Position numbers and translations under genes: made by a program
Notes under the pieces: generated by a model
Told to the model about the DNA's origin: nothing
The model's input: the letters and a program-made list of their open reading frames with translations, nothing else
The model's database searches: none
Shown here: positions 1 to 64,000 of the stretch, in pieces
Numbering within the stretch: the stretch's first letter is position 1
Layout: every line of letters starts with the position of its first letter
NCBI RefSeq assembly: GCF_006345805.1
Contig: NC_043017.1
Coordinates: 9,052,001 to 9,116,000, forward strand
Source: Octopus sinensis
Lineage: Eukaryota
DNA length: 64,000 nucleotides
Direction of reading: 5' to 3'

Positions 1-1329
1 GGCATACTAACGTTTCTGCCAGCTTGCTGCCTTACAAGTAATTGACTATATCCTCCTTCCAAATTGCAGGCCTTGTTCCTATAGTAGAAAGCATTATTTA
101 TGGGGGAAAAGAAAATGAGAATTTCTTCAGCTGAAATGGATTTCTTAGTGCTGCTATAATTATTAAAGTGGAACATGTAGTAACTGGTGCTGACCCCCTT
201 TTGGTACCAACTTGCTTGAGACTGTGCCTGGTTCTATGACCACAAACTATTTTAAAGAGATCTGAATTATAATCATCTGTCAAAATGTTTTGTTAATTTG
301 TTCTAGACACCAGCTTAATAATGACTGAATTATTTTACTAAATTCTTGATTATTTTAAAAATCAATTTGAAACAAAGCTATCATATGTCAACAGAACTAT
401 GGTAATAAAATGGTTATTGAAACCAATGGCTATTTTGATGATCCCCGATAAGCACTCTCAAAAAAATCTTAATGAAAGGGCATATTGATGCATTTACTGT
501 TTGTTAATGAAGAATAGGTAACTGACCACCATATAATTAGGAATAGTTTGTCTTAGAGTACGGATCTGTAATTGGATGTCCGATGTGGAGGCCGTGAATT
601 TGAGCTTGAGATCATACTGGTTTGATGAGCCTACTCTGCTGCCCTTGATCAAGATGTCTTGGCAAAGGGGTGCATACCCAGAAGTAGTTATGTCACATTA
701 CAATGACCCCAGTGCTCAACTGGTATTTATTTTATCGACCCCCGAATGGATGAAAGGCAAAGTCAGTCTTGGTGGAATTTGAACTCAGAACGCAAGAACA
801 GACAAAATACTAAGCATTTTGCCCGGCATGCTAACGACTCTGCCACCCAGATAGAATGTCATGGCCACTATTAACAATCCTGCTTTTTTTGTGTTTTTGT
901 TTCAACTAAAATGTTCTAAAATTTAGTGATTTTCATTTTTGCGGCATTGTTGACACTGTCACTAATTGCATTATGCTAATTAAAATATTTTCATGTTTGC
1001 ACTTAGTCAAGTTAAAAACATGGAAAATAATAATAATAATAATAATAAAAAAAAAGACATTTCTCATTTTATTTATAGCTTAAATAGTTTGTGATTAAAT
1101 CAGCAGAAATATTTAATGTTTATTCATCAGTGTAGTCTTATCTTTAAATTAAAGAGACGCCAGTGTGTATGTGTGTGTGTGTGATATGAATATATATGCA
1201 TGTATATAAACATATGTATCTATGTATACATTTTAAAATGTATATATTTATGTCTATATGCACACACATGTATATATGCATATTTACATATGTATGTACA
1301 TGTATATATGTGTGTATATTATACATTCA

Positions 1330-1394
<65 letters not shown>

Positions 1395-2082
1395 CACACA
1401 TACATATATACATACGACTATGTATATATATTTATATATTCTGCTCCTGCTCGCCATATCAGAGGGAGCAAGAGAAATTTAATCCTTCTTTATGATTGTA
1501 GTTTATATACATACATACATACACACACGCATGTATATACATTTGGTGATTATACACTTGTCTGGGTGATTATACACTTGTGTATGTATGCTGTGTGGTG
1601 GTATGTGTGTTTATGTGTAATTTTATGGCTTGTTTGTGTATATAAAGACAGAATCACGAAGACTGTTGTCAAGTAACCAATACAAGGGAAAGCTTGTTGT
1701 AGGGGTCGTCTCTGATATTATGTAAGTAACTACCACTGTTTGTAGGGGAGAGGGATCCTCTTAGGGGCTGGTTTAACCCACCCATACACCGTCCTATTAG
1801 AGACCCATACAGTAAATGTTCACAGATGTACTTACACACACACCTGTCTTCGCTTACACACACAAATTTGTGTGCACTTACACACACATACAGACACATA
1901 TAGACACACAAGTCTGCTTTTAAAGACACACACACGTACACATAGCCTTATGCTCTTACATGGCTGAGCCTCATACATACAAACCCATCTGCTCTTACAC
2001 AGTCACACACATCTGTCTGCTCTTACACAATCTCACACATATCCAGATGTGCTTACATACTCACATATATCTGTATGCTCAG

Positions 2083-2281
2083 TCACACACACACACACTC
2101 TCACACACACACACCACACACACACACACACCACACACACACACTCACACACACACACTCTCACACACACACACACTCACACACACACACTCTCACACAC
2201 ACACACACTCTCTCACACACACACACCACACACACACACACACACTCTCACACACACACACTCACACACACACACACACAC
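2083..2281. repeat. Compound (CA)n/(CT)n microsatellite
   Basis: Direct inspection; one of dozens of (CA)n tracts in the window. Confidence 0.95.
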
Positions 2282-2536
2282 GTCAAGAAAATGTGGCCCC
2301 TCAGCTCCCACCATCTCTCTCTCTCTCTCTCTTCACTCTCTCTTTCCTTTCTCTCTTTTTCACTTGCCTTCATCCTCTTCTCCCACACCCTTTCTCTGTC
2401 CCTTTTCTTTCCACCCTCACCCCATCTCACTTACCCTCCGCCACCATTTTTGTCTAACAAAGATTTCTCCTCCCCTTTTGGGAAAAAAACCATTCCATTC
2501 TTTGAAAAATAACAGTAAACAGAAAAATCTATGCTC

Positions 2537-2581
<45 letters not shown>

Positions 2582-5279
2582 TATGTGTGTGAGACTGTTT
2601 ATATGTGTATTAATGTGTGTATGTGATTGTAGACGTGTGTCTGAGTATATTTGAATTAATGTGTATTTTTGTGACAGGACATGTATTTGATAATGTGTTT
2701 GTGATTGGATGTATCTGCGTGTATGTATATGTTTTCACGCACATACACACATACGTCTATGTATTGATGTCTCTGTGTGTGTAAGTGTAATTGTATTGTG
2801 GGTGTGTTTGTGACTGTGGATACGTGTATGTATATATGTATTAATGTGTTTAAGACTATGGATATATGTATATGCATGTATATATATATATATATATATA
2901 TATGCATGTATATATATATTTATGTATTAACGAGTGTTTGTGACTGGACGTGTGTGTGTGTGGTGTGTGTGTGTGTGTGTGTGTGTTTTCTAAGTGTTTA
3001 CTCAAGATATGAAAGAAATGGAAATTCATTCCCCGAACAGGTTCTCCAAACCCAGAAGAAAGGGCTCTGTTATAATGTATCAGACCCTAGGGAGCCGTTG
3101 TTCCAAGGGGGACGAAAATTGCCCCCTAGTTAATTACTTATTCCTCTTTGTGCTTGTATGAAGAAATGTTTTGCAGACCCACATGAAAGTATAAAAATTG
3201 TTGTTGTTGTTATGGGGTGGAGTAGGTGGGTGGGTGGGGCAAGGGGCTTTGGCAAAATTGCTTGGGTGTTGGACCAAGTGCTTTGTTGGTGCTTTGTCGT
3301 TCCTTGGTTCAAACCCTGCTGACGTTAGCTTTGCTCGTCAGCCATCAAGGGTTGATGAAATATGAGATGGTAGTGAATAAAAGAAACTGGTCAAGTATTG
3401 GAGTTGATTTAATTGACCGAGTTGAAATCAGTCTCAGTTCTTGACCACAGGGGGAAATTATTCCCTTTCTGGCCAAGGTAATATTTCCCTGTGGCCGGAG
3501 ATGTTTTCATGGAAGATTGGAAACAAAGGACACCACTCACATGATGGTGAAGTTCCTACACAACAATTGCAAGACATCAACTGAAGGGCACACACTCCTT
3601 CCATTCACACATATAGCAGTGGCTGTGTGGTAGGAAGCATGGTTCCAGGTTCAATCCCACTGCATGGCACCTTGGTCAAGTGTCTTTTTGGGCCAACCAA
3701 CGACCTGTGAGTGGACTTTGTAGATACAAACTGAAAGAAACCCATCGTGTGTGTGTGTGTATTTGTGTGTCTGTGCTTGTCCCCCCACCATCACTTGACA
3801 ACCAGTGTTGGTTAGCATAACTTAGAGGTTTGGCAAAAGAGACTGATAAAAAAGTGTTAGGCTTACAAAGAATAAGTCCTGGGGTTGATTCGTTCAACTA
3901 AAGGTGGTGCTCCAGCATGGCCGCAGTCAAATGACTGAAACAAGTAAAAGAATAAAAGAATATGCGCATGCACGTGCATTTCATTCTGTGTGTATGTGTG
4001 CGTGTGTGTGCATGTGCATGACAAGCTTTCAGCCTCCGTCTGCCGAACCCACTCACGAAGGTTTCCATGAAGCCAAAGTTAGAGTAAACGCAGCCATGCA
4101 CACACACACATGCACACACACACACAACACCAATGGTGTGGAACCTCTTAGAATCTATACTAGTTTACTATAATGTACAGGTACCCGTGTTTCATTTAAT
4201 ATTTCATTTGTGTGTTCCAAGGTGACCATACCTATTGCACCCTGTGTATATAAATGTGTGTGTGTGTCCACCAATCACTATTTGACAACTGGTGTTGGTG
4301 TGTTTACATTCTTGTAACCTAGCAGTTTGGCTAAAGGAGACCAATAGAGTAAGTGCTAGGCTTAAGAAATAAGTCCTGGGGTTGATTTGTTCGACTAAAA
4401 CACCACGCGGTGCTCCAGCATGGCCGCAGTCAAATGATTGAAAGACGTAAAAGTGTTTAAAAGAATATAAAAATAGGATTTTTTAAGCATGAAATGGCCA
4501 AGGGTTTGGGTCCACCAGAAGGAAATAGGGCTGAAAGGGGTCCACAGACAAAACTAGTGACTTAGTGTCTTCCTTGTATATGCTTGTGCGTGTGTGTGTG
4601 GGGGTAACTTGAAGGATTTTAAGATGGTGGTAAAACATGTAGTAGAGTTTTTGTCCCTGAGGTGGAGGGGTGTATGGTTGTGGGTATGGGAGGAGGTTGA
4701 TAGTGGGAGTGGGTGGAGATGGTATCAAGGAGTGTGTGTGTTCGTGTCCATCCAAGATAGGTGTATTTGTGAACGTGTGTGTGTGTGCATGTGTATCTGT
4801 AAGATGTCTTGTGTAGGTTTGTGTGTGTCTGGAAGACAGATGTGAAGTGTTTGTGTGTATGTGTGTGGGCATATGAGCCTTCAAGATGAATGTATCTGTA
4901 TGAGAATGTGTGTGTGTGTGCGGGTACGCGTGCTTGAGTCTTCAAGATAGATATATGTGTAGAAGTGTGCACGTGAGCGTGTGTTTCTATGACTTATAAA
5001 TCCGTAGATGTGTGTGTGAGTGTGTGTGACTGGATAATGGTGCATTAGAGTGAAGCGGAGCCATGTTCCCACTGGAGGAATTCCATGTTTTCCAGATGTC
5101 TACCAGGTGTCTACCACATCAAAGATCTCTCTCTCTCTCTCTCTCTCAATTCTTCCAGCCCTGCCCACCTCCCTTTAAATAATATATTCTGCAGGTTTCT
5201 TTCTTGTAGTTTGCAAACAGACACATTTTAACATGGGGTGGGGAGTGGTGGTGGTGGTTGGGGAGTAGGGGTCTGCCCC

Positions 5280-5985
5280 CCCCTCCTATCTCTTTCTCGT
5301 TACTGTTTCTTTAACTCTTCTGTATCTCTTTATCTCTCTCTCTCTCTCTCTGTATCTTTGTCTTTTTCTTCTCCTCACTCTCTCTTAAATGTCTCTTTTA
5401 ATCACTCTCGCCTCTCTCTCTCTCTCTCTCTCACCTCTGTCTTTCCTCTTTCTCTTTGCCTTTCTCTCTCTCTCTCCTCCCCTTATCTCTCCTTATGTCT
5501 TCTCTTTCTATCTCCTTCCCACTTCTCCCTTCTCCATCTTATTTCTCTCTCTGTCACCTCTTCCTGTCTCACCTCTCCCCCCTCTCTCCCTCTCATCTAT
5601 CTTACAGCTTTCTTTCTGTCTGTCTTACTGTCTGTCTGTCTCTAAAATGTCTTTTTCTCTTAGCCCCCCCTCCTCCCTCTCCTGATGAATCTTGCTTTAC
5701 CTATCTTTTCTTCATCTTTCTCCTCTCTCCCTTTCATCTCTATATCTCTCCTCCCACTCTCTCTGCTTTCTTCTTTCATATATCTCTCCTTCTCTGCCTC
5801 ATCCCTTCCATATCTCTCTAAAATGTCTCTTACCTTTTTTCTTTATCTCTCTATCTCTCTCTCACCTCCCTTTGATGATGTGACTTTGCCTGTCTCTCTC
5901 TTGTCCCTCTCCCTCTTTCGTCTCTTCCCCCCTTCACATCTCTCTGTCTTTCTCCACTCTGTCTCCACCCCCTCCCGTTCCCAGG
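5280..5985. repeat. ~700-bp polypyrimidine/polypurine (CT-rich) low-complexity tract
   Basis: Almost exclusively C/T on the + strand; similar tract at 14100-14620. Confidence 0.9.
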
Positions 5986-6364
5986 TACTTCTCCAAGGGG
6001 CTCCCTTGATGTGTGCGATATGATGCTCTGAAGCGTGCAACACTGCAGATGAAATGGTGGTCCAGCTGCCCCACCCCCACCTCACTTCTCTCCCTTCCTG
6101 CCTCAACCCCCTCAGTTACGGCAAGGGGGTAGATACATAGATAGATGGATGGATGGGTGGGTGGAGGGAAATTAACGCATCACAGGTAACATCCCCCCAC
6201 CTCCTCCTATACATACACTTGTTGGGAGGTGTGTGAGTGTGTGTAGGGGGAAGGGGTTTAGCAGCGCCTGGGAGATAAAAGACATTTTTATGAGATAAAT
6301 AAATGGTTTTTAATTGTAGTGATGATGGCGGTGGATTGTGGTTATGGAGGGGACGGTGGCAACA

Positions 6365-6452
6365 GTGGTGGTAGTCTTAGGTGATGATGGTGGTGGTGGT
6401 GGTAGTCGTTGATGGTTATGCTGATAGTAGTGTTGATGGTGGTAGTGGTTGT

Positions 6453-6483
<31 letters not shown>

Positions 6484-6626
6484 CTTAGGCGATGATGGTA
6501 GTGGTTGTTGATGATGATGATGGTTGTGGTGGTGGTGGTGGTGGTAGTCTTAGGTGATGATGGTAGTGGTTGTTGATGATGATGATGATGGTTGTGGTGG
6601 TCTTAGGCGATGATGGTAGTGGTTGT

Positions 6627-6660
<34 letters not shown>

Positions 6661-6800
6661 CTTAGGCCATGATGGTAGTGTTTCTTGATGACGATGGTTG
6701 TGGTGATGGTGGTGGTAGAAGTAAAGAACATATGGCTATAGTTATGGCATCGCAACCATTGCAGAATGTTCTGTGGTGGTGGTGGTGGTGGTGATGGCAG
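6365..6800. repeat. Higher-order repeat built from (GGT)n/(GAT)n with a recurrent ggtagtcttagg anchor
   Basis: gtcttagg recurs near 6374, 6482, 6547, 6600 and 6659. Confidence 0.8.
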
Positions 6801-8745
6801 CAACAGTGTCAGTTGCAGTGGCTATGACAAAACATCTCTGATGGCAACTAAATTCCGAATTGCTAATTATAATTATTGTTGATGTTGTTGTTGTTGTTAA
6901 GGTGGCAAGCTGGCAGAATGGTTAGCATGTGGGACAAAAATGCTTACCGACATTTCATCTGTCTTTACATTCTGACCTGAAATTCCATGGAGGTCGGCAT
7001 TACCTTTCATCTTCTTGGGGGTCGCTGAAATAAACACCAGTTGAAAACCCAGGGGTCAATATAATCTACTAGTTCGTTCCCCCAAAATGTCAGGCCCTGT
7101 GCCTATAGTCGAAAGGATTATCATCGTTATCGTTATTATTATTATTATTATTATTATTAAGGTGGTATACTCTCAGAACCATCAGCATCTAGGACAAAAT
7201 GTTGAATGGCATTTTTCGCAGCCCTTTTACATTCTCAGTTCAAATTTTACTGGGGTCAACTTTTGCTTTCCATCCTTTCAGGGTCAGGAGAATAAATGAT
7301 AAAAATCATGTGTTAGGGTCGATGGAATTTGACTTGCCCCTCCCCTCAAATTTACTGCCCTTGTGCCAAAATTGGGACTTATTATTATTATTATTATTAT
7401 AAGGCAGTGTGTTGGCAAAATCGTTAGCACACCAGGCAAAATTTGTAACAGCATTTTGTCTGTCTTTACATTCCGAGTTCAAATTACGCCAGGTCCAGCT
7501 TTACTTTTCAACCGTTCAGGGTCGACTTTACCATTCCTGTCTCACCCAAGTGGACTCTCATATCTGTCAATGCTTAGAAAATCGTATCTTTTAACAAATA
7601 TTATTTGGAATTCTATTTTAAAAAATTGTTAAAATATTTTGCTGATCATACCACTATTGCACATAATTTTTAACAACAAAACCTTGTGTGGGTGCCCCAG
7701 TTAAGAGAATGTGAACCCCAGTTGAGAGAATCATTGGGTTAGCTGGAAACTTCTTCTGAGGCAGCATTTTAAGACTGGCTGGATGCCCTTAATGCAGCCA
7801 ACCGCATCTGCTTTTCAAATAAGGGATTTCTTCAATTCCATTGGTCTTTGAAAATGCAGATGTGACCAATCAAAATGTTTGACCGGCACCATTGACATCA
7901 CAACACTGTTTTGCTCAGATGGTGACAAGCAAAGATGAAGAATGTTCACATTTGCGTGCTCACACACACACACACACGTGGACATGTACACTCATACATG
8001 TAGGCATGCACACACATGCATATGACAGGCTTCCATACAGTTTTTATCTACTAATTCCATTCACAAGGCATTTGTCTGTCCAGGGCCTTACATCATCATC
8101 ATCAAGCATCTACCTTCCATGCTGGTATGCATTGAATGGTTTGGTCTGACAGGATCTGCTGAGGCACAAGGCTGCATCATGTGACAGTGTTTGCTTTGGC
8201 ATGGTTTCTACGACTGGATGCCCTTCTTAATGCCAACCACTTCCCAGTGTGTACTGGATGCTGTTTTCATGCCATTGAAGTGACTTAATCAGGGTGTCAC
8301 AGAATGAGATGGAACTTGAAGCTGTATGGTGGTTATGAAAAGAACTCAGTGTCTGCTCGTGTGTCTGAGAGAGAGATTATGATTATTTAATATCAGCTTT
8401 TCAACACTAGTATGGGATTAACCACATCATAACATCTCAGTGTCTACACATTGTGATCATTTGATATCCAGTACACACGGTTGTCCCCCCCTCTCTTGTT
8501 ATATGTCATTTTGTTTTTCAACACCCCCACACTCATACACACTGATTTCAGCTGGTTGGCCAAGGCCCTGCTGGAGCATTACCCTGAAGGTGTGTATGTA
8601 TGTATGTATACAGAGAGAGAGAAAGAGAATATATACACATATATACACATACATGCTTGTATTGTTTATATAGGTGTATGAATGTGTGTGTGTGTGTGAA
8701 TATACACACACACATGCTTGTGCAAATGTGAATATATCATCTGTT

Positions 8746-8791
<46 letters not shown>

Positions 8792-9224
8792 GTACGTTGC
8801 AGGAAAAGGCCAGAATTCCCCCCAAACTCAATAATGCCGCCGCCACTGCCATAACCAAACAGCTGTTCACACCTCTACCTCCCCCACCACCTCTCTCTCT
8901 CTCCTGTAATTGTTTGCCCTATAACGATGCTGCTGCTGCTACTGTTGCTGTATGACATGAATATAGAGCTAAAAGAGTCTGAGAAAGCTCTGCTCTTTGG
9001 GAATTCTCAGTAATTTGCTAAAAAAAAGTCCACCCCCTTCCCTTGCACAGTTTCCACTCTCCTCGCCCCCCCCCTCCCGCACGTACCACCACTGTTCCTT
9101 CCTCTTTGTCCTCCTCATCCTTCCTCTCTTTCGCTTCCCCCCTAATTAGTTTGGATTCCGTTAGGAAATGGTGCTAACAAGGGCAGCAGAAGCAGTGAGA
9201 CAGTAGCTGGCCCTCGTAAGCAAT

Positions 9225-9535
9225 CAACATCACCATCTCCATCAACATCATCACCATCATCATTACTGTCAGCATCATTGACATCATTATCATCACCACC
9301 ACTACCACCATCACCACAACAATCATTATCATCATCATCATTGCTACAACCACCATAATCATCACCATCACTACTATTGCCATCATCATCATCATTGCCA
9401 TCACCATTATTGTGACTACCACCAGCATCTTCATCATCATCACTAACATCACTGTCATCACTACCATCATCATCACTATTGTAACCATCACCACCACCCC
9501 CACCACTGGTCATTGTTGTTGCCATCGTCATCATT
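9225..9535. repeat. Cryptic (CAT/CAC/ACT)n trinucleotide region
   Basis: Direct inspection; similar regions at 18085-18800 and 23950-24420; (TTA)n at 11411-11540. Confidence 0.9.
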
Positions 9536-9613
9536 TGGTGCTAACGACCTTTACTTTAATTAATAGGTCATGTTGGTACAGCTCTGCTTTACACACACAC
9601 ATACACACACACA

Positions 9614-9645
<32 letters not shown>

Positions 9646-11454
9646 TGGCTATGTTGTACGTGAAGATGTGGGGTACTGGAATGCTCAGCATCCCATCAAT
9701 CCACCCACTCCACCACTACCACCATACATCCACACAAAATTTCTGCCTTGAAATAAATGCAAACCGGAAAACCCTGCCTCCCCACCAAAGTCCAGAGCAC
9801 ACACACACACACACACACACCATTGAAAGAAGAGTAAAGGAAAGAAAATCCAAGACCCACATCCATCTCTCTCTCTCTCTCTCTGTTGCTGTGACGACGA
9901 TGATGATGATGATATACATCATCATATTCATTTAGCATTTGTTTTCCATGCTGGTATGGGTTAGGTTGTTTGACTGGAACTGTTAAGTGGAAGAGCTGCA
10001 TCAGGCTCCTGTCTGGTTTGACTTGCTACCCCTGGATGCCCTTCCTAACACCAACCACAGGTATGTAGTGGGTGCCTTTTATGTGACCACTGGCAGTATA
10101 TATATGATATCCCTTAATCCCAACACCCCATATATGTACACATAACTATCTGATCTATGGCTCTATATGCCCCATACATGTATGTATGTGATGTAAGATG
10201 AATTTTAGCAACAGGCCTAGGCATGGGTGTGAGGTTAAGAAGCCTGCTTCTCAACCATGTGGTCTTGGGTTCAGTCCCACTGTGTACTGCCTTGAGCAAG
10301 AGTCTTTTACTATAGCCCAGCCTGACCCAAGCCTTGTAAGTAGATTCAGTAGATGGAAACTGAAATAAGCCCATATGTACATGTGTGTGTGTGTTTGTGT
10401 GTGTGTGCCCATGTCTAGATATCAATGATGGTTGTAAATGAGTGCCTTCATCTTACAAGGCGAGGCTGTCTGTTTCCATGTCTTCCAAGAAGCTATGGGG
10501 AAATATTTCATTGCTTGGAAATAGGTGAGAGTTGGTGACAGGAAAGGCATCTGGCTGTAGAACAAAATCGGTTTCAGTAAAATCTGTCTGACCCTTGTAT
10601 GCTTCGAAAAGTGGACGTTGAAGTGACATTGATGATATCAGATTCATATCTTGAGATATTCCTCATCCATAGCCTTAGATATACCATTTTGTTAGATGTA
10701 CCATATCCATAGATTCATATATAAGAAGATCTTTAAATTCCTGGCCTTGTGTTAACCTGAAAAATTCTGATAGATTGGCAGAATTCTTAGATTATTGGAC
10801 AAAATATTTCATGGTATTTCTTCAGGCTTTTTGCATCCTCAGGTCAAATCCTTTTGAGATCTATAAAATAAGGTACTGATTTAAGTATTTGGGATTTATG
10901 GTATCAAGTTAAACCCCTCTACCTCGAAATTAAAGGCCTTGTACCTACACTATTAGAAGAGCACTGGAAGGCAGCCAACTGGCATTAGCATGCTAGGTAA
11001 AATGCTTTGTGACATTTTATCTATCTTGACGTTCAAGCTCTGCCAAGGTCGACTTTGCCTTTCATCCTACTGAGGATGACGTAATCCATTTAGTTCCAAC
11101 CCAGAAATTGCTGGCCTTGTGCCAAAATTTGAAACCATTGTTATTATGATTGCTGAGGTCGACTTTGTCTTTCATCCTTTTGGGGTCAATAAATGAAGTA
11201 CCAGTGAAACACTGGGGCCAATGTAATCAACTTGTCCATTCTTTGCAGTATTTCGCCCTTCGCCATGTTCTGAGGTCAAATTCTGCCGAGGTTTACTTTA
11301 CCTTTCATCCTTCTGGGGTCAATAAAATAAGTACCAGTTGAACACTGGGGTCATTGTAATCGACTCATCCCCTCCCCCAAAATTGTTGCCCTTGTGGCAA
11401 AATTTGAAACCATTATTATTATTATTACTATTTTTATTATTATTATTTTTATTA

Positions 11455-11489
<35 letters not shown>

Positions 11490-11953
11490 ATTATTATTTT
11501 TATTATTATTATTAATATTATTATTTTTATTATTATTATTCAACTGGAGTCTTATCAGTAGACCAAAATGTTGGCTCTTCTACACTTGGCACTTAATTAA
11601 TTATTACAGAGTGAAGAATTGTCAACTGTTGTGTCTAGATAAATGGTTGTCTTTAGATTAATGGGGTATTTTTAGGGGACATCTGTGTGCGCGTGTGTGT
11701 GCATGCGTGCTTGTGTGTGTGTGTGTGTGTGATGGTGTCTCACTATAGGGGTGTGGGGAATGATGGTTTAGAAAATTGGTTATGGTATACAACGCTTGAC
11801 CTTTTGAGAGTTTAGTGACCTTTGTATATGTTGGCATTGCGTTTGTGAATATGTGTGTGTGTACACACACACACACACACGAATGTATATGCATAGAAAT
11901 ATATGTTAATATGACCAGCAATGTGTGTGTGTATATATATATATATTATATAT

Positions 11954-12004
<51 letters not shown>

Positions 12005-12053
12005 TATATATATATATTATATATATAGATAGATAGATATGCATATATAGATA

Positions 12054-12098
<45 letters not shown>

Positions 12099-12129
12099 TA
12101 TAGATAGATAGATATGCATATAGATATGC

Positions 12130-12184
<55 letters not shown>

Positions 12185-12645
12185 GCATATATATATCCTG
12201 GTGATATGTGTGAACTAATATAAATGCTTGTATCCAGTTACTTTCCTATTTTTGATGTTTACAGCTTTCTTTTATGTGTGTGTGTTTGTGTATGTATATG
12301 TTTTTATGCAATGTATGTGTGCACAAACGTGTGTGTGCACGTGTATATACATATATACATGCACATACATACAAATGCCGCACATTTAATAGTGTGCATT
12401 AAAAAGCAAGGTGGTTGGGGTAGTCCTTAAGCCCTGCTGAGTACCTGATCCTATTCTGGTTTCTCTACGTTATAAATTCCCCTGTTGCCCCTTTTCCCTG
12501 CTCCAGTTTATTTCTCCCTTGGAAACACATTGCTGTCACATGAGCTCCTAGTTGCCTTCCAACCAAGGGTAACGGGCTAACAAATCGAGGAATGCTTATA
12601 ATCAAAAATTTCCAGCTGATATATATATATATATATATATGTGTA

Positions 12646-12699
<54 letters not shown>

Positions 12700-12703
<4 letters not shown>

Positions 12704-12888
12704 ATCCAAACTTGAAAGTACAAAAAAACACAACAACAGGAGGACATGGAACAATTAAAGTATTATTGGACGCTCAGGAAAGAAGGGAAGAAGGAGGGTT
12801 TAACGTTTCGAGCGGAGCTCTTCGTCGGAAACATAGGAGAAGGAAAGATCCAGAAAAGGGAAGACAGGAAAAACAATCGCCAACGGTG
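12700..12888 (-). mobile_element. Penelope-like fragment with minimal hammerhead variant at 12798-12832
   Basis: Minus strand GTTT-CCGACGA-A-GAGC-tcc-GCTC-GAAA-CG-TT-AAAC; homologous to 17235-17430. Confidence 0.7.
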
Positions 12889-13160
12889 TTTATTGGTCTG
12901 TCTGTGTGTCTATCTGTCTTTGTTCTTTCTCTTTTATTTCTTTTTGGCTTTAATTTCTAGGAATCCTGGTGTTGTTGATGATGATTGTCATCTGCTATAG
13001 TAGATGATGATGGTGATGGAGGTCATCATCATCATATATATATATATATATGTATGTATATATAGGAAGGGCATCCAGCTGTAGAAACACTGCCAGATCA
13101 GACTCAAGCCATCCAACCCATGCTAGCATGGAAAACGGATGTTAAATGATGATGATATAT

Positions 13161-13203
<43 letters not shown>

Positions 13204-16200
13204 GTATCCCTTAATCCCAACACCCCATATATGTACACATAACTATCTGATCTATATATATATATATATATATGGCTATGTGGTAAAAAGTTTGATTCCA
13301 GGTTCAATCCCACTGCATAGCACTTTGGACAAATGCCTCAGACCTACCAATGCCTTGTGGGTGGATTTGTTAGACAGAAACTGAAAGAAGCCCATCATAT
13401 GTATGTGTGTTTGTGTTTGCCCCTGCTGTCACCACTTGACAATCAGTGTTGCTGTGTTTATGTCCCCATAACTTAGCAGTTCGGCAAAGGAGTCCATCTG
13501 GCAGAAGTGAGTCATCCTGCGACGGTCTGGCGTCCCATCCAGGTGGGGAATATACACACCATGAAAACTGGGAAACTGGGCCCTTTATGAGGCGGTATGG
13601 CTTGAGAATGGAAACCTTAACTGATCAGGAGATACGATCAGCTGTAAATGTGCAGTGTGACCTATTTACATCTGAGTGGACTGGAGCCACATAAAATGAA
13701 TTGCCTTGCTCAAGGACACAATGTGCTGCTTGGTTTGGGAATTGAACCCACAGTCTAGCAATTGTGACAGCAATACCCTAACCACCAGGCCACATGCTTT
13801 CACACACACATATATACAGATGTGTCTTCATGTGTGTGTGTGTGTGTGTGTTAATATTCTTCAGTGCGTATTGGCCCCTGTTTCTCCCCCAGTTCTTGCC
13901 ATCCCTTGTGCCACAATGTCTGTGCTGTGTTTTCATGATTCTCTGCAGATTGAGAGATTTTTTTCCAATCTTAGAATGTTTTGTTGTGTTTACAGAAGAA
14001 TGGTTTTAGTGTGTTTGTTTTTTTTTTATTGTTGTTGCTGCCACCCCTCTCACCCTGTCACCCCCTCCCCTCCAGGTACCCAATCTTACCATCACAGGGC
14101 CATTCTCTCTCTCCCTCTCTCTCTCTCTCTCAACTTCCCCACCTCTCTCACTAGACACCCGCCCTCACCCTGTCACAACCTCCCTTTCTCTCTCTCTCTC
14201 TCTCTCTTACTCATGCATTGCATCTTCTCCTCTTCTACTGTTGCATCTCCCCCCACTCCCACCCCATACAACTATACTGTGATTGAGAAGAGTGAGAGTT
14301 GATGATGCAAGGTTAGAGAGAGAGGGGGGGATAGAACGGGAGAGAGGGGGATAGAATAGGAGAGAGAGGGGGGAGAGATCGGGAGAGAGAGAGGGGAGAG
14401 AGAGAGGGGAGAGAGAGGGGAGAGAGAGGGGAGAGAGCACTGCCATGCTCCTGTGGGAAACTGTTTGATATTTTGAAACTGGGTCCCTGTCTCTACTACC
14501 ACCGACACCACCTTCACAACCTTTCTTCTATCTCTTTCTCTTTCTGTCCATCTCTCTATCTCTGTCTATTGGTCTGTCTGTGTGTCTATCTGTCTTGTTC
14601 TTTCTCTTTCACTTCTTTCTAGGAATCCTGGTGTTGATGATGATGGTGATGATGATGATTGTCATCTGCTATAGTGGATGATGATAGTGGTGGTGGTGAT
14701 GGAGGTCATCATCAATAGTAGCTGATGATGATGATGATGAGCCAACAATGGTGCTGCTGTTGTTGATATTGTTGATGATGATGGTGATGATAATGAGGAC
14801 ATTGACAGGAACATTGGCCACCAATGACAACAACAGCATTGTTGTTGCTTTTGCTGGTTGTCTTTGTCGTTATGACATACAGTAATTATCTTTCTCATTT
14901 CCCCTCCCCCCCCACACTTCCTTAACACCAAGAGAACCTTTACCCCCCCATATCCTGTTAAGGTGAGATTACTGGGTGGAGCAAGTCAATCCCAGTTATT
15001 GACTGGTGTTTTAATTCATCGATCATGAAGGGATGGAAGGCAGACTTGGCTTGGATAGGATTTGAACTCACAATGTAAAGCTTTGAAAGACGTACAGCAA
15101 AGCACTTTGTTAGAGGCTCTGATGTTTCATGTCCCATGTGTTGTTGAAACTGATACAGGTGATATCAGTACAAGTGTCATGTCCATCATTTTACGCACAC
15201 ACACACGTGCTATATTGTCTAGTGATGACGACCTTCAAGATGGGAGTGAGACAATGTCGACTGTGTGCATGGAGCGCTGCCTGCAGCTTCCTTATGCAGT
15301 AGAAGATGACATGACAATCACTTGGTGCATAACACACAGACACACACACACTTGCAGTCGATAGCAAGCAATGACGACCTTTGCAGACAGGTGCTGCACA
15401 TGCAGTTCCCACACAGTTTTCATGTACCAAATTCATTCGCAGGGCCTCATCAGCTTGGGACTATAGTAGAAAGCACTTGCCAGAGTGCTGTGCAGTGGGA
15501 CTGATCCCAAGACCTAATGGTTGGGAAGCAAGTACCTTAACCACACATCAAGACCTCTGTGTGTGTGTGTGTTTGTATGTTGGTGCAGGCCTGGCTGCGT
15601 GGTAAGAAGTTTGCTTTCCAACTACATAGTTCTGGGTTCAGTCCCACTGTGAGCAAGTGTTTTCTTCTATGGCCCTGGGTCAACCGAAGCCTTGTGAGTA
15701 TGTTTTGTAGATAGAAACTGAAAGAAGCCCATTGCACGCATGCGCATGTGTGTCTTCGTGTCTACTTGACAACCGATGTTGGTGTGCTTACATCCCCATA
15801 ACCTAGCAGTTTGGCAGAAGAGACCAATAGAATAAATACCAGGCTTAAAGAAAATAATAAAATAAATAAATAAATGCTGGGGTTGATTTATTCAACTAAA
15901 ATTCCCCAAGGTGATGCCCCAGCATGGCCACAGTCTAAGGGCTGAGACAAGTAAAAGTTAAAAGATATATAAATATGAAATATTGCTATGTTCTTCTTGC
16001 CTTGATTATTTAGTAATGTCTCTTAGGAAGTGTCACATGTCCCACCACCACCACCACCACCACCACCTCCTGACCACCATCATCATCCATCAACATCAAA
16101 GATGTTTGGCCGTTGACACCCAACTCCATCACATTCCATGCAGTTGCACAGATGCGATAGGATTGTGTTGACAACCAGGTTGCAGCTGTGCAACAAAACC

Positions 16201-16284
16201 ACCTGACACAATCTCTGGTATTTATTGCATAAAGTTGACACCTTGCAATAAATAATACAGCATACTCACATTGCCTGCATAATA

Positions 16285-16680
16285 TACTCTTTTACTTGTT
16301 TCAGTCCTTTGACTGCGGCCATGCTGGAGCACCGCCCTTAATCGAGCAACTTGACCCCGGGACTTATTCTTTATAAGCCCAGTACTTATTCTATCGGGCT
16401 CTTTTTGCCGAACCGCTAAGTGATGGGGACGTAAACACACCAGCATCGGTTGTCAAGCAATGCTAGGGGGACAAACACAGACACACAAACACACACACAC
16501 ATACATATTTATATACATATATACGACAGGCTTCTTTCAGTTTCCATCTACCAAATCCACTCACAAGGCTTTGGTCGGCCCGAGGCTATAGTAGAAGACA
16601 CTTGCCCAAGGTGCCGCACAGTGGGACTGAACCCGGAACCATGTGGTTGGTAAACAAGCTACTTACCACACAGCCACTCC
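16285..16680 (-). mobile_element. tRNA-derived SINE family A with internal (TA/TG)n, full length
   Basis: Head tggctgtgtggtaag...gggttcagtcccac, tail aaacaagtaaaagagta. Homologous copies at 3617-3960(+), 15590-15960(+), 19960-20372(-), 33361-33730(-), 41982-42335(+), 57377-57756(-) and 62179-62585(-). Confidence 0.88.
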
Positions 16681-16682
16681 TT

Positions 16683-16715
<33 letters not shown>

Positions 16716-16785
16716 TATATATGTATAGATATATACATATTGTTTTATTCTTCTATTTGTTTCAGTGGCTCTCATGGCTTCTGAT

Positions 16786-17500
16786 CTTAACTGATTTGTC
16801 TTGGTATAAAAGATGGGCTACAGCAAATATTCTGCTCAATACCACAGATTTGCTTGTCAGTTGCTTGACTGTAACCAGTTGACCATGTCTCTTGGTGGTT
16901 GACAATATGTGCATCTCTGATCATGAGCAGAAGTAGTGGAGGAGCATCATAGCCACTTGTTGAGAGGGATTCTTTAAGGTTTGAATAATTCACCTCTGAA
17001 AACATGGGTGTTTTGTTCAACATCTTTAAACAATCCTTATTCAGGGATCTTTTGAGTAGGATGGGCTACTCGGCGTGAAGAAAATTCTAACTGGGCCCCA
17101 TCTACTAGGTCATGTGCTGTTTATCTTGATGTGAGATGACCATATCATGTACACTTGGTTGTGATGCATGTGCCTGGTGTACCCTTATTAGCCAGGTAGT
17201 CATGATGGGTATAATGGGCTTCGTATATTTGTAAAGTTAATCCAAACATGAAAGCACAAAAGAAACACAACAACGCAAGGACGTGGAACAAATATAGTAT
17301 TATTGGACGCTCAGGAAAGAAGGAGTGTTTAACGTTTCGAGCGGAGCTCTTCGTCGGAAACATAGAAGGAAAGATCCAGAGAAGGGAAAACAGAGGGAAA
17401 AAAATCGCCAACGGTACACACGCGGTCACATTTTTGACCCCAGTGTCACTTTGATGGCATGCACTGCTCTCTCACTCAATAATAATAATAATAATAACAA
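16786..17500 (+). mobile_element. Retroposon 3' end with (AAT)n tail, interrupted by a Penelope-like fragment
   Basis: Non-microsatellite segment ending ctctcactc(aat)n; clade not determined. Confidence 0.4.
17231..17430 (-). mobile_element. Penelope-like fragment with minimal hammerhead variant at 17326-17362, nested in another retroposon
   Basis: Same core as the 12798 copy, with stem I TGTTT/AAACA; it interrupts the (AAT)n-tailed element at 16786-17500. Confidence 0.7.
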
Positions 17501-18430
17501 TTTGCCTGAATGGTGTTGTATGAGGGGGCATTCATAATGATTTCTTTATTAACCACAAGGGTTTACATTAAGAAAAACATTATGGACAGTACAGGACAAA
17601 GCAAAGAGTGTGTGAGTGTGTGTTGTAAGGGTTTTGCTTGTAAACAAGACTAACAAAATTTTAAAAATCAACAATGTGTGATCCTCAATAGGGAGGAGCT
17701 GTTTGAGGGCTGCTCAGGGTCATTATATCAACAAATGGAATGAAAGCAAAGGAAAAACACTTTACTTTGAGTTATATTGGGGGGGGGGTAGGGGGGGCAA
17801 ATTGAAGAAACAAAGGGAAATCTTAAAAGGGTGAAGTAACTTGTATAAGTGTGTGTGTCCCCCTATAACTGGTGGGACGTGGGGGTGAGATAGTAATTAT
17901 GTGAGGGAGGGGCAATGAGAAGAGCTGTGATGTCCAAAGCTCATCATCATCTCTCCTTCACTGACACCACCACTGCCCTTCCCTGCTTCTAGATGACATT
18001 AGTAAAGTTAGATGTTGACTGGGGAACTGGGTTCATTGGGTGGGCATTGACTTGTTGTCTTATGGGGGTCATTAGGAACTGTCACATCAGCATCATCATC
18101 ATCATCAACGCCAAGCCCACCAGCAGCAGCATCATCATCATCATCATCATCATCATAATATTATCATCATCATCATCAACTTCATGACCACCACCAGAAT
18201 TAAGTCCACTAACATCATAATTCCCCCCCCCACAAAGACCATTAGCATAATGGTGTACACCCCCACCCCTATCATCATCATCATTATCTGAAGCAGCATC
18301 AGTATGAAGACCTTCATCACATCATCATCATTATCACCATCATTATCACCATTGGTGCCATTAATCATCAACATCATCTTCACCATTAACATCTTCATCC
18401 TCATCAGCGTGTGTGTGCACTTACCACCAT

Positions 18431-18469
<39 letters not shown>

Positions 18470-19346
18470 CACTGCCATTGTACCTACTATAAAAAACAAT
18501 GCCATTTACCACCACCACCATCACACTTATCACCATCATCTTTGTAATCACCTATCACACACACATGCACAAACTACCATTTGTGTGTGTGCACACACAT
18601 ATGCCTATTATCACTGCAACTACTACCACCGCTACCTCCACCACTACCAACAACAACACCATTGTTGCTACCACCATTTTTTCACCACGACCACCACCAC
18701 AAACTTTTTTGTTTTCCCAGTATTTCTGGCATTGTTGTTGTCAGTGGTGGTGGTGTTGGTGGTGATGATTGTGGCATAGATAGTGGTGATAAGGGTAGTG
18801 ATGGGTGCGGCAGCGATTGTGCTGGGGTGGGAGAAAGCAGCCGTTAGGGGTACAGAAACATTGGTAGAAGTTGAGATTTAAACATTTTTTCTTTTTTTTT
18901 AAAGTTTTCTAATTTTGTTTATTTACGGTAAGAGTGAATGCAGCCAGTCTCCATCTGCTAGTCTGCCTGTCTGCCTGTCTGTGACACCCTGGTGGGATCA
19001 CACACCCCACTAACCTCCCTCTTACATTCCTGCCCTCCCCCACCTCTGTTTTCTAAGAATCTTGCTGCCGTCTGTGAGAACCGTTCTTGACAAACTTGCA
19101 ACATTCTTGCTGTTCTTCTTCTCTGCTGTTGTTATTGTTGTTATCGTTGTCGTCATCATCATCATCGTCGTCTCTATCCTCACTGTCACTATCATGTGAC
19201 ATCAACAAATTCTGAAAATAAACGGATTATTGTCAAATAATCTTTCTTTTTTCTCAGAAACCATCACCACCATCATCATTGGTCTGATTTGTATTCGGTC
19301 TTTTGTGGTGACACACACACATATAATATACACACACATACATACT

Positions 19347-19380
<34 letters not shown>

Positions 19381-19389
19381 ATATAAATG

Positions 19390-19446
<57 letters not shown>

Positions 19447-19519
19447 CCTGGCCCAGCTCTTGTGGTACCATCCCACCCATGCTAGCATGGAACAGGGACA
19501 TTAAATGATGATGATGATA

Positions 19520-19551
19520 ATATATATGTATGTGTGTATGTATATATATAC

Positions 19552-19621
<70 letters not shown>

Positions 19622-19685
19622 TATATATACATATATATGTATATGTATATATATGTATATATATGTATATGTATATATATGTATA

Positions 19686-19733
<48 letters not shown>

Positions 19734-19790
19734 GTATGTATGTATGTATGTATAAACACACACACATATACACATACATATATATGTGTC
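19520..19790. repeat. Long imperfect (TA)n/(TG)n microsatellite
   Basis: Direct inspection; comparable tracts at 1333-1390, 11930-12195, 12620-12700, 46439-46484, 54067-54122 and 56710-56752. Confidence 0.95.
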
Positions 19791-20175
19791 ATCAAACTGA
19801 CTCCAAAATGTATGATGTTGGTCTGCATTGTCGAGACTTATTTTATTTAGTGAAGTTGATAAGTTGACAAAAAGAGTTCTGTGGACTTGCCTTGGGGAGT
19901 GGGAAAGTTGATGAGCTTTACATCCTGTCTGAGTGCATGTGTGTGTGTGTGTGCGCGTCTTCTTTTATTCTTTTACTTGTTTCAGTCATTTGACTGTAGC
20001 CATGCTGTAGCACCACATTAAGGGGTTTTAGTCAAACAAATCGACCCCAGGATTTATTCTTTGTAAGCCCAGTACTTATTCTGTCAGCCTCTTTTGCCAA
20101 ACCACTAGTTACAGGGGATATATACACACCAACATTGGTTGTCAAGCGTGGAGGGATACAGACACACAAATACAC

Positions 20176-20216
<41 letters not shown>

Positions 20217-22215
20217 GATGGGCTTCTTTCAGTTTCCATCTACCGAATCCACTCACAAAATTTTTGTTGGCCTGGGGCTATAGTAGGAGACACTTGCCCA
20301 AGGTGTCATGCAGTGGGACTGAACCCAGAACCATATGGTTGGGAAGCAAGCTTCTTACCACTCAGCCACGCTTGCACCACCTATATACATATTAGATTTA
20401 AATTGGATGTCAAATGGCCAGTTTATGAAGCTCCATGTGGATTCTTGTATATCGAGAGAGGAAACTGTGAAGAAGACTTGTATTATAATGTCTCCATTTC
20501 GTTTAGTTAGAGTCTACAGTTGTGTAAGTCACAGAGTTCACACACAAATCACGTGCACTGACTGCCTCTGTTATTATTGTTACTGTTTAACCCAAGATCA
20601 ACCATGATTCAACAGAGCTATGACGAAAGCTGTTCCAGATATGACCATCCTGTCTTTTTCTTGGTCTACTAATAGATTATGCAATCCGTCTGATGTAAAT
20701 GTATACATATCTCAATTTATGTGCGTTTTTTTTTTGCTCTGAAAGCAGTTGGTTGCTAAGCATAACACACATAGGAAGAAAGGGGTGCAATTTAACTTTA
20801 TTACTAATTATTATTAATTAACTTTGTGATTTAATCTTTATTACCAATTAAACGCATGGGACAAATTTTGAAAAGTAAAGGGAAATAGAAGTAGAGAGGA
20901 AATGGTTGTTCAAATGGGAATTTAAAGTTTCTTCATCTGGAGAATTTGAAAATCTCAATGTAGCTGTTTATCAGTTTATCAGAAGAATATGATCACACTA
21001 ATTGACTTATTACTAATTAGGTGTGAAATGCTATTTGCAAGGGAAACAAAATTATAAAAAAATAAATTACAGACAGAGATGAAAAGTGGGGGTGGAATAA
21101 ATGTTCCATTGAGATTTCGTGATATTTTTATTGGGATCGCAATAACATTTTTAATTAAGGACTTCTGCATGTGGAGGCATGATGAGATCAATTCTGGGTA
21201 CTTATTCATTCAGTATTTGGGTTGGGGTTTGCTATGTGTGTGTAATTGTTGCCTGTTAATGTTGCTTTATTGAATTGTGTGATTGCAAAGCTAACCTCCC
21301 GACTTCATGGCTGTGTCTGCACAGTTTTTGAAAACCTTTCTTTGTGACCCTTGTCTGCACAGTTTTTGAAAACCTTTCAAATTACCCAGGTCAAGTTACA
21401 CAGGGAACATAAGAGGACATGAAATGAGCCCTCCTTACAGATTGGGTTGCTATTAAATACCTGGTTTTAATGTAGTCCATAACTAGAGGCTTTCATTGTA
21501 GTTAAGTCCCCTTTGGTCCTGATTTAGCAAACCTGTGGTCAAAGGTATTCTTCCTTCCATGACCATCCTGTTGAAATATGTTATTCAATGTTATTTTCTT
21601 TGCCAAGACATTAGAGGGTGATTTGATGAAGAACAAGCTGCTATTTCTGGTAGTTTGAGTGACCACATGGGTAGGTTCCTTGCAAGACCCCATCTCCCTG
21701 CCTTTGTCTTTTAAGACATACCATAACACCATTATTGTCTAATGAGACACACAGCAGATTTAGAGTGCTGTTCTTGCATGGTGGGACCTGTTAACAGCTA
21801 GGTGGACACAGAGGCAGGAAGACCAGTGGTCAGACTGTTGGGCTGATGATTGTAAAGTCTAGGGTTCAAGTGTCAGGCCAGGTTAACCCTTAGGCAAGGC
21901 ACTTCATTTCACATTGCTCCTACAGGCCACTCAACTGAAAATGAGTTACACCTGCCACAATATTGGTATTTCTGAGACGATAAAATTATTAGCCCTGCTC
22001 CCATATCTTGTAAATTCATGAAGTCGTTAGCCCTTGATCACTATAACACATTAGGTGATGATGATGATGCAAATGAAATTTTGTTTACTATCTTTTTTTT
22101 TATCCCTCGGGAGTAATTCTGCAAGATAAACAGAACGTCTGATACAAACAAATATGCTGGCAAGACACATTCTATGTGGTAGCTTGATATGCTACAATAA
22201 GCAGCTAAATCTCCC

Positions 22216-23300
22216 TTAACACTTTTGGCACCAACCTGCCCGAGACCACCCTTGGTCCTCGTACAAGCTTCCTGTTTTAAATGGATCTAAGTTAAAATCC
22301 TGCCATTGAAACTTCATATCAAAATTATGCTTAATAATGACAATTATTTTACCAAATTCTTCAGTATTGCCAAAATTAACTGAAACAGAATTACTGTTTT
22401 TCACCAGAGATATGGTAACAAAAGGGTTAAAATGGTCTAAATTAAAACCTTCCATCAAAATTTCATGTTAATTCATGTTCCAAATACCAGATTAATAACG
22501 ACGAAATTGTTTTATGAAATCTTTAATTATTTCCAAAATTAATTGAAACAAAGATGGTTAAAGTGATCTAAATTAAAAAACTCCCATCAAAATCTTATGT
22601 TAACCCTTTTGTTACCATATTTCTGTTGAGATGTTCTGTGTTTCTTTCAATTAATTTTAAACATAACAAAGAATTTAGTAAAATAACTTTATTATTAAGC
22701 TAGTGTTAGGAAGATAAATTGTGACAAAGATTTGGTGGAAGATTTTAATTAAAAACTTATGAAAAACAAGACATTTGTACTACAAAGCCAGAAGCGGTTT
22801 CAGCCAAGTTGATATCAAAAGGGTTAAGAATTGTTTCTCTATTATATATTTTAACCCTTTTGTTACCAAATATCTGTGGAGATGCTCTTTGTTTCTTTCA
22901 ATTAATTTTAAACATAACAAAGAATTTGGTAAAATAATTTAGTTATCATTAAGCTAGTGTTAGGAACATAAATTGTGGCTATGGTTTGGTGGAAGATTTT
23001 AATTCAGAACTTATGAAAACAAGACATTTGTACTACAGAACCAGGCAGGTTGGTATCAAAAGGGTAAAAGTATAACAACAAGATTGTTTTCCTTAATTTC
23101 TCATTATTTGCAAAATTAATCAAAACCAAGGCAATATTCTTCAACAGAAATATAGTAACAAAAGGATTGAAACGATTTAGGTTAAAACTTCCATCAAACT
23201 TGATGATAAAATTGTTCCAGACATCAACCAAATAATGACAAAGTAATTTTCCTTGATTCTTCAGGATTTTCAAAATTAAGTATTTCAACAGAAATTTGTC
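22216..23300. mobile_element. Cluster of TTAA-flanked MITEs (piggyBac-like), including 22220-22426, 22604-22823 and 22855-23064
   Basis: TTAA|CCCTTTTG...CAAAAGGG|TTAA termini repeated several times; another copy at ~53095-53303. Confidence 0.7.
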
Positions 23301-23590
23301 AGCAGAATCTATCATGATGTATAATCTACGGCTCCAGTGTCACTTGGGGCTGGATAATGTGTGGAATGTGGTTTGGATGAAGAGGGTCCAATTAATCAGA
23401 GCTGACCGAGGGAGGTGGGGAGGGGGTTAGCTAAGCAACAACATGGGGTGAGATAGAAATTGTCAGGGTAGTTTAAGGGTAACCTGGTTTGGTTTCTCCC
23501 GCGTATTGGTGGGTTGTGAGTAGAATGATGTATTTTTGTGAGCCACTCCCCCTTGGCATCATGCATGTAGGCACACCCACATGCACGCAT

Positions 23591-23633
<43 letters not shown>

Positions 23634-25190
23634 GAGGAATTCGAGTGTCCTCCTCCCAGTATTTTATCTGTTGCATCACCATCACCTTCGTTAGCATCAT
23701 CATCATCACGACCATCATCATCAGTAATGTCACTTGAGACTTCTGATCTCCCCACCCTATTCTGCCCCACCCCGAACCCCTGGACTGTCCCACATATCCC
23801 CCCCCCTTCTCTCTCTCTCTCTTCTTCTGCTTACCCGGCTCTGCTATCAACATCCCCTACATTGGTGACATCTGGTGGCAGTACTTGTAGCTCTGCCTAT
23901 CCCTTTCCTCACTCCCTCTTTCTCTACATCATCCCACTTTATCTTCTGCAGCAGTGGCAGTGGTTGTGGTGGTGGTGGTGGTGGTGGTTCTGAGCTCTAC
24001 TGTCAGTCTGTCTGTGAATGTCACACACCATCATCACCACCACTACAACTGTCACTACCATCCCTATACTACTGCTATTATTACTCTCCTCCTCATCTTC
24101 CTCCTCATCACCATCTCCATCACTGCTGACATCACCACCCACCATTGCTCATGGCAACCACAACAGTTATCATCATCACCATCACTTACAACTTGCCATC
24201 ATCACTATCATCATCTTCATCACTGCCACCACCATCAATACCTTCTAACCATGACCATCACACCAAAATCATTGCAGGTAGCCCACTCCTATTATTACTA
24301 TGACGACGACAACGACCACCACCACCATTATGCCATCACCACCATAACCTCCACTACCATCATTACAACTACCACTACCACCACCACCACCACCACTTTC
24401 ACCATAACCCCCACTTCCTCTCACCACCCACCATTTTGTCCCCTCTCCCCTTCTCCTCCGTTGCCCTGGATATTTGTGGGATCAAATTTCAACCTCATTC
24501 CTTCCATCTGTAACCATCCCATATAACTTTGTTGTGAGAGGAAGATGATGATCCGCCCCCCCTCCCCCCACGTCTCCCTCCTTTTCATCCTCCTTAATAC
24601 TTATTATTGTTGCTGTTGTTGTTGTTGCTGGAAGTGGTGACGATATAGTGGAGGGGGGGAGGTGCTTGTGATATAAGCAGTTATGAAGATGGTGGTGGTA
24701 TTGGTCTACAGTGATGGTCGTGGTTTCGGTGTGGGGCTGGCTGGCGATGGGTGTAGGGTTTTCGTCCCACTCACTTCAACCGTGATCAATTAGGCAGATT
24801 CTAACATCAAAAGATGTTCCCACCATGCCCATCCTATCTTATTCATGGACACATAAGTACACCTAAGACTATCTTATTGAATTTGCACTTTGTCCCCCTC
24901 CCCCCTAGCTTTTTTTTCTCTTTTTCTTTCTGTTTTTGAAGATGACAGGGTGTGATTAAAAGATGTGGTTGTTGTTTTTATCAGGGTTGCACGCTGCTTG
25001 GGAACCCAGTTCTTTAATCCCTTTATACTGTGTGCTGGTGTCATCATCATCATCATAGTCATTGTTATTATTTAACTTGATGTCATTCTTGATTAAGTAG
25101 CCCTTTGTGATCAGATGCATTCCATCTGTGATCTTACCCGCTCCCTCATTGTTTTTCTCAGGATATTATAAAATCATATTATACAATGTG

Positions 25191-25416
25191 TGAGCTGGCA
25201 GAAACGTTAGCACACCGGGCGAAATGCTTAGCGGTATTGCATCTGTCGTTGCATTCTGAGTTCAAATTCCGCCGAGGTTGACTTTGCCTTTCATCCTTTC
25301 GGGGTCGATAAATTAAGTACCAGTTACGCACTGGGGTCGATGTAATCGACTTAATCCGTTTGTCTGTCCTTGTTTGTCCCCTTTATGTTTAGCCCCTTGT
25401 GGGCAATAAAGAAACA
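25191..25416 (+). mobile_element. tRNA-derived SINE family B, young copy with a 16-bp TSD
   Basis: A/B-box-like tggcagaaacg / gagttcaaattcc; TSD catattatacaatgtg at 25175-25190 and 25417-25432. A near-identical copy lies at 54557-54783 (-), with many decayed copies elsewhere. Confidence 0.85.
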
Positions 25417-26019
25417 CATATTATACAATGTGGCCTTCCTTTTTTCTCCCCACCAAAATTTTAAGCTGTTTTTAGTTGCTATTTCTAGTACTTAGTGGCA
25501 CCATGTTCCAGAGGTTCCCTTGAGAGTTTGTGGTGGTGTTGGTTGTGATATTGGTGTGGGCATTTGCCCGTTGTTGTTTAGCCCCCAAATCAACCATTAT
25601 CCAGCAGGCTTTATAACCCTCTCAACTATAGGCACAAGGCCGGAACTTTTTGGTGGGGAGGAGGCTAGTTGATTACATCAACCCCAGTACACGACTGGTA
25701 CTTATTTCATTGGCTTTGAAGGGATAAAAAGTGAAAAGTTAGCCTCGTTGGAATTTGAACTTGAATCGTAAAACCAGACAAAAATTGCCTCTAAGCATTT
25801 TGTCCGGCAAGTTCATGATTCTACTAGCTTGCCACCTTAACAGGCCTTATGACCCCCAGTGCTTTCCTTTGCTGACAGTTAGTGTATTTAAGGGTACATT
25901 ATCCAATGTTCTTGCATTACTCCAACAATAGGATGACATTTGGTTGTTATTTCTAGTAGATTGAGAAGTCTTAAAAAAAAAGACTCCTTTAACTTTTTAC
26001 CTGTCCTGTTTATCACACG

Positions 26020-26223
26020 ATACGATACCAGAAAAGGATTCTCGATTATTTTTCCTGTTTTTTTACTCAATTTTTGAGAGAGTTGGGTTCATTTTTAGTA
26101 TTCTCATTTGTGAGAGAAGTCGAGTTTTTTTTCCAGATTTTCTCATTTAAAAAATCATCTCTGGCTAATCATTGAGAGGATGTTGGTGTTGCCTTGGTGG
26201 AGGTTTACACTCTCTGAATGCTC

Positions 26224-26230
<7 letters not shown>
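26020..26230 (+). mobile_element. 3' part of the same HINE-like family
   Basis: Aligns by eye to the reverse complement of 48400-48560; ends ccttggtggaggtttacactct. Confidence 0.55.
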
Positions 26231-26260
<30 letters not shown>

Positions 26261-26653
26261 GGCAGTGAGCTGGCAGAATTGTTAGCATGCTGGACGAAAA
26301 GCTTAGCAGTATTTCGTGTGCTGCTACGTTCTGAGTTCAAATTCCACCGAGGTTGACTTTGCCTTTCATCTTTTCAGGGTCGATTAAATAAGTACCAGTT
26401 ACGCACTGGTGTCGATGTAACCGACTTAATCCCTTCCCCCAAATTTGAGGCCTTGTGCTTCCAGTAGAATGCATTATTATTATTATCATCATTATTATTT
26501 GGAAACAAAATATTTGTATGATTAATGTATGTACAGTATGTGTGCATGTATATAATGTATGTATGTGTGTGTGTATAGTGACTGTACCCCTTTTCATTGT
26601 TGATCAGCTTTGATGATTTTTCTCCATGTTTATTCTTTTGTGTTACCTTTCAG

Positions 26654-26728
26654 ATATTGTCTTGGTTTCATCTCATCTAAACTCTCCCTGGAATTGGCCA
26701 ACAAAGTATCTGCCTCATCATTCTGCAG
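26654..26728 (+). CDS. IMP3: IMP3 (U3 snoRNP protein) internal coding exon, YCLGFISSKLSLELANKVSASSFCR
   Basis: Acceptor ctttcag|, donor |gtaagt; 75 nt, phase 2/2. Translation matches the IMP3 ..SLEL...V.ASSFCRRRLP region and splices in frame to 28057. Confidence 0.93.
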
Positions 26729-28056
26729 GTAAGTAACGAGGGATTTTATAGCATCATTTAATTATAACATTACTGCTTTCATTAATTGGACTGTAACCAT
26801 GCTCGAGCACTTCCCTTTGACCCTTTGGCATTTCAACTGACCCTAACAGGCCCAAACACTCTACTTTGTTTTATTGCCAGAAACGTCCAGATCCAGCCTC
26901 TCACACTTACCCTACAATGTTATTCTAAAAATAAGCAGTTACGTCATCGACATCTCAAAGCTTATAAGATAAATCTTGGTTATTTCAGGACAGTGTGCTA
27001 GCGCCACATAAAGGACCACTTGTGCCAGTGCCTCATACAAAGCACCCGTGTAAAGTGGATGACATTAGGAAAGATAGGTAGCCATAGAAATCCAAAACAG
27101 AGAATTGGGGCTCAATGCAGCTCTCTAGCTTGCCAGCCATGTCAAACCATCCAAGCCATGAAAGATGGATGTTAAATGGGGATACTGAATGTGAATATTG
27201 AGGAGTTTGGGCACTCCGTCGGTCACAACGATGAAGGTTTCAGTTGGTCCAATCAACAGCCTGCACGTGAAATTAATGTGAAAGTGGCTGAGTACTCCAC
27301 TGACATGTATTACCCTCAGGGAGATTCAGCCTGACAAGGCTGGTCCTTTGAAATACTGGTACTGTTCCTTTTTGCTTGCTGAGTGGACTGGAGCAATGAC
27401 AAAAGGCCAAGACCTCTGGAGATATGCTGTAACTGAGAAAGACCAAGCAAATAAAGTGAGTTCACAGCTGTAACCCACACCAGTGTCGCATAACCAGCCC
27501 ACTCAAAAGTACCTTGGATCGTAGGTTGACATGCTGTCCTTGAGGAGACCTGTTGAGTCAAGTACATCAACATCAAAATGAAATCAAATCACATTCAAAT
27601 GGAAATTGTAGTTGTGATCCCTGTGCCAGTGGCATGTAAAAAGTACCACCTGACTTGCTTCCGTGCTGGTGGCACGTAAAAAGCAACATCCAATCGTAGT
27701 CGATGCCAGCCCCATCTGGCCCCTGTGCCTGTGGCACGTAAAAAAGTGCCCACTATGTTCTCGGAGTAGTTGGCATTAGGAAGGGCATCAAGCTGTAGAA
27801 ACACTGCCAGATCAAACTGGAGCCTGGTGCATCCTCCTGGTTTCCCAGACCCCAGTTGAACCGGCCAACCCATGCCAGCATGGAAAATAGACGTTTAATG
27901 ATGATTATGATGATATACACACACCATTTACACGTAACTACACTGTGTAACATTCTCTGTGTCACCACATAGTGTGACATTCTGTGTGTGAGCGCACAGT
28001 CTAATATTGTTTGTTTCCTTATATATTTTACCATATTTCTTTCTTCTTCTCTGCAG

Positions 28057-28136
28057 GCGACGCCTTCCTGTGATGATGGTTCGATGTCAGATGGCCGAGA
28101 ATCTGAAAACTGCAACCAAATTTGTTGAACAAGGAC
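28057..28136 (+). CDS. IMP3: IMP3 coding exon (start of S4 domain), RRLPVMMVRCQMAENLKTATKFVEQG
   Basis: Polypyrimidine tract plus ctgcag|; donor |gtatcctttt (U12-type). RRRLP...FVEQGH is diagnostic of IMP3. Confidence 0.95.
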
Positions 28137-28804
28137 GTATCCTTTTGGAATGAGAGAGACTTTTTAATACATGCTTGGTGTAGAATATGCACTGGACAGG
28201 TTTTATAAGGCAGAGTTATATGTTGTTTTAAAATGTCTGCTTGTGGTGAGATAAGCTTAACTTGAGTACTGTTTGTAGTGGGATAGGTTTAACTTGAGCA
28301 TTGCTTGTGGTGGGATAAGCTTAACTTGAGTACTGTTTGTAGTGGGATAAGCTTAACTTGAGCACAACTTGTAGGTTTAACTTGAACACATGTTGAAGTG
28401 AGATAGATTTAACTGGAGCACTGCTTGAAGTAGGATAGCTATGGTTAACTTGAACATTGCGTTCAACATATGGTTAACTTGAACATTGTGTTCAACATAT
28501 GGTTAATTTGAACATTGTTTGTTGGGTAGATTGGATTAATTGAGCACTGCTCAATTTAACACAGGCAGCATGTATGTGTGCTAGCTTTAACCTGATCCCT
28601 GTTTGTTCTGAAGTGAGTTTAATGCAACAAGTAGCTGCTTCAGTGTAAAGTTAACTTGAAAGTGTTGCTGGTCTCGGTTTCAATTGAAACAGCTGGCTGC
28701 CAAGTAACAGGTTCTACTGGAATTGTAACATTTGTGGTGTCCGTCAAACCACTGCCTTAGCTTTTCCGAATTAGTTGGTTCCTTGACTTAATTTTTTTTC
28801 TTAG
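28137..28804 (+). other. U12-type (minor spliceosome) GT-AG intron of IMP3, 668 nt
   Basis: 5' splice site GTATCCTTTT matches RTATCCTTT. Branch site TTCCTTGAC at 28779-28787 matches TTCCTTRAC, with the branch A 18 nt from the ttag acceptor. Splicing restores a His codon (C|AT). Confidence 0.9.
28235..28560. repeat. Degenerate ~32-bp then ~29-bp tandem repeat inside the U12 intron
   Basis: ataagcttaacttgagtactgtttgtagtggg variants, then atggttaacttgaacattgYgttcaacat. Confidence 0.8.
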
Positions 28805-28856
28805 ATATAAGAGTTGGTCCTGAAGTGATCAAAGACCCCGCTTTTCTGTTAACAAG
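28805..28856 (+). CDS. IMP3: IMP3 coding exon, HIRVGPEVIKDPAFLLTR
   Basis: ttag| ... |gtaaga; 52 nt; matches the H.RVGP.V..DPAFL.TR motif. Confidence 0.95.
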
Positions 28857-29989
28857 GTAAGAATTACTTATGTATATCCATCCTTCATACCCTCCAGGGA
28901 GAGAGAGAGAGAGAGGAGGTGAGAGGTATGTTTGCTAAGGAACTTACCCAGAGAAGGAACAAGCCACTGCTGGAAGCAGAGGCAGTACTGTAGAACTGAC
29001 GAGTGTTTTGCTTTTATTATGGAGTTCAACATCATTGAGGGTGGAGAATGTGAGTGAAGAGTGAGAGGAGCTCATCATGTGTGTGTGTGTGTGTGCATGC
29101 ATGTCTCTTTGTCTTGACGTTGCATCTTGGTTGTAACCAAGCATCACCGTCATACAAACACTGTTATCGTTTACTTTTAGACTTTCCCTGAAAGAACATG
29201 TCGAGCAATGGGGAAATATTTAGTTTGCTTGGAGGTAAGTGAGGGTTGGTGACAGCAGGGGCGTCCAGCAGTGGAAAAACCTGCCTCAGTGAATCTCCTC
29301 TGACCCATGCAAGCATAGAAAAGTGGACGTTAAATGATGATGATATTTATATATGTGTATATATTTATTTGTGTGTGTTTGTATATATACATGTATGTAT
29401 GTGTGTATATATATATCAATTGGAAATTGTAGTTGTGACACCTGTGATAGTGGCACGTAAAAAGCACCATCTGAACGTGGCCGATGCCAGCACTGTCTTG
29501 GCTGGCTTCCGTGCCAGTGGCATATAAAAAGCACCAACCGGTCGTGGCCATTGCCAGCCTCCTCTGGCCCCTCTGCTGGTGGCACACAAAAGCACCCACT
29601 ACACTGTTGGAGTGGTTGGCATTAAGCTGTAGAAACACTGCCAGATCAGACTGGAGCCTGGTGCAGCCTCCTGGCTTCCCAGACCCTGGTTGAACTGTCC
29701 AACCCATGCTAGCATGGAAAACGGACGTTAAATGATCATGATATACACATACACACTCATATGGTGATGGTGATGATATGTCATCATGTAGGACGGATTG
29801 TCTCAAATATAAATTGTTTTGAGATATTATAGCTACATAGAATTAAGTTTACAATGGTTGGCAGCCCCCTAGCATTGAAAGGACATAAAGCCATTCCATT
29901 CCCTTTCTCTCTCTCTCCCTCTCCCCTACTTTCTTCTCTGCAATAGTCAGTAATTAATTAACTAATTAATTTTTTAAATTTTGTTTCAG

Positions 29990-30062
29990 AAACATGGAAG
30001 ATTTTCTCACGTGGACAGACACATCGAAAATAAGAAAACAAGTATTGGAGTATAACAATTTG
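29990..30062 (+). CDS. IMP3: IMP3 coding exon, NMEDFLTWTDTSKIRKQVLEYNNL
   Basis: tttcag| ... |gtcagt; 73 nt; matches MEDF.TW.D.SKI...VLEYN. Confidence 0.95.
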
Positions 30063-30499
30063 GTCAGTCAATTTCTTCTTCACCTTATGTTGATAGATTA
30101 TGACGTGTGTGTGTGTGTTACTGTCTCCTTGCCTTGACGTCAGGAGATAGTTGTAAATGAGTTGCACCGTCATACAAGTGGTGTTGTTTGTTTCCAATCC
30201 TCTGTGTCTTCCCATTATTACCTTCCTTGGAAACAGGAAAGATATCCGGCTGTAATAAATATTCCTCAACAAATTGCAAAGACCCATTTAAACATGCAAA
30301 AATGGACATTAACCATGGTGCCTAAAGATGCGTATAGGGTATAGTCAGTGATTCTTAATCATTTTTCTCGATACCTATTTTATTCAGGTGGACCCTCACA
30401 GCGATTAGATGTTTAAGATGTCCTATTGTACTTTTATAACTAAATATTATTAGGAATGGCATAAAAAAACCCAAATAATTATCAAAATATTTTGTAGTT

Positions 30500-30678
30500 C
30501 CATATTTAAGAGAGGAGGAATTATGTACATTATGTACATTATTTACATTTGACGGATATTTGTCCTCATCTTGTTTGCTGTTAAGACAACTTTCCAGCTG
30601 ATATATCCTCCAGCTTTCATCAGGTGTTTTGGGGAAATTTAAAACCTGGGTTCTCATTCCTAAGGTATTTTTCCACAA
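30500..30678 (-). mobile_element. Penelope-like fragment with degenerate hammerhead at ~30583-30628
   Basis: Minus strand ACAC-CTGATGA-A-AGCTG-gaggatatat-CAGCT-G-GAAA-GTT-GTCT. Confidence 0.55.
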
Positions 30679-33600
30679 TGACGATAATGGTGATGGTGAT
30701 GGTGATGGTGGTAGTGGTAGTGGTGATGATGATGATGATATTCAGGTCACTGCCTGGAATCGAACTTGGAATCTTGGGGTTAAGGGCATGGGGGTTAATA
30801 TAGCTAGTGAGGTGGGTAGAACGAAAGGGTTAGTGTAGTAAAGATACATTGCAGGGTCATGGTAATGTGACGGAGGGGGGGTAGTGTAGTGAAGGGGTAG
30901 GTTGATATTGTGGTGGTGATGGTGGTCGGAGTTCTTTGAATTATAATGCAAAAAAATAAAATGTAAACTTGCATAGCTTTCTTAAAGACAGATGTTATAT
31001 CCTCCTACTTGAGCCCCCCCCTCAACTTCAACAATCCCTGGTGACCTCCTTGACAAACACTTGTCACTGTCATCACCATTGTCAGCAGACCGGTGTAGGG
31101 GTTGGGTAAGGGCCATTCACTGTCATATGTTGTCAGCTCTTTGTCTAAACACACTCTCTCTTTTTCTCATGCTGACATATACATCAGATACTTAGGGTCC
31201 ATAAGGGCCATAATTGTGCATTTGATAATGTTAAATAATAGCTGGCAGCAAATATGGCCAAAGTATGCTCGTTTCTGGCATCTATTGTGTTTAATAGGTT
31301 TAAGAGGATTTGTCGCTTTGATCTATGACATATTACAATTGGTCGTCTGTGATAAGAAAATGAATTATGCACACACACACACACAAATTTAATTTAAACA
31401 GTTAAGGCGCAATAAAGAGAAAAGTTTGTTGTCACTAATTGTGACTGGGTCTGCTTAAGCACCTTGGTTGCAAGAAATAAGGGTTAAAGACTCTTACTGC
31501 TGTAAGGAGCACGCCATCAAGATGTGGCTGTGTGGTCAGGAGCTTGCTTACCAACCACGTATTCACCTCTTGAGCAAGACACTTGGTCCTTTCCCTCCAT
31601 CATAGTTTCTTATTTCTCCAATCTGTTACCCTGCTCAGTTGAGGGATATTATCTTACGGGTACCTGGTGACCATACCAGTGCTGGTGCCATGCAAAAATG
31701 TACTCAGTCCACCCTGTTGAGTGGTTGGCGTGAAGAAGGGCACCCAGCTGTAGAAACCATATCAAAGCAGAGATAGAATCTGTTGGAGCCTCTGGCTTGT
31801 CTGTTTTTGTCCCACTGTTCCACCCATGCCAGCATGGAAAACACATTAAATGATGATGACAATGATATATATATATTCTTTTATTTGTTTGTCATTTGAA
31901 TGGCCATGCTGGATCACTGTCTTTAGTTGAGTAGATCGACCCCAGGACTTATTCTTTGTAAGCCTAGTACTTATTCTGTTGGTCTCTTTTGCCGAACCAC
32001 TAAGTTATGGGAATGTAAACACACCAGCATCTGTTGTCAAGCGATGTTGGGGAGACAATCACACACACATATATGGGCTTCTTTCAGTTTCCGTCTTTCA
32101 TCATCATCATCATCATTTAACGTCCGCTTTCCATGCTAGCATGGGTTTGACGATTTGACTGAGGACTGGCGAACCAGATGGCTGCGCCAGGCTCCAATCT
32201 GATCTGGCAGAGTTTTGTGTGTGTGTGTGAAGGCGCATGGCTTAGTGGTTAAGGTGTTGCACTCATGATTACTAGATTGTGGGTTCAATTCCTAGATCAA
32301 GCAGCACCTCATGTTGTTGAGCAAAAACACTTCATTTCACATTACTCCAGTCCACTCAGCTGTAACCGTGTCACCCTGCGACGGAATCGCTTTCCGATGA
32401 GAGGGAATCAATGGCCTGCTCGCCCAGCCAGTGGTGTGGCATCTTTCGGAAGCTAAAACAATGCCAAGCAATATGTAACAGCATCCAATAATAGTCTGGT
32501 CAATATCGTTATACACAGCCCGTCTTTGATATATAGACAAATGTGTGTGTGCGCGTGTTAGCTTGCTGATCTAAGGGACGCAACTCTTCCTCTCTTCATA
32601 AAACTGCTTGTTAAAAAAAGTTAATAACTTCATCGTCACAGCGACAGAGATTATTTTTTCTTCTTTCAAAATGTCTGTGCGAGATTCTGTGATGTTGATG
32701 CTTTGAAAAATAAACTTACAACTTTTCAGTATACATAGTGCCATAAAAAACCCCGCATCTTACATTGATATATATAAATATATATCAGTTTTTAAAAAAA
32801 TTATTTTACTTATTGTGGATGTGTTGTAAGAATGTTACGAAACTGCAGACTTCATCCTGAGACAGCATCTCGTACAAATGTTTTCTACTCAAAAGTACAG
32901 AAACATCAGGAGTCGGTGAACGTTGTCATGATTTCTGCATATTTGTACTTCGTCAGCAGCAGGTATGACGGTCAAACCTGGCTTCAGCTAATAATATATA
33001 GAAAAATATTGACTAATTAGGCACTGGTGGGCTGGGTAAAAATTAATAATTTGCAGTGGAAGCAATCTTAGCACCAAATAACAATCTTAATATCCTATTT
33101 AACATGGATGTTTTGTAAGAATGCCATAATTGTGAACAAATTTCATCTACTTCTGACATTTCTGTGCACATGAGGTGTTCTCTCAAGATGAATACTGCAG
33201 TATTACGGTGTTCTAACAATACATCTGTGTTAAGTAGGATCTGATCATCATTTTATGTCCATTTTCCATGCTGGCAGGAACCATGCCCTGTTCCATTGGC
33301 TGTTTTGGTTTGGTTTCTACAGCTGGATGCCCTTCTTAATACCAACCACTTTACACAGGGTACTCTTTTACTTGTTTGTCATTTTGACTGCGGCCATGCT
33401 GGAGCACCGCCTTTAGTCGAGCAACTTGACCACGGGACTTATTCTTTGTAAGCCCAGTACTTATTCTATCGGACTCTTTTGCTGAACTGCTAAGTGACAG
33501 GGACATAAACACACTAGCATGAGTTGTCAAGCAATGCTTGGGGGACAAACACAAACATACACGCACACACATGACGGGCTTCTTTCAGTTTCCGTCTACC

Positions 33601-34399
33601 AAATCCACTCACAAGGCTTTGGTCGGCCAGAGGCTATAGAAGACACTGGCCCAAGGTTCTACGCAGTGGGACTGAACCCGGAACCATGTGGTTGGTAAAC
33701 AAGCTACTTAACACATAGCCACTACTGCGTTGCTTTTTTACATGGCACCAGCACCCATGCCAAAGCTTGGTTTTAGGACATCAGTTCTGTTGTGGTGGGC
33801 ACATGTTCTTATATGGTGTATTGCTGTACTCATGTTGTCCCCTTTTGTAAGGCTCAGCCTTTTGAGATCGGCGTCTGATGTCTTTCCTGGGTTTTAGCCC
33901 CACACTTTTAATGATCTTATCCACCCTCCCTTCTCAGTTCTTTGCTTGTATTCTATCTTATGCTCACCTTCTAGTATATTAAGATGACATGCTGTCACCT
34001 TGTCACAATCATCGTTGTCTTCTTTTTAATTACTCCCACCCATTTTTGCATAATGTTGGGTAGCCAGGTTATCTTCTGTATAGCAAGACAACTATGCTTG
34101 TCCCCCTGTCATACTTTTGGCCCCTCAACACCTGGCACCTGCATTATCTTGTAGCTTTGGGATTTCAATAATGTGGTTGTTTATTTTTAGAATGACATTG
34201 TAGGGTTGGTGTGAAAGGTAGGACCTGCTTAGTTTAAATGCTAAAATGTTAAAGATTCTGCAGTAAATCTTGTCAAACTCGGTGTTACCTTGGAAAAAGA
34301 AAAAAAAAAAAAATCTTTTTAAACAAAAATTTCAATGTATTCTTGGATATATGAAAAGTTATTTAATTTTTTTTGTTTTATCTCCTTTTTCTTTTGCAG

Positions 34400-34423
34400 A
34401 GAGATGATTTTGACACAATGTGA
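34400..34423 (+). CDS. IMP3: IMP3 terminal coding exon, RDDFDTM-stop
   Basis: Long pyrimidine tract plus ttgcag|; RDDFD is the conserved IMP3 C-terminus; TGA is followed by AATAAA at 34455. Confidence 0.92.
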   Translation, partial: RDDFDTM

Positions 34424-34454
34424 AATAATAATTTGTGAATAACATGAAACCAGA

Positions 34455-34460
34455 AATAAA
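34455..34460 (+). terminator. Probable polyadenylation signal of IMP3
   Basis: AATAAA about 30 nt after the stop codon, followed by a GT/T-rich tract. Confidence 0.65.
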
Positions 34461-36023
34461 TCTATTGTATGTTTTTTTAAATTCTTGTTTTATTTACTTA
34501 TTTATATTCCTTTCAACTTTTTCCCTGTTTGGTTGAAACAATTTGAAAACAAACTTGCGAATGACAAAATGAATTTATTAAAGATTTCTCTTTTTTTTTT
34601 TTCCTTTTTACATGAAAATTTGAAATGTATCCTGAAGCCAAAACAAAAAATTTTTAAAGCAGGAATGTATTTATGCTCCCGTTTTATCTTCTATACACAT
34701 CTGTAGTACACGTTGTTTTGAGTGAATTTCACAACAAACCCAGCTTGAAGAAAATAAATCCCGTTTAGGAAACACAACCTGCCTCTTAAACAAAACAGAA
34801 CCATATTACTTGCTGCTATGATGAAAAGTGTTGCCTTCGCCCCTCACTAGGGGGTAGGGAGGGCCAACAGTTCAGGGGTCAGCAAAAATGGGCAGATCAC
34901 ACTTGTGTTTGTGTAATATAAAACATTTTTAAAGTTTAATCTAGCACCCACCCCCAATCTTGAACTAAAAGGGTTTCATATAAATATATTTCAATTGGTT
35001 TTTTTCTCTTCTACAAGTTGAAAAAAAGATTTACAGAGCAACAGACTAAAAATGGGAAATGTCTAAAGACATCTCAATGCTTTCTCGTGGCATCCTTGCC
35101 CCCCAAACCCCCACCCATTAAAAGAAGCATAATATTGACCCATTTTGCATTCAGATCACTGTCACTGCATATTTTATTTGCATTGATTTGAATCAATCAT
35201 GCAATATCTCGTAGCCTTGAGATTTTGATGCAATGGTTTATGTTTAGAATGATGTTTTAAGGGCCAGATCTAGCCAGAATATTTGTACTGGATATGGCTG
35301 GCTAAAGGAACACGGCAGTAACTTCATATCTATCAAACAAACATTTCGGGTTGATTGGGAAATTAACCACCCAACAGCTTTAGTTTGTTTGACTCGAAAT
35401 CAGTTTTAAAATTGAATTTACACATGGAGATTTTTCTGAAATAATCATTGGATTCAGTAAGTCCAAACTACCCCCATATCTGCTTCTCCCCCACCCCCTC
35501 CTCTCTACACCCTGATAATATTAATATTAATTTTTTTAGTGGAAAATTGTTCAAAAACAGAAAAAGAGCTGAATAAAAGTTTCTCTCATCAGCAACCATC
35601 AGCACCACAGAAGATGGATTGCAAACGTGTACTGAAGATAAACAATAATATTTTAGATTAAAGACAACAAACAGGAGCAAAAGTAGTGTAATTCCTGTCA
35701 GAGCAGCAGTAAAAAATAATAATAATAATTCATTGCTGTTCTCTCTGAAAGACAATTTTCCTCTTTTTTTTTTTACATAACAGAAGAGAAAAAAAATAAA
35801 AACAGGAGAGAAAGAAAAAAAACAATAAAACAGTTGAAAGTTTTGAACAAACAACTGAAGTGTTTTTGTTTTGCCCATAAAAAGATCAAGTTTTTTTTTT
35901 TTCTTCAAATTGCTATTTATTTATATATATATATGTATGTGTATATATATAGGTGTGTTTTTTGTTTATTTTTACATCCTTCCACTGTTTGGTTCAAAAA
36001 CTTTAGCCGCGTTTGATCAGGTG

Positions 36024-36391
36024 TTAAGAAGCTGCCATCACCCCCTTTTTCTCCTCCAGTTCATTGCTCTGTGCTGCAGTCAGCTCTGCCGCTTGGGGCT
36101 GCACAGACACGTTGCTTTGTGGAAGCGACACACCTTCACTAGCTCCCTCGCTTGCCACTGTAGTTGCTGCCGCTGTGGCTGGTGGCAGTGTCGCGGGTAT
36201 GGAGGAATACGTCATACCGGGCGCTGTGGAGATACTGCTGGCTGGCACTGTGCTGGCAGGCATCATGGATGCTGACAGATTTGGTAAACTAATTAGGGGT
36301 GGAACCATTCCTGTGCTGAAAGCAGGAGGTGCCATCATTCCAGTAGTCATGGGTGGTGGTACCATTCCTGTGGTGAGAGGAGGCACAGTCG
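36024..36391 (-). CDS. GORASP2: GRASP terminal coding exon, ATVPPLTTGMVPPP...EEKKGVMAAS-stop
   Basis: tttcag| acceptor, phase 1 entry, ORF 36024..36386 to TAA. The ten exons sum to 1368 nt (455 aa plus stop). Confidence 0.88.
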
Positions 36392-37515
36392 CTGAAATAT
36401 TAAAAATTGTAACAAAATCAAATCAAATGGTAATTAAAAATAAGACATCTACTTTCTTAAAACCTAATCATAATAATAACGATTTTAATAATAAAGATTT
36501 CAAATTTTGGCACATGGCCAGCGATTATGGGGAAGGGGGCAAGTTGATTACATTGACCCCAATACATAACTGGTACTGATTTTATTGACTCTGAAAGAAT
36601 GAAAGGCAAAGTCTACCTCGGTTGTATTTGAACTCAGAAAAAGCCAAAAGAAATGCTGTATAATGTAGAAACAATTTTGCCAGTTCACTGCCTTAATTAC
36701 AATCGTTATAAATTTTGGCACAAGGCCCCTCCCCAAAGCTGCAGGTCTAAGTTAAATTGGTCTCAGTGTTCTACTAGTGCTTATGTTACCGACCCCAAAA
36801 GGGTGAAAGGCAAAGATGGTGCCATCAGTGAATGTAAAAGACTGAGGATTCTGCCAACTCACCAGCCTTTTAACCCCGTGACAATGGCTTTTTATCAGGC
36901 AATTAAGTTGCACTGACGGCAATCATCTCAGCTGAGACCAGCAATTATATACAAGAAATACGGTTTGGCATATATTTATGCCAACCACTTTAAAGCATGC
37001 TCTTGTTTATGTAAATTGTCATCATTACGAGGATAATAAATTCAATGAAACTGGCATGGCTGGATGCAACAGTAAATTTCGTGAGTGATAGATATTTTTA
37101 TCAATCACAACACGAACAGATACAAAACTGCTGCAGATAGGGCTGTGGACATAAAGCGAAGACACAGCACCATCAGTTTTGAGAGTTGATCCCAGTATGC
37201 AACTGGTACTTAATAATAATAATTTCTCTTATATGCACAAGGTCTGAAAGTTTAGGGAAGGAGACTAGTAATTATTTCGGGGTCAATGTAATTTTAGCTC
37301 GTGTGTGTGTCCCCTTGTGCTTGTCAACCAGTGTTGGTGTGTTTACATCCCTGTCACTTAGCAGTTCAGCTAAAGCAACTGATAAAATAAGTACAAAACT
37401 TTAAAGAATAAGTCGTGGGGTTGATTTGCTTGACTGAAATTCTCCAAGGCAATGCTCCAGCATGGCCGTGGTCAAGTAACTGAAACAAGTAAAAGATAAA
37501 GGTATTGAGACTTAC

Positions 37516-37695
37516 CTCCTGCTGCAATTGTTCCTGCCCCAGCTGCAGCTGCCCCTCCGACAACTCCAGGGTTGATTGCTGATGTAGAGAACGTGGGGGG
37601 TATGGTTGGGAATCCAGGTATAGATATTGGAGTGGTCAGTGGAGGAAGTGATGCAAAGTTTGGTAAGTTTAGCATGGCTGTCGGGGGTGGCAGAG
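37516..37695 (-). CDS. GORASP2: GRASP exon (SPR), LPPPTAMLNLPNFASLPPL...AGAGTIAAG
   Basis: ttccag| ... |gtaagt; 180 nt, phase 1/1; overlaps ORF 37472..37675. Confidence 0.88.
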
Positions 37696-38467
37696 CTGGA
37701 AAAGAGAGACAAACAGACAGACAATAAAATGACTGGAGGATCAGAAGGGGCTCAGGTATTTAGAGGTAACTTTGATCACATTCCAGCCCCCACCCCAACT
37801 GATTAATGACCTACAACACTATTAGTCGAAATGACTGGTTTTACCCATTTATTGTGGTGGTCGAATTGCCCAGAATTATTATTATTATTAAGAAAAAAAC
37901 TGTCCTGTGGATAGTGTTTTTGCGTTCAATATATATATGGGTGTGTGGTTAAGAAGTTTGCTTCTGAACCACATGGTTCCAGGTTCAGTCCCACTGCACG
38001 GCACTTTGGGCAAGTGTTTTCTAGTATAGCCCTGGGCTAACCGAAGCCTCATAAAACTGAAAGAAGCTCATCATACACACATACATATCTTTGCTATTAT
38101 GTTAAACTGTCGTATGTCCAAATTTGTCCAAATGCATTTTTTTCTTTTCTTTCAATATTTATTTTCGCTTGCAACAGCCGGTTCTTTTGGTCAAACTGTC
38201 GTATCTCCAGCTGCTTTAGATGCCAAGGTATCAAAAATTGTCGAAGTGTAGCACAACAGTTTTGCTATGGAATGGTGAAACTATTTTTGTGCTTTCTGAA
38301 AAAGCAAAGTTTTGGACTTACGACACTTTTGCTTAATAGTAACGATGTATAGTTTATTGAAACAGATATGAAGGGTAGTCATGGGTGGACTACTTTTAAT
38401 TATACGGTCAACTGAGTCACTGGGATTAAACAACAACCTTAACAACAGAAGAAAAGTAAGGACCTAC

Positions 38468-38584
38468 TTGATGCTGAACCTGGTGGAAATGTTAAGGGTG
38501 CGGAGAAAGGCATCTGGCCTGGAACCCCACTGGCCCCAGACATTGCATCAACTGGATTGTTTAAGACAGGGATAGTTGGGACAC
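38468..38584 (-). CDS. GORASP2: GRASP exon (SPR), GVPTIPVLNNPVDAMSGASGVPGQMPFSAPLTFPPGSAS
   Basis: ttgcag| ... |gtaggt; 117 nt, phase 1/1, open frame, Pro/Ser-rich. Confidence 0.85.
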
Positions 38585-38960
38585 CTGCAAATACAGAAAG
38601 GAAACACTCAACAGAAGAACAAAAAAGGGATACAATGGCAGTCTTTTTTTTTTGGCTTTTATTACAAAATTAAATGACAATATATTATTTATATTGAGAA
38701 CTTCCAAGAGACAGCATTAATCCTGCCGAGGTGAACTTTGCATCCTTCCAGGGGTTAAGAAAATCAATTCCAGTAGAGTACTTTTTCTTCCCCACAAAAT
38801 TGTCGGCCTTGTGTCAAAAATTTGAGTCATTAATAATAATAATCTTTTGTAAAGTCAATACCACCATGACTGATATCCAATCTACAGTGGAGAAGGCTAG
38901 CCACTGGATTCGGTTAAAAAGAGACGATGAGTGATGGCTAGAAGTATATTGAGTTCTTCA

Positions 38961-39117
38961 TAACCAGCTGATCTAGCAAGCGGGGCCGGTGCGCATTAAT
39001 GCCGTCGAGAGGTAGGCCCCCGAAATGGCGCGCATTCTCTCCTGATGACCCCATACACTTGCTAGCTTCCGATATTCGGAGCTTTTAACTGGTAGCACTT
39101 GCATGTGCAAGTTGTTT
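38961..39117. other. CpG-rich, highly self-complementary 157-bp element (non-autonomous Helentron-like element and/or structured RNA)
   Basis: Stems ACCAG/CTGGT, CTAGCAAG/CTTGCTAG, GGTGCGC/GCGCATT and GCCGT/ATGGC; hairpins TCCGA-tat-TCGGA and ACTTGCA-tg-TGCAAGT. Confidence 0.5.
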
Positions 39118-40848
39118 GCAAGACATCAAAGGCACAAAGCCTGAAATTTTTTGGGGGGAAGGGACTAGTTAATTACATCGACCCCAGTGTTTCACTGGTA
39201 CTTTATTGATCGACCCCAAAAAGATGAAAGGCAAAGTCGACGTCAGCGGAATTTGAACTCAGAACATAACAGCTGACGAAATACCACTAAGCATTTCTGC
39301 TGGCGTGTTTACAATTCTGACAGCTCACCATAATAATAATAATAATTATTATTATTATTATTTTAAATTTTTGCCACAAGGGCAGCTTGGGGGCGGTGGG
39401 GGATGAGTCGATTACATCGACCCCAGTGTTCAACTGGTATTTAATTTATCGATCCCGAAAGGCAAAGTCAACCTCGACTGGTAGTTTATCTAAATTATAC
39501 TGAAAGGAATCAATAAAAACAAGAAATAGGAGACAATGCTGATACAAACATAATCCCGGGTTAAATTCTACTACATGTTATGCATAAACGGGTGGGACAC
39601 ACACACATCCATATGTATACAAATGTAGAGCTAGTGTATTAAGAAGTATACAAAAACAATAAATATAATTATCATAAAATGCAAAAATCTACCAGCGCAC
39701 GTCAATGTAAAGGGAGGCAACTCATATCCACTTGACAAATTCTCTCAGGGGAGGTAACTTTGCTACAAAGCCTAAAGATTTTTCTCACCGCCAAGCCAAT
39801 TAAATAAGGCGGCCATGCTTTACTCTACACGAAACAATGTAAGTCCAAGATACAATGTGTCTGGTTAAAAAAGGAGATGATTCTTGTTGGAATATTTTTG
39901 GTTAATGGTCTGCTGGAGCAGGACTGACCTGGGCTAAACAGGTCTGTAACTCTAGTCAATAATAGTATATCGACTTCCATATTTAGGACAAACCCAGCAA
40001 TTTCGGGGGAGGCAGCTAATCGATTGCATTGACCCCAGTTGTTAACTGGTACTTATTTTAGTGACCCAGAAACAGATATAAAGCAAAGACGACCTTGGCA
40101 GAAATTGAACTCAGAACACAAAGATGGACAAAATGCTGCAGAGCCTTTTGCCCAATGCATTAACAATTCAGTCAGTTTGCTGCCTTAATATAACCGACTG
40201 GTATACATCAGAAAATGTAGTCCCAGATGAACAATGACTGAATTAAAAAATGGGATGGACACAGCTGGAACATATTCGATGAAAGGCTCACAGGGTCAGA
40301 ACTGGCCAGGGGCTGGACAGCAATAATTATAGGTGTAAATACTAATTACTATACTATGCATTGGATTAGTGGTCCCTTACATTCTTCTGGCAGCTGCTCC
40401 TTTGGCATTTGGGCCACATTCTCCCCTGGCTCACCACCTCAATCATGGATCACTTTCTGCAACAAATTCAAAACAACTGTATTCCCCAATCAAAACTTAA
40501 CCTGTTATTTTGGCCACTCCATTATCACCCCCACTTTTCTTCAGTGACCCCTTGCTTCTTTCCCCACCGCTCCTACAAGGGTAGTACTTCCCACTTTGGG
40601 AACCACTGCATTACATAATGTAGTCCTAGATACATTATGAACAAAAGGTTTTAAAAAAATAATCAACGCCAGTTTTGGATTCAAAGCTGTGGCCAGAGAA
40701 AAAGAGGAAGATGCAAACCCATGGTGTATTTGTTTTGGTAATAGGTAGCTTTGAGATTGAACTCACACAAGACCTGTCTCCATGTTGTCGTGACATGGAG
40801 ACATGGAGCAGTGGAAGAGATGGTGGTTATAAGAGAAGCCATACATAC

Positions 40849-40918
40849 CTGTATTCAGTGACATATTAGCCATGCCTTGCACCAGACCAGCAGGCTGAGG
40901 TGTTGATGATAGCGACAC
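40849..40918 (-). CDS. GORASP2: GRASP exon (Ser/Pro-rich region), VSLSSTPQPAGLVQGMANMSLNT
   Basis: Poly-T tract plus ctgtag| ... |gtatgt; 70 nt; bridges phase 0 to phase 1 exactly as the flanking exons require. Confidence 0.85.
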
Positions 40919-41293
40919 CTACAGGAAAAAAAAAACGGTAGAGATAATTTGTGGCTACATGTACAACCTTAGACATGTGACTACACTCCATACAGCCACT
41001 CCTTGCTACAGTATCCTACATGTGACTATCCTCCTGTACAGCTTTACCAGTTCAGCACATGCAATGAAATGATACAGAACCACATTACCAGACACCATGT
41101 AGCGAAAGTATAACATGTTGGAGATTTCTATGTCCACTTGCCCATGCTTCCATGTGTCAAATGGAATTTGTTGAGGCAGAGTTTCTATGGTAGGTTGTCC
41201 TTCTTGTCTCCAATGCAAGACATTATTTCCTCATGGAAGACTAGAAATTAACATGGATTGTATCACAGTGAGGCTCATTTACAGTCACCACAT

Positions 41294-41327
<34 letters not shown>

Positions 41328-41488
41328 TTTATCTTCTTGTTCCAGTCATTAGACTGTGGCCATGCTGGGGCACTGCCTTGAACAATTTTTTTTCAACCCC
41401 AGTACCTATTTTTTGTTAAACCTGGTATTCATTCTATCCCTCTTTTGCTGAACCACGAAGTTACAGGGATATAAACACACCAACAGAG

Positions 41489-41523
<35 letters not shown>

Positions 41524-41666
41524 CGGCAGGCTTCTTTCAGTTTCTGTCTGCTAAATCCACTCACAAGGCTACAGTAGAAGACACTTGCCCAAGGTGCCAT
41601 GCAGTAGGATTGAACCTGGAACCATGTGGTAGGGAAGTAAGCTTCTTACGACAGCCACACCTATGC

Positions 41667-41698
<32 letters not shown>

Positions 41699-42085
41699 GA
41701 TGGGTTTCTTTTATTTTCTGCCAACTGAATCCACTCACAAGGCCTTGTAAAGCGAACTCCATACACCCACGACCTGTGCCCATTTGTGTGTGTGGTGGTT
41801 CTACACAAATTTGAGTTACCATTTTTTGATAAATGGAGAGGATTATTATCTTGCTTGGAAACAGACAGGGCGTTCAGCCATAGAAAGGGCAGCAGACAGT
41901 GCGTTCAGCCATAGAATATTCTATCTCAATGAAATCTCATCTACGCATACAAGCTGGGAAAAGTAGCTATTAAAATGTTCTGCATGGCATCTTGGGCAAG
42001 TGTCTTCTGCTATAGCCCCGGGTCGACCAATGCCTTGTGAGTGGATTTGGTAGATGGAAACTGAAAGAAGCCTGTCGTATATATG

Positions 42086-42118
<33 letters not shown>

Positions 42119-42689
42119 TTGTGTGTCTGTGTTTGTCCCCCTAGCATTGCTTGACAACTGATGCTGGTGTGTTTATGTCCCCGTCACTTAGCGGTTCGGC
42201 AAAAGAGACTGATAGAATAAGTACTGGGCTTACAAAGAATAAGTCCCGGGGTCGATTTGCTCGACTAAAGGTGGTGCTCCAGCATGGCCGCAATCAAAAT
42301 GACTGAAACAAGTAAAAGAGTAAAGAGTAAAGAGATACTTTTCTTCTTCTGCTGCAAATCTGAGATTTGAAATAGAATCTTTTTTTGTTTTTGCAGTGAT
42401 TTTTTCAATGACACACCTTCACATTTTTGGAATCTCATAAAACCATTCTAGTTATTAATTAACCCTTTAGCATTCAGATTCTTGTCAAATGTAATTCTTT
42501 TCATTTGCATTGATTTTTAAAAAATTAATCATGCATTGTCTCATAGCTTCAAGATTTCAATGATGCGAGGGCATGTTTTTAGAATGACATTGTAGGGTAA
42601 GTGTGAGAGGCCAGATGCAGCCAGTTTAAATGCTAACAGGTTAATGTAAAAATCAATGAAAGAGTTAATGATAGATGTGGTCTACAAAC

Positions 42690-42819
42690 CTCAGAAAATC
42701 CATCAACAGTCTTAGTGGGTAGTTCAGGTGCTGTTACCGATGTAGTGGCGTTTATACTTGATGGGAACTGACGTTTAGGAATTCTGTGCAGGTAGCCAAA
42801 ACCAATACCACAACCGAGA
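42690..42819 (-). CDS. GORASP2: GRASP exon, SLGCGIGFGYLHRIPKR...TVDGFSE
   Basis: cacag| ... |gtttgt; 130 nt; GCGIG.GYLHRIP marks the end of the GRASP domain. Confidence 0.93.
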
Positions 42820-42890
42820 CTGTGTGCAATGCGGAGCAAGGAAATGAAACAGAAGAAAACATTGGCATTCAGTAAATTTAGGATTTGAAT

Positions 42891-44740
42891 AATGTAGGAT
42901 AAATTAGCAACAACATTTAATAATGTAGCAATGGCATTTGACAATGTAGGATAAATTAGCAACAGCATTTAATAATGTAGCAATGGCATTTGACAATGTA
43001 GGATAAATTAGCAACAACATTTAATAATGTAGCATTGGCATTTGACAATGTAGGATAAATTAGCAACAACATTTAATAATGTAGCAATGGCATTTGACAA
43101 TGTAGGATAAATTAGCAACAACATTTAATAATGTAGCAATGGCATTTGACAATGTAGGATAAATTAGCAACAACATTTAATAATGTAGCATTGGCATTTG
43201 ACAATGTAGGATAAATTAGCAACAACATTTAATATGTAGCAATGGCATTTGACAATGTAGGATAAATTAGCAACAACATTAATAATGTAGCATTGGCATT
43301 TGACAATGTAGGATAAATTAGCAACAACATTTAATAATGTAGCATGGCATTTGACAATGTAGGATAAATTAGCAACAACATTTAATAATGTAGCATTGGC
43401 ATTTGACAATGTAGGATAAATTAGCAACAACATTTAATAATGTAGCAATGGCATTTGACAATGTAGGATAAATTAGCAACAACATTTAATAATGTAGCAA
43501 TGGCATTTGACAATGTAGGATAAATTAGCAACAACATTTAATAATGTAGCATTGGCATTTGACAATGTAGGATAAATTAGCAACAACATTTAATAATGTA
43601 GCATTGGCATTTGACAATGTAGGATAAATTAGCAACAACATTTAATAATGTAGCATTGGCATTTGACAATGTAGGATAAATTAGCAACAACATTTAATAA
43701 TGTAGCATTGGCATTTGACAATGTAGGATAAATTAGCAACAACATTTAATAATGTAGCAATGGCATTTGACAATGTAGGATAAATTAGCAACAACATTTA
43801 ATAATGTAGCATTGGCATTTGACAATGTAGGATAAATTAGCAACAACATTTAATAATGTAGCAATGGCATTTGACAATGTAGGATAAATTAGCAACAGCA
43901 TTTAATAATGTAGCAATGGCATTTGACAATGTAGGATAAATTAGCAACAGCATTTAATAATGTAGCAATGGCATTTGACAATGTAGGATAAATTAGCAAC
44001 AACATTTAATAATGTAGCATTGGCATTTGACAATGTAGGATAAATTAGCAACAACATTTAATAATGTAGCAATGGCATTTGACAATGTAGGATAAATTAG
44101 CAACAGCATTTAATAATGTAGCAATGGCATTTGACAATGTAGGATAAATTAGCAACAACATTTAATAATGTAGCAATGGCATTTGACAATGTAGGATAAA
44201 TTAGCAACAGCATTTAATAATGTAGCAATGGCATTTGACAATGTAGGATAAATTAGCAACAACATTTAATAATGTAGCAATGGCATTTGACAATGTAGGA
44301 TAAATTAGCAACAGCATTTAATAATGTAGCAATGGCATTTGACAATGTAGGATAAATTAGCAACAACATTTAATAATGTAGCATTGGCATTTGACAATGT
44401 AGGATAAATTAGCAACAACATTTAATAATGTAGCAATGGCATTTGACAATGTAGGATAATTAGCAACAGCATTTAATAATGTAGCAATGGCATTTGACAA
44501 TGTAGGATAAATTAGCAACAACATTTAATAATGTAGCAATGGCATTTGACAATGTAGGATAATTAGCAACAACATTTAATATGTAGCAATGGCATTTGAC
44601 AATGTAGGATAAATTAGCAACAACATTTAATAATGTAGCAATGGCATTTGACAATGTAGGATAAATTAGCAACAACATTTAATAATGTAGCAATGGCATT
44701 TGACAATGTAGGATAAATTAGCAACAGCATTTAATAATGC
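42891..44740. repeat. 52-bp tandem satellite, ~35-36 near-identical copies
   Basis: Unit aatgtaggataaattagcaacaRcatttaataatgtagcaWtggcatttgac; two polymorphic sites plus occasional 1-nt deletions. Confidence 0.97.
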
Positions 44741-45455
44741 AGAATGTAGTGACACATTCTAAAGTATATATATATATATACTCCACTCAGTTGAGGGGAT
44801 CGTGTGTTGTGAGCTACTTGGGGACTTTACCAGTGATGGTGTCACATAAAAAAAAAGTACTGTACAGGTCAAAGAATAGAGGCCAAATTAATATGGACCA
44901 CATCTTCCCAGAGGTAACAATGAGATTTTGTAGGACCAACACCCCTACTTCGAAAAAAAAAGGGGCTAAGTTACAGAAGCATCAATGAGTATTCAAAACC
45001 AACAAGACTTGGGAGTGGAAGGCCTCCCCCCCCCAGGGTAACATATACAGGAAGAATGAAAACCCAACATCCTGCATTACACACCAGGCTGTTACCTGGG
45101 ATACACAAGGGAGGTGGAAGGGGCTGAAAGTAGCAAGAGGAGGGTCAATGGGGCAGAAATGAAAAAGTAGGGACCCAACAGGAGAGAAGTAAAAAAGACA
45201 GCTCAGAGTTGAACAGAGTGGGAAAAAGAAAGAGTTGTTGATGGTCTACACCCCATAGGGAAAGAAGGGCTTCAGTAAGGACATTGCAACCGTCATTTTC
45301 ATATATATATAGGAGGTTATGAGAGGTAATGGTGTCAGTAAGACCACAAAGTGTCAGGTAATGCCGAGTAAGTGCTATGGATAGACCAGAGTTAAGCTCC
45401 AGGTTCGGTGATTATGCGAACAAGGAGTCCAACGTAGGTCATATATCAGTGTGTG

Positions 45456-45864
45456 TATACATAAAAATTTTTTTCAGAATGAAATGAAAAAACCAAGGCT
45501 GTGTAGATTTTAGAACATTTATAAATAGGTCTTACAGTTGTTTCCAGGATATTTATTATATCCCTTCAACAGAGACGGTGTGAAAAAGTGGTTGAGCAAT
45601 AGTTAATTTAGATAAGATACGAAAGAGAGAGTGAAGTGGAATGCAATATCCCTGCATATCTCATGTCTATTTTCATTCCTCCACTTCACTCTCTATTTCG
45701 TATCTTATCTAAATTAACTATTGCTTAGCCATTTTCTCACACCGTCTCCAATGAAGGGATATAATAAATATCCTGGAAACAGCTGTAGGACCTATTTATA
45801 AATGTTCTAAAATCTTCACAACCTTGGTTTTTTATCTCATTCTTAAAAAAATTGTGTATGTATA
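45456..45864. mobile_element. Fold-back element (arms ~45456-45640 and 45680-45864) with degenerate hammerheads at 45529-45576 (-) and 45744-45791 (+)
   Basis: Inverted arms of ~185 bp; inferred consensus GTCT-CTGATGA-AGGGATAT-aataa-ATATCCTG-GAAA-CAGCTG-TA-AGAC. Confidence 0.75.
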
Positions 45865-46103
45865 TATATATATATATATATATATAGATATGTATATATG
45901 TATGTATATATATATACATGCTAGCATGGAAAACGGATGCTAAACGATGATGATGATGAGGATGATATTTATATTAATAAAAGGAATTCCAACCTTGTCT
46001 GATTTTTACGTTTTATTTACAATCTTATAATGATATATAAGATAATATAATATAATATAATAGAATAAAATAAAATAGTAGAATGTTAAATGTTCATTCT
46101 GAT

Positions 46104-46148
46104 TGAACTAGTACTTTCATGCATTAAATTATGCAATCTTCAGGTTCA
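46104..46148 (-). ncRNA. Minimal type I hammerhead ribozyme motif, core intact, sense to the GRASP pre-mRNA
   Basis: Minus strand TGAAC-CTGAAGA-T-TGCAT-aattta-ATGCA-T-GAAA-GTAC-TA-GTTCA. Confidence 0.75.
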
Positions 46149-46223
46149 TGAAGATTGTCCGGTATCAGATCAATCCCAAAATCTAATCAGTTCGTGCCAG
46201 TCATGAGGCCAAACATCACTGAA

Positions 46224-46268
46224 TGAACCTGACGATTGCAGAATTTAATGCATGAAAGTACTAGTTCA
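46224..46268 (+). ncRNA. Minimal type I hammerhead ribozyme motif, core intact
   Basis: TGAAC-CTGACGA-T-TGCA-gaatttaa-TGCA-T-GAAA-GTAC-TA-GTTCA: stem I TGAAC/GTTCA, CUGANGA, stem II, GAAA, palindromic AGTACT helix III, UH site at 46262-46263. Confidence 0.75.
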
Positions 46269-46437
46269 ATCAGAATGAACATTTAACATTCTACTATTTT
46301 ATTTTATTTTATTCTATTCTATTATATTATATTATCTTATATTATATCATTATAAGATTGTAAATAAAACGTGAAAATCAGACAAGGTTGGAATTCCTTT
46401 TATTAATATATTCTTCTATACACAATCACACACACCC

Positions 46438-46485
<48 letters not shown>

Positions 46486-46628
46486 GGTGTATATCAAAAC
46501 CCTGTTTAAAGACATGATCCAGCTTCCTTGAATTTAGGTCCCTAACTTTGTTGATTCTAATCCAGAAAGAAAAACACCAATTTAAAAATCAAGAACAAAA
46601 GGGTTTGAGAAGATGTTCAGATAGTTAC

Positions 46629-46759
46629 CTTCCTTCGCCACCCCACTGGTTATTTGGGGTGATGGTCACCTCACGACAGCTGTCTGAATCAGTATTATAG
46701 ACATACAACTTGAGAGGTTTGCCTTCGTAAGACTCTATTAATGTGAACAGATCTTCAGA
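46629..46759 (-). CDS. GORASP2: GRASP exon, [43 protein letters not shown]
   Basis: ttgcag| ... |gtaact; 131 nt. Confidence 0.96.
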
Positions 46760-46896
46760 CTGCAACGAAAACAAAAACATATACAGACACACAAACACGT
46801 TTGTATATAGATTGGTGATTAACACAGCAGAGGAGGTACATGATAGGTGGCAGCAGGGGTATTAGGTGGTTGGGATGTGTGTGGTGGTGGTGGTAT

Positions 46897-47070
46897 GTTA
46901 GTTAGTTAGTTAATTTTTTGGCTCAAAAAGCAAAAAAGCAAGGCCATGTAGGGGGACATGAAGTTATGTACAGGGAGGGTGTTCATGTAAAGAGTTCAGG
47001 CCACTTGTGGTCAAGGGAGACTTTGAACTGAGCGGTTGTCGGTCGTCGGCATCTTCACCATCTCGTCCCT
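46897..47070 (-). mobile_element. Short 5'-truncated retroposon with (TAAC)n tail
   Basis: gttagttagttagtta at the left end; flanked on both sides by atgtgtgtggtggtgg (46875 and 47071). Confidence 0.5.
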
Positions 47071-47855
47071 ATGTGTGTGGTGGTGGCTGGGAAGTGTGTG
47101 GTGGTGGCTGGGAGTGTGTGGTGGTGGCTGGGAAGTGTGTGGTGGTGGCTGGGAAGTGTGTGGTGGTGGCTGGGATGTGTGTGGTGGTGGCTGGGAAGTG
47201 TGTGGTGGTGGCTGGGAAGTGTGTGGTGGTGGCTGGGAAGTGTGTGGTGGTGGCTGGGAAGTGTGTGGTGGTGGTGGCTGGGAAGTGTGTGGTGGTGGCT
47301 GGGAAGTGTGTGGTGGTGGCTGGGATGTGTGTGGTGGTGGCTGGGAAGTGTGTGGTGGTGGCTGGGATGTGTGTGGTGATGGCTGGGAAGTGTGTGGTGG
47401 TGGCTGGGATGTGTGTGGTGGTGGCTGGGATGTGCGTGGTGGTGGCTGGGAAGTGTGTGGTGGTGGCTGGGATGTGTGTGGTGGTGGCTGGGAAGTGTGG
47501 TGGTGGCTGGGAAGTGTGGTGGTGGCTGGGAAGTGTGGTGGTGGCTTGGAAGTGTGTGGTGGTGGCTGGGAAGTGTGTGGTGGTGGCTGGGATGTGTGTG
47601 GTGGTGGCTGGGAAGTGTGTGGTGGTGGCTGGGATGTGTGTGGTGGTGGCTGGGAAGTGTGTGGTGGTGGCTGGGATGTGTGTGGTGGTGGCTGGGATGT
47701 GTGTGGTGGTGGCTGGGAAGTGTGTGGTGGTGGCTGGGATGTGTGTGGTGGTGGCTGGGATGTGTGTGGTGGTGGCTGGGAAGTGTGTGGTGGTGGCTGG
47801 GAAGTGTGTGGTGGAGGCTGGGATGTGTGTGGTGGTAGCTGGGATATGTGTGGTT
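47071..47855. repeat. 21-bp G-rich minisatellite, ~37 copies
   Basis: Unit gtgtgtggtggtggctggga(a/t); it generates the spurious 290-358 aa ORFs. Confidence 0.97.
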
Positions 47856-48295
47856 GTGTGCTGTATGGTAATAGTGTGACTGGTATTGTGGTGGTGGTGG
47901 TATGTAGCAGCAGTGTATAGGTAGAATTAGTAATGCAGAGTAAGAAGTGATGATGATGATTGTGTGAGTGGCTGAAGGGGAAAAGAGACACACACACACA
48001 CACACAACTAAGCAGAAACAAAATCACAACCACACACACACAACATAGAGACATGTAGTCATACACACACCATACACAGACCAACATTTAATCTCTGCCT
48101 CCCTCTCTCTCTCTCTCTCACACACACACAGGCAAACATCCTACTACACAGACAAATATGTAATCTCACACACACACACACAGATGGTCACAGCTGAAGA
48201 AATGAGATGAAACTGTGAAGCAAGAAGACATGCAACAGAGAAAAAGGAGGAGAGACAGAGAGAGAGCGAGAGAGACAGATAGACAGAGAACTTAC

Positions 48296-48382
48296 CTCAT
48301 GTAATACAGAATCTGCCCCAATAATGTAATCTGTGTTAGATCGTAGACTGGCCAGGTCAGCAGGTGAGTTAGGGTGAACCTC
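48296..48382 (-). CDS. GORASP2: GRASP exon (PDZ2), EVHPNSPADLASLRSNTDYIIGADSVLHE
   Basis: taacag| ... |gtaagt; 87 nt; DYIIGAD motif. Confidence 0.96.
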
Positions 48383-48399
48383 CTGTTAAATAACAACAA

Positions 48400-48735
48400 T
48401 AAAAGTCCTCTCAACAATTAGCCAGAGATGATTTTTAAAATGAGAATATCTGAAATAAACTCGACTGCTCTCACAAATGAGAATACTTAAAATGAACCCG
48501 ACTGCTATCAAAAATGAAGTAAAAAACAAGGTAAGATAATCCAGAATCCTTGTCTGGTACCAGATTGGTCCCAAAATCTAATCAGTTTGTGCCAGTCATG
48601 AGGCCAAACATCCCTGAAAGTTTCATTCGAATCCATTCAGCAGTTCTTGAGATATTTTTGTCCACGGACAAACAAACAAACAAGCAAACACACCTAAAAA
48701 CAATACCTCCACCTTTGCTAAGGCAGAGGTAATAA
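48400..48735 (-). mobile_element. Helentron-associated (DINE-1/HINE-like) non-autonomous element
   Basis: Minus strand starts ttattacctctgcctt..aaggtggaggt (inverted repeat), then (GTTT)n. A homologous copy in the opposite orientation lies at ~26020-26230. Confidence 0.6.
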
Positions 48736-48937
48736 CTTCAAATTTTGGCACAAGGCCAGCAATTTCGAGGAAGGGGATAAATTAACTACATTGATCCCAA
48801 TATGCAACTGGTACTTGTCGACCCTGAAAGGATGAAAGGCAAAATCGAGCTCAGTGGAATTTGAACTTGGAACACTAAGACAAACAAAATGCTGCTAAAC
48901 AGTTTATCCAGTGTGTTAGTGATTCTGAGGGCTTGCC

Positions 48938-49480
48938 ACATCATCATTTAACATCTGCTTTCTGTGCAGGCATGGGTTGACGGTTTGACTGAGGACTGTC
49001 AAGCCAAGAGGCTTCACCAGGCTCCAATCTGATCTGGCAGTGTTTCTACAGCTGGATGCCCTTCCTAACACCAACCACTCCAAGAGTAGTGGGTGCTTTT
49101 TATGTGCCCCGGCACAGGTGTCAGTCAAGCAGCACTGGCATCAGCCATAACTAAGATTTCACTTGACTCAACAGGTCTTCTCATGCACAGCCTGATGACT
49201 GAAGGGTACTTTTAAATAGACCAGATATGTGACACTGGCATCGGCCATGGCTGCAATCTCACTTGACTTGTTGGGTCTTCTCAAGCACAGCATATCTCCA
49301 AAGGTCTCAGTCACTTGTCATTGCCTCCGTGAGGCCCAACATTTGAAGGTCGTGCTCCACCACCTCATCCCAGGTGTTCCTGGGTCTACCTCTTCCACAG
49401 GTTCCCTCAACTATTAGGGTGTGACACTTCTTCACACAGCTCTCCTCATCCAAATGCAACACATGACCATACCGACACAG
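48938..49480 (-). mobile_element. 5'-truncated RTE-clade LINE (ORF2 C-terminus, 3' UTR and (GAT)n tail)
   Basis: Translation YGHVLHLDEESCVKKCHTLIVEGTCGRGRPRNTWDEVVEHDL resembles the RTE C-terminal GHV...G.R.RGRP..TW motif. The same 3' UTR recurs at ~27590-27915, 29418-29740, 52800-53046 and many shorter copies. Confidence 0.8.
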
Positions 49481-49549
49481 TAGTAATACTCTTTTACTTG
49501 TTTCAGTCATTTGACTGCGGCCATGCTGGGGCACCACCTTTATAACAAC

Positions 49550-49580
<31 letters not shown>

Positions 49581-49769
49581 GATAATTGTTTCTAATTTAG
49601 GCAGAAAGCGAGCAATTTCAAAGGGAAGGATTTAGTTGATGTCATTGCAGGGCTTTATTTCATTGACCCTGAAAGGATAAAAAGCACAGCTGGCCTCAGA
49701 AAGATTTGAACTCAGAATGTAAAAACCTGCATTTTTCAATGTTCAAATGATTATTATATTAGCTCATTA

Positions 49770-50142
49770 TCTCTCTCTATATAAACGGCACTTTGTCTGT
49801 GCGTGTTTCTGTGTGTCTGTTTGCTTGTACCCTCACCCTGACCACGGCTTTCAACCGATTCTGATGAAACTTGACACACACATAGCCCAATGTCATAATT
49901 CAAAACTAACGCAGCGAAAATTTTGAAAAGTTCCCCCAGTTCTGAAAAAAAATCGATAAATTCGACATGGGGTCGAGAATCAGAAACACAAACTGCAAAC
50001 TGTCTAGGGGACGCAACTCCACCTTTTTTAACTAAAAAAAAATTTACCATCATTTTTTTGCTATTTTTTGGCTATAACTCTCTAAAAATGCTTTATAGTT
50101 ATTTCCCTTACAAACCTGAGCAACGCCGGGCGATACTGCTAG
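49770..50142 (+). mobile_element. Non-autonomous Helitron, apparently full length
   Basis: Begins with TC after an A, has a subterminal hairpin cctgagcaacgccggg (50115-50130), ends with CTAG before a T, and has no target-site duplication (TSD). Confidence 0.8.
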
Positions 50143-50815
50143 TTATTAATAATAATAGTCCTTTTTACAACAGGCACAAGGCCTGAAATTTTGATGGAGG
50201 AGGGGGAGGCAGTCGATTTGATCAACCCCAGTGCTCAACTGGTATCTATTTTTATCAACCCCGAAAGGATGAAAAATTAAGCATTTGAACTGAGAGCATA
50301 ATGAAGAAGAAATACTGCAAAGCATTTGGTCTGCGAGGCAGAACGGTTCTGCCTTAATAATCGTTTCTGCTTTTCTACAAAAAGTACAAACCTGAGATTT
50401 GTGGGGAGAAGGGGGGGCTAGGTGAATACTTAGATACCTTCTCCCCTCTCCCCCGAGTACTCGACTGGTACGTATTTCATCAACTTCGAAAAGGACGAAA
50501 GGTGAAGTCAACCTTGGTGGGATTTGAACTGAGAACATGGAAGACGGACGACCATTACTTTAATGAATAATAAACAATAATTGATTTTAATTTAGGGCAG
50601 AAAGCCAGAAATTTGGAAAGGATTCCATTGGCACCAGTTGGCCTCAGCAGGATTTGAACTCAGAACATAAAGTAATGCAACGGATACCTGCAAGGCATTT
50701 CTTCTGATGCTTTAGCAATTCTGCCAGCAAGTAATGGGGTGGGGGGGGGAGAAAAGAGAGAACAGAACAATATTTGTAAATGAAAAACAGAAGCAAGGGA
50801 AAGTTGAAGACTCAC

Positions 50816-50861
50816 CAAAATGTGCCAGACATTTTCGTTAGCACCTTCAAAAGAGCAGAAT
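50816..50861 (-). CDS. GORASP2: GRASP exon, FCSFEGANENVWHIL
   Basis: ctccag| ... |gtgagt; 46 nt; in frame with its neighbours. Confidence 0.96.
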
Positions 50862-51015
50862 CTGGAGGAGAGAAAGAGAGAAAACATCATTTTTATATAT
50901 CATCATCATCATTTAACGTCCGCTTTCCATGCTAGCATGGGTTGGACGGTTCAACCGGGGTCTGGGGAGCCCGAAGGCTGCACCAGGCCAGTCAGATCTT
51001 TATATAAAATACTGC

Positions 51016-51446
51016 TGTATTTTGGGATAATCATTTGTTTTTTGTTTTTCTTTGCCAAATAAACACGCACACTATATATTTTGTTCTACACTTGTTTATT
51101 TCTGTTCTTATTCTAACTCATGTCCACTGTCTGGAAATCTTTCACCACACATCTGTGACCTCTTCAGTGACACTTTCCATCATCGTGTCTGCTCTTGCGC
51201 CACTTAGTCTATTCAGAATGTAAAGTGATGGGACAAGAACAGAATGGAGCAAGTGGAGCAAGAACACACATGAAAACGAAAAGTGTCGCTGAAGAGGTCA
51301 CAGATATGCGATGAAAGATTTCTAGACAATGGACATGAGTTAAAACAATAAAATAAAAACAGCAATAAATGAGAGAAGGTAAAATATATATTGCTTGAGT
51401 TTATTTGGCAAAAAAAGAGAAAAGAAAATGACCATTCCAAAATACA
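51016..51446. mobile_element. Older fold-back element with hammerhead-like motifs at 51128-51172 (-) and 51284-51328 (+)
   Basis: Diverged inverted arms; both keep TGTC-n-CTGAAGA-G-GTCACA..TGYGRT-GAAA-GATTTCYA-GACA. Confidence 0.65.
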
Positions 51447-51689
51447 ATAATATCTGTTTCAACACATGACTTCACATCAGGAATCTTGCTAAACAAACTT
51501 CGTAAATAAATATACGTATTTCTCAATTTTCTGGATGAAGACCATTATGTGTCTATAAAGGCAATAAAAATACAGTTTGCAGTTGGTGGGGCATCTGTAC
51601 ATGGAATTATTCTCGAAGATCTGAACATGCTCAAAACTTGTTCCTGGGATCTTGATAACCAACTCCAAGACAGAGATGGACATCAAAAC

Positions 51690-51979
51690 TGTCCCTCTCT
51701 CTCTCTCTACAGTTCAGACTTCTGGTTGTTTCCCAAGTTGAAAGAGAACCTCAGGGGCAGTCGTTTTGACAATGAAGGACGTTGTGAGATGGGTCCTGGA
51801 CACCATCACTCTGGAGGGCTTCCATGGGGCCTTCACAAAGTGGCTGGTGTGATACAAAAGGTGCATTTGAAGTCAGAGGACCATCCTACTTTGAAGGAGA
51901 TTAGAGTTTTGTGTTTATTTGAGTTTAATAAATGTCTCTCCTGAGGAAGTCTGAAGAACGTCTGGAATGCACCATGTAT
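51690..51979 (+). mobile_element. Degenerate mariner transposase 3' remnant
   Basis: YSSDFWLFPKLKENLRGSRF resembles mariner YSPDLAPSDF.LF..LK..L.G.RF with an internal deletion; ends at a TA. Confidence 0.7.
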
Positions 51980-52520
51980 TTCCCTTCCTTCATTTAAGCA
52001 TTAAATGACGGAACACAACATTTGTTCAAACTTGTCCTTCTTGTGTTGTCTTTTTTCCTTTTTGTTTATCAAATTTCCACTGCATAACAACTACAGCCAT
52101 TAGGAAACAGTCATAAGCAGACGAGGGAGACAAACAGACAGATGGATGGATAGACATAGACAGATATATACATATGGAGATAGATACAGATAAAGGGTGA
52201 ACTATAATTAATTTAATAATATCAACAAATTTCACCTAGTAGTATTTCGGTATGGAAAAGGACCGTATTCGGTAAAAATTTATATAATTATAATAATAAG
52301 GGTTTTTTGCAACAAGTTGCTTAAACCACATACCGAAAATATTAGAAATAGCAGCCAAAGGACAACTATTTATAGTATCTATTATAATTATGGAGATAGA
52401 TACATAGATAGATAGATGGATAAATAGATAGACATAGATAGATATAGACAGAGAGAGAGAGAGAGAGAGACAAAAGAGCAAAAGAGAGAAAGAGACATGC
52501 AGTGAAAGAAAAATACTCAC

Positions 52521-52678
52521 CGAATACTGACCCCCAGCAATCCTTGTCCCCCCCATTTATGGCTCGGAGTGATCGTCACCTCACGTACTGACTGACTCTT
52601 GCTGCTGTAAACGGTCATCTTCACAGACTTGTCCACATTGCACTTCAACAATTCCTTCAGTGTGTCATTGTCTTGGTT
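52521..52678 (-). CDS. GORASP2: GRASP exon, [12 protein letters not shown]...[19 protein letters not shown]
   Basis: ttccag| ... |gtgagt; 158 nt; [12 protein letters not shown] motif. Confidence 0.96.
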
Positions 52679-53639
52679 CTGGAAAACAGAGAAAAGATGA
52701 CAAACAGTTATCTTACAGTTTCTCTTGTCACATATATGGAGGCACGGGTCAGATATCAATGCAACAAGAAGTTCATACATACATACTTATAGATACATAC
52801 AGTAAAAAGCATCATCCGAACGTGATTGATACCAGGCCTGCTTGATTGGCCCCTGTGCTGGTGGCACGTTAAAAGCACCCACTACACTTTCAGAGTGGTT
52901 GGCGTTAGGAAGGGCATCCAGCTGTAGAAACCATGCCAGATCAGATTGGAGCCTGGTACAGCCTTCTGGCTTTCCAGACCTCAGTCAAACCGTCCAACCC
53001 ATGCCAGCATGGAAAACGGACATTAAATGATGATGATGATGATGATAACACACACACACACACAAAATATTTCATAGACACATTTCGGTATGTCTAATCC
53101 TTTAGTTACCATGTCTGTTGAAACCCACTGCTTTTGTTTCAATTAATTTTGAAAATGATTAAGAATTTGGTTGACTTTGTCATCATTAAGCTGATGTTTG
53201 GAACAAATTAATGGGAAATTCTGATGGAAGGATTTTGAGATCACTTCAAAACATGGTATTGGTGTCTTGGCAGTCTCAGTCAGTTTGGCGTCAAAAGGGT
53301 TAATAGATACACACACATACACATATGTGCACTACACACAAACACTGCTGTGTGTGTGTGTACGTTTACATACACACACACACATATATATATATATCAT
53401 CATCATCAATTAACATTTGTTGTACCGTTGTCCATGCTGGCATGGGTTGGACAGTTTGAATGGGGCTGGCAAGCTGGAAGGCTGCACCAGACCACAGTCT
53501 GATTTGGCATGGTTTCTATGGCTGGATGCCCTTCCTGATGCCAACCACTCCGAGAGCGTAATGGGTGCTTTTACATGCCAACCACTCCGTGATTTTACTT
53601 GGCTTTGATGGGTCTTCTTCTTAAGATATACATATAGTT

Positions 53640-53790
53640 GAAATTTACAGAAAACAAAAGGCAAAGACAGGTGAGGGCACAACAAGCAGGTGTATTAGTT
53701 TGACATTCAGGAAGAATGGAAAAGTCTTTGATGTTTCGAGCCTATGCTCTATAACACAAAGGGTTGAGAGGGGTAAAAAAGGGAGAAAAA
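53640..53790 (-). mobile_element. Penelope-like fragment with decayed hammerhead at 53726-53761
   Basis: Minus strand CTTT-gtgttat-A-GAGC-atag-GCTC-GAAA-CA-TC-AAAG. Same architecture as the 12.8/17.3 kb family, but CUGANGA is destroyed. Confidence 0.5.
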
Positions 53791-53828
53791 TTTTTTTTAA
53801 ATGTTTATAGGTTAACAGTTCAACATAA

Positions 53829-53864
<36 letters not shown>

Positions 53865-53913
53865 AGATGTACTTGCATAGTAAGTGATTTGATCTGAGAT
53901 CGTGTGCTGGAAT

Positions 53914-54061
53914 GAAATGCAGCATGAAGTTTTGTCAGTGAACAGGTCGCAGTCTCAAAGCGACAAAAATATTTTGACATTTTAAATTTAAATGTTGAAG
54001 TGAATCTAATGGTTTTTATGTGTTTCTTAAATGGGTTATAAACACCTTCCATGCTGCAATT
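53914..54061 (+). mobile_element. Repeat with short terminal inverted repeats (tgcagcatgaag / cttccatgctgca) and a decayed hammerhead at 53933-53979
   Basis: TGTCA-gtgaaca-G-GTCGC-agtctcaaa-GCGAC-aaaa-ATAT-TT-TGACA: helices intact, core mutated. Confidence 0.45.
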
Positions 54062-54062
54062 G

Positions 54063-54126
<64 letters not shown>

Positions 54127-54556
54127 AACACATACATATATACAGAAAGAGAGAGATAAATGCATGTATGTATATATATATATATATTAAACAACATTAA
54201 ACAGGATATCTAGTTTTCTTTTGTAATTTGAAATAGAAATATAACAATGCATTGTGAGATAAGAATATCGGAAGCACATATGTCTTTCTTACAGGTGCAA
54301 ATGGACCAACAGTCCTAACCTGTCTCTTTCTATAACGATACTAAAAATAAAGGTGTGTGCACAATCATATTTAACCTGTTAAAGTATGAGAATGTCACTT
54401 GCTGCAGAAATATAGTTTTGGGAGAAAATTCTCCTCATAGATAAAATCTCTGAAAGCACATCATTGGATTGTAGGAGGCATGCATTTCTGCATTGTTACA
54501 CTTCATCAGATACGAATGCTGCATTTATCTTCAACTGCTTGCACCAAACAATATCT

Positions 54557-54783
54557 GTTTCTTTATTGCCCACAAGGGGCTAAACATAGAGGGGACAAAC
54601 AAGGACAGACAAACGGATTAAGTCGATTACATCGACCCCAGTGCGTAACTGGTACTTAATTTATCGACCCCGAAAGGATGAAAGGCAAAGTCGACCTCGG
54701 CGGAATCTGAACTCAGAACGCAATGACAGACTCAATACCGCTAAGCATTTCGCCCGGTGTGCTAACGATTCTGCCAGCTCGCT
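54557..54783 (-). mobile_element. SINE family B copy
   Basis: Reverse complement of 25191-25416; CpGs retained. Confidence 0.85.
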
Positions 54784-56707
54784 TTACAACAACCATACTT
54801 CAATATACGTGATTTACAAATATATTACAATAAATATTGTTTTCAAAATACACTGCAAAACTGTTTTATAAAGATTAGAAAAAAAACTTAGTATTACCAT
54901 ATAAATACCTTAAAAATGTATATATATATATATATATATTATATGTGTATAAAAATTTAAGCAAGCTCCTGGACCTTAGCGTTTGATTCCCGTCACCAAG
55001 ACAACAGCTGAATATAAAGGGAGGTGGCAAACTTAGATTGACAAGTTGTGTTTGGTTTTTTAAATAATATATTTCAGAGGGCAGCAGGAGGGGGGAAAGG
55101 AGTAGTATGAGTGGATGTGAGGGTGGGAGAGGATGAATCACTGAACGGTTGAAAAGTTTAGTTTGCAACCATGATGTCTTTGGTTCAATCCCATTACTCA
55201 GCATATTGTGGGACGAAGGTCTGTACTACTGTAGTCTTGAGCTGAGCCAAGGAATGATAGGAGTGAAACTGGGCTGATGGAAACTGTATGGAAGCCTGTT
55301 AGACAGACCAGACCTCCTGGTCATCATCATTTTTAATGCTCACTTTTCTATGTTTGCATGTGCCAGATAGGTAAGATATAGTTACCTTCTTGGGCCCTAC
55401 TGACTCTTAAGGGCTGGTTTTCCTGGTCTCCATGGCGTAAAGCCCACCTGCATGGGACACTGGTCTGTCGCAGGACGACTCATTTTTGCCAGCTGAGTGG
55501 ACTGGAGCAGTGTGAAGTGAAGTGTTTTGCTCAAGAACACAATGTGTTACTCAGTTCAGGAATCGAAACCACAATTTTACAATCATGAATCCAACATCCC
55601 TAACCACCAAGCCATGCACCTCTACCCAAATGGGCCAAATGCAGTTTATTGAAGCAGATTTTCTATGGCCAGATGCTCTTCTTGTCACCAACCCTCACTG
55701 GTTTGTAGGCTAAGTTAATATTTACCTGTAGCCAGACATGTTTTCATGGCAGACTGAAAACAACACTGCTTGTATGACAGTGACTCTTGCTTACAACTAT
55801 CACATGATGCCAAGATAAGGAGACACAAACACAGACCCATGCAAGGTAGGCTTCTTTTAGTTTCTGTCTATCAAAACCTATACTTAAGACTTTGGTCAGC
55901 CAACAGCTATATTAGAAGCCACTGGCTACAAGTGCCTTGCAGTGGGACTGAACCAAAAACCATGTGTTTGGGAAGCAAACTTCTTAACCAGAAAGCCATG
56001 CCTGCATTTATACAAACAGTACCATGGTGAGTTTGCCACAAGATCAGGGGAAAGAGGAAGGAAATATCTGAGGAATACTCAGCCACTTACATACGATAAT
56101 ACGATGAGTAAGAGCCATTGATCAAGCAACTGAAATACTCAGCTAAAACTGCAGAGAGTTCCATTAATGAGGAAACAAATTCCAAATGGAGTTCCTGATT
56201 TGGGACTTGGTTTACCATCAACCTCATTCTTGATGAAAATTGTCTTGAAAATAATCTCAAATCTTCGTAGTTAATCTACATTTCTCAATCAGTGGCTGAT
56301 AGTTTTACAGACTGGCCGAACTTTCTGGAACTATAATCAGGACACTATTTCTCTTAAATGCCAGACCAAATTGATGGCCGTGTAGTTTAAAGGGCAACAC
56401 CACAGACAGACCCTCTTCCCCTTTCTGGGGTTTCTGCAGGCAAAGTACATAATTAGATTAACCTCACTGGAAGGAGGTTCGCAGCAATCTAACCACTCAG
56501 TCAAGTGGTTGGTCACAGGAAGGTGTTCATTCATCCAGATTTTGCGTTATGGGTAATGTATTATGCGCCCTTGAATCAAGGTACATAACTCTGTTATGTG
56601 ACTGCCCCATTGACAATGAGCTTCAAATTTACAGGCCACTCCCCCACCCACCAAAAAGAAACTAAACACAACTCATACATAACAAAGGAAGAGAAAAGGA
56701 AGGAAAA

Positions 56708-56773
<66 letters not shown>

Positions 56774-56832
56774 TTAAAGAAGGTGGTTGTTTGAGGCTGG
56801 AACAATGCAAGAAGGTACAAAGTAAACTACAC

Positions 56833-57025
56833 AAAGAAAACAAAACAAAAAGTGGCAGGTTTACCATGTATTTCTATATTTTGGGGGTGCAGACCCCTTC
56901 TTCAGGACATTTGGAAAAAATTGACTTTTTTGAACAACCATTTTTACCAAATGTCCTGAAGAAGGGGTCTGCACCCCAAAATATAGAAATACAAGATGAA
57001 ACTGCATCTTTGTTCTGTTTTCTTT
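56833..57025. mobile_element. Short fold-back element with hammerhead-like motifs at ~56872-56909 (-) and 56952-56988 (+)
   Basis: Arms read TGTC-CTGAAGA-A-GGGGT-ctgc-ACCCC-AAAA-TATA-GAAA; GAAA is replaced by AAAA in both arms. Confidence 0.65.
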
Positions 57026-57058
57026 AAAGTTATTCCACACAATGCTTCAATAAAACTA

Positions 57059-57094
<36 letters not shown>

Positions 57095-60000
57095 GTCTAG
57101 CACCTTCAGAATATACTTTTTGATTCTAGGCCTTGCATCATTTCATATATTATAACATATGGACATTTTCATTCTAAACTTAAATTGCCCCGCTCACTCA
57201 ATCAATGAAAACATGGCTCTTTTGTCTTAGAATGGACTAAATAATTGATAAGAATTTAACTTTTTCAGACATTTCATGAACAAATTCACACATATTGGAA
57301 GCATTTAATTTCTAACTTATGGCTTTTGAAATGTTAACATTTTACTCTTTTTGATGAGTCATCTCTTTGTTTTGTTTACTCTTTACTTGTTTCAGTCATT
57401 TGACTGTGGCCATGCTGGAGCACCGCCTTTAGTCGAGCAAATCGACCCCGGGACTTATTCTTTGTAAGCCCAGTACTTATTCTATCGGTCTCTTTTGCCG
57501 AACTGCTAAGTTACGGGGATGTAAACACACCAGCATCAGTTGTCAAGCAATGCTAGGGGGACAAACACAGACACACAAACACATACATACATATACATAT
57601 ATATATATATATACATATATACGACAGGCTTCTTTCAGTTTACGTCGGCCCGGGGCTATAGCAGAAGACACTTGCCCAAGATGCCACGCAGTGGGACTGA
57701 ACCCGGAACCATGTGGTTGGTTAGCAAGCTACTTACCACACAGCCACTCCTGCGCCTTTGTCAAATAATTTTTATAATAACAATGCTAGAAGAAAAGTAT
57801 ATTTACAACTTCCAGACAATATTTGTTACATCTGTATATCTGTTGCATTCTACAAGCAAAACCAATGCTCACTATTTTATTATAAAATACTTTGTTTTGT
57901 TTTTCACTAACATCTAAAAATCAGGAACAAGAAACTCAGAGTGATGATGTGCAAGAATCTGGCTTTCAATAAATTCTTTACATTATACACACACACACAC
58001 CAAGAATAGCAACATCATTTAATATCTGTCTTCCATGCTGGCATGTGTGGGATGGTTTGACAAGAGCTGGTAGACCAGAGGACTGCATCAAGTTCTATTG
58101 TCTGCTTTGGCATGGTTTCTATGGCTAGATGCCTTCCTTCAGAATATATGTACACTTCTTTGGTGATAGTTGTTTTGCTATATATTTCTACACTTTTCCA
58201 TCACACATTTTACTAGCTATATATGCCTGTCTCCTCCATATAACTTTCCTTGTTTTGCTTTTCTATTTTTATCTTCTTTATATATGTTTATATGTATGTG
58301 TTTCTATATTTATATATTTGCTTACACATAGATGTATACATGCATATATAGATACAAATATAAACACACACACACACAGTGCAATCCTTTTACGAAGTAT
58401 TAAAAAAAGTTGAAGATAAAAATGAAAACAGGTCAAGAGACATGCAAGGAGAATAAATAGAAAGAAACCCTTGGGCCAAACTGATTGATCTGCCTTGAAC
58501 AGGAGAATCGTGAAGCAAAAAGGGAGGCCGGCGGGTAGAAAATAGAAAGTACATACAAGAACCTTTTCACCATGTTGGCTAGCTCCTGGACTCTGTGGTG
58601 GACAAATTATCAAGAGAGATAGATAGAGGCAGAAAACAATATAATTGATATTTATTAATGACTGAGGAGACCATTCCACAGATATTTTCAATGATGATGA
58701 TAAGGATGAGGATGATGATGTGCTTGTTTGTGTGTGTTTGTGTGTGTTTGTGTTGATATTGTGCTTGTTAATTGTAGATAAGGATCTGGATCATACAAAG
58801 CGGTGACTTTTGTTTGCAGTCTTCAGTGAAAGCATGCCTGCACTAGGGACACATATTACCTCCCTTGAAAACAGGTGAGAGTTGGTGACAGGAAGAGCAT
58901 CCAGCTGTTGAAAATTCTACCTCAACAAATCTCATCTGACCCATGCAATCAAGGAGATGCTGAATTAATGATATACGTATATACTTCAGGTTGTCCCAGT
59001 CCACTCAGCTGTAAATGAGTAAACAGGCGACAGACTTGCACCCCATTGAGAAGGAATGGTATGACCTCAGTCACTTATACACCATGCAAGCATGGAGAAG
59101 TTGACATTTGAATAACAATGATGATGATTATGATGATAAGACCATTTCTAATATTGATTTCAAATTTTGATGCAAGGCCAGCAATTTCCATAGAGGGCTT
59201 AGTCAATTACATTGACCCCTAGAGCTCAACCAGGACTCATTTGATTGCCCCCACCCACCCACAAAAAAAAAAGAAAATCAATGTTGCCTGTGGCAAAATT
59301 TGAACCCACAATGTCAAGATGAACAAAATGCCACTAAGCATTCTACCTGGTGTGCTATTGATTCTGTCCGCTTGCCTTGTTACATTTCTAACACTGGCAA
59401 CAAATCAACTCTTCATAATTAGTAAATTGATGTCATTAAAATCGTTACACCTAACGATAGTATTTATTTGTGGTTTGGAGAGCCAGTGTCTCGCTTCTGA
59501 TTAGATGAAGTCATTAAGATAATGACTGGGGTCATTTTAATTAATTAATCATAAACCTATGACTTCTCTCGTTACGTTACGTTAATTTGTTAATTGCTTT
59601 CTATTGTTGAAGTCCTTTCATAACAACTGACCCCTTCAACCCGTTTTGCTGTAGATGTTATTTCCCCCCACCGACGTACGGTGTACCTAGGACTACATTA
59701 TTTAAAGTATCCTTCCTTTCTTTTTCATCTTCTTTTAACTGATGCATCTACATCACCAACACCTTTCTTTTCAAACTGAGGTAACCCTGCATCTCCCCTA
59801 CACTATGACACCTGTTCCGGTCCCTCCTCCCTATCATATCTTAACCTCATATCACCTCATATCACCTCCCTCAATATTTCTCTCTTTACTCCACCCTCAG
59901 TTGAGGAGGAGGGTTTGTCTCACAAGTTACTTGGTGGCATCACTAGCGCCGATTGCCATGTAAAAAGCACCCCCTACACTCTCTGAAGTGGTTGGCATTA

Positions 60001-60739
60001 GGAAAGGCATCCAGCTGTTCAAACCATGCCAAAAAGACATCAGTGCAGTCCTCTGGCTTAAATGGAAAACAGACATTAAATGAGGACCGTTTTATTGTAT
60101 AGTAGGGTATGATTTTGAGGGAGATTGAGAGACAATGTAGAGAGGCCTTCCTTGTTGACTTGAATTTTAAAAAAACTTGTTGAATGAGCAAGTGAACATG
60201 GATCAAAGAAGGAACCCCAGTCATTACTCAGCCTGCTAAAAATAGCAGCCAAATCCCTTTCAGATCACACCTTACTGCCTTACACAAAGATGTAAGAGAA
60301 AATGTAATCCTTATTGTACAAAACAACAAGACCGTCACAGCTGCAGTTTCTTTGATTAATTCCACTTGAGGGCTAACCTAGGGTTAAGGAATAATCATCT
60401 TTTGAATAACATTGGATCCTAAAGTCCATATTCAGCTCCATTTAGCAGAGAGGACCCTTCTCTCTGCCCCAAATACATTTAAGTTGATGATGTAAAAACA
60501 AAAAGTATAATTAAATAAATAATAATTTCTACTCTTAACGATGAGAATCTAATAAAAATTCCTATCATAAAGGCACCGACATGGCTGTGTGGTTAAAAAG
60601 TCCACCTTGTAACCATGTGGCTTTGGGTTCAGTCCTACTGTGTGACACCTTTGGAAAGTGTTATCAGTTATAGCTCCAGACCAACCAATGCTTTGTGAGT
60701 GAACTTGGTCTATGGAAACTGTGCAGAAGCCTGCTGTAT

Positions 60740-61130
60740 GGATGGATGGAAGCACTCCGTCGGTCTCGACGACGAGGGTTCCGGTTGATCCGATCAACGG
60801 AACAGCCTGCTCATGAAATTAACATGTAAGTGGCTGAGCACTCCACAAACACGTGTACCCTTAACGTAGTTCTCGGGGATATTCAGCGTGACACAGAGAG
60901 TAACAAGGCCGGCCCTTTGAAATACAGGTACAACAGAAACAGGAAGTAAGAGTGAGAGAAAGTTGTGGTGAAAGAGTACAGCAGGGATCACCGCCATCCC
61001 CTGCCGGAGTCTTGTGGAGCTTTAGGTGTTTTCGCTCAATAAACACTCACAACGCCCGGTCTGGGAATCGAAACCGCGATCCTACGACCGCGAGTCCGCT
61101 GCCCAAACCACTACGCCATTGCGCCTCCAC
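60740..61130 (-). mobile_element. tRNA-derived SINE family C, nested in a family A SINE
   Basis: Minus-strand A box tggcgtagtgg, B box ggtttcgattcc, (CCAT)n tail; TSD agcctgYtgtat at 60728-60739 and 61131-61142. Confidence 0.8.
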
Positions 61131-61200
61131 AGCCTGTTGTATATGAGGAGGCTAACAGGCTGGAACTTCAAAAAACAGTCCATCTTCTTGTAAAAGTTTA

Positions 61201-61422
61201 TTAACCCTTCAGCATTCAGATTACTCTGTCAAATTTGATGCTTATTTTTTCCCATTGCTTGGAATTAATCATGCATTACCTCACAGCTTTGAGAGATCGA
61301 TGACGTGGTTGCTTATTTTCAGAATGGCATTGTAAGGTTGATGTGAGGGGCTGGATCTGGCCAGTTAAAAAAGGTAGAATATTTGGGCCTGATATGGCTG
61401 ATTTTGAATTCTAAAGGGTTAA
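61201..61422. mobile_element. TTAA-flanked MITE, second family (also ~42459-42645 and fragments near 34140, 35145, 26815)
   Basis: ttaa|cccttcagcattca...tgaattctaaaggg|ttaa. Confidence 0.65.
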
Positions 61423-62178
61423 ATATGTACTCTGCTAAGAAGTATTGAATAATTCTTCGGTTTCATGTCAAATTACTTTTATCATAACTTGACATAAATG
61501 CAAACTTCAATATAAATGTGTGTGTGTGTGTGTTTGTTTGTTTCCCACCGTTGCTTGTCAAATGGTTTTGGTTTCTTTGTGCTTCCCATAATTTCGAATT
61601 TTGGCAAAAGAGTCTGAGAGAATAAGTATCAGATTTGATAAAATGACAAAAGAAAAAAAGGGGGCGGGGCAGGGATCTGGGGTCAGTTTGTTTGATTAAA
61701 CCATTCAAGGCAATATCTGAGAAGATCTGCAGTCCGATGACTGAAACAAGTAAAAGAACAAAAAATATGTTTTGGAAAGTGCAAGATAGTCTTGAGTGTT
61801 ATTTTTAATGTTTTGTTCTGTTTGTAGAAATAACAGGGTTGGCATAACTCAGTGGGGCAGAGGCCATTATAACAGGCTTAGGATTTAGGCTGGTCAGGAG
61901 TTCTACGAGTCAACAGGTTGGAGCTTGGCTCTGTTTCCATGATGTATAAGTAACTAAATCCCAACATCCTACACCACCTGGAAGGGATGCTGGTCTGTCG
62001 CAGAGTTAACTTCCCCACCTATTGTTGGAATTCATTTACAGCTGAGTAGACTGGGGTAATGTGAAATGAAGTGTCTTGTTCAAGAAAACAACATGCCACC
62101 CAGAACAGGATTTGAAACCATGACCTTATGCTTGCGAGGACAACACTTTAACCATCAGGCAATGTGCCCTCACTATAA

Positions 62179-62585
62179 TACTCTTTACTCTCTCTTTTAT
62201 TTGTTTCAGTCATTTGACTGTGGCCATGCTGGAGCACCGCCTTTAGTCGAGCAAATCGACCCCAGGACTTATTCTTTGTAAGCCTAGTACTTATTCTATC
62301 GGTCTCTTTTGCTGAACCGCTAAGTTACGGGGACGTAAACACACCAGCATCAGTTGTCAAGCGATGTTGGGGGGGACAAACACAGACACACAAACATATA
62401 CATACATATATATATATACACAACAGGCTTCTTTCAGTTTCCGTCTACTAAATCCACTCACAAGGCTTTGGTCGGCCCGAGGCTATAGTAGAAGACACTT
62501 GCCCAAGGTGCCACACAGTGGGACTGAACCCGGAACCATGTGGTTCGTAAGCAAGCTACTTACCACACAGCCACCCCTACGCCTA
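62179..62585 (-). mobile_element. SINE family A, full-length copy
   Basis: High identity to 16285-16680 and 57377-57756. Confidence 0.88.
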
Positions 62586-63326
62586 CTAATAGTGGTAGTT
62601 TAAAAAAAATAGTCAGTGAAGAGGAATGTGAATGACCCAAGGGTTGGAAAAGGATTGTGTGTATGTGGTTATCATAAGAAATAAATGAAAGGACTTGTGC
62701 AAGGGCTAAGGAAAAATGAGCTACGACAAATGAAAGTGACCAATGGCATGCGTTTGAATAAAATAGACAAATATTGGTATGTTAAATACCATACAATAAA
62801 AATTTCTGATAAATTGAAAATTACTTGTGTCTCTAGAGGATGGAGGTAGTAATTACCAAAAGGCAATTAAAACCAAATCCACTTGAGAAAGGGGAGATAA
62901 TCTCGAGAGTTAAGAATTCTCCAGAACAGATATGCCATTGAGGAAGAGGACAGGCTGAGTGTCAGGAGATAAGAAGGACAGGTGTGGACAGGTGTTTCTG
63001 GATCAGTAGCCATCATCAGTTCTCCAGACTTGTACAAGGCATGAATAGGAAAATGTAATCACTTAGGTAATTTGCATAATTTAAAGAAAAAAAGAGGTAA
63101 GAGAAAGCATTCAAAGTGGAGAGAGAGAGAGAAGAGAGAAGAGAGAGAGAGAGAGAGAGAAGAGAGAGAGAGAAAGAAGAGAGAGACAGAGGCTGGCTCT
63201 GTTGTATAGACAGAGAGATGCAGCTAGTTGAGATGTTTGGCTCGTACATTATTGGAAATAATAAGCAAACATAGATAAGAGAGAGAGAGAGAGAGAGAGA
63301 AAAAAGGACGAGTAGAGGCGACTTAC

Positions 63327-63407
63327 CAGTCTTGTGTTGTCAATGGCGACAATGAAATCAAAGAATGCTTCTAGTCCAGCTTTATGGCCAGGAGAACCGT
63401 CTTGAAC
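63327..63407 (-). CDS. GORASP2: GRASP55/65 homologue, probable exon 2 (PDZ1), [27 protein letters not shown]
   Basis: Minus-strand ctccag| ... |gtaagt; 81 nt, phase 0/0; matches the GRASP domain. Exon 1 (myristoylated N-terminus) is not seen and is presumably beyond 64000. Confidence 0.95.
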
Positions 63408-64000
63408 CTGGAGGAGAGAAAGAATATCCAGATGTCACGAGAACAATTTACACACACACACACGCAGACACACAGACATCTTCCTGGTCTTGGAAAGTCT
63501 GTAAAGGCAATGGATAAAGCCACCATCTCTAGGGACCAAAATACACAAACGCTGACAGACACATAAATACTCATTCACACACATATTAAAAAAAGCAAAA
63601 AAACAATCACTGTGCTATATATATATAAATTGTTTAAAGCAGACTCAGTGCAGAATAAGCCAGTGGTGGTGGTGGTGGTGGTATAATAGCATTTTTCATG
63701 TAATCCCAAGTTGCAGTTTATTGGCAAAATGTGGATGGTGGTGGTGGTTGTGTCAGGAGGTCTGATTAGGTTAAAGTGGAACCTGTTAACAGTTAAACAA
63801 GGCCGAGAACTTAGGGGTTAAACAACAACCCCAGAAGGGCAAGGGCACCTTTGATAATGTAGTCCAAGATACATAATGCCTGAGGTCTGTTGGATTAAGA
63901 GCTAAACAGCAACAACAACTTTCACTCACAGACCTAAATAAGTAATGTATTTACAGGTGGGTGAGAAGTTGGGTTTGCGTGTGTGTGGGTGTATGGGTTT

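Follow-up and report, generated by a model that had tools for sequence, protein, structure and literature searches.

The host gene of the fold-backs described here is GRASP55/65, which lies on the minus strand of the window, a 64,000-nucleotide stretch of Octopus sinensis DNA (contig NC_043017.1, positions 9,052,001 to 9,116,000) from whose first letter all coordinates are counted. An exon region at 63327-63444 is joined to 52678 in RNA-type contigs, and further minus-strand exons lie at 52521-52678 (PF04495, E 3e-12), 50815-50861 (a short exon), 48297-48381 (PF04495) and 46629-46759 (PF04495, E 4e-14). Splice joints were taken from the contigs of four runs presumed to be RNA, over the region 48100-64000; A>G and T>C mismatches to these contigs stem from repeats and were set aside as evidence of editing. 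A run search for 44000-53000 returned no match that is recorded as RNA. Three later exons are likely within 36027-38669 on the same strand, recognized by eye as Pro/Ser-rich frames at 38442-38669, 37475-37759 and 36027-36422 and having no Pfam match. No gene was found in the left part of the window by a Pfam search of 146 unmasked frames at 1.5-30 kb, drawn from 329 candidates, and of 52 further window frames.

Self-BLAST of the window confirmed four fold-backs, E1 to E4, where the first-pass annotation had placed them, with arm identities of 87%, 79-86%, 74% and 84%. No other short-spacer fold-back appears in the self-BLAST list, and, as had been claimed, the four are unrelated to each other, with no BLAST similarity between them. 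E4 lies in the intron above exon 52521-52678 and E3 in the intron below it; E2 and E1, at least 190 nt below the donor of 46629-46759, likely sit in the next GRASP55/65 intron. The full extents (E1 ~45313-45864, E2 45970-46437, E3 ~51009-51514, E4 56774-57063) are larger than first annotated because one arm of each has an unpaired tail.

Each arm is the 3' end, or pseudo-LTR (pLTR), of a multi-copy Penelope-like element (PLE). The left arm of E1 (45313-45640, minus strand) is a 5'-shortened pLTR that belongs to PLE family 1 and carries a tail of 142 nt (45313-45455); the right arm (45640-45864, plus strand) is without a tail and begins about 40 nt further 5'. E2 is composed of a tail-less left arm from PLE family 2 (45970-46153, minus strand, pLTR -10 to +171), a 69-nt filler (46154-46222) that is 90% like an unrelated repeat with a copy at 48550-48618, and a right arm (46223-46437, plus strand, pLTR -6 to +198) that has a 26-nt tail and is followed by (AT)n. 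This filler was not seen beside the E2 arm at any other scored locus, the centre of the window E2 being unique among 40. The left arm of E3, from PLE family 3 (51009-51214, minus strand), is without a long tail, and its right arm (51235-51514, plus strand) has a tail running to ~51497-51514. E4 combines a tail-less left arm from PLE family 4 (56774-56919, minus strand) with a right arm (56924-57063, plus strand) that has an internal deletion and a tail at 57026-57063. Two other inverted pairs showed no hammerhead in the scans: that at 52862-53580, and the 1.1-kb pair at 15558-16707, in which a common short repeat seems to be present twice.

A motif scan found a minimal hammerhead facing outward in all eight arms, and the orientation proposed earlier, minus strand in the left arm and plus strand in the right, was upheld in each fold-back. 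The claim that each also has CUGANGA, stem II and GAAA was correct for E2 and E3 but not for E1 and E4. Within the window the core is intact in E2 (46143 and 46229), both arms of which satisfy a strict type I hammerhead descriptor, and in E3 (51167 and 51289), where the stems are weakened. Both arms of E1 are core-mutated (CUGUUGA with A6 lost at 45572; CCAAUGA with G5 lost at 45748), as are both arms of E4, in which G12 reads A (56905 and 56956). Across the families, the core was found intact in 37 of 39 arms for E2, 22 of 40 for E3 and 9 of 33 for E4; in the E1 family, strict CUGANGA plus GAAA occurs in 6 of the 51 arms in the set, and the motif most often begins with CCG (22 of the 41 arms that could be scored). 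The window holds five exact-core sites, against 0-2 per shuffle in 12 shuffles, and the eight arms occupy 8 of the top 10 places in a scored motif scan. Since the arm scores of 16-24 overlap the maxima of single shuffles (12-22), the case for hammerheads rests on pairing and on conservation in the families; stems I-III are preserved in five unrelated families. Single-motif folds are weak (z < -1.8 in only 2 of 10). No match was obtained across the window with Rfam at the gathering threshold, which is no argument against minimal hammerheads. The motifs, which are putative ribozymes, share with the minimal type I hammerheads described previously (PMC4209133) CUGANGA, an extra base before stem II, GAAA, a self-complementary short stem III region of the dimer type and a stem I of 4-5 bp. 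They differ from these in having C at position 4 (CCGA) in the E1 family and in the solo family 12828/17357, and an extra G ahead of GAAA in the E1 family.

It had been proposed that the arms be used to search for Penelope parents, and these were reached for all four families: in 4/4, upstream walks on the arm's strand led to sequence coding for RT, GIY-YIG or both. At the E2 locus L022, a thumb-linker-GIY-YIG frame lies ~470 nt above the arm (PF01541, E 1e-5); its identity to RT+GIY-YIG proteins, relatives that have both domains, reaches 63%. The four long E2 loci (L278, L282, L285 and L286) are all organized as pLTR-ORF-pLTR with RT-EN frames of 775-777 codons; the 777-codon frame of L278 matched GIY-YIG above the cut-off (E 6e-5) and RVT_1 just under it (E 2e-6). 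The upstream pLTR continues into the leader in 12/12 E2 loci picked for having an upstream pLTR. E2 also has a Cys-rich linker before EN, described as a mark of Neptune and Nematis (PMC8557442). For E1, E3 and E4, 3' parts of the parents up to ~2.5 kb were examined. Upstream of E3 lie an RT that carries YVDD and also a GIY-YIG-like end (E 8e-11 and 2e-7 with a PLE profile made here), and an E3 relative is labelled RT; for E4, a GIY-YIG-like end was found ~150-400 nt above the arm (PLE profile E 2e-8), and the RT core was not reached. The parentage of E1 is the weakest among these three: thumb and GIY-YIG-like remnants lie ~1.1-2 kb upstream with a weak Pfam GIY-YIG match (E 0.03, below the cut-off), and an RT motif, YRDD, was seen only in an 86%-identical relative (PLE profile E 1e-5). 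The E1 endonuclease gave no match to the PLE profile; a homolog search with the E1 fragment returned one match, without a Pfam label, and an atlas search no usable match. No PLE coding remnant was found in the window by tblastn with the E2 protein.

MITEs are non-autonomous DNA transposons that are short, hairpin-forming and high in copy number, with symmetric fixed ends and uniform length. E1-E4 are likewise short hairpins (200-550 nt), with hundreds to thousands of matches and TA-rich flanks, and such hairpins could plausibly be annotated wrongly as MITEs. The reading of E1-E4 as ordinary DNA-transposon MITEs, with hammerhead-like letters in their inverted repeats by chance, is refuted by the parents, into whose RT/GIY-YIG frames the arms continue, and has next to no chance of being correct. 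The ends are asymmetric: a tail lengthens one arm in each of the four window elements and in the majority of family pairs. Single arms make up most of the copies, lengths vary, and the stems of the motif are preserved from family to family.

In the families, a type I minimal hammerhead in the pLTR, 5' shortening, an inverted 5' copy and an optional tail at one end are all seen. The relative orientation of arms was tabulated genome-wide, as the first-pass annotation had recommended, by counting by eye exact-pattern matches no more than 3 kb apart. Among the matches listed, 23 close pairs were head-to-head and none tail-to-tail (p 2e-7), and direct pairs numbered 3 against the 23 inverted ones. 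By family, the ratio of head-to-head to tail-to-tail pairs was 13:0 for E2 (100 of 567 matches listed), 4:0 for E1 (100 of 1368), 5:0 for E3 (100 of 646) and 1:0 for E4 (all 37). These counts are lower bounds because exact patterns miss diverged arms. Duplicates, namely both-strand listings, segmental copies such as L003/L004, and loci of the window itself, were dropped before counts such as those of junctions, arm ends, haplotypes and bystander fold-backs. In list-order samples, head-to-head arrangements were present in 5, 8 (including two duplicates) and 3 of 20 loci, most copies being single-armed. Two inward-facing arrangements are known, one at L024 and one formed by a third arm in L205. 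Junction positions range from +149 to beyond -900. Whole-palindrome queries favour palindromes and similar junctions and were therefore kept out of the frequencies. Most of the flanking sequence is (AT)n or (CA)n, which would mask a TA duplication, and no target duplication of 8-10 bp was readable in the microsatellite flanks. Among bystander fold-backs in 512 kb of flanking sequence, outward hammerhead-like motifs were seen in 6/29 by eye and in 2/29 by the first regular expression; inward motif matches in three of them (L101, L112 and L120) were rejected by eye as being without a proper stem II.

The ends of the arms were compared in most depth for E2. The 3' ends of 75 arms fall mainly at +171..173 (32 arms) and +196..198 (36 arms), and 18 of 23 pairs consist of one tail-less and one tailed end (p ~0.004 versus independent choice). 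No pair has two tail-less ends (0/23, p ~0.009 versus independent choice), four are tailed on both arms and one is intermediate. The tail is one-sided in 14/14 chosen palindromes of E1 and in 9/12 of E3, where both arms are tailed in 2/12; 5 of 11 E4 pairs are without a tail, as judged by the query used. At the 5' side, 18 of the 75 E2 arms begin exactly at -46, 30 nt below TATTTAA and with CCAAT boxes above, and these promoter-like letters suggest that -46, which is 46 nt above the ribozyme core, is likely the transcription start. Ribozyme cleavage was rejected as the origin of the E2 5' ends: no arm begins at +35, where the ribozyme would cut, the nearest starts being +17 and +43.

These ends bear on an alternative that keeps the PLE origin but lets one cDNA, or an antisense-RNA copy, fold at a small palindrome and copy itself. 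Such self-priming was put forward for palindromes at head-to-head junctions (PMC3846280); the -46 end of E2 is quasi-palindromic and recurs as a junction, and in most pairs variants are common to both arms, private ones included (L012, L182, L185, L187 and L190). However, self-priming of tail-less cDNAs predicts the two tail-less ends that no pair has, leaves the mixed pairs without a reason, and is at odds with 8 E2 pairs in which each arm has sequence missing from the other. The window E2 speaks against it as well, with foreign filler between arms that disagree at a subfamily site whose variant is carried by 15 other loci. Self-priming is thus considered an unlikely origin.

It had also been suggested that the short palindromes are a class of non-autonomous ribozyme fold-back elements, which would move as units by borrowing PLE protein. 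E2 spacings of 147-148 and 125 nt do recur among the matches listed, four -46/-46 type junctions (L013, L014, L178 and L184) have one polarity relative to the tail, and PLE ends are able to act in trans (PMC3846280); junctions also cluster among the best matches to whole-palindrome queries, which is due to the query used. The suggestion was not supported by comparison of the copies and is very improbable: E2 palindromes of equal size are without the TATA-like box at -76 and have different haplotypes, each common to solo copies (L013 with L009; L178 with L191 and L192), list-order samples show junctions that differ by copy, and the centre of the window E2 is unique among the 40 scored loci. The variable junctions, the tail on one arm and the mostly microsatellite ends indicate that E1-E4 are neither MITEs nor unit-moving elements.

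The other proposal of the first-pass annotation, a recurrent product of Penelope-like integration with inverted pLTRs, is supported by the parents in all four families and by the uniformly outward pairs among the matches listed. Parentage, orientation, variable junctions, one-sided tails and microsatellite targets were observed; as for how they arise, each palindrome is probably two 5'-truncated PLE pLTR copies set head to head in one integration event, in which both cut strands primed RT. The element's GIY-YIG domain would cut an (AT)n tract, or one like it, on both strands. Each 3' end would then prime a cDNA templated by element RNA; one cDNA would begin at the inner start site and the other at the outer, so that the tail comes to lie on one arm only. 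Each cDNA would halt early or at the RNA 5' end (in E2, the likely start at -46), and the cDNA ends would be joined via microhomology or filler to give outward-facing twin hammerheads. Because the hammerhead of every family sits near the pLTR start, the shortest two-sided insertions would all be twin-hammerhead hairpins, which accounts for the common architecture of E1-E4. The mixed tail ends of E2 and the 5' pile-up 30 nt below the TATA-like box speak for a separate cDNA from each cut strand rather than for fold-back. Against the two-cDNA model, arm-shared variants are also expected from fold-back or arm-to-arm conversion, and central deletions after insertion could imitate mutually unique arm ends. 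The both-tailed E2 and E3 pairs, the tail-less E4 pairs, the inward arrangements at L024 and L205, the same polarity of the four -46/-46 type junctions and the sub-cut-off score of the E1 endonuclease also count against it.

In vitro, a PLE protein was found to cut and extend both strands, with two start sites that bound the tail and without a need for ribozyme cleavage (PMC11167929). This system, PAc (Poseidon, Anolis), resembles the octopus elements in the extension of both strands, AT-rich targets, two RT start sites bounding the tail and a dispensable ribozyme cleavage. It differs in that no homology was seen between start site and cut DNA, whereas both E2 start sites adjoin ATAT tracts within the leader of the element itself, and in that no difference in start site was seen between strands, whereas the arms of an E2 pair mostly use different sites. 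A more specific scheme, held tentatively and given somewhat less than an even chance, is two-headed integration: a PLE dimer may prime both cut strands, one per RT start site, by pairing of the cut (AT)n DNA with AU tracts of the element's leader RNA, and each cDNA would extend to the cap site, much as strong-stop products of retroviruses do.

The architecture as such is already described, head-to-head inverted pLTRs and opposite-strand hammerhead pairs having been reported (PMC3846280, PMC4209133, PMC8557442); in Schistosoma, dual hammerhead motifs lie 100-700 bp apart on opposite strands (PMC4209133). As in Pen2/Pen3 of Adineta vaga (PMC3846280) and in the scheme of PMC8557442 (Fig. 2), a 5'-truncated inverted copy lies at the 5' end, head-to-head is the usual arrangement, one inverted pLTR has a short tail, pLTRs have TATA/Inr-like motifs, targets are microsatellites, and a small palindrome or microhomology is present at the junction. 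Unlike Pen2/Pen3, both window copies are reduced to the pLTR, without coding sequence, at the four sites, and the E1 tail of ~142 nt is longer than the 30-40 nt usually quoted for EN-positive PLEs. The non-LTR retrozymes (bioRxiv 10.64898/2026.07.22.740005) are likewise non-coding, carry type I hammerheads and derive from PLE pLTRs. They are head-to-tail tandem units, each with a hammerhead, that can form active dimers and circles, whereas E1-E4 are inverted pairs, have a single sense ribozyme on each strand and do not belong to this class. Neither twin-hammerhead palindromes in octopus nor a strand bias of intronic PLE hammerheads was found in a literature search whose scope left aside subscription papers, Repbase and Dfam.

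Selection in introns was also invoked earlier, such that sense hammerheads survive only if shielded by an antisense arm or dead in the core. For the sense RNA of E2, the predicted fold is a single hairpin (-264 kcal/mol, z -33) with the ribozyme buried, and the head-to-head layout has the antisense arm transcribed first whichever strand is read. Both sense solos seen in GRASP55/65 are broken. The one noted at 53726 with a destroyed core was verified by eye as a minus-strand remnant (53724-53757) that keeps stem II and GAAA and has lost CUGANGA; the other (54470-54517, minus strand) keeps CUGAUGA, a 4-bp stem II and GAAA and is without a valid cleavage triplet or stem I. Tandem retrozymes are also reported to be depleted from Xenopus introns (bioRxiv 10.64898/2026.07.22.740005). 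On the other hand, sense and antisense arms of E1-E4 are equally intact or broken, old copies of E3 and E4 have decayed in any context, and in vitro cleavage was not seen for a single minimal hammerhead (PMC4209133). The further claim that the better-preserved solo copies are antisense was not confirmed: the best solos found (12828, 17357 and also 30623) are on the host gene's own minus strand, past the last likely coding exon, and a search of the gene with two descriptors gave no well-formed solo on the plus strand. With a tiny n and a geometry that occurs genome-wide regardless of genes and is accounted for without selection, this explanation is improbable. After two-strand integration, the palindromes would instead decay neutrally in the GRASP55/65 introns, their ribozymes being passengers predicted to lie buried within a long hairpin.

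In PLE-rich genomes, a share of the short hairpin repeats are stumps of retrotransposons and not DNA transposons. With its intact ORFs and sharp ends, the young E2 family offers a good natural dataset on how PLEs form inverted ends, and its start-site pairing and -46 pile-up make predictions that bear directly on the in vitro assay already established. Two-headed integration, if true, would bring the targeting of microsatellites, the tail on one arm and the fixed-size MITE-like hairpins under a single model, and would replace the antisense self-priming model.

Four short palindromes (fold-backs) were borne out by self-comparison of the window at the places given in the first-pass annotation. 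They are mutually dissimilar, as had been claimed, and each runs past the limits set there, on one side only; their full extents are E1 (about 45313-45864), E2 (45970-46437), E3 (about 51009-51514) and E4 (56774-57063). A strict type I hammerhead descriptor matched both E2 arms only, and a relaxed scored descriptor placed all eight arms among the top ten sites of the window, every one facing outward as described earlier. The accompanying claim that each fold-back carries CUGANGA-stem II-GAAA stands for E2 and E3, whose cores are intact, and fails for E1 (CUGUUGA in the left arm, CCAAUGA in the right) and E4 (G12 replaced by A in both arms). In the E1 family at large, position 4 is mostly C. 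The shared twin-hammerhead architecture is real, and the window holds five exact-core sites versus 0-2 across 12 shuffles. The flanking DNA contains 29 short fold-backs of any kind in 512 kb, about one per 18 kb; hence, four in 64 kb are ordinary, and their clustering inside 12 kb is somewhat tight.

Other hammerheads were seen as well. The best-preserved solo motifs of the window are two minus-strand copies of a fifth family (12781-12839 and 17310-17368), with a CCGACGA core, a 4-bp stem II and an ACGU stem III; C at position 4 thus occurs in two families, this one and that of E1. A hammerhead-like motif of a further family lies on the minus strand at 30560-30630, and its relative at another locus of the genome (L042:2665-2887) forms a head-to-head fold-back of its own. 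Unrelated bystander fold-backs with outward hammerhead-like motifs, recognized by eye at L030:510-888, L078:90-371, L111:1566-1766, L137:322-718 and L241:319-506, represent at least five additional families sharing the architecture.

All four arms are multi-copy, with 320-4339 first-look candidates and 37-1368 exact short-pattern matches. RT and/or endonuclease sequence was found upstream of the arms in all four families, in agreement with the proposed Penelope-like element (PLE) parents. In the E2 family, three loci (L005, L010 and L022) carry a frame with thumb, Cys-rich linker and GIY-YIG upstream of the arm on the same strand; relatives of this protein combine RT and GIY-YIG in about 580-890 residues, with identity up to 63%. 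A search with the N-terminus of one relative brought up family copies 97% identical to L022 whose open frames span 775-777 codons; the order pseudo-LTR (pLTR), ORF, pLTR is seen in four long stretches. For E3, the sequence further upstream holds remnants of an RT (YVDD) and of an endonuclease; for E4, it holds an endonuclease end; E1, the weakest case, has a thumb and weak GIY-YIG remnants there. The copies covered for these three families were partial. Many PLE copies of several families, 48-65% identical to the E2-relative query, have open frames of 770-796 codons, an abundance suggesting recent PLE activity in this genome.

Two features of these elements were observed in passing. In long E2-family copies (L278:1517-5111, L285 and L286), the RT-EN frame of 775-777 codons is preceded by a frame of 450-467 codons that overlaps it in a different phase, near A and T runs; at L282, the upstream frame is broken. 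This frame may be a genuine second ORF, a frameshift, or the result of homopolymer errors in the assembly. In the E1 family, thumb and endonuclease are separated by a stretch rich in Asn and Thr (L129:540-780, L136, L142), which resembles the N-rich inserts reported for Adineta vaga Penelope elements (PMC3846280).

Among the exact-pattern matches listed, counted by eye over the first 100 each for E2, E1 and E3 and all 37 for E4, neighbours within 3 kb were head-to-head in 23 cases (E2 13, E1 4, E3 5, E4 1), direct in 3 and tail-to-tail in 0 (p = 2e-7); one tail-to-tail neighbour lies beyond this limit, at 9 kb. Equal numbers of inward pairs, named earlier as an outcome that would count against the proposal, are not what these matches show. 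Two inward cases were found elsewhere, one being the third arm of L205 and the other L024:1380-2317, a tail-to-tail E2 pair with about 90 nt of (AT)n between its arms, on a small contig with duplicated flank. The L024 arms, one tailed (with the extra 3' stretch) and one tail-less, have two private variants in common and look as if both cDNAs of a single event had been resolved outward. In list-order samples, which passed over one E1 match and a few E4 matches mostly already in the set, head-to-head loci made up 5/20 (E1), 8/20 (E3) and 3/20 (E4), so most copies are single arms. Six apparently solo copies (L200, L230, L241, L250, L251, L257) have a tail-sized inverted piece at the 5' end; two-sided events are thus probably more common than palindrome counts show.

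The suggestion that the fold-backs move as units was not upheld. When inner junctions are placed on natural long copies, their positions spread from +149 to past -900, counted from the hammerhead core; the arms of a pair are usually unequal in length. In the E2 family, a -46/-46 junction recurs, but three palindromes with it (L013, L014, L178) have different haplotypes, two of them in common with solo copies. The arms of E2 itself are cut at -10 and -6 and enclose 69 nt of unrelated repeat, a combination found at none of the other scored loci. The pattern is that of products formed one at a time.

The outer ends of 75 E2 arms are bimodal, with 32 at +171..173 and 36 at +196..198, and nearly all run into (AT)n. 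Of 23 E2 pairs, 18 have one end of each kind, four have two tails, one is intermediate and none is tail-less on both sides; ends were mixed in 11/13 pairs from an unbiased list. In chosen palindromes, the tail is one-sided in 14/14 for E1 (where it is long), 9/12 for E3 and 6/11 for E4, with none detected in the other 5/11. Inner ends of E2 arms pile up at -46 (18/75 exactly, 24/75 within 2 nt), a position that follows TATTTAA by 30 nt and also has two CCAAT-type boxes upstream; 0/75 start at the ribozyme cut. In whole elements, the tail is followed by an ATAT tract and the leader; the inner start site, too, has ATAT next to it. From these ends we infer a model in which each cut strand would prime one cDNA, at different start sites, probably aided by base-pairing between the cut (AT)n DNA and the nearby ATAT tracts; the cDNAs would stop early or at the RNA 5' end and be joined head to head. 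A PLE protein was reported to cut and extend both strands in vitro, with two start sites and no need for ribozyme cleavage (PMC11167929), which matches this reading; in contrast to the ATAT pairing proposed here, that study observed no homology at the start site.

Eight E2 pairs have sequence unique to each arm and absent from its partner, though later central deletions could imitate part of such asymmetry. The arms of E2 pairs mostly carry common variants, and discordance at subfamily level is confined to E2 of the window and L012; variants common to both arms are also expected if one arm were a mirror copy made by fold-back, or if arms converted each other.

The host gene is GRASP55/65, on the minus strand. 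Splice joints were taken from contigs of four runs guessed to be RNA: 48381/50815 and 50861/52521 appear in three runs each and 52678/63327 in four, with CT..AC ends corresponding to GT..AG introns on the minus strand, and the joined exons encode GRASP55/65. E3 and E4 lie inside these introns; E1 and E2 fall between a further Pfam-positive exon, above them, and likely later exons, below them. A G-rich low-complexity tandem repeat of about 1.1 kb with long spurious open frames occupies intronic positions 46960-48090. Selection against unshielded intronic cleavage, proposed in part because better-preserved solos seemed antisense, is unsupported in the window: the best solos lie outside the gene on the minus strand, descriptor scans of the window found no well-formed antisense solo within it, and in each of E1-E4 the sense arm is as well preserved as the antisense arm. 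In favour of the idea, the sense RNA of E2 is predicted to form a single hairpin burying the ribozyme; against it, a single minimal hammerhead reportedly gave no cleavage in vitro (PMC4209133).

Parents and outward pairs together support the view that twin-hammerhead palindromes are a recurrent product of Penelope integration. They are a real feature and already known: inverted pLTRs, most frequently head-to-head, with a tail on one of the two and self-priming proposed, are described in PMC3846280, and dual minimal hammerheads on opposite strands 100-700 bp apart in PMC4209133. Inverted 5'-truncated copies and one-sided tails are presented as general PLE features (PMC8557442, PMC8969392), whereas the retrozymes of a preprint (bioRxiv 10.64898/2026.07.22.740005) are described as tandem units, E1-E4 being inverted. 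What this analysis adds is statistics on how ends pair in the young E2 family.

Follow-up and report, generated by a model that had tools for sequence, protein, structure and literature searches.

A head-to-head pair of truncated Penelope-like terminal repeats with hammerhead motifs in a GRASP55/65 intron of Octopus sinensis

Results

Two inverted arms lie close to a splice donor of GRASP55/65

The DNA analysed here, hereafter the window, is a stretch of 64,000 nucleotides from Octopus sinensis (NC_043017.1, positions 9,052,001 to 9,116,000). Its minus strand carries exons of GRASP55/65, identified by PF04495 and by PDB matches, among them the exon for the second PDZ-like domain (46629-46759, minus strand), upstream of an intron spanning 42820-46628. 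An earlier note, made from the sequence alone, had placed in this GRASP intron two near-identical inverted arms around a 73-nt spacer, and both the placement and the arms proved correct. The left arm (45970-46149, minus strand) is 180 nt long, lacks a tail and is of a variant termed here 'T-loop', while the right arm (46223-46410, plus strand) measures 188 nt and is of the 'G-loop' variant, with C at N7; each is a 5'-truncated 3' end (pLTR) of a Penelope-like family. The arms are 92% identical. They differ at N7, at the first base of loop II and at one distal substitution, as well as by mismatches and 8 nt of length in the AT-rich middle; the N7 and stem II/loop differences had been noted before, the mismatches of the AT-rich middle and the length difference had not.

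The right arm alone continues into an AC-rich tail of 28 nt (46411-46438, plus strand), so that the limits first given to the element, 45970..46410, hold for the arms and fall short of the right boundary. The tail ends 190 nt from the splice donor and is followed by a (TA)n microsatellite (46439-46485), the usual target of the arm family. On the other side, where (TA)n would be expected, the left arm adjoins a fragment of another dispersed repeat (45916-45969). With the right end in (TA)n and the left end against this fragment, no target-site duplication is discernible. Tandem arrays with 52-bp and 21-bp units also occur in the GRASP introns (44000-44750 and 47013-47850).

The spacer (46150-46222, 73 nt) comes from the interior of an unrelated dispersed repeat, the fragment being 70 nt long (46154-46223). 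Of 2911 first-look candidates for this repeat, the best match among the 40 scored (69/70) lies on the same contig, 2.1 Mb away. A copy within the window, at 48550-48618, was rejected as the source, being only 90% identical. The donor repeat itself is about 400 bp long, carries (AAAC)n and has a small GC-rich hairpin close to one of its ends (window 48406-48875; L032-L042), and is in our estimation reminiscent of Helitron-related non-autonomous elements.

The two hammerheads are minimal and face outward

When both strands of the complete window were scanned with a strict descriptor, exactly two hammerheads emerged, with cores at 46229 (plus strand) and 46143 (minus strand), the same two that had previously been described as complete and minimal. 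They occupy the inner ends of the arms and face outward. The minus-strand motif (46104-46148) is sense to the GRASP pre-mRNA and has its predicted cut at 46109/46108, the position named earlier; the plus-strand motif (46224-46268) is antisense to GRASP, with a predicted cut after 46263. Both have the components of a minimal type I hammerhead (core CUGANGA/GAAA/UH, helices I and II, palindromic helix III), and the 5-bp stem I, CUGA(A/C)GA, GAAA and palindromic helix III are all present as initially described. The cleavage site is CUA in both motifs, and stem II comprises 4-5 bp. In place of the G10.1-C11.1 pair of the minimal type I definition, the first stem II pair is U10.1-U11.1, a non-canonical pairing that had been pointed out at this locus and that turns out to be family-wide (79/80 arms); U10.1-U11.1 is described as a natural variant and the best-tolerated mismatch (PMC3088659).

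Searching Rfam, a check proposed in the earlier note, returned 38 matches at E<=10, none of them to a hammerhead family; they were chance hits, such as microRNA models on TA repeats. On its own the ribozyme folds weakly (z -0.2 to -2.0).

For the full hairpin the computed folding energy is -258.5 kcal/mol (z -38), and forcing the ribozyme fold out of it would cost about 56 kcal/mol. The proposed geometry, in which the antisense arm is made first on the GRASP pre-mRNA and masks the ribozyme, thus agrees with the folding model. The ribozyme is predicted to be masked by the hairpin because the arms stand head to head, and the same is expected of any insertion of this kind. When a quarter, a half or all of the antisense-arm adenosines were replaced, masking of about 55, 48 and 43 kcal/mol was left, in a crude model where G-U stands in for I-U and overstates I-U stability and the barrier. 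Seventeen of the 45 nt of the ribozyme are A, five of them at invariant core positions, and editing would be expected to damage these five core adenosines. Hyper-editing in animals affects long hairpins and Penelope repeats (PMC5625713), and by analogy editing of this hairpin is plausible; if transcribed with GRASP, it would be an ordinary ADAR substrate, removed with the intron.

The arms belong to a young Penelope-like family

The family is one of young Penelope-like retrotransposons, and what the window contains is its terminal repeat (pLTR). A search of the genome with the arm yielded 49 matches at 87-100% identity from 40 scored of 1235 candidates, and exact matches to a 34-nt ribozyme pattern and to a 22-nt piece of the distal arm numbered 427 and 819, respectively, against 0 for reversed-pattern controls. 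Coding sequence for a reverse transcriptase (RT) and a GIY-YIG nuclease lies upstream of the longer copies. No RT was found in the 64-kb window; it is in long copies elsewhere in the genome that the arm is seen as the pLTR of an RT/GIY-YIG element, which bears out the link to Penelope-like elements drawn in the earlier note.

Eight long loci, selected for open frames of 770-777 aa with RT and GIY-YIG, all show the same layout (8/8): the ORF, about 500 nt, then the arm. Upstream of the ORF a second arm is direct in four of the eight, represented by an inverted truncated copy in one and absent from three. In a 775-aa frame, RVT_1 matched with E 2.4e-6 and 27.9 bits, just below the cut-off of 29.6, and GIY-YIG with 24.8 bits, above its cut-off of 22.6. 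The natural ORFs have a CxxC between the halves of the GIY-YIG motif and two later His, forming a CCHH motif; such a motif, with two cysteines inside GIY-YIG, marks EN+ Penelope-like elements (PMC8557442). Ahead of GIY-YIG, the RT-EN linker contains C-X4-C-X2-C, which fits the Neptune-type CX2-5CxxC, and a linker motif of this kind is given for Neptune and Nematis (PMC8557442). A Neptune-type placement would rest on the linker motif and on (TA)n targeting rather than on a tree, and Nematis also has the linker motif.

The 28-nt tail of the long copies lies between the 5' pLTR and ORF1. In six of them (L124-L129), ORF1 opens directly behind the tail, is about 430 aa long and shares with the RT frame an overlap that spans seven consecutive T. 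Relative to ORF1, RT is read in the -1 frame in 3/6 copies; homopolymer indels set the remaining copies apart. This arrangement makes a programmed frameshift between the two frames possible.

The element protein has 664 relatives at E<=1e-30, of which the named ones come mostly from bivalves or bivalve-associated samples. Four relatives (P0006, P0009, P0069, P0088) are filed under the names of bacterial symbionts of bivalves; these entries are probably host contamination, a hazard among such entries that PMC8557442 warns of. Among the papers listed in a survey of literature on hammerheads, Penelope and octopus, none dealt with the arm family, judging by title or abstract start; the family may already be named elsewhere.

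Two other candidate classes were discarded. A MITE or fold-back DNA transposon does not fit, since the arms are pLTRs of a retroelement, vary in length and are also found singly and in tandem, and the two ends differ. A non-LTR retrozyme, defined by head-to-tail tandem repeats of the ribozyme unit (10.64898/2026.07.22.740005), does not fit a locus that is head-to-head.

The fold-back layout is routine in the family

When the first 100 ribozyme sites of the listing were examined for neighbours no more than 5 kb apart, 14 pairs were outward, three tandem and none inward, and in 8/14 of the outward pairs the gap was 42-102 nt; one inward pair was found elsewhere in the genome (L012). Extrapolated to 427 sites, 8 per 100 suggests some 30 short hairpins genome-wide with both patterns exact. 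Around the first 100 distal-pattern sites, 94 distinct arm ends were recovered, and of the 54 that had a visible 5' end and enough flank, 28 had inverted family sequence directly upstream. In a further set of 34 distinct outward pairs, drawn from 109 overlapping loci picked by similarity, the tail was on one side in 29, on both in three and on neither in two. At least 90 of 106 family ends adjoin TA repeats.

The outward-facing, one-tailed and TA-targeted layout is therefore the routine insertion pattern of the arm family. Its components have been described before: a unit with an inverted 5'-truncated copy, a one-sided tail of 30-40 bp and a (TA)n target (PMC8557442), dual minimal hammerheads on opposite strands 100-700 bp apart, reported as early as 2014 (PMC4209133), and head-to-head as the commonest inverted layout, with unrelated DNA sometimes captured between pLTRs (PMC3846280).

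Visible 5' ends concentrate upstream of the ribozyme: in a sample selected on the distal end, 26/57 lie between -42 and -35 relative to stem I. This hotspot, 35-42 nt upstream of stem I, coincides with an initiator-like motif (L162-L256), and the standard fold-back junction is a palindrome centred on it. Three loci of a biased sample had suggested that truncation at the 5' end reflects ribozyme cutting in vivo, but this idea was dropped, as 0/57 ends lie at +38 to +42.

The window copy departs from its relatives in several respects. It is the sole pair of the 34 with a short foreign spacer (four longer gaps left out); one more pair has a 430-nt unrelated gap between its arms (L134). Both window arms start within a base or few of stem I, as do only 2/57 other ends (-6 to +2). 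The loop-base variant agrees within 18/20 pairs, and the window copy is among the two that are discordant. At L148, a standard fold-back, the arms differ at two subfamily-diagnostic sites, which hints that they came from two template RNAs.

Core positions decay like their neighbours

Conservation was assessed over 80 whole-ribozyme arms by counting departures from the commonest letter of each column, with five inherited subfamily columns dropped, including core U4. Departures were as rare in the core (5/790) as in the rest of the ribozyme (19/2523; p=1.0), and against all other columns (68/6106) p was 0.27, in what is a weak test at about 1% divergence; the comparison covers family copies and not selection at the window locus alone. 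Conservation of the core beyond neighbouring positions, the feature of a domesticated ribozyme, is thus not seen across family copies, and the earlier note had itself counted such an outcome against its proposal. At the neutral decay rate of the family, both cores would be intact about 80% of the time; two intact cores are explained by the family being young.

A U4C core is carried by 30/80 arms and by 7/8 long-ORF loci, and U4C lowers activity in vitro (PMC3088659). The U4C subfamily is linked to a loop-II change (L124-L130, L162-L256).

A second fold-back, from another high-copy family (3301 first-look candidates), lies about 110 nt to the left of the element (window 45466-45860), with arms 91% identical and a decayed hammerhead in each (cores at 45572, minus strand, and 45748, plus strand). 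It has the same layout as the element, further decayed. Other copies of its family have CUGAUGA or CCGAUGA cores, and a Penelope origin is likely, with RT-like sequence beside only 1/19 loci. A third repeat, in two minus-strand copies at 17357 and 12828, has a hammerhead-like motif with a CCGACGA (U4C) core, and short fold-backs at 51016-51446 and 56833-57025 contain no hammerhead under the strict descriptor.

Discussion

We consider it very likely (probability about 0.9) that the locus is a head-to-head pair of 5'-truncated pLTRs of a young Penelope-like family, bridged by a piece of a foreign repeat, likely the product of one insertion and likely inert.

How such a pair might arise can be sketched from work on Anolis, in which the protein nicks both strands of AT-rich DNA in vitro, reverse transcription starts at two internal RNA sites bounding the tail, and uncleaved RNA is used, the ribozyme cleaving only with the protein of the element (PMC11167929). 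By extension, the octopus protein would nick both strands of AT-rich DNA, and cDNA synthesis would start internally on the element RNA, at each end of the tail, which immediately follows the 5' pLTR. The reverse transcriptase would copy the uncleaved ribozyme and run off the 5' end of the RNA, and the two short run-off cDNAs would be joined head to head. The transcript would start within the pLTR; going by the positions of 5' ends alone, the initiator-like motif of the hotspot may be the transcription start, and an internal promoter with an initiator has been described for Penelope (PMC2377424). In the window copy, both cDNAs would have stopped at the 5' edge of the ribozyme and been bridged by a captured 70-nt piece. 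Self-priming has been favoured as the origin of inverted pLTRs (PMC3846280), and the present data do not choose between self-priming and the joining of two cDNAs.

The peculiarities of the window copy would also be accommodated by two independent insertions, or by deletion or gene conversion that shortened a longer pair, with the remnant of another repeat in between. Two nearby events or gene conversion are possible because the arms differ at a loop base that is polymorphic in the family; they differ in AT-run length as well, the spacer is foreign and the left flank is not (TA)n. We nevertheless regard a composite origin as improbable: only one side bears a tail, the pattern of single insertion units (29/34), the flanks of the donor repeat are not found outside the arms, the discordant pair at L148 has a standard junction, and the capture of unrelated DNA between pLTRs is on record (PMC3846280).

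Functional co-option is a more demanding proposal. The earlier note saw in the locus a self-silenced and possibly editing-releasable intronic self-cleavage switch. In the fullest form of this idea, ADAR editing, or family RNA or protein acting in trans, would open the hairpin and the sense hammerhead would cut the GRASP pre-mRNA 520 nt past the donor. In its favour are two canonical cores, an antisense arm that the polymerase reaches first, a long hairpin with few imperfections, a distance of 190 nt to the splice donor, and the known hyper-editing of hairpins and repeats of these kinds (PMC5625713). Against this, two intact cores are what neutral decay would leave with a likelihood of about 0.8, and the same geometry recurs at many loci. 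Each transcript would have one sense ribozyme, whereas the class needs a dimer (PMC4209133; PMC6765202), with single motifs giving no cleavage and dimers being weak (PMC4209133), and the Anolis motif cleaved only together with the protein of its element (PMC11167929). Even with every antisense-arm A substituted, 43 kcal/mol remains in a model whose G-U stand-in overstates I-U stability, and editing would presumably strike the five core adenosines too. With a routine layout, a core that is not specially conserved and at least 43 kcal/mol of masking remaining in this crude model, the switch is not upheld, and we judge such co-option highly improbable, both as a self-silenced switch and in the editing- or trans-released form set out above. 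Were it true, the output of a Golgi-stacking protein would be tied to editing or to transposon activity, and dozens of such hairpins could form a class of editing-gated intronic ribozymes.

Finally, a long-read fold-back chimera is exceedingly improbable as a source of the palindrome because the arms are not mirror copies, each matching a different common family variant, the ends differ by the one-sided tail, the spacer is non-palindromic and the unique flanks are identical in the contigs of three sequencing runs (about 7 substitutions in 353 nt in a fourth), even though among the contigs listed from the four runs no piece crosses the junctions of the element and inverted repeats trouble assemblies (PMC8557442).

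For the preferred reading, a truncated Penelope-like insertion, the window locus alone matters little, being a tidy instance of a published insertion pattern, and the family is the more useful object. Short copies share a well-defined 5' end ahead of the ribozyme, and no ends fall at the cut site, a pattern that fits internal-start reverse transcription of uncleaved RNA. The prevalence of U4C (30/80 arms, 7/8 long-ORF loci) is consistent with the view that spread needs no strong cleavage, and 2/20 discordant pairs hint at two template molecules as a possible source of inverted arms, which bears on how inverted pLTRs form. Taken together, the family data offer hints for Penelope biology and do not amount to a new system.

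In amniotes, domesticated intronic hammerheads occur at low copy number and are conserved between species, whereas the window element is one of hundreds of young repeat copies. What the two have in common is a hammerhead within an intron of a protein-coding gene (C10orf118, PMC3088659). The likeness to the minimal hammerheads of metazoan Penelope-like elements is closer, covering type I, a 5-bp helix I and a palindromic helix III; here, however, the usual G-C is replaced by U10.1-U11.1, helix II is short and there is a large U4C subfamily (PMC4209133). With Poseidon of Anolis, a member of a different clade, the family shares an AC-rich tail that directly follows the pLTR, 3' ends of two kinds (tailed and untailed), AT-rich targets and no evidence of ends falling where the ribozyme cuts, but in Poseidon the ORF begins inside the ribozyme, whereas here an ORF1 of about 430 aa follows the tail (PMC11167929). 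The window pair differs from insertion units of the EN+ Neptune/Nematis type in that both copies are reduced to the ribozyme and the 3' end, and in that a foreign 70-nt piece forms the junction instead of the usual short palindrome. In other respects the resemblance to these units is extensive, comprising a hammerhead pLTR with an adjacent inverted 5'-truncated copy, a tail of about 30 nt at one end, a (TA)n target and, in the family, an RT followed by a Cys linker and a GIY-YIG domain with the CCHH motif (PMC8557442; PMC3846280).
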